Source: a virus
Taxonomy: Duplodnaviria > Caudoviricetes
Length of the DNA stretch: 64,000 bases
Virus record (IMG/VR): IMGVR_UViG_2791355221_000004
Location: 1 to 64,000 of that record
Strand: one strand, 5' to 3'
Translations under genes and position numbers: made by a program
The notes under the pieces: generated by a model
Seen by the model: only the letters and a program-made list of their open reading frames with translations
The model's database searches: none
Told to the model about the DNA's origin: nothing
Part shown: positions 1 to 64,000 of the stretch, piece after piece
Layout of the letters: the number at the start of each line of letters is the position of its first letter
How positions within the stretch are numbered: the stretch's first letter is position 1

Positions 1-510
1 ATGTCCCAAACCTATTTTATTTCCGACCATCACTTTGGTCATAAATCCATTATTGATTTCGAAGATCGTCCCTTCGCGGATGCAGATGAAATGAACGCAG
101 CCATGATTGCCAAATGGAATGCGGTCGTGACGAAAGACGATACCGTCTTTCATCTTGGCGACTTTTCCTTTCTTAACAAAGAGAAGACTGAGGCTATCGT
201 TTCTCAGCTGAACGGCTACAAGATTCTCATTCTGGGCAACCACGACCGAGGACGTTCGAGAACTTGGTGGCTCGACGCCGGCTTTGATGAAGTAAGCGAG
301 TATCCTATCATTTATAAAAACTTTTTCTTCCTGTCCCATGAGCCGATGTATATGAACAAACAGATGCCATACGTCAACGTCCATGGCCATATTCACGGCC
401 AGAAATACGAGGGGCATCATTATTATAATGTCAGTGTGGAACAGTTGGATTATACGCCGGTTTCTTTTGAGCAGATTCGTGATTCGGTTGTGGTGAGTGA
501 GGAGCAGTAG
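1..510 (+). CDS. Calcineurin-like metallophosphoesterase, probably host flank
   Basis: Motifs SDHHFGH, LGDF, LGNHD and HGHIH; visibly more GC-rich than the DNA that follows. Confidence 0.9.
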   Translation: MSQTYFISDHHFGHKSIIDFEDRPFADADEMNAAMIAKWNAVVTKDDTVFHLGDFSFLNKEKTEAIVSQLNGYKILILGNHDRGRSRTWWLDAGFDEVSEYPIIYKNFFFLSHEPMYMNKQMPYVNVHGHIHGQKYEGHHYYNVSVEQLDYTPVSFEQIRDSVVVSEEQ

Positions 511-516
511 ATAGTG

Positions 517-762
517 TTAATTGGACCGCAGCGTAGTTTGCTGCGGTTTTGTTATTTTCTTTGTAAGTTCTATAAAATGGGCAATGAATTCGGCGTTTCC
601 GCTGGAGTGAAGTTCACTCTCGTCATTAAAGCCATACAGTTTGCAAAGCACTAGGACGGCTTCTTCTTTTTGAACTTGAGTAGGCTCAGCATGTTGGCTT
701 AACTCAAAAAAGCGTTGAAGGGATGCGAAAGCTGAGAAATGGGTGGATGTTGAATTGTGCAT
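517..762 (-). CDS. Small hypothetical protein, probably SOS-regulated
   Basis: GGAGG SD; sigma-A promoter and LexA box directly upstream. Confidence 0.7.
   Translation of the reverse strand: MHNSTSTHFSAFASLQRFFELSQHAEPTQVQKEEAVLVLCKLYGFNDESELHSSGNAEFIAHFIELTKKITKPQQTTLRSN
525..550 (+). terminator. Intrinsic terminator
   Basis: ACCGCAGC/GCTGCGGT stem followed by a T tract. Confidence 0.75.
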
Positions 763-791
763 GGGATAGACCTCCTTTGTGATATAATGGG

Positions 792-803
792 GAACTAATG
801 TTC
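792..803. promoter_or_regulatory. LexA/DinR (Cheo) SOS box
   Basis: GAAC-TAAT-GTTC matches the Firmicutes GAAC-N4-GTTC consensus. Confidence 0.75.
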
Positions 804-818
804 TGTTTTCTTGTACAA

Positions 819-895
819 AGTATAACTCCGTTGCGATGTTTTGTAAATATAAACAAAATGTTTTGATTTACAAAACATCAGAATAGTTTTATTAT
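819..895. promoter_or_regulatory. Divergent sigma-A promoters with a 14-bp inverted repeat
   Basis: Minus strand TTTACA-17-TATACT (847-819); plus strand TTTACA-17-TATTAT (867-895); repeat GATGTTTTGTAAAT (835-848) / ATTTACAAAACATC (866-879). Confidence 0.7.
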
Positions 896-951
896 ATGGT
901 TCATGAAATGCAAGAGATGAAAGATGAATCTTAATTTGGAGGGGAAGCTGC

Positions 952-3735
952 ATGCTGGCTCAACGCAAGTCTTTAAGATATATGTATAAAATTAACAGCA
1001 CACTTCTAAAAAAATATGACTGGAATCTTATTTTGGATCCAGATTCCGCAAGAAAAATAGGGTCAGTCGTCTCGTTAGCCAATAGTCAGGCTATCGAATT
1101 CATAGATGAGATTGTCAAAAGCGGCTTCTCTGAAGAGAAAGTGGATGAAATTAAACAGCAAATCAAGTTGATCAAAAAGAAAAAAACAACGAAGAGTCAT
1201 GTAGAGAAATTAGGACGGCTTTATTGTGAACTGGATGAACTACTATTTATGAATGATTACTTATGTATACAGTTTGATAAAAAAACAGATTTTGATCAAG
1301 CCAATAAAGGTTTTTATTTCAATAATATCCGATTTACAAGGTTATATGGGACAAACGGTGGAGTGAAGAACGAAACAATCGTTTATGTCAGTGATAAGGT
1401 TGGAGCGGAATTACGCAAAAGGATTGACAATGGCCGCGATGTAAATAAAGAAATAGTGCCAGCCAAACTTGAATCTTATAAGTCACTGATTAGCAGTGCA
1501 AGTGTAAAAGTAACCGAGCCTGATGAAATGGGGGTACTCGTGGTTCGCGATTTCGTGCATGAGATTGATGCTGAGGTTATTAGGCTGAAAGATCATACAG
1601 ATCAGCCGCCGAGTTTGGAAGAAGTATATACCAAGGTGCAAGTTAATGCTTCGGATGGGTTTGGTTTAATCTCTCCTGAGTTTGCTGCTAGATGGGCTGC
1701 AGATTTAGGACTAGATTATATTCCAAGCGGATTTATTGTTCGGAATTCGTTTTGTAAAGGAACTTTGTTTACTTTTGATTTTGTGCTATGGGCAAAGCAG
1801 AAAGCCCAAACCGAAACGGTGAAGGATGTATGGTCGCAGTTACAAGATATATCTAAAGTCCAAATTATTTTAACAGCGGGCATGTTGAAGCTCTGGAGCA
1901 GCTATGCCAATATTGGCCATTATCGAGCTTGCTGCAAAGAAAACGGCTATTCTTATCGTGTAACCAAAACGACGCCTAAAAAATTGGAACAAGAACGTAA
2001 TTTGAACTACCAATTCATCCAGTCTTTACACTTGAACGAGGCTGATTTAGATCAGCTTCTTATGCCGACTGTAGATGAAATTAAAGACGTCATGGGAAGG
2101 GACTGGCGTAAGAGTATTCTATATCTAAAAGGGAATCATGTGGGTGATAAAAACATCGAGATGCTAACCTACGATTATGCCCAAGCACTGATGATTGATC
2201 CTCAGATGATCAATGACCCTTTTGTAAAAAGAAAGATTAGAGAAATGATTGATCAAAGAATTAATAGCGCCAAAATAGGAGAACTGAAAGTAAAGGGGAA
2301 TTACAGCATCCTCTCAGGGGATCCAGTAGCATTATTGGAGCACATGTTTCAATTCAAAGAAGTGAGAGGATTATTAGGAGCCGGTGAATTCTATTCCCGA
2401 TATTGGTTGGATCAAGGCATCCATCAAGTGGCAGCATTCAGAGCACCTATGACCTGTCACAATAACATTCGAATCTTTAGATTCGTCGAAAATGAGGAAA
2501 TTAACAAGTGGTATACATATCTAAGCGGCGTTACGATAATTAATGCGTGGGATACAACGACACAGGCACTTAATGGATGTGATTTCGACGGTGATCAAAT
2601 TATGACAACATCGAATGAGATTATTTTGTCCGGAATTAATGAATCCAAGGCACTTATTTGTGAACAAAAGAATGCCAATGCTGTTATTCCTGCCGAGCAA
2701 GATTTTGTTATAGCGAACAAAAACAGTTTTGGCAATGAAATTGGTCAAATTACGAATAGCGCTACCAGTATGTATGACAAGTTGGCTGAATTTAAACCTG
2801 AGAGTTTAGAATATAAAACCCTTTTGGAAAGAATTATGAGCTGTCAGCATTATCAGCAAAACGCGATTGATAAAGCAAAAGGAATTGAGTTTCATCCAAT
2901 GCCTTCTGTTTGGTTTAACTACAAGTCCAATCTAGAGCTAGATAAAGATACGAAGGAAGTTTTGAATGTTAACGAGTTTAATATTCGTATTTTGGCGAAC
3001 AAAAAACCGTATTTTATGATTTACCGATATGAGCACTTAAACAATGATTATAAAAAGTTTTTATCCAATACCAATCAAAATTCATTTAACCGTTTTGGCT
3101 GCAGCGTAGCGGAATTAATAGAAAAGGAAAGCAAGACGGACGAAGAAACACAGTTTATACAATCGTATTTTAACCAGATGCCGGTCTCTAGGGGGAATTC
3201 AGTAGTTAATCAGCTTTGTTGGAAAATTGAAGAGCATTTTGCAGCAAGGAAAAGCAAACAGAAAAGCGAAGCATTTGACTATTCCATCCTCATGTCTCCG
3301 GATCGAACGTATAGTAAAAGTACATTTAAGAAAATAAAAGATTTGTATGATGAATATAAATACATGACTCAAGCCTATATGCTGGGCAAAAAAGTAACGA
3401 TTTCTAATCGTGCAGCAGAAGATACTTATTCCGATCAACGTCGTTTGTTCACTGAAAGATTTAAAGTTATAGCTTCGCAAATGTGCAGTAATGAGGAGGA
3501 GTTGTGCGATATTATTGTTACTTTATGTTATACCAATGATCAGTCCAAACAGTTTGCTTGGGATATTGTTGGAGAAAAAATGATTAATAACTTATTGAAA
3601 AGGAATGATTTTGTTATTTCATATCCTGAACTGGATGCTGCTGGCGATATTGAATTCAGCGGAAATAGGTTTTCAATGAAAAAGAAACAAATCGGACTAC
3701 ATGAGGAGTGGGTACATGAATATTTTGCTAAGTGA
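952..3735 (+). CDS. yonO: YonO-like single-subunit (two-barrel) DNA-dependent RNA polymerase
   Basis: 927 aa with SDGFGLISP, FRAP and catalytic GCDFDGD motifs; followed by an HU-like gene as in SPbeta yonO-yonN. Confidence 0.88.
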   Translation: MLAQRKSLRYMYKINSTLLKKYDWNLILDPDSARKIGSVVSLANSQAIEFIDEIVKSGFSEEKVDEIKQQIKLIKKKKTTKSHVEKLGRLYCELDELLFMNDYLCIQFDKKTDFDQANKGFYFNNIRFTRLYGTNGGVKNETIVYVSDKVGAELRKRIDNGRDVNKEIVPAKLESYKSLISSASVKVTEPDEMGVLVVRDFVHEIDAEVIRLKDHTDQPPSLEEVYTKVQVNASDGFGLISPEFAARWAADLGLDYIPSGFIVRNSFCKGTLFTFDFVLWAKQKAQTETVKDVWSQLQDISKVQIILTAGMLKLWSSYANIGHYRACCKENGYSYRVTKTTPKKLEQERNLNYQFIQSLHLNEADLDQLLMPTVDEIKDVMGRDWRKSILYLKGNHVGDKNIEMLTYDYAQALMIDPQMINDPFVKRKIREMIDQRINSAKIGELKVKGNYSILSGDPVALLEHMFQFKEVRGLLGAGEFYSRYWLDQGIHQVAAFRAPMTCHNNIRIFRFVENEEINKWYTYLSGVTIINAWDTTTQALNGCDFDGDQIMTTSNEIILSGINESKALICEQKNANAVIPAEQDFVIANKNSFGNEIGQITNSATSMYDKLAEFKPESLEYKTLLERIMSCQHYQQNAIDKAKGIEFHPMPSVWFNYKSNLELDKDTKEVLNVNEFNIRILANKKPYFMIYRYEHLNNDYKKFLSNTNQNSFNRFGCSVAELIEKESKTDEETQFIQSYFNQMPVSRGNSVVNQLCWKIEEHFAARKSKQKSEAFDYSILMSPDRTYSKSTFKKIKDLYDEYKYMTQAYMLGKKVTISNRAAEDTYSDQRRLFTERFKVIASQMCSNEEELCDIIVTLCYTNDQSKQFAWDIVGEKMINNLLKRNDFVISYPELDAAGDIEFSGNRFSMKKKQIGLHEEWVHEYFAK

Positions 3736-4474
3736 AAAAAAACTGCTTCATCAGATACTAGTTGAGGATTACTGGGGTCCAAATAAGCATGATCTGATTA
3801 GAGTTTTAGTTAAACATTTCTATGGGGAGGGGTTAAAGCGGAAGAGCGTCAAGGAAGAAGTAGAGAACGTTATTATACAAAAAATGGATACCTATAATCC
3901 TCTAGTTTGGGATGCGATCTTAAATAAATATTTGAAAAGGTTAGAAAAGGCGGATCATAGACTATATTCGGTAGATGAAATTATCATCACACAAGATGAA
4001 CTGGCATCTATCAGGGCAATTGAACACGAAGAATATGAGAAGGTTGCTTTTGCTCTTCTGGTGCATGCGAAAATCCAAAATAGTATTAATCCGGATAACC
4101 ACAATTGGATGAACAGCAAAACAACTGACATCATAAGAGACTCGAAGCTTAACCTGAAGGCACAGGAGAAGAAGCTGATTTTCCATGTATTAATGAAACG
4201 AGGATTAATTGAGAGCTCAAAATCGATGACAAATACCAACTTCAAAGTTCTTTTTATTCATAATGAATCTGAGAAGGGAGTTGTAATTAAGGATTTCAGA
4301 AATTATGTTTACGAGTATATAAGAGCGAAGGGGGGGACAAATATAATGGAATGCCAGCAGTGCGAGCTGCTCATCATCAAAAATAAAAACATTCAAAAAT
4401 ATTGCACCGATTGCGCGCGGGTGATTAAGAGAGAGAAGAATCGATTATGGAAACAAGAAAAATGGGTTCAGTAG
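3716..4474 (+). CDS. RNAP-coupled protein with C-terminal Cys4 zinc ribbon
   Basis: CQQC...YCTDC; overlaps the RNAP stop; GAGGAG SD before ATG 3716; paralog at 51425. Confidence 0.75.
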   Translation: MNILLSEKKLLHQILVEDYWGPNKHDLIRVLVKHFYGEGLKRKSVKEEVENVIIQKMDTYNPLVWDAILNKYLKRLEKADHRLYSVDEIIITQDELASIRAIEHEEYEKVAFALLVHAKIQNSINPDNHNWMNSKTTDIIRDSKLNLKAQEKKLIFHVLMKRGLIESSKSMTNTNFKVLFIHNESEKGVVIKDFRNYVYEYIRAKGGTNIMECQQCELLIIKNKNIQKYCTDCARVIKREKNRLWKQEKWVQ

Positions 4475-4547
4475 GAAAATGAAAATAATTAATAATTTAT
4501 TACTATAAAGTAAAATATTGTACTATTTGTTAATTTCTAATGTGATA
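4470..4547 (+). promoter_or_regulatory. Bipartite motif copy 1 (candidate phage-RNAP promoter)
   Basis: AGTAGGAAAATGAAAA ... TTCTAATGTGATA; both boxes are repeated exactly at 4999-5077. Confidence 0.5.
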
Positions 4548-4596
4548 AAGAAGACGGAGCATAAAATTAAAAAACTTTAACCAGGCAGGTGGTCTT

Positions 4597-4923
4597 TTGA
4601 ATAAACAAGGTTTAGTCAGTGAAGTGGTTATGAAAACAAAAGTGACAAAAAAAGTTGCTTCAATTATTGTCGATGCTGTTCTTGATACGATTTCTGAATC
4701 GTTGCAAGCCGGTGAAAAAGTCCAACTGCTTCATTTCGGCACATTTGATACCTATGTAAGATCGGCGAGAAAAGGAATTAATCCAATGCTGCTTACCCAA
4801 TTACTGAATCAAGGATTGGATGCTGAATCAGCAAAAGTAAGAGCCATCGTCTCTATACCTGAAGTAAGGGTAGCTGATTTTAAGGCAGCAGAAAAGCTGA
4901 AAGAAGTGTTGAAGGTTATCTGA
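4597..4923 (+). CDS. HU-like DNA-binding protein (YonN-like) with extended arm
   Basis: MNKQGLV...GEKVQLLHFGTF...RKGINP...FKAAEKLK. Confidence 0.88.
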   Translation: MNKQGLVSEVVMKTKVTKKVASIIVDAVLDTISESLQAGEKVQLLHFGTFDTYVRSARKGINPMLLTQLLNQGLDAESAKVRAIVSIPEVRVADFKAAEKLKEVLKVI

Positions 4924-4944
4924 GCAAGGTGCTTTACATGAATG

Positions 4945-4975
4945 AAGACTACTCATTGTTGAGTGGTCTTTTTTT
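4945..4975 (+). terminator. Intrinsic terminator
   Basis: AAGACTACTCA/TGAGTGGTCTT stem plus T tract. Confidence 0.8.
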
Positions 4976-4998
4976 ATTTAATTACTCGAATATCGACA

Positions 4999-5077
4999 AG
5001 TAGGAAAATGAAAAAAGTCAAAAATATCATATAAATAATGGAATATATGTAAATTAATATAATCTTCTAATGTGATA
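4999..5077 (+). promoter_or_regulatory. Bipartite motif copy 2 (candidate phage-RNAP promoter for tail operon)
   Basis: Same 16-bp and 13-bp boxes as 4470-4547, spacing differs by 1 nt; lies just after a terminator. Confidence 0.5.
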
Positions 5078-5096
5078 GATAAATATATCCCAGAAC

Positions 5097-5303
5097 ATGA
5101 AAGGAATCAGTCTTTTTGATTTTGGTGGAATCATGCTTAAATATACAGTTGATCCTATTGGTATTGTACAAATTATCGAGTATGAGATAGGGAATCCAAG
5201 AATGGTAGTTGAGGATAACAGCAATGATTGTGATGACGTACTGACGCGCAAATCTCAATTACTTGAAACTGAATGTTTCTATATAAACAAAAAAGAAGGA
5301 TGA
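5097..5303 (+). CDS. Small hypothetical protein
   Basis: ORF in operon direction; start uncertain. Confidence 0.35.
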   Translation: MKGISLFDFGGIMLKYTVDPIGIVQIIEYEIGNPRMVVEDNSNDCDDVLTRKSQLLETECFYINKKEG

Positions 5304-5339
5304 GGAGAGTATCCGTGTTCTCCTGGATCGTATTTCAAT

Positions 5340-5460
5340 AAAACTTACGCTTTAAGCACATCTATTCAATCGGATAGGTGGATTTAAAGCGTAAGTTTTC
5401 GTATGTGAAGCCGTATGTAATGTCCCCTCTTCCAACTTTAAGCAGCTATACATACGAAAC
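5340..5460 (+). ncRNA. Structured two-hairpin leader, homologous to 56258-56377
   Basis: 16-bp stem 5340-5355/5384-5399; second stem 5397-5406/5450-5459 with pyrimidine-rich loop. Confidence 0.6.
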
Positions 5461-5514
5461 TTAGGCATGCAAAGGAAGACGCAGGAAAGACTGAGGTGAG
5501 GAGATTGAATTTCA

Positions 5515-6237
5515 TTGAAGATTGAAGATGACATAAAGCTGGAAGCATTAGCTAATTTGCCTACATCAGTTGGGCCGCTGCTTGTTTCACCGTTGACCTT
5601 GAAAGAAATCATTCAGTATGGGTACAGCAAATATAGTCAAGTCGTACAAGTTGCTTTGCTTACCAAAGAACAGCTCATTAAACCGGAGTATTTATCGCAG
5701 CTTTCTCCGCAGTTAAGTGTAGCTGAGATTATCTTTGAATTGTTTGAAGATGATTTATCATCATATCTTGTTGACGCGCTTAGATTGTTTCTAAAAGCGG
5801 ATGTAGTTCATTACAAAAATAACGCATTATACATTGATGGGTTAGAGGTAAGCAGCGAGGACTTTAATGAGATTATTAGAATCATAAAAATTCAAAACTG
5901 CCTGGTGACCCCAAATGATGAAAAGTTTAATCCTTTGAATGAGCATGCAGCGAGAATTAAAAAAAAGATGCTTGAAAGTAAAAGGAAAATTCAGGAGTTA
6001 GGTCACGACAATATCAATGATCAATCATTATCGATATTTGACTTAATTTCAATTTTGTCTTCTCATGCAAACGGGATAACGATTTTTAATGTTTTTGATT
6101 TAAACATGCTTCAATTTAATGATCAATTCAGTCGTATGAAGCTTTTGGATGAATATGAAGTCAATATTCAGGCTCTTCTACATGGGGCAGATGCGAAACA
6201 AATTCAATTGAAACATTGGATTTCCAAACTAATGTAG
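5515..6237 (+). CDS. SPbeta-like tail-associated protein
   Basis: Position immediately before the tail tube gene. Confidence 0.55.
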   Translation: MKIEDDIKLEALANLPTSVGPLLVSPLTLKEIIQYGYSKYSQVVQVALLTKEQLIKPEYLSQLSPQLSVAEIIFELFEDDLSSYLVDALRLFLKADVVHYKNNALYIDGLEVSSEDFNEIIRIIKIQNCLVTPNDEKFNPLNEHAARIKKKMLESKRKIQELGHDNINDQSLSIFDLISILSSHANGITIFNVFDLNMLQFNDQFSRMKLLDEYEVNIQALLHGADAKQIQLKHWISKLM

Positions 6238-6279
6238 GTCAATTACCTGCAAAAACATAATTAATAGGAGGAATTTACT

Positions 6280-7056
6280 ATGCAATACGGATCACGTGAA
6301 ATTTGTAATGTTGTTATTAAAGACTTTAAAACCAAGGAGCCAGTGGCTTACCTTGAATCTCTTACAACGTCGGATATCGAAGTAAAAGGAACAACGGTTT
6401 GGGCCAAAGGCGGAAGAGGCGCCGCTAAGCGGATTGGTTGGGATTCTGATAAAGAGATTACACAAAAAATGGAATCTGCTTTGATCACGAAGGAGTCCTT
6501 TGGTGTACTGACAGGCAGCGCATTTACGGCAACGGCCAAACCTGTACATAAAAAGGAAGCAATTCTGGTTACTAGTGACGCTTCGGATAAAGTTGTCATT
6601 TTGTCATCGAAACCAACAGCTGTTGCCGGCTATTTGACACTGTTTTATAAAACAGAAGACGGCTCAAGCCTTGGCGAAAAGCTGACTGCTACGGTTACTA
6701 CGACCGGAACAGGGGCTGCTGCTGTCACGAAAGCCAAATTTGCAGGAGCCATTCCGGCGGTAGGAGATTTGGTCATTGTGGATTATTATGTTGATGCTCC
6801 GGCTAAATCTCAAACGATTTCAATCGATGCGGATAAGTTCCCAGGAACTTATTTTCTGGAAGCCGAAACACTTTGGAGAAATGAGGATGGTGTAGATGTA
6901 CCTGCCTTGTATACCATTCCTAAGATGAAAATTTCTCCGAATTTCACGATTTCGATGGGAATGTCCGGCGAACCTAAGCCGTTCAGTTTCCAAGCTGAAA
7001 TTCTAAAGGATAACAAATCACAATCGATGGTTATTATTGATTTGTTGGAAGAATAG
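6280..7056 (+). CDS. Major tail (tube) protein
   Basis: 258 aa, beta-rich; strong SD, own terminator; precedes chaperone and tape measure. Confidence 0.75.
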   Translation: MQYGSREICNVVIKDFKTKEPVAYLESLTTSDIEVKGTTVWAKGGRGAAKRIGWDSDKEITQKMESALITKESFGVLTGSAFTATAKPVHKKEAILVTSDASDKVVILSSKPTAVAGYLTLFYKTEDGSSLGEKLTATVTTTGTGAAAVTKAKFAGAIPAVGDLVIVDYYVDAPAKSQTISIDADKFPGTYFLEAETLWRNEDGVDVPALYTIPKMKISPNFTISMGMSGEPKPFSFQAEILKDNKSQSMVIIDLLEE

Positions 7057-7065
7057 CAACTGCAA

Positions 7066-7093
7066 ACAGGAGACTTAGGTCTCCTGTCTTTTA
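7066..7093 (+). terminator. Intrinsic terminator/attenuator after tail tube gene
   Basis: ACAGGAGAC/GTCTCCTGT stem plus T tract. Confidence 0.75.
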
Positions 7094-7124
7094 TTAAATT
7101 TAGTAACGGGAGGGGACACATTTC

Positions 7125-7565
7125 GTGGCAAAGAAACTAACACTTACGGCTATGAAGAAAGATCATACCAAAATCTTTAATGAAAAAACAAAGATCACCT
7201 TATCCAATGGCGATTACTTACATATTTATAAGGAATTTAAGACGACATCTATTCAGAAATTAGTCGTTGATTATATGGAGATTATCGAAGAGTTGAAAAA
7301 GAGACAAATCGGTTTTAAAACTTTTAAAGATATGACGTTTGTTTACTACATGTTATTACTCAAACATTTTACAGACTTAAACAATATCCCAACTGACATC
7401 GAAAAAATGATTATTATTTGTGAGGAACTCATCAATTTGGATTTACTTGAGCAAATTATGCAAGCCTTCCCCGAGGATCAATTGAAAAAAATTAAAAAGC
7501 TGCTCGATAAAGCAAATGAGAATAGTGAGCTTCTAGGAAAACACTTAAATGACCCAATGACATAA
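7125..7565 (+). CDS. Putative tail assembly chaperone
   Basis: Helical-looking 146 aa protein between tube and tape measure genes. Confidence 0.6.
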   Translation: MAKKLTLTAMKKDHTKIFNEKTKITLSNGDYLHIYKEFKTTSIQKLVVDYMEIIEELKKRQIGFKTFKDMTFVYYMLLLKHFTDLNNIPTDIEKMIIICEELINLDLLEQIMQAFPEDQLKKIKKLLDKANENSELLGKHLNDPMT

Positions 7566-7579
7566 AAGGAGGAAATACA

Positions 7580-7726
7580 ATGTCTAAATATGAAATGGAT
7601 GAAACAACCCTAAAAAATTTAACCATCTTTCTTGGAAGAGTGAATCTTACGGGTGCAGAGGTCGGAGAATTCAATAAAATCATTCAAGCATTATCCAATC
7701 CGATTCCAGAAAACATCGAAAAGTAA
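7580..7726 (+). CDS. 48-aa hypothetical protein (not in ORF track)
   Basis: AAGGAGG SD; MSKYEMDETTLKNLTIFLGRVNL...PENIEK. Confidence 0.65.
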   Translation: MSKYEMDETTLKNLTIFLGRVNLTGAEVGEFNKIIQALSNPIPENIEK

Positions 7727-7809
7727 ATTTCTTATTCGAACATTCTACATCAGTTGAATGGTGTAGGAGATTGGACGAAGAAATAGAAAACAAAGGAGTG
7801 AAGCCTATA

Positions 7810-10800
7810 ATGGCAGGGGAAAATCTCAATATTCTGCTTCAAGCAATTTTAAATAAACCAGCGTCTCTAACTGAACTTAACAAAGCTATCAAAGAGTTGG
7901 AAAATGATCCGAGATTACAAAAGATTAAAATCAAAATGGATATGAACACGAAAATCCTTGATATGTTAACTACTTATAATAGAACAATTAATCAGATTAC
8001 ACAGTCCATTCAAGCTCAGAACTATGTAGTAAATAACCATACGAATACGCTTAGTAGACAGACCCAGGCATTGAAGGATGCAACGGAGGCTCAGAAGCAA
8101 TTTGTTGCCGAGAAGCAGAAGAAGGTGGGTGTTTCGGATGCTGCGAAGACAGTTGGCGCTGTTACTCCAGATAAAAGTAACTTCATCGAATCATCGAAAT
8201 CAGTGAAAGAAATAGTTGATTATGTCGTGGCAATTTCTTCTGTTGGTGATGCTTTTAAAAAGTTGAAGGTTGCTGGTGATTGGTTTTTAAATTTTGTCGG
8301 AGTCTCAGCTACTAGAATTAGTCAGTTAAGTGCAAAAATAGTGAGCTTTATGACATCTTTAGGATACTCAGCAGCAGCTGCGAATGTTTTTGCAGCCTCA
8401 CTTATTACTCTTGCTACAACGTTGCTTCCGTTAGCGATTATAACAGGTGTCACTTTTGCCATATCTAAATTTGTTGAAGTCATCCAAAAGAAAAAGGCCG
8501 AAGAAAAAGCACTTGCTGACCAGCAAAGTGTTATTGCTAATAGTTGGTACACACAGCAAGATAATATTAAATTACTTGTTGCTGAATATAATAATTTAAA
8601 TTCAATTAAGAATAGAACTCAGACACAAGATGAGCGGTATCTAGAAATTTCAAATCAATTGGCCTCTCTTTTGCCGAATCTTGCGGCTTCCGTAGACCAA
8701 AAAGGACAAGCTCATCTTAAAAATGCTAAAGCGATTGAACAAGAACTTGCTTATGCTGGAAAATTGTCAGCTTTAGAGAGCGGTAAAAAAATTGCTAATT
8801 CTGAAAATAATGTTAAAGAGATTATTGACAGCAGAAAAAAAGTGCAGAATGAAATCGATGGAATAGATTCTAAATTAACTCTTGGCTTTACTATTGTTGG
8901 AACAACAGCGATCAAAATACCTGAGTCTGAATTGATTACTTTACAGATGAGAAAGCTTGGACTAGAGCAACAGTTAACCGGTATGACTGGTAAACTAAAA
9001 GATGAAATAACCTCTACTACTGCTTTAATGTCTGGGATGAAACCAAATACTGCTGGTATTGAATCTTATAAAAATATTATTGATAACTTAGATTTGGATA
9101 AAATTGAACCTAAAGATGCTTCCAAAAAAATCTTTGATATTGGGAATGCGCTTAAGAATCTCCAAACAATTCAAAGTGTTAAAAAGACACCTGAATCAGA
9201 AAAGGCTTACTCAATTGCTTTGGGTGTATTGAGAAGTAATTTAAAACTAACTGATCAAGAGTTACAAGATTTCATTAAAACGATGAATAGCTCCAGTCCC
9301 TCAAGTGACAAAGCGTCAAATGATACAGTTAAGTTTGCTGACAGGTTAAGTAAATTAAAATCATATGCGGAAGATTCAAATGGTTCTTTCTCTTCTTTAG
9401 CATCCGCTTATCAAAAGCTTCAGCAAGGGGAACAACTGTCTACCCAAGAGACATTAAAGTTGTCCAATGAGCATCCATTGTTATTGGATTATCTGGCTAA
9501 GCATAATGGACTCATTGAAGACAAGGGAGAGATTTTACAATGGGTTGCAGGTGAAGAGCGCAAAACTGCCTTAGCGGAAGCCATAAGTTTAAATACTAGT
9601 GCTACAAACACCTATAATGCTTTGGAAACAAAACGTAAATTATATAAAAACTTCTACGAGGGAATCAATCCAGTTAACCCTCTAATCCAAGACGCAAATT
9701 TTATCAAAAAGTATGGTAAAAAGGAAATTCCAGAAGAAAATAATCCAGCGAAATTTAGTCCAATAACTTCAGCAGAACTTAAAGAGCAAGCTGAAGCAAA
9801 AGAGAAGATGCAACAAACAAAAATCTTAATGGATTTTCTTAGTAAACCTATTGAATTTCCTGCGAGTGCTCCTAAATCGGAAGTTTCATCCGGATCTTCA
9901 AGTTTTGAGGAATATAAAATCGATGCCTATAAAAACAGTTTGCAGGAACTCGACTTACAACTCAAAGAGTCCGAATCTATCATGTCTCGCTACACAGAAA
10001 CTTCGGAGAAGTATCGTGATGAATTATCGAAACAAGTTGAAATAGCAAAAGAAAAGCTTAAATTAACATCCGAGGAAGGTTTAACTGTTCGAGCCAAAAT
10101 AACAGAGCTGGAAAGTCAACTTTCAAAGACTTCAGACAAGGAAAAGAAAAATCAGATAACCCAACAATTAGATGAGACAAAAAGCAAGCTGGCAGAGCTT
10201 TCGAACTCTTGGTGGGATTACGAGGTAAATATTGAACAATCTGAAAAGAAACTGAAGGAATCGCTATTTAATTTCTCCAAAGATTGGATCAATAATGAAA
10301 AGTCTTCCATGGAGTTGCTTGGCCAGTCTGAAGTGGAAGTAGCTCAGATGGTATTCGATGCCTGGAAGCGGATGAGCGACAAGCGAGACCAATATACCAT
10401 TGAAGAACAAGATGAAATCAATAATAATCTAGCTCAGGCAAAGGATGCTTTGAAAAAATCTCATCTAGGAAATTCCGAGAATTGGATGAGCGAAGAATCT
10501 GAACGTATGCGTCTTACGGGTCATACAGAGATTGAGGTTGCTCAGATGGTTCTTGATGCTCGTAAACGAATGTTAGATGAGAACTGGACGAAAGAACGCG
10601 GTATCACTGAATTGAGTAAGGCAGAACGATTGAAAGCAGAAAAAGATGTAGCTAGTGCCTCATGGGATCTTATAAGTGTGAAAATTAATAAGGCTACTCA
10701 TGAAGTCAGTAATTACGATGATGCGCTGTCTGCTTCCAAAAGTAAAATGTCTATGCTTACTGTTGGTTCCGCTGACTACACAATGGAATTATCCAAGCAA

Positions 10801-12399
10801 GTTAGTCTTATGAGTGATAAGTTGAAGGCTGAAGAGAATCTAGAAAAGGTAATCCGTTCTTCCATGTCAGCAGTAAATTTGAGTAATGAAAACTGGCAAA
10901 ATTTAAATGATCAACTTCGAAAATCCATCCTAAATCAGATCAATATTGCCCAACAACTGAGTGATCAAATGAAGACAGTTGCTGATGATGTTGTTAGTAT
11001 TTACAAGGATATGTATGAGAAGCAAAAGGAAGCCGCGGCTAAAGCTACTGAGAAAGAGCTTGAAGCACTTGAAACGACTCACAAAGCTAAAATTAAAATG
11101 CTTGATGATGAGATGAACAAGTACGATGAGTTGATTAATGCTAAAATCAAAGCTTTAGATGATCAAGCCAGTAAAGATGATTATAATAAACAATTGGCAA
11201 AGCTTCAAAAAGAACGGGATGAGATTACTAATAAGATTAGCATTTCATCACTTAATGATTCTCCGGAAGCCAAAGCTAAGCGCGCTGATCTGCAAAATCA
11301 GTTGAATGCTAAAAATGAAGAAATTGATAAATTTACAACTGACCGATCTATCACACTGCAAAAAGATAATCTTCAACAACAGCTCGATGAGAAAAAGAAG
11401 CAGTCAGATGCTCAGAAAACCATTGAAGATGATGCTTATGAAAAAACTAAAATAGGAATTGAAAATCAAAAGACATTAATGGATCAGTACTATGATGATC
11501 TAATTAATAATGAAAGAGAATTTGCTAAGATACGTGAGGAAATTGCTAAAGGCAACTTTGATCGCGTTAAGAAAGACTTTGCAAGTTTTCAAACGTTTCT
11601 TACTAGCAATAGTGGGATAATCGGAACAAGCATAAGTGAAAATATCAGTGATAAGATAAGCCAAGCTTCTGGTACAATTGAGCAGTTGTCTGTGACTATG
11701 CGCGAAAAGTTTTCGGATATTGCGAACTCTATGCAGACTGGAATTATTAAAACGATTGATGATTTAATTGAAAAATTAACGAAAGCAAGTAGCATGCAGT
11801 ACTCCTCATCAACTGGTAGCACTTCTCCAACCAATGGTAATTCTAATAGTGGTTCTAATGGTAATGGTTTTTACTTTCCTACGGACGACAGAGAAAAGCA
11901 TATTAAAGAAATGATGAAACAGAATAGTGGTGCTTGGTCAGATGCAGATACTGATAAACGCAAAGAGTTAGAACAGTCGAATCGAAATTGGGCAGCCGAA
12001 CTTGGGGATAACGTAAAATACGACAATGGAACATGGTTTAAGAATGGATTACCACTATATCATGAAGGTGGAGAAGTTGGAGTTGAAGGAACAACGCAAA
12101 AGAGTTGGGTAGAAAAAGTACTAAAGCTTAATCCGAATGAGTTGCTGTCTATCCTGAAAAAGGGAGAGGTTGTTCTCAATGATCCGATGCAGTTTATTGG
12201 TGATATCGCTAGTCGAGTTATGGGTACTTTGAAGCCGACGATCCCAACTTTTCAAATGAGCAGTTCTAATAGGGAATCTGGAGATTCAACTTATCATTTT
12301 GATTTCCATATCGATAAACTTGTTGGTGATGAAAAAGGAGGCCAAGATTTTGCAAAAGGATTTATGAAAAGTCTTAATTTGAGAGGGGTGAATACATAA
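7810..12399 (+). CDS. Tail tape measure protein
   Basis: About 1530 aa coiled-coil protein with a hydrophobic segment and a C-terminal YHEGG..GEVVLN motif; likely start ATG 7810. Confidence 0.88.
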   Translation: MAGENLNILLQAILNKPASLTELNKAIKELENDPRLQKIKIKMDMNTKILDMLTTYNRTINQITQSIQAQNYVVNNHTNTLSRQTQALKDATEAQKQFVAEKQKKVGVSDAAKTVGAVTPDKSNFIESSKSVKEIVDYVVAISSVGDAFKKLKVAGDWFLNFVGVSATRISQLSAKIVSFMTSLGYSAAAANVFAASLITLATTLLPLAIITGVTFAISKFVEVIQKKKAEEKALADQQSVIANSWYTQQDNIKLLVAEYNNLNSIKNRTQTQDERYLEISNQLASLLPNLAASVDQKGQAHLKNAKAIEQELAYAGKLSALESGKKIANSENNVKEIIDSRKKVQNEIDGIDSKLTLGFTIVGTTAIKIPESELITLQMRKLGLEQQLTGMTGKLKDEITSTTALMSGMKPNTAGIESYKNIIDNLDLDKIEPKDASKKIFDIGNALKNLQTIQSVKKTPESEKAYSIALGVLRSNLKLTDQELQDFIKTMNSSSPSSDKASNDTVKFADRLSKLKSYAEDSNGSFSSLASAYQKLQQGEQLSTQETLKLSNEHPLLLDYLAKHNGLIEDKGEILQWVAGEERKTALAEAISLNTSATNTYNALETKRKLYKNFYEGINPVNPLIQDANFIKKYGKKEIPEENNPAKFSPITSAELKEQAEAKEKMQQTKILMDFLSKPIEFPASAPKSEVSSGSSSFEEYKIDAYKNSLQELDLQLKESESIMSRYTETSEKYRDELSKQVEIAKEKLKLTSEEGLTVRAKITELESQLSKTSDKEKKNQITQQLDETKSKLAELSNSWWDYEVNIEQSEKKLKESLFNFSKDWINNEKSSMELLGQSEVEVAQMVFDAWKRMSDKRDQYTIEEQDEINNNLAQAKDALKKSHLGNSENWMSEESERMRLTGHTEIEVAQMVLDARKRMLDENWTKERGITELSKAERLKAEKDVASASWDLISVKINKATHEVSNYDDALSASKSKMSMLTVGSADYTMELSKQVSLMSDKLKAEENLEKVIRSSMSAVNLSNENWQNLNDQLRKSILNQINIAQQLSDQMKTVADDVVSIYKDMYEKQKEAAAKATEKELEALETTHKAKIKMLDDEMNKYDELINAKIKALDDQASKDDYNKQLAKLQKERDEITNKISISSLNDSPEAKAKRADLQNQLNAKNEEIDKFTTDRSITLQKDNLQQQLDEKKKQSDAQKTIEDDAYEKTKIGIENQKTLMDQYYDDLINNEREFAKIREEIAKGNFDRVKKDFASFQTFLTSNSGIIGTSISENISDKISQASGTIEQLSVTMREKFSDIANSMQTGIIKTIDDLIEKLTKASSMQYSSSTGSTSPTNGNSNSGSNGNGFYFPTDDREKHIKEMMKQNSGAWSDADTDKRKELEQSNRNWAAELGDNVKYDNGTWFKNGLPLYHEGGEVGVEGTTQKSWVEKVLKLNPNELLSILKKGEVVLNDPMQFIGDIASRVMGTLKPTIPTFQMSSSNRESGDSTYHFDFHIDKLVGDEKGGQDFAKGFMKSLNLRGVNT

Positions 12400-12402
12400 T
12401 TT

Positions 12403-12987
12403 ATGCTAGAAGGCACTAATTTCTCTTTTGATGGCAAGTATTCAGTCAACTATGGATTGCTGAATTGTAAAATTGGCGGTGGTTTATTTGATGAGCAATT
12501 TGTTGCTAATAAGGATATCAAAGAGACAAGAGTCAGAGGTAAAGATAAGCCTTACCTTCAAGAGGTTGTGCGTGCTCCTCTAGAGTTTTCGTTAACTTTT
12601 GCTTTTGAAGACAATTATGATGAAAGTAAAATTCGTGAAGTTGCACGATGGTTGGATACCGATTATTACGCTCCGTTTTTTACAGATTCAAACACGGAGC
12701 GGGTATTTTATTGTATGTTAGTCTCTGATTCTAAACTTCTACACAATGGACTAAAGCAAGGTTATGTGGAACTCACTTTTCGCTGCGATGGTCCTTTTTC
12801 ATACTCACGGTCTTTTGTTTCAAAAACTTATGAATGGCATGATAGTCCACTAACAATTACAAAGCAAACTTTTGCAGATGGAGTATCAGAGAATTTGATT
12901 ATGGATAGTGAAAACAAGCTGATTATGAATCCAGTGAAACCAAAGTGGTCAGGCCACTCTTCAGCTATAAAATGGATTGATGTGTAG
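12403..12987 (+). CDS. Distal tail (Dit)-like protein
   Basis: Follows tape measure; FSFDGKYS..YG N-terminus and FRCDGPFSY motif. Confidence 0.75.
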   Translation: MLEGTNFSFDGKYSVNYGLLNCKIGGGLFDEQFVANKDIKETRVRGKDKPYLQEVVRAPLEFSLTFAFEDNYDESKIREVARWLDTDYYAPFFTDSNTERVFYCMLVSDSKLLHNGLKQGYVELTFRCDGPFSYSRSFVSKTYEWHDSPLTITKQTFADGVSENLIMDSENKLIMNPVKPKWSGHSSAIKWIDV

Positions 12988-13001
12988 AGAAAGGGGAAGT
13001 C

Positions 13002-13640
13002 ATGATGAACAACACGACAAATTTAAATTTAATTAAGCCGGATTTAGATACTGAGATTCACCAAACAATTGCCGATCTAGCAAGTAACTTTCAGAAAATC
13101 GATGACGTTGCTGACATATATGGTAGTGGTATGCCTATATCAGGTGATTGGCTAGTTCCTAGAATTAGATGGGAATTGTCACCTGTAGCTGGAGGTAAAA
13201 TGGGATGGGTTACAATCCGATCTGGTAAGGCAGCGCGTGCTTGGTCGGCTTTAAACCCATTTGTATTAGGTGACTTAATTGTACCGACATTAAATAATGG
13301 ACACTATTATCAATGCATTCAGAAAGGTATGAGTGCAGTCACAGAGCCAACGTTTCCCACTACTTCTGGAGCTATTATAGAGGATATTAAAGGTGCTTCA
13401 GTATGGCAAGTAACTAAATCATATGCTTTGAATACTATTGTGAAGCCTAGTCTAAGTAATGATCGTTATTATATATGTAAAAATTCGGGGGTAAGTGGAA
13501 TTACGGAACCTACGTGGTTAACCAGTGAAGGAAGTATTACATCAGATAACGGGGTTCAGTGGACATGCCACATCATTGCAAAATGGCAAGAGATGGGTAC
13601 TTCTGCCCTTTTTAAGCAATTTGGATTAATAGATATGTGA
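13002..13640 (+). CDS. Tail protein with carbohydrate-binding-like repeats
   Basis: Two W..Y..G..V.P..YYxC..G.S..EP repeats. Confidence 0.6.
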   Translation: MMNNTTNLNLIKPDLDTEIHQTIADLASNFQKIDDVADIYGSGMPISGDWLVPRIRWELSPVAGGKMGWVTIRSGKAARAWSALNPFVLGDLIVPTLNNGHYYQCIQKGMSAVTEPTFPTTSGAIIEDIKGASVWQVTKSYALNTIVKPSLSNDRYYICKNSGVSGITEPTWLTSEGSITSDNGVQWTCHIIAKWQEMGTSALFKQFGLIDM

Positions 13641-13641
13641 G

Positions 13642-14295
13642 GTGATTACTATTGCAACTTGGAATTATTTAGCCGCTTATAAAGGGTTTTACACCTCACC
13701 TGACATAGCTATTAATTTAGATGGGGATGGTGTGATTTCAAAGATTACGTGGAATGCAACAGTTCCTTTGGGAACATCCCTACAGGTGCAAACCAATGTA
13801 TCATTTGATAATGGCTTCAACTGGGAGGGGTGGAAGTTTGCTATTCATGGGGGTTCTGTTCCAGATATCTACGCTAATACTCCTTTATATCAAGCTAAAA
13901 TTAAATATCGGTTTATTGCTGAAACTACCCATAAAACCATTACTCCAACAATTGAGAGTATTGGTTTTTATTTTGAGCCTGTTATTACATACAACAACAA
14001 AGGTGATCTGAATGTTAAACCTGAGATATGGATTGACAAAATTGGCAATGGAGATTTCACAATTATCAATACATCCAAAGGAAATGATGAGTTTAAATTT
14101 ACTAATTTGATCGATCTAGAATCTTTGTATGTGAATAGTGAACGTGAAGAAATTGAAACAAGTTTACCCAATACGTACAGGTATAAGGATTTCAATGACA
14201 ACCACCTTAGCTTTCCTTATGGAGTAAACATACTTCGAATTAAAGGGAATGCAAAGATTAGATTTAAAAGTGAGTATGTAGTAAAACAAGGATGA
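13642..14295 (+). CDS. Tail/baseplate component resembling a Dit C-terminal domain
   Basis: NKGD..VKPEI and PYGVNIL motifs; synteny. Confidence 0.6.
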   Translation: MITIATWNYLAAYKGFYTSPDIAINLDGDGVISKITWNATVPLGTSLQVQTNVSFDNGFNWEGWKFAIHGGSVPDIYANTPLYQAKIKYRFIAETTHKTITPTIESIGFYFEPVITYNNKGDLNVKPEIWIDKIGNGDFTIINTSKGNDEFKFTNLIDLESLYVNSEREEIETSLPNTYRYKDFNDNHLSFPYGVNILRIKGNAKIRFKSEYVVKQG

Positions 14296-14309
14296 AAGTA
14301 GGGGGTTGA

Positions 14310-17300
14310 ATGATAGGAGAAATTGACCCAAATAAAAAACCGATAAAGCCACAACTATTTCTATCTAAGCCAGATGGGACTATTATTGCTAAACTTAGCG
14401 AGGCTTTTAATATAAAGCACAATGTTAAATTGACTTCTGTGAATGAATTATCCTTTGATTTGCCCTATGAGATATCCGTTGATCATAAAAATGTTTGGAA
14501 TAAACATATTGATGTTCTTAGAGAACGATACCTCATTAAGGTCAAATTAGGAAACAAAGAAGAATGGTTTATCATCGACAAGCTAATAGATAGCATGAGT
14601 GACACTGGAGATATCAAATCTGTAGAAGCTTTTTCACTCGCATATGGATTAAAAGACAAAACACTTAGAAATCTTGTCCTGGAATCTAAAAATGCGAAAG
14701 AAGCATTAAATGCGGTATTAACGCAAACCTTGTGGACAATTGATGTTCTCGATGCTGACTATGAATTAACCTATCGTGACTTTGACTTTGCGAGTAATAC
14801 TGTCTTAGATGCTGTTTATCAGATTGCAGAGACTTTTAATGCAGTAGTGTTATGGAATACCGTGAATCGAACACTTAGCTTAATAAAGCCTGAGTTTACA
14901 GGTCTAAACAGAGGCTTGAAGTTCTCATATGGGCACTACTTAAAGTCATTAAGTCGAGAACACAATGCAGATGAAATGGTAACGCAATTAGACGCTTACG
15001 GGAAAGACGGATTGTCAATTGAGCAAGTCAGCAGCACAGGACAATCCTACATTCAAGATTTCAGCTATTTTGTTTATCCATTCGATCGAGATGCACAAAA
15101 ACAAGTGATTACTTCAAGTTATTATATGAGTGACAGCCTTTGTCATGCGCTACTCGATTATAACGAACTACTTGAAAGTAAACAGGGTTTGTTTAACACC
15201 TATTTGACGAGTAAAGAAGCTCTAGTAAGTACTAAATCGACGAAAGATGAAGAAATGCTCAATCTCCAGAATGACTTGAAAGAAGCGATTGATATCCGAA
15301 CCCTGCAGCAATTTGATAATAACATGTGGTTTTATAAAGAGTTGTATTTGGGACTATCTAAATCTTATGTTACAGCTCTTAAATCTGCGGCTCTTTCATA
15401 TGTTGTCATGTGTAAAGTATCAAGCGTAGATAACATTACAGTAAAACTTGATGGAGTTGCTAAAAGTGTTACTGCAGATCAATGGACTGTACTAGGCAAA
15501 ATAAAAGGTGTTGCATCTGCAAGTGTTCAAGTAAGTGGATCTGCTTTGAATACAGAACTGTTTATTCAGATCGCGAATACGACTGAAAATGAACATACCA
15601 CAGTAAACAATGAGGACATGCTGATTAATAAATACAGCGTCGATCATAAAGAGTTGCAAATTGCTGCTAAACAAGATGAAATTAACAGCGTGAAAAGCCA
15701 AATTAGTGTTGTTGATGCTAATATTCTGGAATTGAAAACCTTGCTTGCTTCAACTAATAATTTTACACCTATGCAATTAGAAGAGTTAAGTGACTATATC
15801 ATTCGCCGCGAATTTGTAGATGACAAGTATATTGATCCCAAAGACTTATACAAAGCTGCTCAAGAAAAGTTTGATGAATTGCGAAAGCCACAAACGAGTA
15901 TCAAAATTGATATTGTTAATTTCTTGGAGATTGTGGAAGAACAGAGAAATTGGTCTAAATTAAACTTAGGCGACGAGGTTATTATTGCTTATGAAAAAAT
16001 AGGCATTAAAGTCACAGCCAAAATTACTGAAATCAATTTTGATTATGAGAGTTCCAATATTTCGCTAACAATTGCCAGTATTAAGGAAATCAATGATGCC
16101 GATAGGAAGCTTGAGAAGTTTGTGCAAAAGGGAATCCATACTGCAGTAACGATTGATTTGAATAAGAATAAATGGAGCAAGACTATCCATAGTACTGGTG
16201 AGATTAGTCAGATATTGGAGAACTTCTGGAATAAGACAACCAATGAAATTAATATGGCTAACAACGAATATGTGACTCTCGATAGAGAAGGTATTACAAT
16301 TATCGATCCCAATGATCCTTCTAGATTGATTCGTCTCACACATGGAGCGATGGGTTTAAGTCGGAGCAGCGGTTTAAAATATGAAACAGCGATTACGGCT
16401 GATGGCATTATTGCTGAGCGGTTGATGGGTAAAATTCTCCTTACTGAACGAGTGGTCATTGGCGATGACGATGGGATTTGGACAACTACTGGGGCAAGCA
16501 CAGAGATTGTAGATCGCTGTGGAAGATTAGCCATGAAATTAGGTTTGTATGATGCTAACCCTGATAAGTTCGGTATGATTGTTAATCGATATGCCTCAAC
16601 TGCATGTAATGACACCATCGTTACTAACCGAGTCCGGATAGATAGTGAAGAAGGTTACGTCATTGAGACTAAAAAAGGATCGGAATTTGAGAAAGTTGCT
16701 TGGCTTGACTCAAATGGGCTTCTAAACATTAAGAAACTTCAAATTGATCATGCCGTTGGGAAATTAAACAACGATATTCAACTTGATAACGAAGGCCTCA
16801 TTTTCACTCGATCTGATAAAGGCTATCGGACGATCATGGATGCTATTCGAGGTTTTGTCATTCAGAAGAATAATGGAACATCAGAAGTTCCGTATTGGAT
16901 GGATAAGCTTTTTACGAATGCGAACGGAGATTTGACGTTAAAAGGCCATTTCCAAGCTGGTGAAGGAGAACGAGTATTTACCATTGATGACTCTGGTTTG
17001 GCGCTAGGTAGTTCGGTATGGGGAACAGCTCCATTAAGAGCAGATTATTTGGGTAAAGTGTGGATGAACAAGCTGTTCGCGGAAACTGCCGAGATTAAGA
17101 ACTCATGGTTTAGAGATGGGCATATCGTTGGATCTGATCTTACTATTGGTAGCGGTAATAACGTGCTAAAAATGTTTCCAACGATCGGATTATGGCTAGG
17201 GCACGATCAATACGAACTTTCACCATTTCATGTTAATCTTCAAGGTGAAGCTACAATGTCCAAATTAACCATCAAAAACGGGGCAGGAAAGCCTCTCCTG

Positions 17301-18110
17301 GAAACCACAAATAGTACTTTATACCTCAATAACATGAACATTGAAGGTGTTAACAAGCTGACTGCAGAGCAGATTGCAACACATAATATCACCGCTGAGG
17401 ATGGGTATATTGCTAACCTCAAAGTGAATTCTTTAGTAACCTTGGAAAATGATGCTGATAAAAATCAATATGTTGATTACATTAAAATTAATGGTAAGAC
17501 AACTCAGTTTATTACAGCAAAAGTGGTGAAAAAGGAACAAGCAAAAGATTCCTTAAACAATCTATTATGGTGGACTGATTCAACTAGACAATTGTTAACT
17601 ATTGCAAATCTAGGTAAATCATTAATTGCATATTCTTATGGATTTGAAGGCGAAGGACAAGACATTAACATTAAACGAGAGACTAGTTTTAGTGGTAATG
17701 GGCAAAATTCTATTATTGTAGATAACTTTGGTGCAGGTGATGGTCAACACAAAAGAGCTGATGGTTACCAATCTGGGAAAGGGCATATTGAGAAGCGAAA
17801 TGGAAGTATGGAGTTTAAGTACTTCACTTCTAATATTGCGGATGAGAGAAGTATTAAATTTGTTGACGATAAAATCAGTCTTTATGCTGAAAAATCACTA
17901 ATCAAGGCTTTCGCGAAAGACTTCAATCTTCACGCGGAGGGTGGGAATCTCACTATTGAACATAGCAGTGGTTCAAAACTGATATTTGATTCGAATGGAG
18001 AAGTTACAATAAAATCTGCGGCAGATATGAATATTAACTCTGAAGCAAATATGAAATTCAATGCGGTTGGGAATATCCAAATGACTGCTGCTAGAATTGA
18101 TTTGAATTAA
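14310..18110 (+). CDS. Tail hub/spike (Tal-like) with gp5/VgrG-like beta-helical C-terminus
   Basis: Prophage tail hub-like N-terminus, coiled coil, AITADGI motif, C-terminal ...IQMTAARIDLN. Confidence 0.75.
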   Translation: MIGEIDPNKKPIKPQLFLSKPDGTIIAKLSEAFNIKHNVKLTSVNELSFDLPYEISVDHKNVWNKHIDVLRERYLIKVKLGNKEEWFIIDKLIDSMSDTGDIKSVEAFSLAYGLKDKTLRNLVLESKNAKEALNAVLTQTLWTIDVLDADYELTYRDFDFASNTVLDAVYQIAETFNAVVLWNTVNRTLSLIKPEFTGLNRGLKFSYGHYLKSLSREHNADEMVTQLDAYGKDGLSIEQVSSTGQSYIQDFSYFVYPFDRDAQKQVITSSYYMSDSLCHALLDYNELLESKQGLFNTYLTSKEALVSTKSTKDEEMLNLQNDLKEAIDIRTLQQFDNNMWFYKELYLGLSKSYVTALKSAALSYVVMCKVSSVDNITVKLDGVAKSVTADQWTVLGKIKGVASASVQVSGSALNTELFIQIANTTENEHTTVNNEDMLINKYSVDHKELQIAAKQDEINSVKSQISVVDANILELKTLLASTNNFTPMQLEELSDYIIRREFVDDKYIDPKDLYKAAQEKFDELRKPQTSIKIDIVNFLEIVEEQRNWSKLNLGDEVIIAYEKIGIKVTAKITEINFDYESSNISLTIASIKEINDADRKLEKFVQKGIHTAVTIDLNKNKWSKTIHSTGEISQILENFWNKTTNEINMANNEYVTLDREGITIIDPNDPSRLIRLTHGAMGLSRSSGLKYETAITADGIIAERLMGKILLTERVVIGDDDGIWTTTGASTEIVDRCGRLAMKLGLYDANPDKFGMIVNRYASTACNDTIVTNRVRIDSEEGYVIETKKGSEFEKVAWLDSNGLLNIKKLQIDHAVGKLNNDIQLDNEGLIFTRSDKGYRTIMDAIRGFVIQKNNGTSEVPYWMDKLFTNANGDLTLKGHFQAGEGERVFTIDDSGLALGSSVWGTAPLRADYLGKVWMNKLFAETAEIKNSWFRDGHIVGSDLTIGSGNNVLKMFPTIGLWLGHDQYELSPFHVNLQGEATMSKLTIKNGAGKPLLETTNSTLYLNNMNIEGVNKLTAEQIATHNITAEDGYIANLKVNSLVTLENDADKNQYVDYIKINGKTTQFITAKVVKKEQAKDSLNNLLWWTDSTRQLLTIANLGKSLIAYSYGFEGEGQDINIKRETSFSGNGQNSIIVDNFGAGDGQHKRADGYQSGKGHIEKRNGSMEFKYFTSNIADERSIKFVDDKISLYAEKSLIKAFAKDFNLHAEGGNLTIEHSSGSKLIFDSNGEVTIKSAADMNINSEANMKFNAVGNIQMTAARIDLN

Positions 18111-18147
18111 TACTTAAGTTACCTGTCTCACAAAGGAGGTGAATTAA

Positions 18148-18624
18148 TTGTCAGAAGCTGCTTATCATGGACTTCCTATCGCACAAACAATTGCAGCAGG
18201 GTTTATATCATACAGGTATAGAAAATGGGAAAAGACTGGGACTCAAACATGCACAAGCAGAGATGAAGATGGGGGATGTAATAACTATGTGGATGACTAT
18301 GCTTGGAAAGAATACCCGCAAAATTCTAATGCCGTTGACATGGGTACAGTATTTGCATCTTCGAGCGTACATGTAAATGGAAAGGCTGTAGCAACGACCT
18401 CAAGTACTACGAATGAAAGTTGGACAAATACAGGCTTTGAATCTGAACTTGTAAGCGCAAGTCCAAGCACTGATGGAATAGGAACAGGAGCTGTAACAAG
18501 TGGAAGTTCTACTATATTTGTGAATGGAAGCCCAGTGGCATTTAATGGATCGAAAGTAACCACATGTGTTGGCACTGTAAGTTCCATTCAAGGTGGAAGC
18601 TCAAATGTTTTTGTTGGCAGTTAG
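18148..18624 (+). CDS. PAAR-like spike-tip protein
   Basis: SSVHVNGKAVA, GSSTIFVNGSPVA and GGSSNVFVG repeats. Confidence 0.75.
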   Translation: MSEAAYHGLPIAQTIAAGFISYRYRKWEKTGTQTCTSRDEDGGCNNYVDDYAWKEYPQNSNAVDMGTVFASSSVHVNGKAVATTSSTTNESWTNTGFESELVSASPSTDGIGTGAVTSGSSTIFVNGSPVAFNGSKVTTCVGTVSSIQGGSSNVFVGS

Positions 18625-18635
18625 GAGGTGAAACC

Positions 18636-28804: not shown

Positions 28805-29590
28805 ATGATGATTACTGAAAAACATCCCGAATTAAGTCCTGCTACTAAACAATTAAAGACTATCATGATTGGGCTTTACAAGGGTCTGGAGAAGCATAAA
28901 GCAAAAATTGAAAACTCTAAAAAGAAGAGAACTGCAAAGAACTATCTTCCAAATCAAAGAGCCACATATGTGAGTGACGAGATTGCGGAAACAATAGAGG
29001 CAACTGACTCATCTTTATCTGTTGTCATCCAAAATTCAGCAAATCACGAATTCGTTGTAATAAAGATAGAAGAGAATAATGTGAATGTAATTGTCATGCA
29101 TTTACGTGAGGGAGAAGACCTTCCAACTAAGTCTCGATTCCGTGGCAATTATTCAGCATATCATAATGATCGTTTGAAAATACATAGTATTAAGTCAGAA
29201 CCAATAGGACAACTAGAAGCAATACTTCAAACATTTAATGATACAATTGCACCCATTGTCTTAGATCATACAACGCTTCCTTTCACTTGGATTGTTACAT
29301 ATGATGGTCGGAAGTATACTGATTCTACAATAAAAATTGGCGCACTAGCTCCTGATCAAGAAAATTGGATATTCCGAGATGATATTACTGGATTTTTTAG
29401 ATCTTGTGTAAACGATGTTCCAGCCGAGCTTTTACCAGAAGAAGAAAGTACATTCGGATCAGACACAAACGTAGTTTACATTAGTTCAATAGAGAAAAAC
29501 ATACAAGAGACAGAAATACCTCTTGAATTTAAACCGAATGTAGTTTCTCCTATAAAGAAGGAGAATGATTTAGATGGGGACAGCATTTAA
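28805..29590 (+). CDS. Hypothetical protein coupled to XRE-ImmA gene
   Basis: Overlaps the next gene. Confidence 0.7.
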   Translation: MMITEKHPELSPATKQLKTIMIGLYKGLEKHKAKIENSKKKRTAKNYLPNQRATYVSDEIAETIEATDSSLSVVIQNSANHEFVVIKIEENNVNVIVMHLREGEDLPTKSRFRGNYSAYHNDRLKIHSIKSEPIGQLEAILQTFNDTIAPIVLDHTTLPFTWIVTYDGRKYTDSTIKIGALAPDQENWIFRDDITGFFRSCVNDVPAELLPEEESTFGSDTNVVYISSIEKNIQETEIPLEFKPNVVSPIKKENDLDGDSI

Positions 29591-30737
29591 TGGTAAGGCT
29601 TTAAAAGATGCAAGGCTAGCTAGAGGATATACTCTGATTGAACTCTCTAAAATGATTAATGTTTCAAAACAAGCTATCTCTCAGTATGAAGCGAATATAA
29701 ACCCGCCTAAAGCCGAAGTTTTAATGAGAATAATTAATACATTGAAATTTCCAAGGTATTATTTTTATTCAGACATGGGAAATCGGTTTGAAGGTAATAC
29801 TTTTTTCAGGGCCAATTCCTCTGCTACAAATCGTTTAAGAGATATGCAGAAAATCAGAGCAAATTGGATTGCACATATCAGGGATTACTTGGAAAAGTTT
29901 ATTACCTTCCCAGAATTAAATTTACCAGATTTGAGTAATTATGAAGATTCTATATGGGATGATGTTTCAATTGAACACCTTGCAGCACACGTTCGTTCCT
30001 ATTGGGGACTGAGTGATAAACCTATTACTAATTTGATAAATGTCTTGGAGAAGAATGGCATAATTGTTTCTTCAATAAAATTAGATTCTGATAATGTTGA
30101 TGCATTCTGTCAATTTAGGCAACCCGATAAAGCAATGATTGTGTTAGCGGAAGATAAGGAAAGTGCAGTTAGAAGACAATTCGATGCAGCTCATGAATTA
30201 GGCCATATTCTAATGCATAAGTTTGATGTGGATAATCAGACAGAGTTACCAAAAGAACAATTTAAACTTATGGAAGCCCAAGCTGATAAATTTGCATCCT
30301 GTTTTCTATTAACTGAGAGTACGTTTAGAAAAAGCATAGAAATAACGTCTACCACTATTCAAGGATTTATTGAACTAAAGAAAATATGGAATGTGTCAAT
30401 TGGAGCTATGGTACGAAGAAGTCGCGATCTTGGATTAATTAGCGAAAGTAGATATACTTCAATTCAAAAGCAAATGTCAATGAAAAAAATGCGTAAAAGA
30501 GAACCTCTTGACGAGATCATAGAAATTAGTGAACCTAACCTACTTAAACGTGGTATCATCATGCTTATTGATGCCAAAGTTAAGACAAAAGCTGATATAG
30601 TCGAGGAGATTATGTTGCCTTCTGAAGAAATTGAGATATTATGCAGTCTGGATGAGAAATATCTAACTGTAGTCGAACATGAAGCTGTGTTATCTCTTAA
30701 ATCTAATAAGGATTTGTCCGAATCTGTTATTGGCTAA
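29574..30737 (+). CDS. XRE HTH plus ImmA/IrrE Zn-metallopeptidase
   Basis: N-terminal HTH (SKQAISQYE); RRQFDAAHELGH; EAQADKFA. Confidence 0.9.
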   Translation: MGTAFNGKALKDARLARGYTLIELSKMINVSKQAISQYEANINPPKAEVLMRIINTLKFPRYYFYSDMGNRFEGNTFFRANSSATNRLRDMQKIRANWIAHIRDYLEKFITFPELNLPDLSNYEDSIWDDVSIEHLAAHVRSYWGLSDKPITNLINVLEKNGIIVSSIKLDSDNVDAFCQFRQPDKAMIVLAEDKESAVRRQFDAAHELGHILMHKFDVDNQTELPKEQFKLMEAQADKFASCFLLTESTFRKSIEITSTTIQGFIELKKIWNVSIGAMVRRSRDLGLISESRYTSIQKQMSMKKMRKREPLDEIIEISEPNLLKRGIIMLIDAKVKTKADIVEEIMLPSEEIEILCSLDEKYLTVVEHEAVLSLKSNKDLSESVIG

Positions 30738-31045
30738 AAAGAAATTGATTCAAATAGGGAAATCTTCTAATTAAACTTATAAGTGTTTCGTTATCGACTA
30801 TAGAGAAGGTATTCTTTTTCACTAAGACTTTCAAAGGGAATAACCCTCTCTAGAGTCGATAACTGAGTTCTTATAACCCCAAAATCTCATCTGCAAATTC
30901 ACAAAGTTCACCACTTACAGATTCCACAATTCCACTCCACTTACTAAAGAATTAATACAAATTATAAACTCTATCTGCAGCGTTCCATCCTCTTAATTTT
31001 ATATGGTAATATTAAACTATTAACGTAGGAGAGGAAGAATATCTA

Positions 31046-31468
31046 TTGAATCGTGAGCGAATTAAAGCTATATTACCTGAAGTTGAAAAGCTAATTGCTT
31101 TATCTAAAGAGTATCAAAGGAAATTGAATAATGGGGTATCAAGCTATTTAGCAGATGTAGAAGTTAATAGCTACTTAAGTAAGTTTGATCTTACTGATAT
31201 TATCTTGATTGAGGCATTAATGTACATAGGACGTGAGGATTATATCCCGCGGGAAAGATACGAGAGCGAAGTGGACTATTATAGAGAAGTAGAAGAGTTC
31301 TACGAAAGATACGATGTTGATGATATTGTTGGAAATAAGGTTGAATCTTTATTTAGAAATAGTGATACAAAGCTAACAAGGATAGAGCAAATGGTTTCAA
31401 AGACACCACTTTCTCAATACCTAGAGCAAGGGCTTCACGTAATCAGAGTTAAGAGGAAATTGGCGTAA
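31046..31468 (+). CDS. DUF3775-like protein
   Basis: ALMYIGRED and PLSQYLEQGL motifs. Confidence 0.55.
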   Translation: MNRERIKAILPEVEKLIALSKEYQRKLNNGVSSYLADVEVNSYLSKFDLTDIILIEALMYIGREDYIPRERYESEVDYYREVEEFYERYDVDDIVGNKVESLFRNSDTKLTRIEQMVSKTPLSQYLEQGLHVIRVKRKLA

Positions 31469-31596
31469 GTAATTCTTGTGAATTAGTGGTTGATATCAAC
31501 AGGAGAAGTCAAGATGAAACAAATTATAATGATTGAAATTTAACAGAAAGTAGGAAACAAGAGGGTACCTCATTAATTAGGGTACCCTCTGCTCAT

Positions 31597-32076
31597 TCAG
31601 ATAAACACCATCACATACTTACCATTATAATCTTCTTCGCCACATTCATCTGTAGTTTCAATTTCCTCCCATTTGTAATAGCCATTAACACATCTAAGAA
31701 TCGTATCTCTTATAATAGCTTGTTCACCAACATAACCAATCCATTCCGTTATTTCCTCAATCTTGGCCAGCTCTTTATTTACTTCGTAAAAACCATCATA
31801 TCCGAGCATGAAAGGGTAGAGGCCTTGATCAGATAAACTACGGTCAAAGTAAACAGGAAACCATGTTGGTTCAACATAAGCATTATCTTCGCTGTAATAC
31901 TCTCTATAAAGCGTTTCTAGCTCATCACTGTTCATATAGTTGATATGTTCAATCTGACTTGTTACCGCCACTCTATGACCTTTCAGTAAGCTTGCAATGT
32001 AGTCCGAGTGAGTGCCACTCAATTCCATATCTATGATTGCTAATTCATGAGTTAATGAGTTCAATTGGTTTTCCAT
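31597..32076 (-). CDS. Acidic hypothetical protein
   Basis: GGAGG SD; bidirectional hairpin at about 31560-31590. Confidence 0.7.
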   Translation of the reverse strand: MENQLNSLTHELAIIDMELSGTHSDYIASLLKGHRVAVTSQIEHINYMNSDELETLYREYYSEDNAYVEPTWFPVYFDRSLSDQGLYPFMLGYDGFYEVNKELAKIEEITEWIGYVGEQAIIRDTILRCVNGYYKWEEIETTDECGEEDYNGKYVMVFI

Positions 32077-32438
32077 ATATTTGTTACCTCCGAATGTAAA
32101 TTATTAAATTTTTGAATATATCCAATGTCTTATTTCATTTTTATTAAATGTGGGTTATGATTATTAAGAAATCTTTATAATTCAGTTTTGGAGTGTAAGA
32201 GGGTAGACTGTTCGCTGCAATTTACTCTCAAACTTCCTATAAATTCAATCAATTGTCATCACATCCGTTTCCTTTGATAATTAAAGTTTACCAACAATTA
32301 GGCGATTTTTAAACTAGCTGAATTGTGATTTTAGAGGTAAATGTAGGATTGATTTTCCAGTTATAATATGCATTTGTGTTATATTTTGTCGAACTTTTGT
32401 CGAATAAAAGGAAAAAAAATAACCCTTTCGGGTTAGCA

Positions 32439-32960
32439 TTAATGTAAAAGTACGTTTATTTTTGTTGCAGATAATGTCTTCATATCAGAAATATCTTTCT
32501 CTTTACCAAGTGCAGGTTTTAAGGCAGAATCTATAAATTTTGCATAGACTTGAGTGAAAATTAGATCCTTACTATCGCTAAACTCCTCAGAGAATACAGC
32601 CCAATATTTAAATGAATCATAATATAACACCTTATCCATATTAATTAAAACCTTACTGTGGGCAACAACGAAATTCTTCATCTGAGTTAACATTTCTATA
32701 ATATCAATTTCTTTGTGAACATATATGTAAGTATCAGTTTTGGTTGTAATCACAGCTTTTGTTGTTCTTGTACATTCTACATAAAGTATTTCATTTATCG
32801 GCAACCACTCGGCAACTTTTGTCTTCTCATTTGTTACGAGTAGTGTTTTTCTATCGTTTATGATATTAGCAATGTCTTCAATTACTTCCTCCTCTACATC
32901 ACTACTTCGAAGTTGATTAAGCAATTCTGTTAGTCTCTGTAGCATACACTTATCCCCCAA
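32439..32960 (-). CDS. Stand-alone LytTR-domain regulator (no receiver domain)
   Basis: INEILYVE...FVVAHSKVLINMDKV LytTR signature. Confidence 0.75.
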   Translation of the reverse strand: MGDKCMLQRLTELLNQLRSSDVEEEVIEDIANIINDRKTLLVTNEKTKVAEWLPINEILYVECTRTTKAVITTKTDTYIYVHKEIDIIEMLTQMKNFVVAHSKVLINMDKVLYYDSFKYWAVFSEEFSDSKDLIFTQVYAKFIDSALKPALGKEKDISDMKTLSATKINVLLH

Positions 32961-33051
32961 TAATCACTATTAATTGTTTATCTATAATTATAAAACGATT
33001 CTCTCCCAAAAGAAGTTTCAATGAGAGAGAATCATTTATAACTTCTTTTAA

Positions 33052-33150
33052 TTAAACTTGCTCAGGATCATGTAAAAAAAATACTTTGCTAGTTACTCCA
33101 ATAATTACAACAAGACAAGTAATCAATAAAACCATAGCTAGTTTTTTCAT
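33052..33150 (-). CDS. agrD: AgrD-like autoinducer propeptide, 32 aa (not in ORF track)
   Basis: GGAGG SD; MKKLAMVLLITCLVVIIGVTSKVFFLHDPEQV. Confidence 0.7.
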   Translation of the reverse strand: MKKLAMVLLITCLVVIIGVTSKVFFLHDPEQV

Positions 33151-33155
33151 ATATG

Positions 33156-33857
33156 CTAGACCTCCTTTTTATCATTTTTGAGGCCATATACTTCAGGAGC
33201 ATATTCGGCTTCATTTCTCTTTATAGAAAAGTAAATTAATATTAAAGTTATAATAATCAGCCCAACAAAAACAAAAATAAAGTATTGTATAGTTAGTGAT
33301 TGATTAAAAGCATAAAGAAGGGCAGTAGAAAGAATTACACAAACAATAACAGTACCTATGAAATGGTTCATTTTTTTTATTTTTGAATCTGCTCTAAAAG
33401 CGAAGCCTTGCTGTCTAAAGATTTTAAAGCTAATACAAATAAATAAGCAAAAGATGAACTCGATTAGTTGAAAAGTATACGTCTTTACAGTAAACGCATC
33501 TTTTAACTCTTGCATACTATTAAAATATCCAGCATATATAAACAAACCAATGAGAATAGCTTGCAAGAATACAAAAATAATATAACTTACTGAAGGAACG
33601 ACAATAGAATACATCCAATTGCGTTCTTTAAAAACAAACTTAAATAACATTATTAGCGAAAATATTTGTAGAACTACGAATATTTCTCCAACATCATATA
33701 TGACAAAAAAATAAGAGAATAGGGACATAATTACAGATGTTGAAATTACCTCTTTTATGTAATACTTAATCGTAAATTGAAAAATTGTGAGCATTAAAAT
33801 AATGACGGATAAGAATTCAATTGAAGAGAAGATCATAAAGTTAACAAAGTTAATCAT
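33156..33857 (-). CDS. Multi-TM protein resembling an AgrC sensor domain, without kinase domain
   Basis: 233 aa, about 7 TM helices; no HisKA or HATPase region. Confidence 0.65.
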   Translation of the reverse strand: MINFVNFMIFSSIEFLSVIILMLTIFQFTIKYYIKEVISTSVIMSLFSYFFVIYDVGEIFVVLQIFSLIMLFKFVFKERNWMYSIVVPSVSYIIFVFLQAILIGLFIYAGYFNSMQELKDAFTVKTYTFQLIEFIFCLFICISFKIFRQQGFAFRADSKIKKMNHFIGTVIVCVILSTALLYAFNQSLTIQYFIFVFVGLIIITLILIYFSIKRNEAEYAPEVYGLKNDKKEV

Positions 33858-33861
33858 GATT

Positions 33862-34374
33862 TCACCGTTTCTTCCTGATTGGTATAAGTGTCATGGAACT
33901 AACGAAGAGTGCTGCATCTATAACTTGATTATTTAGAATAATTACCACAAGACATATAGCTATCGAGAGAAACTTTCTTTTCCTAACATTTGTTCTATGA
34001 CTTCGCTTAGTTGGTGCAAAAAGTAATATAAATATTGCTGCTAACGATAAGAATATGTAGCGATGATTTTCTATGAATGGGGCTGCTAAAGGTAAGATAA
34101 CCAATAAGCTGCTAGTAATGAAAATGCAGTGTTCAGCCTTCCTCAAGTGAAAACCACCGTTTAATGTTCGCAACAAACCGAAAACAATTAAACCAATCAA
34201 AGTATTTATTAAATTGTGAACCATTATTCCAGTAGCTAGTGAAATGAGAAGTATTGAGTAGTTGATAATGACATTAGATATCTTAGTAGATAGCTTTTTC
34301 ATATCTTCTACCAATCCAATTTCAACTACTATGGATAACTTGTTTGCTATTCTATTAGATAAAAATGCTACCAC
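33862..34374 (-). CDS. agrB: AgrB peptide-processing protein
   Basis: LRTLNGGFHL...HC (catalytic His/Cys) and LFAP motifs. Confidence 0.85.
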   Translation of the reverse strand: MVAFLSNRIANKLSIVVEIGLVEDMKKLSTKISNVIINYSILLISLATGIMVHNLINTLIGLIVFGLLRTLNGGFHLRKAEHCIFITSSLLVILPLAAPFIENHRYIFLSLAAIFILLFAPTKRSHRTNVRKRKFLSIAICLVVIILNNQVIDAALFVSSMTLIPIRKKR

Positions 34375-34471
34375 TCAAACCCTCGTCTCTATTTCATTTA
34401 TTTTCCAGCGTCTTCATTACTAATATACATCGCACATTTACTTTAGTCAACTTAATATCGTTATTTTTATT

Positions 34472-34669
34472 TTATACTCCTATTCGATCACACTTATGTG
34501 CAACAGTGAAGGTACTCGTTTCAATAATTCTTTTTTTCATACCGACATCGGTACATATCTGTTTAAGTACTTCTAAATCATCACTTTCAATTACCTTGCC
34601 ATTTGGCTTGTAGAGTTTCCATACATCTGGATTAGTACTGATTAATTGTTGAATGCGATACTTTTTCAT
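34472..34669 (-). CDS. Small hypothetical protein
   Basis: AAAGGAG SD. Confidence 0.6.
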   Translation of the reverse strand: MKKYRIQQLISTNPDVWKLYKPNGKVIESDDLEVLKQICTDVGMKKRIIETSTFTVAHKCDRIGV

Positions 34670-34783
34670 TGTGAGTGCTCCTTTCTGGGCAGGATTAATA
34701 AGCTTTTAATTGGTATTATAGTATTATTTTTATTATAATGATTATCTATTTCAAGGGGAGAAGTACGCTCCCTCGGGCGGTTT

Positions 34784-34853
34784 ACCGCGACCATATTGCC
34801 CGATGGACAAGATGGGTTTCGACTGATAACCAATCAGCAGCTCATCAGGCGGT
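34784..34853 (-). ncRNA. Type I hammerhead ribozyme, 3' of recombinase
   Basis: ACCGC-CUGAUGA-stem II-GAAA-stem III-GUC^GCGGU. Confidence 0.8.
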
Positions 34854-35806
34854 TATAGTTTACTCAACGTACTAGATGTATTGTTCTTGTAATTATTCAT
34901 TGTTTGGACATAATGACGATCAATGATTTCAATAGAACTATGTCCAGTATGTTGACGGATAGTTGATAAATCAAAACCTTCATCATGTGCCGCTGTTATG
35001 TGTCCACTTCTAAGCGAATGCCCAGCGTAGAGTTCAGGATTGAGTCCAGCAGCCTTTGCATGTTTTTTTACAATATCAGCTACTGATTCACCCGAAAGTC
35101 GTTCACCAACGTTATTGGCCTTGTTGACTGCACGAAATATAGAATCGCTTTTGATTCGTGCTTCTTTTAACCAGACAAGAAGCGTTTCGATTGGACAATA
35201 GTTGTTGTTAGCAGGGAGAATTACTATTTTTCTTTGCTTTTTCTTCTTTTGCTCGAATACGTCAATCTCCAAGCCTTTATCAGTAAAAACCAAATCTTCC
35301 ATATTAATTGAAACAATATCACCACGTCTTAAGGCAGTAGACCATCCAAGTAAAATTAATGCTTTGTCCCGTTTTCCTTGCAATGTACTGGTGTCAATCA
35401 CATCAATGATTCTCTTTAAATCATCTAATACCATAGCTTTTTTGGAAGTAGAATGATTACCTTTTGTTCGTGCAATAGAATCCATTAATTCTTCAACAAT
35501 TGGATGAGTAGTGTTTGACATAAGTTTGGCCATTTTATGTGCTTTCGAGATGGATGAAATTTTCCTTTTTATGGTTGAATGTTTGCATGTTTTGGATTCT
35601 TCAGATATGAAATGTATCAAAGTTGCTTCACTAGCAGGTAAAGGGAGGTAATTGAATTTAGAGCAGAACTGCTTAAAGTTATTCCAATCAGATTCATATG
35701 CAAGTTTGGTGTTAGCGGCTTTAGCGTTTTCCAATATTGATGCAATTCTTTCTTGATCCGCTTGAGGCATCGCTGAAAGATTTATTTCATTAGATAACAT
35801 GAACAT
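34853..35806 (-). CDS. Tyrosine recombinase (Cre/XerC-like)
   Basis: LRRGD, GHSLRSG, HTGHSS and RHY catalytic residues. Confidence 0.92.
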   Translation of the reverse strand: MFMLSNEINLSAMPQADQERIASILENAKAANTKLAYESDWNNFKQFCSKFNYLPLPASEATLIHFISEESKTCKHSTIKRKISSISKAHKMAKLMSNTTHPIVEELMDSIARTKGNHSTSKKAMVLDDLKRIIDVIDTSTLQGKRDKALILLGWSTALRRGDIVSINMEDLVFTDKGLEIDVFEQKKKKQRKIVILPANNNYCPIETLLVWLKEARIKSDSIFRAVNKANNVGERLSGESVADIVKKHAKAAGLNPELYAGHSLRSGHITAAHDEGFDLSTIRQHTGHSSIEIIDRHYVQTMNNYKNNTSSTLSKL

Positions 35807-35831
35807 ATGGATGACCTCCTTAGATTAATTT

Positions 35832-35893
35832 ACCGCTACGCTTTCCATAGAAGGAAAACGTTTCGCTAGAATCTCACTAGCTCATCAGGCGGC
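35832..35893 (-). ncRNA. Type I hammerhead ribozyme, 5' of recombinase
   Basis: CCGC-CUGAUGA-GCUAG/CUAGC-GAAA-CGUUUUCC/GGAAAGCG-UA^GCGG. Confidence 0.88.
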
Positions 35894-36115
35894 TTAAAAG
35901 ATGGCTTCACTAAAACTGCATAACTCTTTAGTGAATGAATCACGAAGTTTAGTCCATCCATTTAGAAATGCATTACAATCAAATTCAGTGAAATGCTTTT
36001 TGACCATATCGACCAACCAAAACTCTGCATTTTCATCTTCGCCAAACTCTGGATCTTCTCCGTGAAGTACCACCAAGTCAATTAATTCTTCTTTAGCTGT
36101 TTTAGTGTTTGTCAT
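35894..36115 (-). CDS. Hypothetical protein
   Basis: AAGGAG SD. Confidence 0.65.
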   Translation of the reverse strand: MTNTKTAKEELIDLVVLHGEDPEFGEDENAEFWLVDMVKKHFTEFDCNAFLNGWTKLRDSFTKELCSFSEAIF

Positions 36116-36179
36116 ATGTATATCGCTCCTTTAGAATATGTTTTGTTGTTGCTACCTAACTAGAGAGTCGTAAGAACAG

Positions 36180-36491
36180 CTACATTTGTTGCATTGCCAT
36201 TCCGAAACAGTAGTGTTCAGCCGCTTCGTCAACTGGTTTTGTTTTAACAATTTCATATGATGATCCTATGTATGAAGGTAGATCCTTGAGCTGTGTGTAA
36301 AAGGTATCGCGGCAATGGGTGAAGGATACAATAACATAACCTTCAGTAACCCAGCCTTGAACCGTTTCATGGAACTCAGCTTTGGTGTAGAAGCCAAATG
36401 GTGGTACAGATACAAGGTCTTTACCGCTAATAATGATTTGCTTCACCTTAGAGTCCCATGCAGTTTTTTGTTTCAATTGAAAAGGTGTCAT
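36180..36491 (-). CDS. Hypothetical protein
   Basis: AAGGAG SD. Confidence 0.65.
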   Translation of the reverse strand: MTPFQLKQKTAWDSKVKQIIISGKDLVSVPPFGFYTKAEFHETVQGWVTEGYVIVSFTHCRDTFYTQLKDLPSYIGSSYEIVKTKPVDEAAEHYCFGMAMQQM

Positions 36492-36505
36492 TGTGGTTAG
36501 CTCCT

Positions 36506-36667
36506 TTATTCGTATCTGTGGTAGTTTGAACTTGTTATAGGTTGGTTAGCTCCGTACTCTGCTCGCCACTTTGAAAGCTTATTGCGCCACATTTTAACTT
36601 GCTTTTCGTTACCTGCCTCTCGTGCCAGCCTGATCTTTTCAATAATTTGATTGTAGCGATTGCTCAT
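36506..36667 (-). CDS. 53-aa basic protein (not in ORF track)
   Basis: AAGGAG SD; MSNRYNQIIEKIRLAREAG... Confidence 0.6.
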   Translation of the reverse strand: MSNRYNQIIEKIRLAREAGNEKQVKMWRNKLSKWRAEYGANQPITSSNYHRYE

Positions 36668-36711
36668 TGAGGCAACTCCTTAATTTTTCGTTTGTTTAAC
36701 TCGATACTCAT

Positions 36712-36766
36712 ATAGTATCACTTAAATAGTGACACGTCAATAGTGTATCTTTATATGTGATACTAT
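36712..36766. promoter_or_regulatory. Operator/promoter region of the leftward operon
   Basis: ATAGTATCAC/GTGATACTAT inverted repeat; minus strand TTGACG-17-TACTAT. Confidence 0.65.
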
Positions 36767-36840
36767 TTTTATTTATTTTTTTAAAGTAATATGTTATCTT
36801 TTATATATCGCTTTTTAAGGAAAGGACATTGTGAGAAGCT

Positions 36841-37140
36841 ATGTCAAAAATTACTCTTCATTTAGATGAAATATTAAATGAGCTTGGAATAACTAGAAAT
36901 CATTTAGCGGTGGAAGCGAAAGTTAGACCAACAACGCTTTTAGAAATGGTTCACGGCAAAACTCAAGCAGTGAAGTTTGATACATTAATCAAAATTCTTG
37001 ATACTTTGAATATTATTGCTTTTAAGAATTGCTTCGAACGTAGATACACCATAGGTGATTTAATTAAATATGAATTCACTTTAAGAATGGTCAATGGAAT
37101 ACCCATTGATTTAATGGATGACGATTTTGAAGAAGTATAG
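36841..37140 (+). CDS. XRE/Cro-like HTH repressor
   Basis: ITRNHLAVEAKVRPTTL HTH; divergent from the operator region. Confidence 0.85.
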   Translation: MSKITLHLDEILNELGITRNHLAVEAKVRPTTLLEMVHGKTQAVKFDTLIKILDTLNIIAFKNCFERRYTIGDLIKYEFTLRMVNGIPIDLMDDDFEEV

Positions 37141-37151
37141 TCTTAGTTCTC

Positions 37152-37177
37152 AGTGGCTTAGCAAGCCGCTTTTTTTG
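37152..37177 (+). terminator. Intrinsic terminator
   Basis: AGTGGCT/AGCCGCT stem plus T tract. Confidence 0.7.
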
Positions 37178-37189
37178 TTCCTATATTTG

Positions 37190-37246
37190 GAACATTTGTT
37201 CTTATTTCGGTATTCGTATTGTAATATAAAACACTTGTTTTGTAAA
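37190..37246 (-). promoter_or_regulatory. LexA box plus leftward sigma-A promoter
   Basis: GAAC-ATTT-GTTC (37190-37201); TTTACA-17-TACAAT (37246-37218). Confidence 0.65.
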
Positions 37247-37355
37247 ACAAAACATTTTACGTTGAGTGTAAAGTAAAAAATAACAATTATGCTAATTTGT
37301 ATTTGGTGTTATTCTAATCATGCAGGAATATCCTGTAAACTAATCATAAGGGAGA

Positions 37356-38255
37356 ATGATAAGAAGAATGACAAATGAGATTCAGGTAAAAGGTACAGTT
37401 AGTTTTATGGGGAAAGAGATCCCAAAAGTATTTGGAGGGTTCGGAGAAGACAAGCCAGTGTTGTTGGCAAAAACAATTGCGAAGATCCATGAAAGAGATT
37501 TGTTTAAAGTTAATGAGTTGATTAACAACAACATTGAGCAGTTTAATATTGAAGGTGCTACGGATTTGATTGATTTAATCTCAATCCTTTCGAAGGATTC
37601 ACTTTTAGAGTTTGGGTTCACAAAGCAATCTATTGCAAACTCAAAAAACATCTACCTCTTATCTGAGCGTGGGTATAAAATTCTAATCAAGGCTATGGAA
37701 GATGATATGTCTTGGGAAGTATATCATAAGCTATTGAATGAATATTTTAACTTCAAAGAGCAACAGCAGTTCGACCTTTCGAAACTTTCACCAGAATTGA
37801 TTATGTTCAAAACCTTATGGGATGGATTAGCTAAAACTCAGTTGATAGCACTTGAAAATCAAACAGAGATTAAAGAAGCTAAACAAGAAATTAAACAAGT
37901 ACAGAATGTTGTTGATGATATCCGCGAGACGATTGTCCAACGTGATGACGATTGGAGAGATTCAATCAACCAACTAATAAAGAAGGCTGCTAAGAATTTG
38001 GGTGGACGTAATGATGACTTTGTGACTGTTAGAAGGGAATCATATGAACTACTTCAAGAACGTGCTAGTTGTCGCTTAAAACAACGGGTTAAGAACATTC
38101 AAGATAGGATGCGTGAACAAGGCATTAGAGAGACAGACGTTAAGAAAGCAAACAATCTTGATGCAATCGAAGCAGATAAGAAGTTAAAAGAAATCTATTT
38201 TAGTATTGTTAAAGAGCTTTCAATTAAATATGGAAATGATAAAAGGGTAGTGTAA
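37356..38255 (+). CDS. ORF6N-domain phage antirepressor
   Basis: GGFGE..LAK.IA.IH and IYLLSERGY motifs. Confidence 0.8.
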   Translation: MIRRMTNEIQVKGTVSFMGKEIPKVFGGFGEDKPVLLAKTIAKIHERDLFKVNELINNNIEQFNIEGATDLIDLISILSKDSLLEFGFTKQSIANSKNIYLLSERGYKILIKAMEDDMSWEVYHKLLNEYFNFKEQQQFDLSKLSPELIMFKTLWDGLAKTQLIALENQTEIKEAKQEIKQVQNVVDDIRETIVQRDDDWRDSINQLIKKAAKNLGGRNDDFVTVRRESYELLQERASCRLKQRVKNIQDRMREQGIRETDVKKANNLDAIEADKKLKEIYFSIVKELSIKYGNDKRVV

Positions 38256-38570
38256 AGTAAAAATAATACATATAAACAAAGTGTGGTTACTAGATGAATA
38301 GGCAAAGTAACCACACTCATTTTTAATGAAATCGAGGTGACTATATATTTATTGTGTTATACAAAAAGTTGTCAATAAAAAAGTCAAGTATCAAGGCCAG
38401 TCGAAGCAAAGTGATGATGGGGAAATGATGAAACTCATTAACAGGTTAAAAGAGGAATGGAAAATAGAAGCTTCCAAAACTAGCATAAGTTAAAGAAGAA
38501 GGCACAAAATGTTGATCCATATAGTGGAAAGTGTTTTAATATATATACAACAACTAAAGGAGCGACAAAG

Positions 38571-39164
38571 ATGACAATAAACCAAGAAGATGAAAGTAAA
38601 AGTGAAAAAGAATCGTTGCGTAAATACATTCTTAACATGGAAGTTGAAAAAGTCGAGTTCAAAAAAGCAGTAGTGGATTACATTGGTGTTTGGTACGAAA
38701 AGAACGCAAGAAAGTTGATTACCGATAATGAAGAAACGCTCAAATTACTAGATACTGCTATATTAAAAGCATTTAAAGAAGATGTACGCAAGCTAATTGA
38801 AAATGCTAGTGAGTATGTAGAGAAATATTTTGATGATGAAAAATTGTGGTGGCACACTAACGGACATAGAGCTTTAGTTTTTAATAATTCGGAATTACCA
38901 AGTGAAATCAATATAAGCTTAAAAGCGTTAGCTGGTGAATTGGGAAGTGTGTTGGATAGACATGAATTAATACTAATTAGTGGATCTAGTGCAATTTCAA
39001 GGATGGAAAATATTGAACAGTTGATTCAATCCTATGAAAAGTATGATACGTTGACTCTTCGAGCAGAACTATTGAAAGATATTATTAATAGTAAAGAAAA
39101 GAAAATTAAGGACAATTCTAAGGTTGAGGATAACTCTATAGGCGATTTGTGGGATTCATTGTAA
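38571..39164 (+). CDS. Hypothetical protein
   Basis: AAGGAG SD; own terminator. Confidence 0.7.
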   Translation: MTINQEDESKSEKESLRKYILNMEVEKVEFKKAVVDYIGVWYEKNARKLITDNEETLKLLDTAILKAFKEDVRKLIENASEYVEKYFDDEKLWWHTNGHRALVFNNSELPSEINISLKALAGELGSVLDRHELILISGSSAISRMENIEQLIQSYEKYDTLTLRAELLKDIINSKEKKIKDNSKVEDNSIGDLWDSL

Positions 39165-39558
39165 GCCATTATACATTTTAAATAATTTCCCTGACATTTG
39201 TAGTGTCAGGGTTTTTAGTGTTTACTTTTGCTATGTGATTTCTATTGTTATCAATTGGCTAATCTTTAGAGTTTGACATATAATGGGAAATTGTATTCAC
39301 TAAAGGGTATCCATCAAAATCATTTTCCTACATGATGAACAACTGATGAAAGAACAATTTTAATGCGAGTTATATAGATAAATTATTTTAAAGTAAAAAA
39401 TTAATTTAGGGTTTAAGGAGCCTATTAAGGGTTCTATTTTATTCAACTTTATCAAGAACTCTAGTTTTTGAGATACCAAATATTAGAATATTAATATTAC
39501 TAGAAACTAACAAAAATATATTGTCAATATTCCTATGTTTTCCATTACATAGTATAAT

Positions 39559-40653
39559 ATGACTATAAAATTTAAGGGGAACTCTACTATGAGGAAAAAA
39601 CTACAAGTATTCATCTCTTCGACTTTTACAGATTTGAGAGATGAAAGACAAGTTGCTGTAAAATCTGTCTTAAACACTGGACATATTCCTGCTGGTATGG
39701 AGTTGTTTACAGCTGGAGATGAATCACAAAAGGAAATAATTAAGAGATGGATAGATGAGTCAGACGTCTACGTATTAATTTTAGGTGGTCGTTATGGATC
39801 AATAGACAAAGATACAGGTAAAAGTTACACACATTGGGAATATGACTATGCAGGTGAAATAAGTAAACCACGATTCGCTATTGTTTTGAGCGATTCCGCG
39901 ATACAAAACAAAATAGTTAAAATTGGATATAAAGATGCTACAGAACAAAATAATCCACAATTACTTAAGAATTTTAGAGAAGATTTACTAGGAACAAAAC
40001 TAATTAGTCCTGTGGATGACGATAAAGATATAGAGATTAGTATCTTCAAATCATTGAGGGAGATTGAAAATAGAAATGATTTATCGGGTTGGGTATCTGG
40101 CAAGGATGTTCCAGATGTGAACGGATTATTGAATGAAAATGCGAGACTATTGAAGGAAAACGCAAAGTACTTACTTGAGATTGATAAGTTAAAGGTTAAA
40201 TCATCGAAAACTGATTTAATAAATGGGTACGAATATGATGAATTAATTAAAATATTAACAGATACAAAAATTGTTTTGCCTAAAGAAGTTGATCCTGATA
40301 CAAAAGAGATTAGTTATTTGCAATTATTCAAGTCTGTCAAAAATCATTATGCTGTAGGAATCAGTAATGCTTATGGTATGAATGAAAGTGCAAAGTTATT
40401 ATTTTTTAAAGTAGCTCCCACATTAATGATCTATGGTTTAGTTGATAAAGTAAAATCAGGAAAATTAGAAAAAATCCAAACGTCTAAGGAAGGATTTAAA
40501 TTTCTAGCGAGGTTAGAATTAGATGGGATTCAAGATGATAAAGAAGAAGTCGACAACAAAGGTAACGTTACCAAGGCAAAACCAACTATAGAGAAAGAAA
40601 CAGCTACAAAAAGAAAACTAAAGGAAAAAGAGCAATCAGCAAATTTACGATAA
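39559..40653 (+). CDS. DUF4062 (TIR-like/SLOG-related) domain protein
   Basis: QVFISSTFTDL..ER, GMELF, GGRYGS and SYTHWEY motifs. Confidence 0.85.
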   Translation: MTIKFKGNSTMRKKLQVFISSTFTDLRDERQVAVKSVLNTGHIPAGMELFTAGDESQKEIIKRWIDESDVYVLILGGRYGSIDKDTGKSYTHWEYDYAGEISKPRFAIVLSDSAIQNKIVKIGYKDATEQNNPQLLKNFREDLLGTKLISPVDDDKDIEISIFKSLREIENRNDLSGWVSGKDVPDVNGLLNENARLLKENAKYLLEIDKLKVKSSKTDLINGYEYDELIKILTDTKIVLPKEVDPDTKEISYLQLFKSVKNHYAVGISNAYGMNESAKLLFFKVAPTLMIYGLVDKVKSGKLEKIQTSKEGFKFLARLELDGIQDDKEEVDNKGNVTKAKPTIEKETATKRKLKEKEQSANLR

Positions 40654-40849
40654 TTTGTAGTATTGTAGTTGATTACTTATTAATCCGTAAAAAAGAACCT
40701 TCAAAAACACTGTAAAAGTGGAGTTGTCGGTTCTTTTTTTTCAAACTTTTATGTAACAGGAAGTATTGAGTAGGCAAAAATAAAACATGAAGATGATAAA
40801 GCAAAATAAAAACCTCACTTTTATTAGGTGACATAAAGGAGATTAGTTA

Positions 40850-41023
40850 ATGCTAAAACTAAACGATTTTATTTTATTGAAGTCCATATATAGCGAGGAT
40901 CTTCACAATGCCATTCTAAAGCATGATTCCGCGGCAATGAATACAATTGTACAAAGAGACTATTCAGAGGAGCTAGAGGACGGTTATGTAAGCTTAGAGG
41001 TCATTTATACTAAAAATAATTAA
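40850..41023 (+). CDS. 57-aa hypothetical protein (not in ORF track)
   Basis: AAAGGAG SD. Confidence 0.45.
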   Translation: MLKLNDFILLKSIYSEDLHNAILKHDSAAMNTIVQRDYSEELEDGYVSLEVIYTKNN

Positions 41024-41148
41024 ATCAACATTTTAGATAAGGAGAAACAATGAAATTGACAAGTATATATAGAAAAAATAAAAAGTAAAGTAATAGTTGA
41101 CTTAATGTATATATCAATGTATTATGGTATTAAGCGTTAGACAAGGGG

Positions 41149-41430
41149 GTGCAAGCATTGAATCAAGATGACGCTATCTTAAAGGTAATAAAGAAATTGT
41201 CTGATCTAGGTTCATACATACTTACAAATCATGCAACTGATCAGAGAATAGTAAGAGGTATGAGCATACAAGATGTTGAAGATGTACTTTGTAACCCTAC
41301 TAAAATTATTAGAACCGATGTCATCAACTCAATATCAACGTATAAAATTGAGGGTGGTTTTAAAAAGCAACGGTTAGCTGTAGAAATTTCAGGCCAAAAT
41401 GTAGTTATAGTGATAACGGCTATGGATTAA
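41149..41430 (+). CDS. DUF4258-like putative RNase toxin
   Basis: TNHA...RGM...DVEDVL and VVIVITA motifs. Confidence 0.7.
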   Translation: MQALNQDDAILKVIKKLSDLGSYILTNHATDQRIVRGMSIQDVEDVLCNPTKIIRTDVINSISTYKIEGGFKKQRLAVEISGQNVVIVITAMD

Positions 41431-41458
41431 TAATCCTAGCCTTATCTTCATAATATAT

Positions 41459-41567
41459 ATACAGATTAAACACTAGAGAATGCGGAGAATATACAGTTTT
41501 AACACTGGAGTTTATCAGATGTAGTACTGGAGAATATTAGATTTAACCTAGAGAATATCAGAGTTTT
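41459..41567 (+). repeat. Imperfect 21-23 bp tandem repeats, about 4.5 units
   Basis: Units resembling AT(A)CAGATTTAACACT(A/G)GAGAAT. Confidence 0.6.
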
Positions 41568-41594
41568 CTATTATGTATAAGGGAGTGTAAAAGT

Positions 41595-42023
41595 ATGTTG
41601 AATTTTAATTGCGTTAATTGCAGGAAGGACGTGTTTGTTGAAAAATTTATTTCGAAGGAATATGAAGTTGATGGGAAAAAGTTGGTGATTAGTGGGATTC
41701 CAGTAATCCAATGCTCCAATTGTAATGAATCATATTTTGACAAGAAAGCATCAGAATATATTGATAATCAAATTAAAATTTTTAAATCAGAGGGACTCGA
41801 AAATAGAACACGCGAACTAGCGAAGGCTAAAGGATTGACTCAGGAGCAGATTGGAAACCATTTAGAACTTAGCAAACAAAGGATTAGTCAAATTTTTAGC
41901 TCTGAGAGTATTGATATTAAAATTGCTTATAAATTGTCTAATATAATGAAAGAACCAATTCAGGAAATATTCAAACTTCACAACATAATCCAAAGAGAAG
42001 ACAAATATTATATTGAAAATTGA
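41595..42023 (+). CDS. MqsA/YgiT-type Zn-finger plus HTH antitoxin
   Basis: CVNC...CSNCNESY plus LTQEQIG HTH. Confidence 0.8.
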   Translation: MLNFNCVNCRKDVFVEKFISKEYEVDGKKLVISGIPVIQCSNCNESYFDKKASEYIDNQIKIFKSEGLENRTRELAKAKGLTQEQIGNHLELSKQRISQIFSSESIDIKIAYKLSNIMKEPIQEIFKLHNIIQREDKYYIEN

Positions 42024-42123
42024 CTGAAAATAATTATATAGATGCCAAAAGCCCATATAAGGTTATGGGCATTGGCATTTTTGTGTTTTAGTACAATGTA
42101 GATTTTTTAGTGAGTGCTTATAT

Positions 42124-42486
42124 TTAGATTGGACGTTTTGGTGGTAATTGAACAACTAACTTATAGGACTTACCGAAATAGTTACCTTCTAAATGCAAAA
42201 TGTCCTCATTCTCGAAATATGAAAATGATACAGGATATCTATTGCTTGAATTTGGATAATGTTCTTGGAATTCAGCAGGAATAACACCATCTTCGTCCCA
42301 TACAAAGTAAATACGACTATAGTTAGTTTCTACACTTGCATACACTTGGTAATAATTGTTGATTGTTTCTTTACCATTAACTCTAGCAATCACATGAACC
42401 TTATCTCCTGAAAGTGGTTCGTCCCTGTAATTTATAACTACTTGGCGAAGATCGTCTTTATAATCATTCATAGTAATTCTCCTCAT
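42124..42486 (-). CDS. Hypothetical protein
   Basis: ORF with GAGGAG SD; start may be the second Met. Confidence 0.6.
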   Translation of the reverse strand: MRRITMNDYKDDLRQVVINYRDEPLSGDKVHVIARVNGKETINNYYQVYASVETNYSRIYFVWDEDGVIPAEFQEHYPNSSNRYPVSFSYFENEDILHLEGNYFGKSYKLVVQLPPKRPI

Positions 42487-42543
42487 TGTTGTAATATGGA
42501 AACTACGAATATATTAACATTTTTGTATTATCATTGCATACCA

Positions 42544-42720
42544 TTATTTAGGCTTAGAATTGATTACATTCAATACACTAAACACTATCGTCACACAAAT
42601 AAGCGTGTATATGACTATCTTTATGTACATTGGTAGTTGATTGAATGTACCTGTGAATAGTGACGTTAGTGAACCCAGTATAAGTAGTATTGCGATTACA
42701 ATCGCGTTGTTTTTAGTCAA
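42544..42720 (-). CDS. Small two-TM membrane protein
   Basis: AAGGAGG SD before TTG 42720. Confidence 0.6.
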   Translation of the reverse strand: MTKNNAIVIAILLILGSLTSLFTGTFNQLPMYIKIVIYTLICVTIVFSVLNVINSKPK

Positions 42721-42799
42721 TGTGATATTCCTCCTTTTTCTTGGATATGATATAATAAAGGAACTAAAGGAAGGCTCCAACCTTCCCTTAGTTGCTTGT

Positions 42800-42994
42800 C
42801 TAGCGTTTGCGGTGCTTTCTACTTCTTGGCGGGAGTGAAGCATCGCTTTTTACTATGTCCTGCTTTCTTTCGTCTGCTTCGCGTTCATTTCGTCTATCTC
42901 GCCTATTTGCGAAGTAGAGGAAGATGGAAACCGATGCCCCGATTAAAGCAGGTGCTAGGGCTTTAATGACGTCTAACCATATCATTGGCGTCAT
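42800..42994 (-). CDS. Small one-TM protein with basic tail
   Basis: Hydrophobic N-terminus, charged C-terminus. Confidence 0.55.
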   Translation of the reverse strand: MTPMIWLDVIKALAPALIGASVSIFLYFANRRDRRNEREADERKQDIVKSDASLPPRSRKHRKR

Positions 42995-43099
42995 TCCCTT
43001 CTATGTATTTGTGTTTCTTTGGTACTTCTTTATTATAAGTTATTTTTAGTTTAAAGTCAAATGTTATTTTTATTTTATAGAATGAGGCTCGTAACGGCG

Positions 43100-43980
43100 T
43101 TTCAGGCGTATTATGTGCTAATGAAAGTGTAGGTGAGGTTATGTGGTGTAACGTTGTATTTAGGGCTTCCTGAGGCGTTAGGATGGATGATAGTGGGTTA
43201 GGGAAAGGTGAGTGAGTGAATAGTGGAATGGATCATGTTAGGTGAATAGTATAGTGAGAATGGTAGATGGCATGTTGATAGGTGATAGTTATTGGATGGA
43301 TTATGGTGATAGGTAATGGCTATAACGTAGAGAGTGGATAATTATATAGTTAACATGTAAGTTAATGTAATATGAGTGTGATGATATATTAACATCAAAC
43401 TAATACCAATAGTTTATCAATTGAACTAAGTCGTTATTGTTATTAACAGAATGGGAACTGGGGCGTTTAGTGTCCCTATGCTAGTATTATACATATCCCT
43501 TTATACATAAACCTTTTTAATCGTCACATCCTTGTTAAACAAGCTATTATCAATGAGTATTCATGTAAGTTACTTACTATTATATATCCTGATAATATAT
43601 AGATATCGGGATCTATCCTTTATATATAAGCCTTTTCATAGGTGGGGGGATGGTTCACACCTTACAAAAAGTAAGTGAGACAGTGAGGGGCTGCAACTGA
43701 TTATCCCACAGCATCTTCCCAATTTTCCACTTTTACTTTCATCTTCAGCTCCTCAATTTAACTCCTAATCCATGCCCATATTCCATAAATTTTAATCATG
43801 TTCCCACTCATAAAACTATTATATTTTTCTTTATTTATATACTATTTTCCATACCTACTTTTTCGGCTAAAATTTATTTTTTCAACATATTCCCCTACAT
43901 TATCCCCCTCAAACCTTGATACATAAGGCTTTCTATGATTAAACTCTCCTTTATCCCTAACATACGACACTATAAAACTC
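43100..43980. other. Long non-coding region with opposed strand skew (candidate origin)
   Basis: G-rich/C-poor at about 43120-43385, C-rich/G-poor at about 43700-43980; no ORF; near a primase-like gene. Confidence 0.4.
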
Positions 43981-44017
43981 ATTTTTTTGTTTTACATAGG
44001 CATAAAATGGATCTATT

Positions 44018-44353
44018 GTGGCTATCATTAATTATACGGACATACAAACTATATTAAATTGTCCGATAGAAAGAGAGGGTCATCATATGTTCATTAAATT
44101 ATCCCAAAAGCACAAAGTAGGTAGAACCTTCGTTATCGTGTCGTTAAACTCATCCGATTTAGTAGATATAGGTTACGTTGCTAAGCTCCAGAAAGAGATG
44201 GAGAAGTACTTCGGCTTTCCAGTTTACTTCTACAACGTCGAGAATAAACAGTGTCTTGGTGAGTCAGAAGATGTAATAAGCTGGATTCAAAGTAACGTAG
44301 AAACAGTAAGTTGGGAACACTGGGCAATCAAGGAGGAAGCAGCCGTAGTATAG
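44018..44353 (+). CDS. Hypothetical protein
   Basis: ORF followed by a terminator; start may be downstream. Confidence 0.55.
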   Translation: MAIINYTDIQTILNCPIEREGHHMFIKLSQKHKVGRTFVIVSLNSSDLVDIGYVAKLQKEMEKYFGFPVYFYNVENKQCLGESEDVISWIQSNVETVSWEHWAIKEEAAVV

Positions 44354-44411
44354 GCTGTTTTTTCTTTTCTTTATTATAAACTAAAAATAATATTTACATA
44401 ATAAATTATAT

Positions 44412-46424
44412 GTGTTACATTTTTATTGGAGGGAGGAAATTGGAAGAATTTATAACTACATAAGGGAGATGATTCGCTGTTTGAAATTATTATTAGATAC
44501 ATATCCGTTTAGCAAGAAGCCAACAGGAAGTGAAATACCTGTGCTATCCAATAGAATTAGCAAATATCCAGTAGATATTACGGCTGCAGAACTTGCACAA
44601 GAAATAGTTAAAGGGAAGACATTCGTTCCAGTAACGCTAACTGAAGTTGGAGAAAAAAAGAGAGCTCAATTAAATTGGAAGTCGCAAGAAATAATTTGTT
44701 TAGATTTTGACAATGAAAAGAGTATTCCTGATCCTGATAATCCCAAAAAGAAAATCAAAGTTAAAGATATCAAGATGACATTAGCGGCCGCGTTAGAGGA
44801 GTTTAAGGATACTGCAATGTTCATTTACACATCATTCAGCCACAAACCAGATCATCCAAAGTTTCGTGTTGTATTTGCATTAGAAAAAGTCTGTTATTCA
44901 TCTAACGATATCATATCAACATACAATTATTTTGAATCGAAGTATCCTTACATAGATACAAATTGCTCTGAGGTTGCACGAATGTTCTATGGTGGCAAAG
45001 AGCTTTTCGAATTAAATTACTCTAATCGAATACCCATTGTTATAGCCTCGTCCATCAATAAGAGTAAAAATAATGGTGGTGGTTTATGTGACTTTGATAG
45101 CATTAGGGTATTATCTAATGAATATAATAGTCACCAAAACCCCCCATCTAAAGTTATCATCAATAGTAATACTCAGCTCAATATCCAACAAGACAATATG
45201 CTGGAGTACATTAAGTCTAAGAATATAGATAGGCTACATACAATACTTAATCCTAATGCTGTAGACTTCTATACATATAGTGAAACAGTCGAACATATCA
45301 AAAGCCAAGACTTAAGACTATTCTTAGGAATCAATGCCCCAACCTTCAGATGTATATTTCATGACGACAATTCACCAAGCGCAAGCATATTCAAGAGCGA
45401 TAAATCAAATGACATTCTATACTGCTGCAACAGTTCCAATTGTAAGTTTGGTACTGGAAATGTAATCAAATGTGTTGAGTGGCTGCTAAAATGCAATAGA
45501 CTTCAAGCTTTACGTTTTCTCAGACAGGTCTATAAAATTGGATTTCATCAAACAGAATGGCAAAAGGAACAAATCGAGTTTTTAGATGAGAATATTCGCT
45601 ATGTTCAAAGTGAAGAATTTTCGTATTCACAACCAATTCAATACAAGTTGATCAAAAACTACATAGGTGATTTAGTAAATTTTTGGAGCATTGCAAAGGA
45701 CTACCTCCCACCTGAACACTATTCTTCAGAGCAGTCAGAAGTATTGTTTTATGCAAGCATAGGTCATTTTAACAAAGTCTACGGTAAGAACAAAAGTGTA
45801 AAGAGACTCGGAGATAGGTTATCGCTATTCACATATTTGAAGTACATTAAAAAATTAAAGGAATCTGAGATCCCAGATAGAATGTTGAAGGAATCAAAAA
45901 AATACATAATCAAGAATAAAGCATTAAACAATCAGGACTCATATAATTTAATTCAACATTATGTTGCATACCCACTTACTCAAGATGTATTAGTTGATGC
46001 TGAAGACAAAGCTCTAGAATATAGAAATAGTGAGTTCACAATGAAAGCATGGTCGTGGGAGACAATAGCAAGAACACTTAATGAAGAAGAAGCAAATCGA
46101 GTGTTTCCTCAGATGGGGGGAAAGAAAACTAAGATTAGAGAAAAAAGCCATAAGATGACTACAGAAATTGAGATAGTTGGTATGAAATTGATCAGTGAGA
46201 ATGGCTGGACGACAGAGAAAGAGATTTTGGAGAATGTTGACTTGACTATTATTACATCCAAGACAGGCAAAGAGAGACAGATGAAGAAGATTATCTTTGA
46301 GTTTATGCAAAAGTATGGGTTAATCAAATTTCAACTTAACAAGAAGCTATCCGCGGAACTAGGCATTCCACCAACAGTTACAGAAAATGGAGTAGGCTAT
46401 CCAAGAATTATCTATAAAAAATGA
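44412..46424 (+). CDS. Primase-like replication protein (AEP/PrimPol-like plus CHC2-type Zn finger)
   Basis: CLDFD, YTSFSH..DHPKFRVV and CIFHDD.SPS...C..C motifs; likely start TTG 44481. Confidence 0.7.
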   Translation: MLHFYWREEIGRIYNYIREMIRCLKLLLDTYPFSKKPTGSEIPVLSNRISKYPVDITAAELAQEIVKGKTFVPVTLTEVGEKKRAQLNWKSQEIICLDFDNEKSIPDPDNPKKKIKVKDIKMTLAAALEEFKDTAMFIYTSFSHKPDHPKFRVVFALEKVCYSSNDIISTYNYFESKYPYIDTNCSEVARMFYGGKELFELNYSNRIPIVIASSINKSKNNGGGLCDFDSIRVLSNEYNSHQNPPSKVIINSNTQLNIQQDNMLEYIKSKNIDRLHTILNPNAVDFYTYSETVEHIKSQDLRLFLGINAPTFRCIFHDDNSPSASIFKSDKSNDILYCCNSSNCKFGTGNVIKCVEWLLKCNRLQALRFLRQVYKIGFHQTEWQKEQIEFLDENIRYVQSEEFSYSQPIQYKLIKNYIGDLVNFWSIAKDYLPPEHYSSEQSEVLFYASIGHFNKVYGKNKSVKRLGDRLSLFTYLKYIKKLKESEIPDRMLKESKKYIIKNKALNNQDSYNLIQHYVAYPLTQDVLVDAEDKALEYRNSEFTMKAWSWETIARTLNEEEANRVFPQMGGKKTKIREKSHKMTTEIEIVGMKLISENGWTTEKEILENVDLTIITSKTGKERQMKKIIFEFMQKYGLIKFQLNKKLSAELGIPPTVTENGVGYPRIIYKK

Positions 46425-46556
46425 TTTATATAAAATAAAAATAACTGTTTACATAAAATAAAAGTCGTGTTACATTGTTAATGGGAGGTGTTGAAAATGG
46501 TTTAAAGGCATTTAATTAAAAGTAAAAATAATATTATAAATAAAAAAGGAGTAATT

Positions 46557-47732
46557 ATGGGAATGATTCAAATTGAAAAACTAAATCCACATCCAAAGAA
46601 TGAATACTATTTTACTGATGTTGTCGGTGATAAGTATGAAGAAATCAAACGCAGCATCAATACATATGGTATACGCGATCCTCTAAAGGTTACGACAGCT
46701 TATACAATTATCAGTGGTCACCAACGATATAGGATTGCACGAGATTTAGGATTGTCAGAAGTCCCAGTTGAGATTGTTGATGTCGATGAGTGGAAAGCCG
46801 AGTACATGTTAATTGCTGAGAATACTGAACGCCGCGGAGAAGCCGAAGGAGATCCAATAAAAAAGGCTAGAATTATTCAGTTTTTAAAAGATTATTGGAA
46901 CATAAAAAAGGGAAGTCGTAGTGACCTTGGACCAAAAGTCCGAAGTTCAAAAGAAATGGCAGATTATATTGGGGAAGACGAACGAACGACACGCAGACTT
47001 GCCAAATTAAATGAACTTATTCCACAACTTCAATCACTTGTATCGTCTGGAAAGTTTAGTGTGAGAGCAGCAGAGCAACTAGCATATCTAACAGAAGAAG
47101 AGCAAGAAGTTTTATTTGAAGAGAGAGGAGAAGCAATTAGTGAAATGACACTTGACGAATCCAAAAAGCTTAGAAAGGAAAATGAACAATTAAAAAAACA
47201 ACTTCTAAATAGTAAGGATACGGAAACTAAAATAGCGAATGCACTTGAAGATAAAAGAACGCTAGAATTGGAGTTAATCAATTTAAAAAATGAAAAGACT
47301 AAGACTGAGTTTATCACTAACAATATAATGGTGGATAAGCCTGAAACTCTTGATAAAATTACTAGATTAGAAGAGCAAATTAAGGAAAAGGAGGGGTATG
47401 TTGAAAAGTATCGTAAATCACTAAAAGAATTAAATGAGAAAAATGCAATCATTAATAAGTTCATGGGTGAAAACACTAATTTTCAACTCGTATCAAAAGC
47501 AAGCGAAGTAACTTTAAAAATGCTTGATTTTACCAAAGAAATGAGTAGATATGATTATCTTTCTGAGGTTTTTAATGAAATTCCCGATGCTACAAGAAAA
47601 GAATATGTGAGAAGTATTTATGGTGTATATAAATGGGCTAGGAATATTCTTCAAGAAGTGAAACATGATGATGTAATTGGAGTTAATAAAAATATTATTG
47701 ATGTTAAAAAAACAAACGTGGAGGTTATTTAA
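46557..47732 (+). CDS. ParB/Srx N-terminal domain protein
   Basis: L.PHPKN, GIRDPL, ISGHQRYR and ENTERR motifs. Confidence 0.85.
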   Translation: MGMIQIEKLNPHPKNEYYFTDVVGDKYEEIKRSINTYGIRDPLKVTTAYTIISGHQRYRIARDLGLSEVPVEIVDVDEWKAEYMLIAENTERRGEAEGDPIKKARIIQFLKDYWNIKKGSRSDLGPKVRSSKEMADYIGEDERTTRRLAKLNELIPQLQSLVSSGKFSVRAAEQLAYLTEEEQEVLFEERGEAISEMTLDESKKLRKENEQLKKQLLNSKDTETKIANALEDKRTLELELINLKNEKTKTEFITNNIMVDKPETLDKITRLEEQIKEKEGYVEKYRKSLKELNEKNAIINKFMGENTNFQLVSKASEVTLKMLDFTKEMSRYDYLSEVFNEIPDATRKEYVRSIYGVYKWARNILQEVKHDDVIGVNKNIIDVKKTNVEVI

Positions 47733-47735
47733 TAT

Positions 47736-48344
47736 ATGACAAATTCATTAGAAGTAAAAGTTAATAAAATGGAAAGAATTCTTGAAAAACTAGCTTTGGG
47801 GCAAAATAATACTTTCGAAATTATTAGTGAACTAACGAACACTGTCACTGATGAAATTAGAGAGCAAGTCAAACAAGTTGTAACAGCAAACTCGTTAGAA
47901 TTAAATCAAACTGTTCAGACTGTTAAAACTGAAATCAAAACAGATATTGAACGCATTGATGATAAAATTAGCAAAACACAGGAGATGGCTATCAGCACAG
48001 CTAGAGTTTCACAAACATCATCTAATTATGTCGATCAAGGTGAATTTGGAGACATGTTTAGAGTATCAATTAGTTCCAATAGAATCGGTAGATTGTTTAA
48101 AGCTGTGGGGTTAGCAAAAGCAAGCAAAAGAAAAACAACACCATATGATAAGTTTAAACCTAAATATGCTAAGACAGTTATTTTTGAGGAAAAACAATCT
48201 TATCAATGGCACTATAAAAATTGCATGGATTATATCGAAGATTGGTTAGAGAAAAAAGGACTTCTTGAAGAATTCTATACAATTGAAGTACGGGATGATA
48301 TGGAGGTATACATTGATCGACTGTATAATCAGCTTGACTCATAA
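47736..48344 (+). CDS. Coiled-coil, antirepressor-like protein
   Basis: Coiled coil plus possible C-terminal DNA-binding region. Confidence 0.5.
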   Translation: MTNSLEVKVNKMERILEKLALGQNNTFEIISELTNTVTDEIREQVKQVVTANSLELNQTVQTVKTEIKTDIERIDDKISKTQEMAISTARVSQTSSNYVDQGEFGDMFRVSISSNRIGRLFKAVGLAKASKRKTTPYDKFKPKYAKTVIFEEKQSYQWHYKNCMDYIEDWLEKKGLLEEFYTIEVRDDMEVYIDRLYNQLDS

Positions 48345-48376
48345 TAACAATAAATAAATATAAAATAAAAATAATA

Positions 48377-48652
48377 ATGAAATACATAACGATAATAGGC
48401 GGCCAGAAAAAGTGGTATAAGGCAGTAACAGACGATTTAAATCTTGAGTTAATACATGATGGAGGAGAGCATCCAAAACGCATATTGGGCAAACTCAAGC
48501 GTTCTAAGGCTATATTCTTGGTTCTTACAGCTACTTCACACAATGCGACTTATATGTGTGTGGAGTACGCCAAGGAGCTTGGTATTCCTTGCTTTAAATT
48601 AAAGGGATGTAAGTCACAATTGAGAGAGTTGATACTACAACTGGATCATTAG
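48377..48652 (+). CDS. DUF2325-like protein
   Basis: IIGG, HDG, TSHN and AKELGIP motifs. Confidence 0.65.
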   Translation: MKYITIIGGQKKWYKAVTDDLNLELIHDGGEHPKRILGKLKRSKAIFLVLTATSHNATYMCVEYAKELGIPCFKLKGCKSQLRELILQLDH

Positions 48653-48676
48653 TAAACGAATGGAGGAATTCTGAAT

Positions 48677-51424
48677 TTGAAGCAAGGTAAATCTTATACA
48701 ATTTATAAAATCAACTCTGAAAGCATTAAGAAGACTAAGTGGAACTTTGTCACAGACTTTGCTAAGTTGCGGAAGAGTGAGGAGGTGGTTGGACTATCAG
48801 AAAGCACACTTATTAGAATTCTTCGTCGTATTGAAGGTATCGATGAACTAGAATTCAGAGATAATCTTACCACATTAGAAGCAGAAATTACTGATCTTAA
48901 AAGTTATGAGTCATCAAAAGCAAATTTAATAAAGCTAAAAGAGTTGAATCAGAAATTAAGAGACATGTTACATATTAAGGATTTAGTCATGATCACCATG
49001 AATAAGCCAGAGCACTTTGATAGATTGAATAGTAAAAAAGGCTTTACCATTGATGGAGTTAAATATAAGCGTCTATTTGGTACTGCAGGCGGGGTAAAGA
49101 ATAAGACTTTATTCTATGCTTCAGATAATATATATGGTGAGTTAGTGAGAAGAATTGAAAATGGAAGAGACATGGAAATAAAAATACCCGCGGCTAAACT
49201 GGAAGCATATAAATCACTAGTTGCGTCATCTTCATTATCTGTGGGAAGTCTAGATCCAAAGAAAATTCTAGTGGTAAACGATTGTAAAACAATATTTAAA
49301 GAGGATGTTATCCGAATCTATGATGAAAAAGGAAAGAATTATCCAACTGTTGAGGAAGTAGAAGGATATACAATAGAAAACAATGCTTCTGATGGATTTG
49401 GACTAATATCTCCAAAATTAGCAGAGGAATGGGGTATCAATAGTGGCGGCTGCATGCGGAATGCATTTCTGAAAGGTATGATTTTCCCATTTGACTTCCA
49501 CGAGTTTGCAAAAACTGAGGCAGAGGAAAAATACGAAGTATTTGATGTATGGAGTAAAACTGCCAAAGACATCAGGGATGTTCAATTGATTTTGACCACA
49601 TCTATGTTGAAGTTGTGGAAAGCCTATAAAAGTATTGAGGAATACATAGGATGCTGTAATAAGAATGGTTTTACTTTCAGTATTACAAAAGTGACACCGA
49701 AATCACTAGAAAATCAGAGAGACTTGAATTATCAGTTCATTCAATCTTTAGAGCTTTCAGATGCCGATATTGAAGAATTAGTAAGGCCAACAGTGGATAC
49801 TATTAATGATATTATGAGTAGTGATTATCGAAAGACCATATTGTACCTTAAAGGTGAAGATTTAAAAGAAAAAGGTTATAAAATAAAAGGAAATTTCGAC
49901 TATACTAATGCACTGATGATTGAACCAAAATTAATTAATGACCCATATGTTAAGAATAAGGTTAAAGATTTGATTAGTAAAAGAATAGTTGATGCAATGA
50001 AAGGAGACTTAGTTGTCCGAGGGAACTTTGCTATTGCATCTGGTGATCCGTATGCGCTGTGCCAAACAATATTCAATATGAAAGTAACTGGCCTTTTGAA
50101 AGCAGGAGAGCATTATTCAAGATATTGGAGTGATAATGGTGTAAATAGGGTTGCTTGCTTTAGAGCTCCGATGTCTGTGGCAAACAATATTCGAATCTTG
50201 AATTTTAAAGATACAGATAAAATGAAGCTTTGGTACAAACACATGAAAACAGTCAATATATTCAATGCTTTTGATACGACTCCTCACGCGCAAAACGGTG
50301 AAGATTATGATTCAGATTCCAATCTTACAACTAATAACTCAGTTTTATTACGAGTAATTAAGGAATTGAAACCTATTATATGTGAACAAGGTACGGCAAA
50401 GCCAATTGTCCCCAAAGAAGATGACTTGCAAATTGCTAACAAGTTATCATTCGGTGATGATATTGGCAAGGTAACAAACAGGGGAACTTCTCTCTACAAT
50501 GTCTTGGCTAAATTCGAAAAGGGAACTGCTGAATATAATGAGATACAATATAGAATCAAGTGTGTCCAACATTATCAGCAAAATGCTATCGACAAAACAA
50601 AAGGAGCAGAGTGGAGCCCATTCCCCAAAGAATGGTATAGCGCGAATGCAAATCAGATTATTGAGTACGATACAGAAGAAGATATTCAAAGAAAGCTACT
50701 TAATATATCGATCCTAGCCGATAAACAGCCATACTTCTTTATTTATAGATACCCTGAAACAAGCAAAAAATATAAGGAATACGTAAGAAAGCATGAAGAT
50801 AACTGTATTTTTAACTATGGGATTAAACTACAGGATATGCTGACCAAGCAAGACAGGGATAAGGCAGAAGAAAATTTTGTATTTAATTATTATAGCTATA
50901 TCCCAGTATCCTTAGCACCTTCAACAATGAATCGAATTTGTTGGAAAGTAGAGGAAGAATTCAAAGGTATTAAAAAAGGCAGCAATAAAGAAAAATTTGA
51001 TTATACAGTAATGAAATCAGGCATTCAATACAATCAGAAACATTATAAACAATTGCAGAAGCTATATAATAAACACAATGCACTTATGCAATCTTATAAG
51101 AAAATAAGTAAACAGGATGATATCGATAAAGAAGAGTCAAATGAACAAAGTCGTCAATTTGTTGATGAATTTAGAAATAGCTCTTTAGAAATATGTAGCA
51201 ATATGATCGAACTAACAGATATGGTGTTAGATATTTGCTATTCAAAGTTAAATGAGAGTAAGTCTAAGCAGTTTGCATGGGATATTTGTGGAGAACAGAT
51301 TATTCGTAACCTATGTCAAAGTAATGATTTCGTAATTAATATTCCAGTTCTAGATGAGAATGGAGATATTAATTTTAATGGCAAAAGATTTAGAATGACA
51401 AAATCTTTTATTAGGAGTGTGTAG
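48677..51424 (+). CDS. yonO: Second YonO-like single-subunit RNA polymerase
   Basis: Co-linear paralog of 952-3735 (SDGFGLISP, LNYQFIQSL, FRAPM, QHYQQNAIDK); catalytic loop GEDYDSD. Confidence 0.88.
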   Translation: MKQGKSYTIYKINSESIKKTKWNFVTDFAKLRKSEEVVGLSESTLIRILRRIEGIDELEFRDNLTTLEAEITDLKSYESSKANLIKLKELNQKLRDMLHIKDLVMITMNKPEHFDRLNSKKGFTIDGVKYKRLFGTAGGVKNKTLFYASDNIYGELVRRIENGRDMEIKIPAAKLEAYKSLVASSSLSVGSLDPKKILVVNDCKTIFKEDVIRIYDEKGKNYPTVEEVEGYTIENNASDGFGLISPKLAEEWGINSGGCMRNAFLKGMIFPFDFHEFAKTEAEEKYEVFDVWSKTAKDIRDVQLILTTSMLKLWKAYKSIEEYIGCCNKNGFTFSITKVTPKSLENQRDLNYQFIQSLELSDADIEELVRPTVDTINDIMSSDYRKTILYLKGEDLKEKGYKIKGNFDYTNALMIEPKLINDPYVKNKVKDLISKRIVDAMKGDLVVRGNFAIASGDPYALCQTIFNMKVTGLLKAGEHYSRYWSDNGVNRVACFRAPMSVANNIRILNFKDTDKMKLWYKHMKTVNIFNAFDTTPHAQNGEDYDSDSNLTTNNSVLLRVIKELKPIICEQGTAKPIVPKEDDLQIANKLSFGDDIGKVTNRGTSLYNVLAKFEKGTAEYNEIQYRIKCVQHYQQNAIDKTKGAEWSPFPKEWYSANANQIIEYDTEEDIQRKLLNISILADKQPYFFIYRYPETSKKYKEYVRKHEDNCIFNYGIKLQDMLTKQDRDKAEENFVFNYYSYIPVSLAPSTMNRICWKVEEEFKGIKKGSNKEKFDYTVMKSGIQYNQKHYKQLQKLYNKHNALMQSYKKISKQDDIDKEESNEQSRQFVDEFRNSSLEICSNMIELTDMVLDICYSKLNESKSKQFAWDICGEQIIRNLCQSNDFVINIPVLDENGDINFNGKRFRMTKSFIRSV

Positions 51425-52264
51425 ATGGAAAAAATACTAAATGAGAAGAAGTATCTGCATAAAATTATTTTCGAAAACTATATTGATCCTAATTTATTTA
51501 ACCCTATAAGACTTCTTGTTAAGTATTATGTAGTTAACGGATTGGATAAAAGAAAAGTATATAACTGTGTTTTAAGATATGCGTGTAATATTTATAAAAA
51601 AGTCGATAAAATAAAAAATGATAAGGTTAATAAGAGATATGAAGAAGAAGAGCTTGAGGATATTGTCAAAAAAAATGTGAACTACTACTTTCAGAAGAAG
51701 AAGAAACTGATTAAAGAGAACAAAGAGTTAAGATTAACAGATATTGATCAAATACATATAACTAAGAATGAACTCTATAAGATTTCGATGCTTAGTAATT
51801 TTGAATTAGAGAGACTTGCTTATGTAATGTTGGTTCTGAGCAAGATTGGAAGAGCCAAGTCTGATAACTGTCAAGATAATGTGAACTATGGGGTATTCTG
51901 CAATCGAGAAGTATTTGAAGAGGCATTTCTTTCATATTCTTATAAAAATAAGCTGCTAATCAATGAATTGAAACAAACTGGTCATGTATCTCCAAATCAA
52001 GAAAATGGCAAATCCATTTTCGTCAAAGTTTTGTTTGCTGATAAAGATGAAGATTCAGAAGTAGCAATAACCATAACTGATTTTAGGAATTTTGCTTATA
52101 CATATGACCAATTTAGAGGTAGCAAGGTTATAACCAAATGCAAGATATGTGGAATTACCTTTCAGAAAAAATCAAAGGGGCATAAATATTGTGAGGATTG
52201 TCAAAAAGAAAAGCAACTAGAATTCAAAAGAAAAAGTATTAATAAGAAAAGAAAAGTTATGTAG
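51425..52264 (+). CDS. RNAP-coupled Zn-ribbon protein
   Basis: CKIC...YCEDC; paralog of 3716-4474. Confidence 0.75.
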   Translation: MEKILNEKKYLHKIIFENYIDPNLFNPIRLLVKYYVVNGLDKRKVYNCVLRYACNIYKKVDKIKNDKVNKRYEEEELEDIVKKNVNYYFQKKKKLIKENKELRLTDIDQIHITKNELYKISMLSNFELERLAYVMLVLSKIGRAKSDNCQDNVNYGVFCNREVFEEAFLSYSYKNKLLINELKQTGHVSPNQENGKSIFVKVLFADKDEDSEVAITITDFRNFAYTYDQFRGSKVITKCKICGITFQKKSKGHKYCEDCQKEKQLEFKRKSINKKRKVM

Positions 52265-52387
52265 AGTTTATTGGATCACTAAAAAACTCTTTTAAATAAA
52301 GGCTATTTCAGCCAATTTTAAAAAGTGCTTATGTGGGTAATAAAGTAAAAATAAAAAATAATATTATACATTGGGAGATAATAATAT

Positions 52388-52717
52388 ATGAATAAGGCAG
52401 AACTCATAAATAAAGCAGCAGAAATATCAGGAGTATCTAAAAAAGAAACAGAGAAAGTCGCCAACGCTTTGTTTGACGTAATGTTTGGCACACTAGAAAC
52501 AGGCGAAGAAGTCCAGATTATTAATTTTGGCACTTTCTTTAGGCGCATTCGGAAAGCTAGGGAAAATGGAATTAATCCATTACTTGCTGCTGAATATAAG
52601 AGCCAAGGATATAGCGAAGAAGAATATAAGAAAATGGCTAGTGTAAATGTTCCTGAAATGGGTGCTCCAGCGTTTAGAGGCTCGAACAAACTAAAGGCCG
52701 CATTGAAACACATTTAG
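52388..52717 (+). CDS. HU-like protein (YonN-like) with extended arm
   Basis: MNKAELI...VQIINFGTF...NP. Confidence 0.88.
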   Translation: MNKAELINKAAEISGVSKKETEKVANALFDVMFGTLETGEEVQIINFGTFFRRIRKARENGINPLLAAEYKSQGYSEEEYKKMASVNVPEMGAPAFRGSNKLKAALKHI

Positions 52718-52753
52718 ATAATACATAACCAATTAGACCATTCATTAATTTGG

Positions 52754-52966
52754 ATGGTCTTTTCATATTTAATCAAAAGGGAGATTGATGAAATAATGGC
52801 TATCGAAAAACTGAAAGAATTAAACAAAATTAAAGAGGATTTGTATGCACTCTACCCTAACGCAGTAAAGATTCAGTTTACTTGCGAAGGGGACAAAGTG
52901 ACGCTTGTTCCAACAGAGAAGTATGAGATTTCACCAGAAGCTTTAGTCTCAGAGGAAGAGGAATAA
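52754..52966 (+). CDS. Small hypothetical protein
   Basis: Likely start at ATG about 52796. Confidence 0.55.
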   Translation: MVFSYLIKREIDEIMAIEKLKELNKIKEDLYALYPNAVKIQFTCEGDKVTLVPTEKYEISPEALVSEEEE

Positions 52967-54253
52967 TTGATGAAAGATACTCTTCTTGCTTTAGGGATTA
53001 AAAAACGCAACAAGCAGATCAACATGAGTTGGCAGGAAATTGCTGACCAAAGTGATGGATTGTTTACTTCAGGTGAAAATTTCAGGTGTTGGGTTAAAGA
53101 GCAGCTTCGTAAAAAGGGTGAACTTAAATCCAAGGGTGTTGTAGTAGAGAAGGCAACATTGCCTAACTACAAAGAGACTGTCGAGATAAATAAGGATGGT
53201 TCACACACAAGCGATAAACTGCTTACAATGTCCGCTGAGCAGTGCAAGGACGTAGAATACCTACTTAAAGCTCATGGTTATGACACAAAAGCGTGGGAAC
53301 TTGTCTCCGCGAGAAACAACATTTGGAATGTGTACAGTAAGGTTGACGGTGTTCAAACTCTTTATTCAAGTAAGATTTCAGTGAAACCACGAAAAGAAGT
53401 ATTGAGTTTAGAATACATTCGTGAAGTATTTGATGAAATGAGTTCCAACTATAAGCTTCCTACGTTTAATCCAGTTAGATACAATGCAGATGGAAAAATG
53501 CTGGAAGTAAATATTTCAGATCTTCACTTAGGCAAGATTGCCGATTTGAGCACGTCAAACGATACATATAATCATGAGATTGCGAGAAATAGATTCTTCC
53601 ACGTTATTAATGATGTAATCACACGTACTTCACACTATAAATTCGAAAAGATATTATTCATCTATTCTCAAGACTTCTTCCATCATGAAGGATTATCCAC
53701 TTCCACAACAAGTGGAACAAAAATGGAAACAGATTTGAGATGGAACGAACTGTTTAAAATGGGTGTCCAAATGCTTGTTGAAGCTATTGATATCCTATCA
53801 CAAGTTGCGCCAGTTGAGACAATCTATATTGAAAGTAATCATGACCGTCAGATTAGCTACTATGCAATTGAGTATTTATATGCTTGGTTCAGGAACAATC
53901 CAAATGTAACAGTTGATAATAGTCCTTTGTCTAGGAAATATATCGAGTTTGGTAAAAATCTTATTGGATTCGCTCATGGACACAATGAGAAAAAGAGACT
54001 TGCTTTTCTTATGCCAACTGAAGCTAAAGAGGCATGGAGTCGTACAGAATATCGAGAGTTTCACTTAGGACATTTACATAGTGAGCAATCGGTCACAGAG
54101 CAGAATGGAATCATTGTACGGCACATTAGTAGCGTAACAGGAACTGATACTTGGCATCATTCGCAGGGCTTCGTTGGAAGTCAAAAGAAAGCCCAATCAT
54201 TTGTCTATGACAGAGATTTGGGTTTATTGGATGTTTTACATATCAATGTTTAA
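52967..54253 (+). CDS. Metallophosphoesterase-like phage protein (YonJ-like position)
   Basis: SDLHLG, SNHD, AHGH and GHLH motifs. Confidence 0.8.
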   Translation: MMKDTLLALGIKKRNKQINMSWQEIADQSDGLFTSGENFRCWVKEQLRKKGELKSKGVVVEKATLPNYKETVEINKDGSHTSDKLLTMSAEQCKDVEYLLKAHGYDTKAWELVSARNNIWNVYSKVDGVQTLYSSKISVKPRKEVLSLEYIREVFDEMSSNYKLPTFNPVRYNADGKMLEVNISDLHLGKIADLSTSNDTYNHEIARNRFFHVINDVITRTSHYKFEKILFIYSQDFFHHEGLSTSTTSGTKMETDLRWNELFKMGVQMLVEAIDILSQVAPVETIYIESNHDRQISYYAIEYLYAWFRNNPNVTVDNSPLSRKYIEFGKNLIGFAHGHNEKKRLAFLMPTEAKEAWSRTEYREFHLGHLHSEQSVTEQNGIIVRHISSVTGTDTWHHSQGFVGSQKKAQSFVYDRDLGLLDVLHINV

Positions 54254-54295
54254 TCAAATGGAAGGAATCTTTTATTAGAATGTTAGGTACATAAA

Positions 54296-54466
54296 ATGGG
54301 CAACGGGCACAAATGGACTATTAAAGATAACGCTGTAGAACTTTTAGAGAATAAATATGATGTTGATAATAAGTTGAAGTTTCAGGAGATTATGGAACTA
54401 CTTATAAAAGAAGACTTTTATGAGAACAATGGAGCATCCTTAAACCGATACGAAGGCGGTACTTAG
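54296..54466 (+). CDS. Possible 56-aa ORF or gene remnant
   Basis: Open frame but weak SD. Confidence 0.3.
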   Translation: MGNGHKWTIKDNAVELLENKYDVDNKLKFQEIMELLIKEDFYENNGASLNRYEGGT

Positions 54467-54571
54467 TTCAAATGAATGCACAATTTCATAGGTTCGAAAG
54501 AATCATTTTTAGTTCAGAGATTGTAAAAGCGTTTCTTTACTAAGCAGGTAAAAGTAGAAAGGAGAGTTATA

Positions 54572-54907
54572 TTGAATCAATATACAACATTAACAGGAAA
54601 AATTGCTTTTCACGACCAAATTACTTCTACAGCAAGTACTACGTATAATGTAGGCAACTATAGAACATTAATAATCGATATATTTGGAACAAGTTCGAGC
54701 AGAACTATCAACTTTAAATCAATCGGAGTAAGTGGTACTCCATATCCACTTTCAGGAGTGAGATTATCTGATTTAACCGTAGCCTCTTCAACCTCTTCAA
54801 CAGGCGAAACTTGGTCATTCGATGTGACTGGTCTTGATTCTGTGGGAATTGATGTATCTGCTATCAGCGGAGGAGATGTTTCAGTGAAAGGAAGGTTTGT
54901 TGCTTAA
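54572..54907 (+). CDS. Hypothetical beta-rich protein
   Basis: AAGGAG SD; coupled to the next gene. Confidence 0.65.
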   Translation: MNQYTTLTGKIAFHDQITSTASTTYNVGNYRTLIIDIFGTSSSRTINFKSIGVSGTPYPLSGVRLSDLTVASSTSSTGETWSFDVTGLDSVGIDVSAISGGDVSVKGRFVA

Positions 54908-56142
54908 TGGCAGATTTAGTCGCAAGAGGTGTAGCAAATCAAGCAGTTCAGATAGTTTCTAACCTTCAACCTAAACCAAACCAAGATGACAGATCAAACA
55001 AGGATGGGGTAATCCTACTAACCAGCGGGATTGCAGCATCTTGGACTAAGCCATATGGAGATGCCATAGGTATCGATTCTTTGCATACATACCTCTCGCC
55101 TACAGGCATGTATATTCAATCCACAAATGGTGTAGATACGGCTTTGAGACTTGCTGCATTGAGGGGGTTTAGACTCGATAAATACAAGAGTTTGAGGGTT
55201 TATGTGTACATCGAAAATGTAGCTAATCTTTTTGATCTTCAATTTTATTTTTCGGCAAACGGTGGATTTAGCATTCAGTCTTATTACACACTTATTGCTG
55301 ATGATGCCCGTTTTGTCGAAGGGTGGAATGAAATCTTGATTGATACAACTAAGTTGATTGCCCAAGGTGGTGATGTACTTTCAACCAAACGAGTATCTTT
55401 CCAAATGCGTGCTAAGTCCATAGCAGGTGCAGGAAAAACAGTGAAGGTTACTTTTGATTCTATTGTTGCTGATTCTAATAGTAAGCCTAAAATTATATTC
55501 ACTTTTGATGATGCATGGGACACACAGTACACGAAAGCATTCCCACTTCTATTAGAGCGTGGATTTGTGGGTAACATTGGGGTTATACCGACAAAGGTTG
55601 GAACCACAGGTTATTGTACATTAGCACAGTTGCAAGAAATGTACAGCTATGGATGGGATATGTTTAACCATACCTATACTCACCCAGACCTTTCAACGCT
55701 TTCTGCTTCTGAAGTAACAAACGAGATTGTCCAATGTAAGGATTGGCTAAATAGACAGGGGTTCACACGAGCATCTGACTTTCTAGCGTACCCATATGGA
55801 GGCCACAATCAGACCACAGTCGATACGATAAAGTCAGAAATTAGAGCTGCTAGATGTCTAACCGAGGGTATACAAGGTGAAAAATTAATTAATCCGCATA
55901 GAATTATGACTCGAAACATGATAAATGGTCGAGCGACTGCGAACTTCACTGGCTTTGTCGATGAATTAATCAATACAGGTGGTACATTGGTCTTTACTAA
56001 CCATAAAATTGAGCCAACAGGAACAGACCCTCTAATCTACGTTGATGCCAGTTTTACTACAGTTTTAGATCATATCTATAGTAAGCGAAGTCAAGTTGAA
56101 GTTGTCACAGTGTCACAGTGGCTAGGCACAAGACGTGCTTAA
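54907..56142 (+). CDS. Polysaccharide deacetylase (NodB/CE4) with N-terminal beta domain
   Basis: TFDDAW, NHTYTHPDL and AYPYG motifs. Confidence 0.85.
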   Translation: MADLVARGVANQAVQIVSNLQPKPNQDDRSNKDGVILLTSGIAASWTKPYGDAIGIDSLHTYLSPTGMYIQSTNGVDTALRLAALRGFRLDKYKSLRVYVYIENVANLFDLQFYFSANGGFSIQSYYTLIADDARFVEGWNEILIDTTKLIAQGGDVLSTKRVSFQMRAKSIAGAGKTVKVTFDSIVADSNSKPKIIFTFDDAWDTQYTKAFPLLLERGFVGNIGVIPTKVGTTGYCTLAQLQEMYSYGWDMFNHTYTHPDLSTLSASEVTNEIVQCKDWLNRQGFTRASDFLAYPYGGHNQTTVDTIKSEIRAARCLTEGIQGEKLINPHRIMTRNMINGRATANFTGFVDELINTGGTLVFTNHKIEPTGTDPLIYVDASFTTVLDHIYSKRSQVEVVTVSQWLGTRRA

Positions 56143-56257
56143 TATGGGGATCGGTAGGAAAAGAAGAAAATATAAGTGTAGTTTATAGGAAAATGCAAAG
56201 ACAGGAAGCCACTTAGAAATAAGTTAGGGCTTCTTATTTTTGCACAAATTTTATATA

Positions 56258-56377
56258 AAGACTCACGCTTTAAGCACATCTCAACGGGTGAATTTAAAGC
56301 GTAAGTTTTCGTGTGTGTACGCAATCTAGGATTAATGTTCCTCTCCCTAACATTTAATCTTGCTTTCACACACGGAA
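56258..56377 (+). ncRNA. Structured two-hairpin leader, homologous to 5340-5460
   Basis: Stem 56258-56273/56294-56309; stem 56307-56317/56367-56377 with CCUCUCCCU loop. Confidence 0.6.
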
Positions 56378-56407
56378 TTTTCATGGGAGTAAGGGGAGGG
56401 TTGAAAG

Positions 56408-57427
56408 ATGACTGAAACAAAGCTAAAAGGCAGACCAAGGAAAGATACTGATGTTTCACAACAAAAAGAAGTGGGACATGGTGGAAACATAGGAAAAAAG
56501 AAGAATTGTATTACATGTGTAAAGAGTAAAGATTTAAGTCAATTCTATTTGTCTTATAGCTCAAATCATGGTGATAAACGGACTCCTATTTGCAAACTCT
56601 GTGTTCGGAATGATGTTGATTTCACCGACTTAAAAAATGTAAGAGATAGGCTACTTTCAATAGATAAGCCATTTTTAATAGATAGGTGGAACATTGCTAT
56701 TGAAGAACATAGAAAGACAAATAAACATCCAATTGGATGCTATGTAAAAAATATAATACTTTCAGACGCAACAAAGTACTTAACCTATAAAGATAGTGTT
56801 TTTGAGTCGTCTCACATGGAAACTATAGAAATATCTACTTCGATTGAAGATAATGAGATCTTAGAGATTAAGAAATTAAATTACGATTTGAAGCAACTTA
56901 AAAGTAAGTATGGATATGGATATCCAGATGATGAGTATTATCTTTTCGAGGATAAATATCAACAATTAAAAACAAGTTTCCAATTACTCACTACTATGCA
57001 TGAAGAGTATTTCAGAGAATTCTGTGTTAATAAAGTCAAAGAAACTTTAGCTAAAGCAAAGGGACTCTTTAAAGAAGCCAAAGAATGGGCAGCAATGGTA
57101 AAGGATGTTGCTGAAGCTGGAAAGCTTAAGCCTTCTCAAATGAGCAAGGCCGATTTGTCGGGTGGTTTAGATACATTTGGGCAACTTGCTAGAATGGTCG
57201 AAGAAAATCATGAAATTATGCAGCTTCTCCCCCGCTTTACTGAGCAACCAAAAGATAAGGTCGACGTGACTTTATGGTGTTATATCAACTATGTTCGTGA
57301 CTTAAAAGGACTGCCAGAGTGTGAGTATAAAGAAATTTATGCCTTTTACGACATGAAAAAGCAAGATTATGAAAGCCAAATGAGTGATGCCAGATATGGC
57401 GATGAAGAAGATGATGTAGGTGACTAG
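56408..57427 (+). CDS. Putative terminase small subunit with Cys-rich N-terminus
   Basis: CITC...ICKLC; overlaps the large terminase gene. Confidence 0.6.
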   Translation: MTETKLKGRPRKDTDVSQQKEVGHGGNIGKKKNCITCVKSKDLSQFYLSYSSNHGDKRTPICKLCVRNDVDFTDLKNVRDRLLSIDKPFLIDRWNIAIEEHRKTNKHPIGCYVKNIILSDATKYLTYKDSVFESSHMETIEISTSIEDNEILEIKKLNYDLKQLKSKYGYGYPDDEYYLFEDKYQQLKTSFQLLTTMHEEYFREFCVNKVKETLAKAKGLFKEAKEWAAMVKDVAEAGKLKPSQMSKADLSGGLDTFGQLARMVEENHEIMQLLPRFTEQPKDKVDVTLWCYINYVRDLKGLPECEYKEIYAFYDMKKQDYESQMSDARYGDEEDDVGD

Positions 57428-59159
57428 CCATAGTAATTTTCAAAGTGATAATTTCAAGCACACAAGAAAAAGCTCTCGTGTTGGAGATAATCCTGAATTC
57501 AATTCAAATGTAAAATTAGATGAGTCTAAAGGAAGTTCGTTTGATCGTAATTTAGAAAAATGGATTCAGTTTATCCAATGGAGCAAATGGTTTCCCGATC
57601 TATTCTATGATCTTATTTCTCCAGAAAAAGGTGGAATGCGATTAGATTTAGATCAAAGAGTCTTTCTTCGCTCTATGAGCCGTTTTGTAAGCACCTATGG
57701 AGTATTTCCGAGGGGTTTTGGGAAGACAATGCTCGAATTAATGAGCATATATCATACCTGCATACATTTTCCCGATATAACTATGGCTATGAGTGCTCAG
57801 ACTCGTGAGAATGCAAGTTCTATTAGCGAAGAGAAACATAATGAAATTATTAAATGGTTCCCGTTAATGAATAATGAAATTGTGAAATCAAGTTTCAGCA
57901 AAGATCAAGTTGAAGTTATATTTACATCTGGTGCAATCTATAGTGTCTTGGCAAATTCTCAACATTCAAAGGGACAAAGAAGACGCAGACTTAATGTTGA
58001 GGAATCAGCACTCCTAAATAATGCATTATTCAAAGATGCACTGGAACCTGTCGTAAATGTTCCTAGAAGGACGATAGGTAAACTATCAACCATTAATCCA
58101 TATGAGTTAAACGGCATGATTAACTACTTAACTACTAGTGGCTATCGCGGCAGTGATGAGTTTATTCGTTTGATAAACATGATTGACGATATGGCAGAAC
58201 TGAAGGGGAAAATGGTTTTAGGTGCGAGTTGGGAATTACCTTGTCACTATGGACGTGGAGAAACTAGAAGTCAAATTCTAGCCAAGAGGGACGATCCCAC
58301 TACAAGCTCGGTTTCCTTCAACCAAAACTATGGGTCGAAATGGTGCGGTGCGTCTGATGGAGCACTAGTTAGTATCAACAAACTATTAGAATTAAGAACA
58401 GTTCCTACCGCGAGTATTCAACCTCGTAAAAATCGAGAGTATTTTATTGGTGCGGATATTGCACGTTCACAATCAAACAATAATAACAAATCGGCATTTG
58501 TGGTTATTGAAGTTGAACGGGCATCCAATGGAAAAATTAAAACAGCAACAGTTTGTAATATTTTTGTTCCTCCAAATGGAACTAATTTTAATGATCAAGC
58601 AATGTTTCTCAAACGGCTGGACAAACATTATGGTGGTAATGTAACAGTAGTGGATGCTAATGGAATTGGTCAAGGTGTTGTTGAAGAACTAATGAAACAA
58701 ACTATTGATCCTTTACAAAATGACCCTTATGAAAGTTGGGATACAATCAATACTGATGAAATCCCTCAAGATGATGTGTCCCCTAAGAAGATATTTAGTT
58801 TGAAGGCACAAGGAATTCAAACAGACATTGTAACTAATTTCATTGATTTTGTTGAAAGTGGTAGGCTGAAATTGCTTGTACCAAGTAAGTTGTTAGAGTC
58901 AAACGATAGAGTTAAAAGTAATAAAGATGATAATCAAATTAAAGCAGCTCACTTTCAAACAGATCAATTAATTGACCAAACTGCTAACTTAAAACTGGTT
59001 CAGAAACAAGGCGGGAAATTAAGCGTTGAGCAGGTAGCTAAAAAGACAGAAAAAGATATTTGGGCTGCTCTTGCTTATATTTTATACTACTTAAAACACT
59101 ATGAGGATAACAAAAGAGAAGAAGAAGAAACCAATATTCTAGATTATTTATGGGTATAA
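57420..59159 (+). CDS. Terminase large subunit
   Basis: PRGFGKT Walker A, GQRR..VEE Walker B, GADIA and VDANGIG nuclease motifs. Confidence 0.92.
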   Translation: MTSHSNFQSDNFKHTRKSSRVGDNPEFNSNVKLDESKGSSFDRNLEKWIQFIQWSKWFPDLFYDLISPEKGGMRLDLDQRVFLRSMSRFVSTYGVFPRGFGKTMLELMSIYHTCIHFPDITMAMSAQTRENASSISEEKHNEIIKWFPLMNNEIVKSSFSKDQVEVIFTSGAIYSVLANSQHSKGQRRRRLNVEESALLNNALFKDALEPVVNVPRRTIGKLSTINPYELNGMINYLTTSGYRGSDEFIRLINMIDDMAELKGKMVLGASWELPCHYGRGETRSQILAKRDDPTTSSVSFNQNYGSKWCGASDGALVSINKLLELRTVPTASIQPRKNREYFIGADIARSQSNNNNKSAFVVIEVERASNGKIKTATVCNIFVPPNGTNFNDQAMFLKRLDKHYGGNVTVVDANGIGQGVVEELMKQTIDPLQNDPYESWDTINTDEIPQDDVSPKKIFSLKAQGIQTDIVTNFIDFVESGRLKLLVPSKLLESNDRVKSNKDDNQIKAAHFQTDQLIDQTANLKLVQKQGGKLSVEQVAKKTEKDIWAALAYILYYLKHYEDNKREEEETNILDYLWV

Positions 59160-59187
59160 AATGTCCAAACAGGAAGAGGGTGATTAA

Positions 59188-60726
59188 TTGGACAACGGTA
59201 AAAACGCTGAGTCAGAAATTGAGCAAGCGGAATTATTAAATTATGCAATTGAATATGCTAAATCTGTAAATAACGCTGGAAATAATTCGATATTCTACAA
59301 TCCTATTTGGCAGAATGAATTACTTAAAAGTATCAACATGTCTCCAGTAAAATATGACCGTAAAAAAGTTGAAGAGTTGATAGCTAATCCTCGTTCAAAT
59401 GAAAAAGCATTGCGTGACTTAGCACAGTATCTTCAGAATTACATCATGCAATTTAATAAACTGGTGCAGCATTATGGTCGCATACTAACTTTTGATTATT
59501 TCCTTGAACCAACCAATGCAGATGCAGAGGATATGACAACGAAGAAATTCAAGAAAAGTTATGAGAAAGCCTGTGCATGGCTAGAAAGTTTAAATCCTAA
59601 AAAAATACTTCCTGAGATAACTACGATGTGTATTTTGGAAGATGCCAAGTTTTATTATGTGAGAGATTCAGGTGAAGATGTTGTGTTGCAGGAGATGCCT
59701 AGTGCTTATTGTAAAATTGTAAATAAGACAGAGTTAGGGTATCAGTATGCATTTAACATGGATTATTTTATGCAAGCAGGTGTTAACATTAATGATTATG
59801 CTCCTGAATTTGCTCAACATTACCTCGACTTTTTAAACGGCACAGATAAGAATAAAGGTTACATGCATTGGGTAACATTAGATCCGTCTAGCGCATTTGC
59901 CTTTAAATTTGACGAAAACAGAGCAGGTCAAACTCCTCCACTGATGGGGTTATTTGTTGATTCTGTTGAGATTGCATCTTATAAGAATCTATTGAAGACA
60001 AAAACCCAACTTGATGTTTGGAAAATCATTTTAAATAAAATTCCACTTCATAAAGAAGAAAAGAATGGAAATAAAAAAGATAACTTTGCCATAGCTGCTG
60101 ATACCGCGGGTAAATTCTCAAGTTTGATGCAAGCCGCGATGCCAGAAGGTGTAAAAGTTGTTACTATGCCTCTAGATTCTGATGTAATAGATTTTTCTAA
60201 TTCTCAAAATAAAAACGATATTGTAGGCATTGGACAACAGCATTTCTATGAATCGGCGGGCACATCTCCAATTCTATTTGGTGATAAAGGAACGAACGGT
60301 ATTGGAATCAAAGCTTCAATTAAAACTGATGAAGCTTATGTAATGCACATGTATAGGCAGTTTGAAAGATTCATCAATTATAAACTGAGAAAAGTAACTG
60401 GCTCATATAGATTCAAAATTACATTTCCAGATATAACTATTTTTAATCGTGAAGAAAAGATGGATATGTATTTAAAAGCAGCTAATTTTGGCTTCCCAAA
60501 ACTACTTGTGGCCTGTGCTCTTGGAATTACTCCTCAACAACTTGTTAATCTATCGAATTTTGAGTCTAGCTTGGGACTTGAGAATATTATGAAACCATTA
60601 ATATCATCTCACACTTTAAGTGGTGATAAAGAAGGTGGAGCAAGTAAAAAATCAGATAAAGATATTACTGATGAGGGACAGAAAAGCAGAGATAACGGAA
60701 GCAACGAATCAGACAACAGGGTTTAG
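59188..60726 (+). CDS. Portal protein
   Basis: 512 aa immediately after the terminase. Confidence 0.8.
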   Translation: MDNGKNAESEIEQAELLNYAIEYAKSVNNAGNNSIFYNPIWQNELLKSINMSPVKYDRKKVEELIANPRSNEKALRDLAQYLQNYIMQFNKLVQHYGRILTFDYFLEPTNADAEDMTTKKFKKSYEKACAWLESLNPKKILPEITTMCILEDAKFYYVRDSGEDVVLQEMPSAYCKIVNKTELGYQYAFNMDYFMQAGVNINDYAPEFAQHYLDFLNGTDKNKGYMHWVTLDPSSAFAFKFDENRAGQTPPLMGLFVDSVEIASYKNLLKTKTQLDVWKIILNKIPLHKEEKNGNKKDNFAIAADTAGKFSSLMQAAMPEGVKVVTMPLDSDVIDFSNSQNKNDIVGIGQQHFYESAGTSPILFGDKGTNGIGIKASIKTDEAYVMHMYRQFERFINYKLRKVTGSYRFKITFPDITIFNREEKMDMYLKAANFGFPKLLVACALGITPQQLVNLSNFESSLGLENIMKPLISSHTLSGDKEGGASKKSDKDITDEGQKSRDNGSNESDNRV

Positions 60727-60742
60727 GAGGTGAGAAATAAAA

Positions 60743-62197
60743 TTGAAAGAACCTAAAAATAAATCTATACCTTTATTATTTCAGAAAATTAATCACTATG
60801 ATTCAGTTGAAGATGATGTCCGTTTCCTCAAAGTAAAGATTTGGCTGATGCATTTAGGTGAAAATCTAAATGGTAGCTACTTTGCAAAAGAGGTAGTTGA
60901 AGCAGCAGTACCAACATTGAGTAACACGCCGATATTAGCATACATTGAGGACAACTCTGAAGGAAATGAAGATTTTTCAGACCACCGTCAAGCCTTAATT
61001 AAAAAAGATGGCAAATATGCTGTTAAGTACTTAGGTTCGCCTATTGGCGTAATACCAAGTGATAACAATGCTCAATTTGAAGATCGCTTATGTGATGACG
61101 GAATTACTAGGTCTTTTTTAACTGTTGAGGGTCTCGTTTGGCGCAAATTCGATGATCCAGTAGACATCCTTAATAGAGATTTAATTAAGGCAGAATCGAT
61201 GGAGCTTGCTGATAATTATGAAGGTGAGTTTAAAGAAGATGGCTTATTCCATTTTACTAAATTCAGCTTTTTTGGTGCTTGCGGATTGGGTTCAGATGTT
61301 AAACCTGCAATGCAAAATGCAACTATTGAGGTTCAGTTTTCAGAAGTTGAATTTTCTAAGTTGGTCAATGAAAAGATTGAATTATTCAAAAGGATTTATT
61401 CTGCAAAAGGAGGTAAAGAATTAGTGAATAAAGAGTTTACATGGTCAAGCGAACAACTAGAAGATGAACTTCGTCGTATCGTTAGACAAAACAAAAAAAC
61501 GGATTCGTGGGGATATGAGTACTGTGACGAATACCTCGTAGACTTTCTGCCAGAAGAAAAAGTTGTAATTGTATTTAATTACGAAAAATCAACTTATCTT
61601 GGCTACGAATACTCTGTAATAGGTGATGTAGTTTCCATTAATTACGAAAGTCAGTCAAGATATAAAGACGAGTGGAAGAAGATGAGTCTGCCACAAGAAG
61701 GCGATACCGAGGAAACAATTGATTTTAATTTTGTTCCATCTGAAGTCATGGAGTATTCTCTGAAGGTAAAAGAAGCAGAACTTCGCAAAGAATTTGAAAC
61801 TGCAAAAGAATGTGCTGTTTCAGAACTTCAAGAAAAACTTCTCGATATGAATAATAAATATTCAGAACTTGAAAATAACTTTACTCAATTGAAAGAGTTT
61901 AAAGACCAGTACGAGAATCAAGAGAAGCAATCGAAAATCAAAGAAGCTTTCCGAAGATTTTCTAATGTTCTTGATAAAGATGAGCTGGATTTATTCAAAG
62001 AGAAATCAAACAATTGTGAAAATGTTGATGATTTTATCAAGGATTTAAAATCTTTTGCTTGTGATAAACTTCTGGCCAAAACAAACGATAATAAAGGTGG
62101 ACATATGTTTGTAGGTATTCATGTAGATGGAAATCCTTCTGATGAAATTGATAAAAGTAATGTTTGGTCTAGACTAAAAAGTAAAAATAATAATTAA
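60743..62197 (+). CDS. Prohead protease/scaffold
   Basis: H.GENLNGS and ESME motifs; C-terminal coiled coil. Confidence 0.75.
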   Translation: MKEPKNKSIPLLFQKINHYDSVEDDVRFLKVKIWLMHLGENLNGSYFAKEVVEAAVPTLSNTPILAYIEDNSEGNEDFSDHRQALIKKDGKYAVKYLGSPIGVIPSDNNAQFEDRLCDDGITRSFLTVEGLVWRKFDDPVDILNRDLIKAESMELADNYEGEFKEDGLFHFTKFSFFGACGLGSDVKPAMQNATIEVQFSEVEFSKLVNEKIELFKRIYSAKGGKELVNKEFTWSSEQLEDELRRIVRQNKKTDSWGYEYCDEYLVDFLPEEKVVIVFNYEKSTYLGYEYSVIGDVVSINYESQSRYKDEWKKMSLPQEGDTEETIDFNFVPSEVMEYSLKVKEAELRKEFETAKECAVSELQEKLLDMNNKYSELENNFTQLKEFKDQYENQEKQSKIKEAFRRFSNVLDKDELDLFKEKSNNCENVDDFIKDLKSFACDKLLAKTNDNKGGHMFVGIHVDGNPSDEIDKSNVWSRLKSKNNN

Positions 62198-62210
62198 GGA
62201 GATGTTTTAG

Positions 62211-62717
62211 ATGTCAGCATGTGTGAATTTAAATGATATGTCAGGGTTTCAAATCGACACCCTAGTAAAAGCAGTTCAAAATACAGTCCCAATGGATAAC
62301 GGTAGTTTGGTTACACTTGGAGGTATTGTAGCAGGGAATCCCGATGTTCGTGTTGTTGCAGCTCCAGTGGATGTTTTAAAAGATGAAATTTTGTTAGTAC
62401 ACTCACCAGAAATTATTGAAATTAATGGACTTCGTGTACCATTAACCGATGTAACACTATTCACTAATCCCGCAAATCGTCCTGCTCGTGCTTATCGTCT
62501 TCGAGTTGGCGATACATACACAACAACTGATGATGGCTTCACAGGTACTTCAGTATTGTTGCAATATGTAGTTCCAGTTAATGGCTCTATGAAACCTGCT
62601 GTTGCTGCTGATTTGACAGGTAACACTCGCCTAGCGTTGAGAGTTATTCAGAAACTAACTGTTTCGATTGGTTCTGCTCGTGTAGCAGCAACTCAACTAG
62701 AAGTTGTAAAAGCGTAA
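62211..62717 (+). CDS. Head decoration/cement protein
   Basis: DNG motif; lies between protease and capsid genes. Confidence 0.6.
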   Translation: MSACVNLNDMSGFQIDTLVKAVQNTVPMDNGSLVTLGGIVAGNPDVRVVAAPVDVLKDEILLVHSPEIIEINGLRVPLTDVTLFTNPANRPARAYRLRVGDTYTTTDDGFTGTSVLLQYVVPVNGSMKPAVAADLTGNTRLALRVIQKLTVSIGSARVAATQLEVVKA

Positions 62718-62747
62718 TTTAAACAAAAAAAAAGGAGTTGTATCTAA

Positions 62748-63863
62748 TTGTTACATAAACATTTTACTCAAAGATTCAATAATTTTTCAAAAGATCAAAA
62801 AGATATCGTTCAAGCAGGTGTTGAACTATTCTATCACTGGAAGTATGAGAACGCTAAACCACATGAAAAAAGCAAGGACAAATATAGAAACTTTGCTGAA
62901 AAGGGTGGATCGTATCAGGATAAACAAAAACTCTTTTCTGATAATCTGATTAAACAAGCAATGTCCGCTGCTTATTTACCTGATGGTCTAGAATTCAGTC
63001 AGTCTGTAATGATGCAACATCCTACTGTGAAGTTTGCTATGTTTGCAATTATCTCTGAGATCATTGATGTAGTTATTCCTGAAACAGTTTTGGATAATTT
63101 CTATCAATTTGCAGAAGTACGGAACGGCACTTGGGGAGATTCTTTTGTTTTTAATGTTCCTAATAATGATATGTTCGTAGTATCTAAATTCACTGATGGT
63201 ATCCGCAAAGGTAATCGTCAACGTTTGGTTGGTACAGATGTGATCCTGAATCCTGTTATGCGTGAAGTAACAATTGGCGAAGATCTCTATCGTGTAATTG
63301 CTGGTAAAGTAAACTGGGGCGATTGGGTTAATCGTGTTGCTAAAGCCATCGAAACTCAAATTACTATCGATATCTACAGTTCTATTTTTAGTTCTTATTC
63401 TTCTTTGGGTACTGCATATAAACAAAGTGGTGCATTTTCTCAAGGAAGCTTCAATAACCTTACTCAACTTGTAGAAGCAGCAAATCATGGCGCTTCAGCC
63501 GTTGCATTTGGTACAAAAATTGCACTTTCTAAAGTTGTTCCAGATAATCAATATCTAACTTTTGGATTAGGACAAGAGTACAACACAGCAGGATATTTGG
63601 GTAATTTCCAAGGGACTGGTTTGTTTAAATTTGACCAACGTGTAACTCCAAATACAGACACCCTTGCAATCTCTGATCAATACCTCTTAATCGTTGCTAC
63701 AGCTGTGGAGAAACTAGTCAAAATCGCTTTCGAAGGTGAAACTATGATTAGCCAAACTGATTCTAACTCTAGCGCAGACAACAGTATTGATTATACTGTC
63801 AAAAAGAAATGGGATACTAAAATCATTACATCTGCAAAATACGGGATGTATCAATTGGCTTAA
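62748..63863 (+). CDS. Major capsid protein
   Basis: 371 aa; synteny; hairpin downstream. Confidence 0.8.
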   Translation: MLHKHFTQRFNNFSKDQKDIVQAGVELFYHWKYENAKPHEKSKDKYRNFAEKGGSYQDKQKLFSDNLIKQAMSAAYLPDGLEFSQSVMMQHPTVKFAMFAIISEIIDVVIPETVLDNFYQFAEVRNGTWGDSFVFNVPNNDMFVVSKFTDGIRKGNRQRLVGTDVILNPVMREVTIGEDLYRVIAGKVNWGDWVNRVAKAIETQITIDIYSSIFSSYSSLGTAYKQSGAFSQGSFNNLTQLVEAANHGASAVAFGTKIALSKVVPDNQYLTFGLGQEYNTAGYLGNFQGTGLFKFDQRVTPNTDTLAISDQYLLIVATAVEKLVKIAFEGETMISQTDSNSSADNSIDYTVKKKWDTKIITSAKYGMYQLA

Positions 63864-64000
63864 TATCACAATAAATAAGTGGAGAAAGTCAAAGTGCTTT
63901 CTCCTTTAATACAATTTCAGGGAGGATTTATAAGTGAGAAATAGTAAAAACGATACGCATACTTCTGACAAAAGTGTCGAGGCTTTGGAAAGTGTAACTA

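What the first reader, a model, noticed from the sequence alone, without database searches (positions are those of the whole stretch)
32439..34374. Prophage-encoded agr-like quorum system with no kinase or receiver domain
Seen: co-oriented agrB, a 233-aa all-membrane protein, an unannotated 32-aa AgrD-like peptide (...GVTSKVFFLHDPEQV) and a stand-alone LytTR protein. No HisKA, HATPase or REC domain is present. Ser sits six residues before the HxP motif, whereas five is typical. Known: AgrB cyclises AgrD; LytTR regulatory systems such as HdrRM pair a membrane inhibitor with a receiver-less LytTR; SPbeta phages use arbitrium, and C. difficile phage phiCDHM1 carries agr genes with a kinase. Inference: a phosphorylation-independent cyclic-peptide communication system, perhaps guiding lysis versus lysogeny in place of arbitrium, or jamming host agr.
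Basis: partly seen in the sequence, partly recalled or inferred. Interest (0 to 1): 0.8.

Follow-up and report, generated by a model that had tools for sequence, protein, structure and literature searches.

The report
Kinase-free agr-type peptide cassette, prophage-borne
A large prophage carries four genes that should make a small secreted peptide signal and read it with a bare membrane sensor and a bare DNA-binding protein instead of the usual kinase pair, a layout common in this bacterial order and its phages but never tested at the bench.

Summary
On the minus strand lie AgrB (33862-34374, Pfam 49.8 bits, catalytic His76/Cys83 kept), a 233-aa seven-helix membrane protein (33156-33857), a 32-aa AgrD-like ORF with a strong ribosome site (33052-33150) and a receiver-less LytTR protein (32439-32945; fold matches AgrA's LytTR domain). 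No kinase or receiver domain is present. The membrane protein is not a broken agrC: it belongs to a conserved family of stand-alone ~220-aa proteins that is homologous to the sensor half of agr-linked histidine kinases. The four-gene module is widespread in this bacterial order and sits beside the integrase in isolated Brevibacillus and Paenibacillus phages; Hargreaves et al. 2014 mentioned those phage cassettes in one sentence, without the LytTR gene. This scan has also flagged the same kind of cassette in at least 22 other genomes. New here: a second, very divergent cassette in a related prophage of the same genome; both are the genome's only AgrB genes; the peptide has Ser one place too early, Lys at the usual ring-closing place, and a cut-short tail. 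The mechanism (peptide binds sensor, sensor gates LytTR by contact) and any lysis-lysogeny role are inferred, not shown. New variant of a known kind; interest moderate to high.

The parts
34422..34476 (-). Promoter-like site before AgrB: -35 at 34445-34450, 17-nt spacer, -10 at 34422-34427, preceded by a conserved A+T-rich 16-mer at 34461-34476
   Evidence: Consensus scan 10 of 12. The stretch from the 16-mer to just past the -10 is nearly identical before the C1 cassette's AgrB although the proteins are about 25% alike. The exact 16-mer occurs 11 times in the 9.18-Mb genome, only in the two prophage islands.
33862..34374 (-). AgrB-type membrane cysteine peptidase, 170 aa, GTG start
   Evidence: Pfam AgrB 49.8 bits; phrog_10353; His76/Cys83 invariant in 17 of 17; 65% identical sister protein of the same length.
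33156..33857 (-). Stand-alone seven-helix membrane protein, 233 aa, homologous to the sensor domain of agr-linked histidine kinases; proposed peptide receptor
   Evidence: phrog_15604.
33052..33150 (-). AgrD-like precursor, 32 aa: hydrophobic leader, Thr20-Ser21-Lys22, four hydrophobic residues, then His27-Asp28-Pro29-Glu30 and only two more residues
   Evidence: Strong ribosome site; same slot as the canonical AgrD of the C1 cassette; shares the H-x-P-E part of the family motif.
32986..33043 (-). Long RNA hairpin between the peptide gene and the LytTR gene
   Evidence: Minimum free energy -24 kcal/mol, z -6.0, 0 of 200 shuffles fold as well; no U-run follows, so function (attenuator, processing or stabilising site) is open. 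The same gap in the C1 cassette also folds (z -3.35).
32439..32945 (-). Receiver-less LytTR protein, 168 aa: two N-terminal helices (2-32), LytTR beta fold (about 34-132), one C-terminal helix
32420..32435 (-). Intrinsic terminator-like hairpin with a U-run that closes the cassette
34472..34669 (-). 65-aa ORF of unknown function between the recombinase and AgrB, with a ribosome site; possibly co-transcribed; no counterpart in the C1 cassette
   Evidence: (no Pfam family).
34853..35806 (-). Tyrosine recombinase of the prophage (context), directly upstream on the same strand
   Evidence: Pfam Phage_integrase 72.9 bits; phrog_216 and phrog_1 integrase.

Best explanation
This is a phosphorelay-free variant of agr peptide signalling, carried as cargo beside the recombinase of a large temperate phage. 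Shown: the AgrB peptidase keeps its catalytic His/Cys pair; a small precursor gene with a good ribosome site lies in the AgrD slot; the membrane protein has the fold and sequence family of the sensor half of agr-linked kinases but no kinase; the fourth protein has a LytTR fold and no receiver. Inferred: AgrB cuts the precursor after Leu26 and closes a small ring, either a six-residue lactone from Ser21 or a five-residue lactam from Lys22, and the peptide is exported. Outside, it binds the extracellular loops of the seven-helix sensor. With no phosphotransfer possible, the sensor must pass the signal by direct contact through its conserved cytoplasmic loop and tail, holding or releasing the LytTR protein, which then acts on promoters. 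The biological output in the lysogen is unknown. Cell-density or phage-density sensing that feeds into prophage maintenance or induction is the most attractive guess, because the module sits beside the recombinase in three unrelated phage types.
For: 1) Parts. 2) Sensor homology: a profile of 48 relatives matches, at E 2.9e-32 and 9.8e-28, the N-terminal halves of two 454- and 466-aa proteins that end in HATPase_c and lie beside AgrB, AgrD and a REC regulator in genome G047. The nearest structural neighbours in the ESM Atlas are 422-430-aa HATPase_c_5 kinases (TM 0.65-0.68 by query over 215-221 residues). 3) Stand-alone form is old and kept: 92 of 97 relatives are 187-246 aa; the profile hits 55 of 61 related genomes. 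4) The module is conserved: in 19 best-per-genome loci AgrB is adjacent in 13 and a LytTR-like gene in 14; in 30 AgrB-centred loci, 11 of them the same places, a stand-alone sensor is adjacent in 28 and a LytTR-like gene in 23. 5) Sensor and LytTR pair without AgrB in 3 of the 19 loci and at C28 of this genome, so they look like the signalling core. 6) In two cassettes the fourth gene is LytTR fused to GGDEF and EAL domains: the LytTR module stays while the output changes. 7) Against the one close relative, the sensor is 48% identical in outside loops (11 of 23), 69% in helices (118 of 170) and 80% in inside loops and tail (32 of 40); K+R are 10 inside and 1 outside. This is one pair with small numbers. 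8) Phage link: the same module lies next to the integrase in phages Davies and Harrison, and both cassettes of this genome are in prophage islands.
Against: No result here shows that the sensor binds the peptide or the LytTR protein. The window's precursor is atypical: no Cys or Ser at the canonical place, and it stops five residues after His27, so it lacks the P-x-E-L tail present in all 33 other peptides; AgrB may not process it. No LytTR-type direct repeats (9-mers, 18-24 nt apart, at least 8 of 9) were found in the three regions before the cassette genes. The AgrB promoter belongs to a phage-wide promoter family, which suggests control by the phage programme and not by autoinduction. Tandem arrays of up to 13 sensor paralogues before one AgrB look more like arrays of immunity genes than of receptors. 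The LytTR Pfam score is below the cut-off. In the AgrB tree the window's protein sits on a long branch (2.45) with no supported partner, so fast or relaxed evolution cannot be excluded.
Confidence: 0.5

Rival explanations
1. The membrane protein is not the receptor. It works on the producing side, as a partner of AgrB in leader removal or export, or as self-protection against the peptide. The LytTR protein is then an ordinary regulator of the operon controlled in some other way.
For: Its gene is always tightly joined to AgrB, often overlapping it by 4 nt (coordinates). Tandem arrays of up to 13 paralogues before a single AgrB-AgrD-LytTR set (L027, L029) resemble orphan immunity arrays. Leader removal in S. 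aureus needs a separate membrane protease, MroQ (title and abstract of PMC9388083 in the listing).
Against: It is homologous to the sensor half of kinases. No peptidase family or metal-binding motif was detected; the nearly invariant residues are Ser11, Phe26, Ser48, Gln130 and Phe154. It pairs with LytTR genes where no AgrB is present. Outside loops vary while the inside is conserved.
Confidence: 0.2
2. In this window the cassette no longer sends a signal. The precursor, with its shifted Ser and cut-short tail, is not processed, so the prophage at most listens to peptides made by others (for example the C1 prophage) or the module is drifting towards loss.
For: The peptide ends five residues after His27 and lacks the P-x-E-L tail seen in 33 of 33 other family peptides. 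AgrB, sensor and LytTR are all long-branch or low-identity members: at most 28% for AgrB and at most 36% for the sensor apart from one sister.
Against: All four frames are open. AgrB keeps His76/Cys83. The peptide gene keeps a strong ribosome site. One relative, most likely on a single contig (all three of its proteins are listed with a longest contig of 4892 bp), has AgrB, sensor and LytTR at 65%, 69% and 71% identity with the same or nearly the same lengths, as expected under purifying selection.
Confidence: 0.15
3. The cassette signals as proposed, but its role is lysogenic conversion of the host (a host-level density response such as biofilm, sporulation or secondary metabolism) and not a phage decision about lysis or lysogeny.
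For: The same module is common in chromosomes of the order (190 of 301 genomes have this AgrB type). Two chromosomal cassettes have c-di-GMP enzymes as output. The cassette lies in the cargo position between the attachment-site region and the recombinase.
Against: It has been recruited next to the integrase or lysogeny switch in three unrelated phage types. Two related prophages in one cell carry very different versions, which fits private channels for each phage.
Confidence: 0.3

Closest known systems
Kinase-less agr cassettes of Brevibacillus phages Davies, Emery and Abouo and of Paenibacillus larvae phages Harrison and Paisley
   Same: Same four families by my cassette-derived HMMs. Davies gp44 and gp45 are sensors (E 1e-40, 2e-42), gp46 is AgrB, gp47 is a 39-aa peptide and gp48 is LytTR-like (E 1.8e-14). 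Harrison gp38 to gp41 match likewise. Both cassettes lie next to the integrase. Hargreaves et al. 2014 (PMC3901668, passage read) noted AgrB, AgrD and membrane proteins that 'lack' the ATPase domain.
   Different: Gene order here and in the C1 copy is AgrB-sensor-peptide-LytTR, not sensor-AgrB-peptide-LytTR. Identity is very low (tblastn with the window's proteins found nothing in the phage collection). The peptide tail is truncated. The passages I read do not mention the LytTR gene, and Harrison gp41 is annotated 'peptidase'. None has been tested.
Canonical agr quorum sensing (agrBDCA of Staphylococcus aureus and relatives)
   Same: AgrB peptidase with its His/Cys pair, a small precursor with a hydrophobic leader and an H-x-P-E-like recognition stretch, a sensor domain of the AgrC type, and a LytTR output domain whose closest solved folds are AgrA's.
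   Different: No DHp or ATPase half on the sensor and no receiver on the LytTR protein, so no phosphotransfer. No Cys or Ser at the canonical ring position.
LytTR regulatory systems (HdrRM, BrsRM of Streptococcus mutans; PMC6193735, abstract and passages read)
   Same: A receiver-less LytTR regulator paired with a membrane protein and no kinase. That paper shows the membrane protein holds the regulator inactive.
   Different: There the membrane proteins carry DUF2154 or DUF3021 and their gene follows the regulator gene; the input signal is unknown. Here the membrane protein is an AgrC-type sensor module, precedes the regulator, and comes with its own peptide-making genes. No paper in the library holds both 'LytTR regulatory system' and 'agrB'.
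agr genes of Clostridioides difficile phage phiCDHM1 (PMC3901668)
   Same: Phage-borne agrB and agrD with a membrane sensor and no AgrA.
   Different: phiCDHM1 has a full-length AgrC kinase of 453 aa and no LytTR gene (passages read). A Ruminococcus phage in the collection has the fully classical set of a 430-aa protein plus a 242-aa REC-sized LytTR protein.
Arbitrium (AimR-AimP-AimX) of SPbeta-group phages
   Same: A phage-encoded secreted peptide with a phage-encoded receptor near the lysogeny genes, and different 'dialects' in related phages (recalled knowledge; mentioned in PMC11945551, passages read).
   Different: No homology: arbitrium uses a linear peptide taken up into the cell and a cytoplasmic TPR receptor. 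Here the receptor is a membrane protein and the peptide is AgrB-processed. A role in lysis-lysogeny is not shown.

Membership tests
agr quorum sensing (agrBDCA) | AgrB membrane peptidase with catalytic His and Cys | tested here: met
   Pfam AgrB 49.8 bits; His76 and Cys83 invariant in 17 of 17. That these two residues are the catalytic pair is recalled from work on S. aureus AgrB.
agr quorum sensing (agrBDCA) | AgrD precursor with the ring-forming Cys or Ser five residues before the conserved C-terminal recognition tail | tested here: not met
   Ser21 is six and Lys22 five residues before His27, and the tail is only six residues long. 23 of 33 other family peptides have C/S at the canonical place.
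agr quorum sensing (agrBDCA) | AgrC sensor histidine kinase (sensor domain plus DHp and ATPase) | tested here: not met
   Sensor-type domain only, 233 aa; no HisKA or HATPase hit; relatives are stand-alone.
agr quorum sensing (agrBDCA) | AgrA response regulator (receiver plus LytTR) | tested here: not met
   LytTR fold present. No receiver: residues 1-32 are two helices and there is no Response_reg hit.
LytTR regulatory systems (HdrRM/BrsRM type) | Receiver-less LytTR regulator | tested here: met
LytTR regulatory systems (HdrRM/BrsRM type) | Membrane inhibitor with DUF2154 or DUF3021, encoded downstream of the regulator | tested here: not met
   No such Pfam hit; the membrane gene lies upstream of the regulator gene. 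Criteria taken from PMC6193735.
LytTR regulatory systems (HdrRM/BrsRM type) | Direct repeats just upstream of the -35 for positive autoregulation | tested here: inconclusive
   No 9-mer pair with at least 8 of 9 matches at 18-24 nt spacing in the three regions before the cassette genes. Weaker repeats would be missed.
LytTR regulatory systems (HdrRM/BrsRM type) | Membrane protein binds and inhibits the regulator | not testable with these tools
Kinase-less agr cassette of Paenibacillus/Brevibacillus genomes and phages | Stand-alone sensor-family protein, AgrB, small precursor and receiver-less LytTR gene in one co-oriented block | tested here: met
Kinase-less agr cassette of Paenibacillus/Brevibacillus genomes and phages | Usual gene order: sensor, AgrB, peptide, LytTR | tested here: not met
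   Here and in the C1 copy AgrB comes first. All other cassettes examined have the sensor first.
Arbitrium | AimR-type cytoplasmic TPR receptor with an adjacent short AimP gene | not tested
   No TPR hit among the neighbours scanned, but no AimR model was run on the prophage.

The most novel reading that the evidence does not exclude
Each large prophage of this lineage carries a private peptide channel, an arbitrium analogue built from agr parts. AgrB makes a small macrocycle which, in this phage, is closed through a lysine (a lactam, a ring chemistry not known for natural agr peptides) or as an unusual six-residue lactone. A seven-helix receptor without a kinase reads it outside the cell and gates a bare LytTR protein by direct contact. 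Two related prophages in the same cell keep two mutually deaf dialects to time maintenance or induction independently.
Probability: 0.15. Interest if true: 0.85.

Novelty: new variant of a known kind. Interest (0 to 1): 0.62.

Why it matters
Agr signalling is the textbook case of peptide sensing through a kinase and a phosphorylated regulator. A widespread version that keeps the peptide factory, the sensor module and the DNA-binding module but drops both phosphorylation domains would show a second way to carry a peptide signal across a membrane. It would also supply, for the orphan class of LytTR-plus-membrane-protein systems, a case where the input ligand is encoded next door and can be synthesised. 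Its repeated capture beside phage integrases, and two divergent copies in two related prophages of one cell, make it a testable candidate for phage-to-phage or prophage-to-host communication outside the arbitrium family. The precursor class without Cys or Ser also raises a simple chemical question about what ring, if any, AgrB makes from it.

Tried and rejected
Truncated agrC: rejected as a recent truncation, because relatives are stand-alone and full length, but homology to kinase sensor domains is accepted.

CAAX/Abi-type protease or another enzyme for the membrane protein: no Pfam or NCBIfam family. No solved relative by sequence profile or by Foldseek (best E 1.6).

Close phage relatives: megablast of 31000-36000 and tblastn with the window's sensor, LytTR and AgrB and with the C1 sensor found nothing in the phage collection. 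The cassette was reached only through the literature lead and phage Davies' own AgrB.

The search for related loci: three tries with alignments failed for lack of a conserved stretch. Single-protein scans of viral contigs and genome contigs found no relative.

LytTR operator search: no 9-mer direct repeats in the three regions before the cassette genes. LexA boxes occur only at 792 and 37190, not at the cassette. Rfam gathering scan of 31500-37500 gave nothing.

Common descent of the two cassettes of this genome: not resolved. The AgrB tree has 15 of 38 inner branches open and both copies on long branches. blastn between window 28000-40000 and C1 80-180 kb found only one unrelated 305-bp match.

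A third copy of the tRNA-Val repeat to mark the far end of the prophage: none on contig C56.

Expression: no sequencing run was listed for 32300-35900 and no RNA holder was listed; read laying was not used.

Natural lactam agr peptides in print: the search listed 12 of 23 papers. None of the listed titles or abstracts describes one; I read none of them.

The searches found no functional study of a kinase-less agr cassette. Supplements were not opened.
Full report
WHAT IS THERE. On the minus strand of 32420-34476 lie, in order, a promoter-like site, AgrB (33862-34374, 170 aa), a 233-aa membrane protein (33156-33857), a 32-aa ORF (33052-33150), a long hairpin, a LytTR protein (32439-32945) and a terminator. 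AgrB scores 49.8 bits against Pfam AgrB. It keeps His76 and Cys83, which are invariant in 17 of 17 cassette AgrBs. The small ORF has a strong ribosome site about 10 nt before its ATG.

The LytTR assignment is marginal by Pfam (21 bits against a cut-off of 22.6) but firm by structure. The model has pLDDT 86.1. Its best matches in the PDB are AgrA LytTR domains (4xqn, E 4.9e-6, TM 0.77 by target), then ComE. Residues 1-32 form two helices, not a receiver. None of the four proteins, and none of the neighbours scanned between 27503 and 40653, has a HisKA, HATPase or receiver hit.

THE MEMBRANE PROTEIN. It has no Pfam or NCBIfam family. An exhaustive phmmer search of 1.84 billion representatives gave 97 proteins at E up to 0.001. 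Of these, 92 are 187-246 aa, the longest is 293 aa, and none has the length of a kinase. A profile of 48 of them (A1) matched 55 of 61 related genomes. Among the matches are the N-terminal halves of two 454- and 466-aa proteins in genome G047 (E 2.9e-32 and 9.8e-28). These proteins end in HATPase_c and lie beside AgrB, a 47-aa AgrD and a REC regulator.

The ESM Atlas structural search put 422-430-aa HATPase_c_5 kinases first (TM 0.65-0.68 by query). My AlphaFold2 model (pLDDT 92.4, pTM 0.88) has seven long helices. With the N-terminus outside, 10 of 11 loop Lys/Arg residues fall inside. No solved structure resembles it. It is therefore a stand-alone member of the sensor-domain family of agr-linked kinases and not a broken agrC.

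THE MODULE IS CONSERVED. In the 19 best-per-genome loci found with the sensor profile, AgrB is adjacent in 13, a LytTR-like gene in 14, and both in 11. A profile of 17 cassette AgrBs matched 190 of 301 genomes of the order, but only 9 of 36 in the window's own genus. In 30 AgrB-centred loci, 11 of which are places already seen, a stand-alone sensor gene is adjacent in 28 and a LytTR-like gene in 23. Of those 23, 21 are 108-157 aa.

The usual order is sensor, AgrB, peptide, LytTR. The window and the C1 copy put AgrB first. Three of the 19 loci, and a chromosomal locus of this genome (C28), pair sensor and LytTR genes without AgrB. Some genomes have up to 13 tandem sensor paralogues before one AgrB set. 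In two cassettes the fourth gene is a 606- or 609-aa protein. The 606-aa one has LytTR, GGDEF and EAL domains by Pfam; the 609-aa one was matched by my LytTR model and by position only.

THE PEPTIDE. I extracted small ORFs after AgrB from the stored loci, requiring a ribosome site and a P-x-E/Q-L/I/V anchor. This gave 33 distinct peptides besides the window's; nine AgrB rows gave none under these criteria. The family pattern is a Cys or Ser, four residues, then H/Y/N-x-P-x-x-P-x-E-L. Cys or Ser sits at that place in 23 of the 33. In 9 of the other 10 a Lys sits one residue later and no Cys or Ser is at the canonical site.

The window's peptide keeps His27-Asp28-Pro29-Glu30 but ends two residues later, so it lacks the second Pro and the E-L. 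Ser21 is six residues before His27 and Lys22 is five before it. The sequence leaves three readings open: a six-residue lactone, a five-residue lactam, or no ring. The C1 copy has a canonical Cys-type precursor.

PHAGE SETTING. The window lies in a 33-37% G+C island of about 100 kb in a 45.6% G+C genome. The left part (to about 28.2 kb of the window) holds tail genes and ends with an M15 peptidase gene and a tRNA-Val fragment next to an intact tRNA-Val. The right part starts there and holds the cassette, a tyrosine recombinase, an XRE repressor, an anti-repressor, a ParB-like gene, terminase and portal. Its own tape-measure gene and its own M15 peptidase gene lie further right. The cassette is thus cargo between the attachment-site region and the recombinase.

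The genome's only other AgrB is in a 170-kb low-G+C island on contig C1. That island's terminase is 92.6% and its portal 78.1% identical to the window's. Yet the two cassettes share only 23% (AgrB), 30% (sensor) and 26% (LytTR). Whether they descend from one insertion is unresolved.

Isolated temperate phages carry the same module next to their integrases. In Brevibacillus phage Davies it is gp44 to gp48, and in Paenibacillus phage Harrison gp38 to gp41. tblastn with Davies AgrB found 9 phage records: 5 Brevibacillus, 3 Paenibacillus and 1 Ruminococcus, the last with a classical kinase-type set.

PROMOTER. The stretch from a 16-base A+T-rich element through the -35 to just past the -10 is nearly identical before AgrB in both cassettes. 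The exact 16-mer occurs 11 times in the genome, all in the two prophage islands. With up to two mismatches it occurs 10 times in the window against 0.87 expected, and 0 of 100 shuffles reach 10. Several copies sit just before -35/-10 pairs. The cassette therefore seems wired to a phage-wide promoter class. I found no LytTR-type repeats.

ONE CLOSE RELATIVE. Proteins 65% (AgrB), 69% (sensor) and 71% (LytTR) identical, of the same or nearly the same lengths, are each listed with a longest contig of 4892 bp, so they most likely share one contig. In the sensor, identity is 11 of 23 in outside loops, 118 of 170 in helices and 32 of 40 in inside loops and tail. The last 21 residues differ at one position. 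This fits a receptor with a changeable outer face and a constrained inner face. It is a single pair, and the end of the gene also carries the peptide's ribosome site.

MECHANISM AND RIVALS. The best reading is an agr-type signal read without phosphotransfer: AgrB makes the peptide, the sensor binds it, and the sensor's inner face holds or frees the LytTR protein. The published LytTR regulatory systems work by such membrane sequestration (PMC6193735, abstract and passages), but with unrelated membrane proteins.

Evidence against this reading is told in full in the fields above: an atypical precursor, no operator found, a shared phage promoter, sensor arrays that look like immunity arrays, and no binding evidence. 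Rivals are a producer-side or immunity role for the membrane protein, a silent sender that only listens, and a host-level rather than phage-level output.

WHAT IS KNOWN. Hargreaves et al. [quoted passage not shown] The two phage-genomics papers only list 'accessory gene regulator B' in tables or legends. A 2025 review repeats that phage agr sets lack AgrA. My searches found no functional study and no link to LytTR regulatory systems. Supplements were not opened.

Earlier notes of this scan describe the same kind of cassette in at least 22 other genomes, including the lysine observation. I reached the same points from my own calls, and those notes are not independent evidence.

VERDICT. This is a new variant of a known kind, not unique to this window. 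Its local points of interest are the reversed gene order, two dialects in one lysogen, and an odd, short precursor.

Noticed in passing
window 34461-34476, 43064-43079, 46429-46444, 48359-48374 and six looser copies; genome C1 83-170 kb and C56 178-233 kb: An A+T-rich 16-mer occurs 11 times exactly in the 9.18-Mb genome, only inside the two related prophage islands, often 2-12 nt before a -35 hexamer. It looks like a phage-specific promoter (UP-like or factor-binding) element.
   Followed up: partly
G055:C50 (L063 2914-4734, minus) and G044:C136 (L064 2457-4286, minus): In two chromosomal cassettes the gene after AgrB and AgrD encodes a long protein (606 and 609 aa). The 606-aa one has an N-terminal LytTR domain fused to GGDEF and EAL domains by Pfam, an odd pairing of a DNA-binding fold with c-di-GMP enzymes.
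   Followed up: partly
G058:C14 (L027 2401-11194) and G059:C72 (L029 9347-13720): Tandem arrays of about 13 and 6 paralogous stand-alone sensor genes. In L027 the array directly precedes a single AgrB-peptide-LytTR set; in L029 the six-gene array lies some 6 kb from the set, which has its own adjacent sensor genes. Whether they are receptors for many peptide dialects or immunity-like genes is open.
   Followed up: no
window 29574-30737 (+): A 387-aa fusion of an XRE helix-turn-helix domain and an ImmA/IrrE-type M78 peptidase domain, about 1.7 kb from the cassette. It may be a repressor-cleaving switch of the prophage.
   Followed up: no
window 32384-32404: Two exact tandem copies of a 10-mer with 11-nt spacing, just beyond the cassette's terminator. 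They overlap a promoter-like site that points toward the 159-aa gene 31597-32076. Candidate operator of unknown regulator.
   Followed up: no
genome C23:371974-373984 and C45:about 5400-8086: Two AgrC-type kinases (HATPase_c_5, 432-433-aa frames) next to LytTR proteins in normal-G+C DNA, although the genome's only AgrB genes are in prophages. Their ligand is unknown.
   Followed up: no
genome C28:3183-5387: A distant stand-alone sensor homologue (214 aa) flanked by a REC-LytTR regulator (271 aa) and by a 216-aa protein that joins an XRE-like N-terminus to a LytTR-like C-terminus. No AgrB is nearby.
   Followed up: partly
window 34834-34852 and 35874-35892: A 19-nt repeat holding the CUGAUGAG-type hammerhead core flanks the recombinase gene. 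The copy at 34834-34852 lies directly upstream of the 65-aa ORF and the cassette, so read-through transcripts from the recombinase gene would be cut there. No Rfam hit reached the gathering score in 31500-37500.
   Followed up: partly
window 39587-39887 and genome C1:143034-143334: This is the only DNA-level match (70% over 305 bp) between window 28-40 kb and the C1 prophage island. It lies in the DUF4062 gene 39559-40653.
   Followed up: no

What the first reader, a model, noticed from the sequence alone, without database searches (positions are those of the whole stretch)
34784..35893. Tyrosine recombinase gene bracketed by two hammerhead ribozymes that could excise, and possibly circularise, its mRNA
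Seen: on the minus (coding) strand both flanks carry a complete type I hammerhead core. Upstream: CCGC CUGAUGA GCUAG-loop-CUAGC GAAA CGUUUUCC-loop-GGAAAGCG UA^GCGG, cutting at 35837/35836, starting right after the previous stop codon and cutting just before the recombinase SD. Downstream: ACCGC CUGAUGA stem II GAAA stem III GUC^GCGGU, cutting at 34789/34788 and starting at the recombinase stop codon. Stems II and III differ in sequence between the copies but keep pairing, while stem I and the GCGGUAAA after the cut are shared. Known: CUGANGA/GAAA/NUH defines hammerheads; they occur in phage intergenic DNA, and tandem type I copies generate circular RNAs in retrozymes. Inference: double cleavage releases a 1048-nt monocistronic recombinase RNA. 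Its 5' GCGGU can re-form stem I with its own 3' ribozyme, allowing ligation to a circle or uncoupling recombinase expression from the operon. A GCGG-UAAA-CCGC hairpin after the second site may compete with stem I or protect the downstream RNA.
Basis: partly seen in the sequence, partly recalled or inferred. Interest (0 to 1): 0.9.

Follow-up and report, generated by a model that had tools for sequence, protein, structure and literature searches.

The report
Hammerhead ribozymes bracketing a prophage recombinase
Two self-cutting hammerhead RNA motifs really do sit on either side of a recombinase gene in a large prophage and probably cut its message out of a longer transcript, an arrangement known in prophages since 2011.

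Summary
Both flanks of the minus-strand recombinase gene carry a complete type I hammerhead. The predicted cuts are at 35837/35836 and 34789/34788 and would release a 1048-nt RNA.

Rfam's hammerhead models miss both motifs. A covariance model that I built from relatives in other DNA scores them at 70.5 and 41.5 bits, and nothing else in the window exceeds 11.3 bits. Stems II and III covary strongly in 29 relatives and in 109 distinct phage relatives.

This is a widespread phage hammerhead family that sits between genes, often in arrays. Perreault et al. 2011 (passages read) already described hammerheads flanking single prophage genes and raised both mRNA processing and circular products. This scan has also noted such clusters on other DNA.

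The link to a recombinase is not recurrent:
- 0 of 13 recombinase-homologue loci carry the ribozyme.
- 0 of 94 genes downstream of family ribozymes are integrases.

Circularisation is untested, because no RNA data could be listed. The downstream ribozyme is predicted to prefer an inactive fold.

Verdict: a real but ordinary new member of a known kind.

The parts
35828..35894 (-). Upstream type I hammerhead (HH1). Stem I 5' strand 35893-35889, core 35888-35882, stem II 35881-35865, GAA 35864-35862, stem III 35861-35838, A17 at 35837, cut at 35837/35836, stem I 3' strand 35836-35832.
   Evidence: Sequence. R1 gives 70.5 bits, E 9.7e-20. The minimum-energy fold is the hammerhead fold at -24.8 kcal/mol, z -3.96, with 0 of 200 shuffles as good.
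34853..35806 (-). Tyrosine recombinase gene, 317 aa (P0001), with its Shine-Dalgarno sequence 8 nt before the ATG at 35806.
   Evidence: PF00589 at 3.4e-20, 72.9 bits against a cut-off of 27.1. PHROG integrase at 8.3e-28. R160/R161, K187, H263, R266, H289 and Y299 are invariant in 17 homologues.
34780..34854 (-). Downstream type I hammerhead (HH2). Stem I 5' strand 34853-34849 (its first base is the last base of the stop codon), core 34848-34842, stem II 34841-34821 (2-nt bulge), stem III 34817-34790 (one bulge, one mismatch), C17 at 34789, cut at 34789/34788.
   Evidence: Sequence. R1 gives 41.5 bits, E 1.1e-10. The hammerhead fold scores -17.2 kcal/mol against a minimum-energy fold of -25.1 kcal/mol in which the core pairs with the 3' strand of stem II.
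34777..34788 (-). Four-pair hairpin formed by the first bases of the RNA downstream of the HH2 cut. It uses the stem I 3' strand, so it competes with stem I.
   Evidence: Folds. The same feature appears in 26 of 29 family members against 9.1 expected from shuffles.
34789..35836 (-). Predicted excised one-gene recombinase RNA, 1048 nt, with a 5'-OH and a 3' end that carries HH2 and a 2',3'-cyclic phosphate.
   Evidence: Inferred from the two cut sites. There is no experimental evidence.
32420..36740 (-). Putative minus-strand operon that holds the ribozymes. In order: promoter-like site 36740-36712, three small ORFs (36506-36667, 36180-36491, 35894-36115), HH1, the recombinase, HH2, a 65-aa ORF, an AgrB-like gene, a membrane protein, a LytTR-like gene, and a terminator-like hairpin at 32435-32420.
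   Evidence: ORFs. Pfam and PHROG hits. Consensus scans: promoter-like sites are no more frequent than in shuffles, so the promoter is weak evidence. No terminator-like site was found on the minus strand between 36740 and 32435.

Best explanation
Two cis-acting type I hammerhead ribozymes of a widespread phage family lie in the gaps on either side of a tyrosine recombinase gene. The gene sits inside a minus-strand operon of a roughly 100-kb low-G+C prophage.

Proposed mechanism:
- When the operon is transcribed, each ribozyme cuts itself. The long transcript is split into three parts: an upstream piece ending in HH1, a 1048-nt recombinase message with a 30-nt leader, and a downstream piece encoding the agr-like genes.
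- This uncouples the stability and translation of the recombinase message from its neighbours.
- I further infer that the ends matter. The downstream piece begins with a hairpin, as in most family members, which should shield its 5'-OH end. The recombinase message begins unpaired and may therefore be short-lived in a host that has RNase J.

Shown here: the motifs, their family membership, the covariation and the gene context.

Inferred: cleavage in vivo, co-transcription of the operon, and any effect on RNA stability.
For: Motif:
- The catalytic core and helices are intact in both copies.
- R1 gives 70.5 and 41.5 bits, and these are the only matches in the window with filters off.
- R1 finds 3 matches in the whole genome at E<=1: these two and one further copy on contig C25 with a degenerate stem I.

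Family and covariation:
- Pattern scans found relatives in genome, metagenome and viral contigs.
- In 29 members, 97.4% of cells pair, with 102 cells changed on both sides against 28.8 in shuffles (0 of 500 shuffles as high). Paired cells fall to 28-46% when the partner is slid.
- In 109 distinct viral members, 96.9% of cells pair, with 363 cells changed on both sides against 105.6 (0 of 500).

Position in other DNA:
- Arrays occur elsewhere, for example seven copies in the 2.7-kb L047 and three in L049. There are 118 matches in 79 viral loci.
- Family ribozymes abut upstream stop codons and sit a median 32.5 nt before the next start codon.

Context:
- The island spans about 145-245 kb of contig C56 at roughly 35% G+C, against 45.6% for the genome.
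- It carries tail and lysin genes.
- No minus-strand terminator-like site lies between the ribozymes and the operon ends.

Literature:
- Perreault et al. 2011 (PMC3088659, passages read) report hammerheads flanking single genes in prophages, often near integrases. They report cleavage of three such clusters in vitro and of one in vivo.
- The reviews PMC6155905 and PMC6765202 (passages read) say the same and call the biological role open.

Stability idea:
- The 5' end of the downstream cleavage product is paired in 26 of 29 members against 9.1 expected. HH1 is one of the 3 exceptions.
- The host has 3 RNase J matches above the curated cut-off.
- In B. subtilis the 5'-OH left by the glmS ribozyme is a substrate for RNase J1 (PMC3328962, passage read).
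Against: - There are no expression or cleavage data for this locus.
- Rfam's curated hammerhead models do not reach their cut-offs on these copies or on any of 18 related loci.
- HH2's catalytic fold is predicted at -17.2 kcal/mol against -25.1 kcal/mol for a fold that pairs the core with stem II's 3' strand. With 14 more bases downstream the values are -17.9 and -27.6, and the 34788-34777 hairpin replaces stem I. HH2 may therefore cut slowly, conditionally, or not at all.
- Stem I has only 5 pairs, and no loop-loop contact was established.
- Promoter-like sites in the region are no more frequent than in shuffles (28 found, 30.8 expected), so the single-transcript assumption is inferred from gene order only.
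- The alignments used for covariation were fitted to the model, and their members are partly related copies from the same arrays, so the shuffle counts overstate independence.
- The 26-of-29 hairpin count includes seven copies from one array.
Confidence: 0.68

Rival explanations
1. Circular recombinase mRNA. After both cuts, the free 5' end of the 1048-nt RNA docks on the vacated stem I strand of HH2. It is then joined to the 2',3'-cyclic phosphate end, either by the ribozyme's reverse reaction or by host RtcB. The result would be an exonuclease-resistant circle that can still be translated.
For: - HH1 and HH2 have identical stem I strands.
- In the minimum-energy fold of the excised RNA, bases 1-5 pair with the HH2 stem I strand with probability about 0.24.
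- The RNA downstream of HH2 folds its own end into a hairpin, which would vacate that strand. The HH1 product has a free 5' end, unlike 26 of 29 family members.
- The host encodes two RtcB homologues at 408 and 386 bits against a cut-off of 27.
- Stem I is CCGC/GCGG in 21 of 23 copies found by a descriptor that accepts any stem I. The other 2 are near variants.
- Perreault et al. raised this possibility.
Against: - There are no RNA data.
- Perreault et al. 2011 state that they could not detect circular or spliced products (data not shown in the paper).
- The end-to-end pairing follows by construction from the shared stem I.
- In most family members the new 5' end is locked in a local hairpin (26 of 29). 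This argues against circularisation as the family's general purpose.
- HH2's active fold is predicted to be disfavoured.
- Part of the stem I uniformity reflects how the members were found, because the search patterns fixed it.
Confidence: 0.1
2. Only the upstream ribozyme is efficient. HH2 is a slow, switch-like or decaying copy, so the recombinase stays attached to the downstream agr-like genes. The main effect would then be to separate both from the three small upstream ORFs.
For: - HH2 scores 29 bits below HH1 and has a bulged stem II and stem III.
- Its catalytic fold is 8-10 kcal/mol above the minimum-energy fold, in which the core is paired.
- The hairpin at 34788-34777 competes with stem I.
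Against: - All core positions of HH2 are intact.
- Nearest-neighbour energies ignore the tertiary structure of the hammerhead core and folding during transcription.
- An independent metagenome relative (L051) keeps the same stem II design and the same hairpin while having a completely different stem III. This suggests selection rather than decay.
Confidence: 0.2
3. The two repeats are DNA sites, not RNAs. They would be recombination targets of the enclosed tyrosine recombinase, or integron-attC-like cassette boundaries.
For: - They are direct repeats flanking a recombinase gene.
- Arrays of small ORFs separated by about 60-nt structured repeats (L047) superficially resemble cassette arrays.
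Against: - The invariant positions are exactly the hammerhead catalytic core, while the variable parts keep RNA-type pairing, including G-U pairs.
- 0 of 94 ORFs downstream of family copies match PF00589.
- Only 1 weak recombinase-like ORF occurs in 88 family loci.
- 0 of 13 recombinase-homologue loci carry the repeat.
Confidence: 0.02

Closest known systems
Clustered hammerhead ribozymes flanking single genes or short gene blocks in prophages (Perreault et al. 2011, PLoS Comput Biol, PMC3088659; passages read)
   Same: Several same-strand hammerheads in a prophage flank an individual gene and lie close to integrase genes. The proposed role is processing of a long transcript into single-gene mRNAs, with circular or spliced products raised as an alternative.
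   Different: - Here the bracketed gene is itself a tyrosine recombinase.
- The prophage is about 100 kb with SPbeta-like markers and has a separate large serine recombinase at its edge.
- The ribozymes belong to a type I subfamily with a near-invariant 4-5 pair stem I that Rfam 15 models do not call.
- I could not see the paper's figures or supplementary alignments, so this subfamily may already be in its dataset.
Rfam Hammerhead_1 (RF00163), the type I hammerhead model
   Same: Same topology (stem I open) and the same core.
   Different: - The best RF00163 score in the whole genome is 19 bits against a gathering score of 34, and that match is at a different locus.
- With the E-value threshold on this region, no RF00163 match was listed for HH1 or HH2. 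Overlapping matches within one clan are merged, and only a Hammerhead_3 match at 18.5 bits was reported.
Retrozymes and viroid-like circular RNAs with paired hammerheads (for example PMC4918200 and PMC7229834; search listing and abstracts only)
   Same: Two hammerheads with interchangeable stem I bracket a unit whose ends could be joined into a circle.
   Different: - Those are eukaryotic or subviral. Retrozymes are non-coding repeats that move through reverse transcription.
- Here a single-copy bacterial protein gene lies in a DNA prophage, with no long repeats and no evidence of a circle.
glmS ribozyme and RNase J1 decay in Bacillus subtilis (Collins et al. 2007, as described in PMC3328962; passage read)
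   Same: A self-cleaving ribozyme upstream of a coding region leaves a 5'-OH that can mark the message for 5'-exonuclease decay in a Bacillota host.
   Different: glmS is controlled by a metabolite and belongs to a different ribozyme class. No ligand or decay data exist here, so the parallel is an inference.
Lambda int retroregulation by sib (recalled from general knowledge; no paper read here)
   Same: RNA processing next to a phage recombinase gene sets recombinase expression independently of neighbouring genes on the same transcript.
   Different: sib acts through RNase III cleavage downstream of int and depends on the integration state. Here the cuts would be ribozyme-made and lie on both sides of the gene.

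Membership tests
Hammerhead ribozyme | Conserved core C3-U4-G5-A6-N7-G8-A9 | tested here: met
   Present in both copies at 35888-35882 and 34848-34842. In relatives N7 varies between U, C and A while the rest of the core is kept.
Hammerhead ribozyme | G12-A13-A14, the A15.1-U16.1 pair, and a non-G base at position 17 before the cut | tested here: met
   HH1 has A17 at 35837 and HH2 has C17 at 34789. A15.1-U16.1 is invariant in 29 of 29 and 109 of 109 family members.
Hammerhead ribozyme | Three helices around the core, supported by compensatory changes | tested here: met
   - Stems II and III: 9 of 10 pairs show changes on both sides, and 95.7-98.2% of cells pair. The viral set agrees.
- Stem I: nearly invariant, with a few C-G to U-A changes among 109 viral copies.
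- Caveat: the alignments were fitted to the model.
Hammerhead ribozyme | Type I topology (stem I open, stems II and III closed by loops) | tested here: met
Hammerhead ribozyme | Tertiary contact between stem I and loop II, needed for fast cleavage at physiological Mg2+ | tested here: inconclusive
   - Loop II keeps a U-G at its start in 12 of 12 seed sequences.
- The bases after stem I are conserved in those sequences, but the search pattern fixed them.
- No contact could be modelled.
Hammerhead ribozyme | Self-cleavage at the predicted phosphodiester bond | not testable with these tools
Hammerhead ribozyme | Score above the gathering cut-off of an Rfam hammerhead model (a curation criterion, not a biological one) | tested here: not met
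Prophage hammerhead clusters (Perreault et al. 2011) | Two or more same-strand hammerheads flanking a gene inside prophage DNA | tested here: met
   Two copies 1048 nt apart on the minus strand, inside a low-G+C island with tail and lysin genes.
Retrozyme or viroid-like circular RNA | A covalently closed RNA circle detected | not testable with these tools
   No RNA run was listed.
Retrozyme or viroid-like circular RNA | A repeated, non-coding unit bounded by long repeats that carry the ribozymes | tested here: not met
   - The unit encodes a 317-aa enzyme.
- The two ribozymes share only the core and stem I.
- The family pattern occurs at only these 2 places in the genome.
Tyrosine recombinase (Phage_integrase, PF00589) | Domain score above the curated cut-off, with the R-K-H-R-H-Y catalytic residues | tested here: met
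   72.9 bits against 27.1. R160/R161, K187, H263, R266, H289 and Y299 are invariant in 17 aligned homologues. Assigning these to the catalytic roles is my reading.

The most novel reading that the evidence does not exclude
The ribozyme pair makes a circular, translatable recombinase mRNA. HH2's downstream product folds away into its own hairpin. The unusually free 5' end left by HH1 then takes its place on HH2's stem I. The nick is sealed by the ribozyme itself or by one of the host's two RtcB ligases. This would give a long-lived recombinase message whose level is set by RNA topology rather than by transcription.
Probability: 0.08. Interest if true: 0.8.

Novelty: new member of a known kind. 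Interest (0 to 1): 0.33.

Why it matters
The role of the many hammerheads in phage and prophage operons is still described as open in the reviews I read. This locus could help test it for four reasons.
- The bracketed gene has a recognisable function.
- The host genome encodes both RNase J and RtcB.
- The two ribozymes differ in a way that gives clear predictions. One leaves an exposed 5' end. The other leaves a hairpin-capped 5' end and has a competing inactive fold.
- The family-wide 5' hairpin on the downstream product (26 of 29 against 9.1 expected) suggests a rule: the ribozyme cuts, and the hairpin then either protects the next message or prevents re-ligation.

In practical terms, Rfam 15 misses this common phage subfamily, which has at least 116 stretches in the viral collection. 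Ribozyme annotation of phage genomes is therefore incomplete. None of this changes the fact that the arrangement itself has been in print since 2011.

Tried and rejected
Rfam:
- The gathering search of the window gave only a tRNA.
- The E-value search of the region gave a partial Hammerhead_3 match for HH1 and nothing for HH2.
- RF00163 and RF02276 over the whole genome gave nothing above their cut-offs.
- The gathering search of 18 related loci gave no hammerhead, even in the L047 array.
- I conclude that the Rfam models lack sensitivity for this subfamily, not that the motifs are false.

Is ribozyme bracketing a property of this recombinase family? No.
- R1 with filters off found nothing better than 8.9 bits in 13 homologue loci. 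These were 11 loci from six other genomes of the family and order at 31-49% identity, one same-genus locus at 32%, and the genome's own paralogue.
- The flanks were only 1.5 kb.

Is a recombinase a usual cargo of this ribozyme family? No.
- A subfamily HMM found 1 weak ORF in 88 loci.
- Pfam found 0 integrases among 94 distinct downstream ORFs. I gave 94 of the 96 ORFs and dropped two L118 ORFs that I took to duplicate the L105 ones (same lengths; the two loci give identical ribozyme scores). For 45 of 145 ribozymes no downstream ORF was called.
- ORFs translated from window 28-42 kb have no tblastn match in 17 family loci.
- 10 downstream ORFs had no Pfam or PHROG hit worth naming.

Other searches that gave nothing useful:
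- blastn of the region against the phage collection gave no match.
- Sequencing runs: none was listed, and no RNA holder was listed.
- A literature search for the family's motif strings gave no relevant paper. Such strings are usually in figures or supplements, which I could not see.
- Promoter scan: sites are no more frequent than in shuffles, so I do not claim a mapped promoter.

Is the recombinase the prophage's integrase?
- It is the only PF00589 match in the island, but it lies about 35 kb from the left edge.
- A 555-aa serine recombinase ORF lies at the right edge.
- A 35-nt partial duplicate of the internal tRNA-Val has no partner at the island ends.
- I leave its role open.

Complex prediction, structure prediction, fold search and the protein atlas were not used because no claim here needs them.

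Full report
WHAT IS THERE.

Directly after the stop codon of a 73-aa ORF (35896-35894) comes the upstream ribozyme, HH1:
- a 5-pair stem I strand
- the hammerhead core (35888-35882)
- a 5-pair stem II with a 7-nt loop
- GAA
- a 9-pair stem III that opens with A-U
- A17 at 35837
- the other stem I strand

The cut at 35837/35836 leaves a 30-nt leader holding a strong Shine-Dalgarno sequence 8 nt before the ATG at 35806.

The 317-aa product is a tyrosine recombinase:
- PF00589 scores 72.9 bits against a cut-off of 27.1.
- PHROG integrase scores 8.3e-28.
- The R-K-H-R-H-Y positions are invariant among 17 homologues.

The second hammerhead, HH2, begins with the last A of the recombinase stop codon (34855-34853). 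Its core is at 34848-34842. Stem II has a 2-nt bulge, and stem III has one bulge and one mismatch. C17 is at 34789 and the cut falls at 34789/34788.

The RNA between the cuts is 1048 nt. The first 12 bases after the second cut can form a 4-pair hairpin at 34788-34777.

IS IT MORE THAN CHANCE? A loose core-plus-stem-I pattern matches twice in the window against 0.07 expected, and 0 of 100 shuffles reached 2. The family pattern matches only these two places in the 9.18-Mb genome.

Rfam does not help:
- At gathering scores the window yields only a tRNA.
- With the E-value threshold, HH1 gets a partial, mis-registered type III match (18.5 bits, E 1.1) and HH2 gets nothing.
- RF00163 and RF02276 reach no cut-off anywhere in the genome.

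I therefore looked for relatives by pattern. I found them in one viral contig, in genome contigs (5 stretches, of which 2, L040 and L041, look genuine) and in metagenome contigs (12 stretches, of which 11 look genuine). From 12 of them I built the covariance model R1.

R1 scores HH1 at 70.5 bits (E 9.7e-20) and HH2 at 41.5 bits (E 1.1e-10). With filters off, the next best match in the window is 11.3 bits. R1 also finds one more copy in the genome, on contig C25, with a degenerate stem I.

COMPARATIVE SUPPORT. In 29 family members:
- 97.4% of cells form standard pairs, against 74.6% in shuffles.
- 102 cells carry changes on both sides, against 28.8 in shuffles (0 of 500 shuffles as high).
- Pairing falls to 28-46% when partners are slid by 1-3 columns.
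- Every pair of stem II beyond the closing G-C, and 5 of 6 pairs of stem III, covary.

R1 finds 118 copies in the 79 loci returned. In the 109 distinct sequences, 96.9% of cells pair, with 363 cells changed on both sides against 105.6 (0 of 500).

Two caveats apply. These alignments were fitted to the model, and many rows are sister copies from the same arrays.

Stem I is nearly fixed. A descriptor that accepts any stem I found 23 type I hammerheads in 127 kb of family loci. All had the same four G+C pairs, except for two near variants. Among the viral copies a few C-G to U-A exchanges keep the pairing. Part of this uniformity comes from search patterns that fixed stem I.

WHAT THE FAMILY DOES ELSEWHERE. 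It punctuates operons.
- L047 has seven copies in 2.7 kb, each between two small ORFs.
- L049 has three copies, and L040 and L048 have two each.
- Several viral loci have three to eight copies.
- The upstream stop codon typically ends within a base of the ribozyme or lies in its core. The next start codon, with a ribosome-binding site, follows a median 32.5 nt after it.
- The flanked genes are small (median 96.5 aa) and mostly unknown. Of 94 distinct downstream ORFs, Pfam names only a few, such as Amidoligase_2 in 3 and helix-turn-helix families, and none is an integrase.
- A recombinase-subfamily HMM finds 1 weak ORF in 88 loci.
- Conversely, none of 13 loci encoding homologues of this recombinase (31-49% identity) has an R1 match above 8.9 bits within 1.5 kb.

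So the pairing of ribozymes with a recombinase is a one-off among what I could examine.

CONTEXT IN THIS GENOME.
- The window lies in a roughly 100-kb island of about 35% G+C (contig C56, about 145-245 kb) in a 45.6% G+C genome.
- The island carries tail proteins, including a YOMG_N/Prophage_tail protein, and a VanY/M15 lysin.
- A 555-aa serine recombinase ORF lies at its right edge.
- The ribozyme-flanked gene is the island's only PF00589 match. It lies about 35 kb inside the island, so it may not be the main integrase.
- It sits in a run of minus-strand genes: three small ORFs, HH1, the recombinase, HH2, a 65-aa ORF, AgrB-like, a membrane protein and LytTR-like.
- This run lies between a divergent regulatory region (an XRE-type gene on the plus strand at 36841) and a terminator-like hairpin at 32435-32420. 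No minus-strand terminator-like site was found in between.
- Co-transcription is inferred from this layout only.

HOW IT MOST LIKELY WORKS. The best-supported reading is the one in print. Perreault et al. 2011 (PMC3088659, passages read) report:
- many bacterial hammerheads lie near integrase genes in prophages
- several often flank individual genes
- three such clusters cleaved in vitro and one in vivo
- the arrangement implies processing of long phage transcripts into single-gene mRNAs
- spliced or circular products were considered but not detected

Two reviews (PMC6155905 and PMC6765202, passages read) repeat this and call the role open. This scan has also logged many such clusters on other DNA: 920 notes in at least 601 genomes hold the search words.

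I add one observation and one inference.

The observation: in 26 of 29 family members, the first bases of the RNA downstream of the cut fold into a hairpin that includes the very 5' end. Shuffles give 9.1 expected. A strict four-pair version is present in 11 of 29. HH2 follows this rule. HH1, in front of the recombinase, is one of three exceptions.

The inference rests on two facts. The host has three RNase J matches above the curated cut-off. In B. subtilis the 5'-OH left by the glmS ribozyme is a substrate for RNase J1 (PMC3328962, passage read). So the hairpin may protect the downstream genes, while the recombinase message, with an exposed 5'-OH, would be short-lived. The same hairpin could instead serve to release the product and prevent re-ligation. 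I cannot tell these apart.

EVIDENCE AGAINST, AND THE CIRCLE. HH1's minimum-energy fold is the hammerhead itself (-24.8 kcal/mol, z -3.96).

HH2 is different:
- Its catalytic fold scores -17.2 kcal/mol against -25.1 for a fold in which the core pairs with the 3' strand of stem II.
- With 14 more bases downstream, the 34788-34777 hairpin replaces stem I, and the values are -17.9 against -27.6 kcal/mol.
- Such energies ignore the core's tertiary structure and co-transcriptional folding.
- A metagenome relative (L051) keeps the same stem II design and hairpin with an unrelated stem III.

HH2 may therefore be conditional rather than dead. Its efficiency is the weakest link in the excision model.

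For circularisation, the points in favour are:
- identical stem I strands
- the predicted pairing of the RNA's 5' end with HH2's stem I strand in the minimum-energy fold (probability about 0.24; expected by construction)
- the free 5' end after HH1
- two RtcB genes in the host

The points against are:
- no RNA data for this locus
- the negative report in Perreault et al. 2011
- the family-wide 5' hairpin, which would normally block such docking

I put the circle at about 0.08-0.1.

VERDICT. Release of a one-gene recombinase RNA is plausible and matches published precedent. Circularisation is only not excluded. The arrangement is a new member of a known kind, so the interest is modest. Its value is as a tractable test case, with a gene of known function, a host that has RNase J and RtcB, and two ribozymes with contrasting ends. 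A second point of value is the 5'-hairpin regularity, which deserves an independent check.

Noticed in passing
L047 1-2732 (metagenome contig), also L095/L144, L104, L119, L138: Dense arrays of the same hammerhead subfamily. L047 has seven copies in 2.7 kb, one in every gap between small ORFs of unknown function. Several viral loci have 3-8 copies.
   Followed up: partly
29 family members; window 34777-34788 is one example: The RNA downstream of the cut starts with a hairpin that includes its first base in 26 of 29 members, against 9.1 expected from shuffles. The copy before the recombinase is an exception. The counts include sister copies from the same arrays.
   Followed up: partly
window 34821-34848 and L051 10497-10577: In HH2 and its metagenome relative L051, the 3' strand of stem II can pair with the catalytic core instead of with its stem partner. 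This gives a predicted inactive fold 8-10 kcal/mol more stable than the catalytic fold. It may be a switch.
   Followed up: partly
L058 (own genome, contig C25:100170-103236), 1501-1567 and 1886-1969: A third, weaker family hammerhead (36.1 bits) whose stem I has lost a pair. About 320 nt away, on the opposite strand, lies a c-di-GMP-II riboswitch (72.6 bits). A short tandem repeat sits just upstream at about 1400-1450.
   Followed up: no
window 32439-34669: Downstream of HH2 lies an agr-like cassette: a 65-aa ORF, an AgrB-like protein (PF04647, 3.4e-13), a 233-aa membrane protein (a PHROG family labelled moron/membrane protein) and a weak LytTR match. No kinase or receiver domain was detected in the ORFs scanned.
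   Followed up: no
contig C56 about 145000-245000 (window 1-64000 lies inside): An island of roughly 100 kb at about 35% G+C in a 45.6% G+C genome. It has tail and lysin genes, a ParB_N protein, and a 555-aa serine recombinase ORF at C56:240608-241051 near its right edge.
   Followed up: partly
window 28312-28529: A complete tRNA-Val(GAC) at 28458-28529 and, 171 nt away, a 35-nt 94%-identical partial copy. A related tRNA segment lies on contig C44. No partner copy lies at the island's ends.
   Followed up: partly
18 family and homologue loci; viral collection: Rfam 15 at gathering scores calls none of the family's hammerheads, not even the seven in L047. Yet at least 116 stretches in the viral collection match the family pattern.
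   Followed up: yes
L119, L090, L140 and other viral loci: Amidoligase_2 (PF12224) proteins lie immediately downstream of family hammerheads in 3 of 94 distinct ORFs, with a best E-value of 3.8e-65.
   Followed up: no
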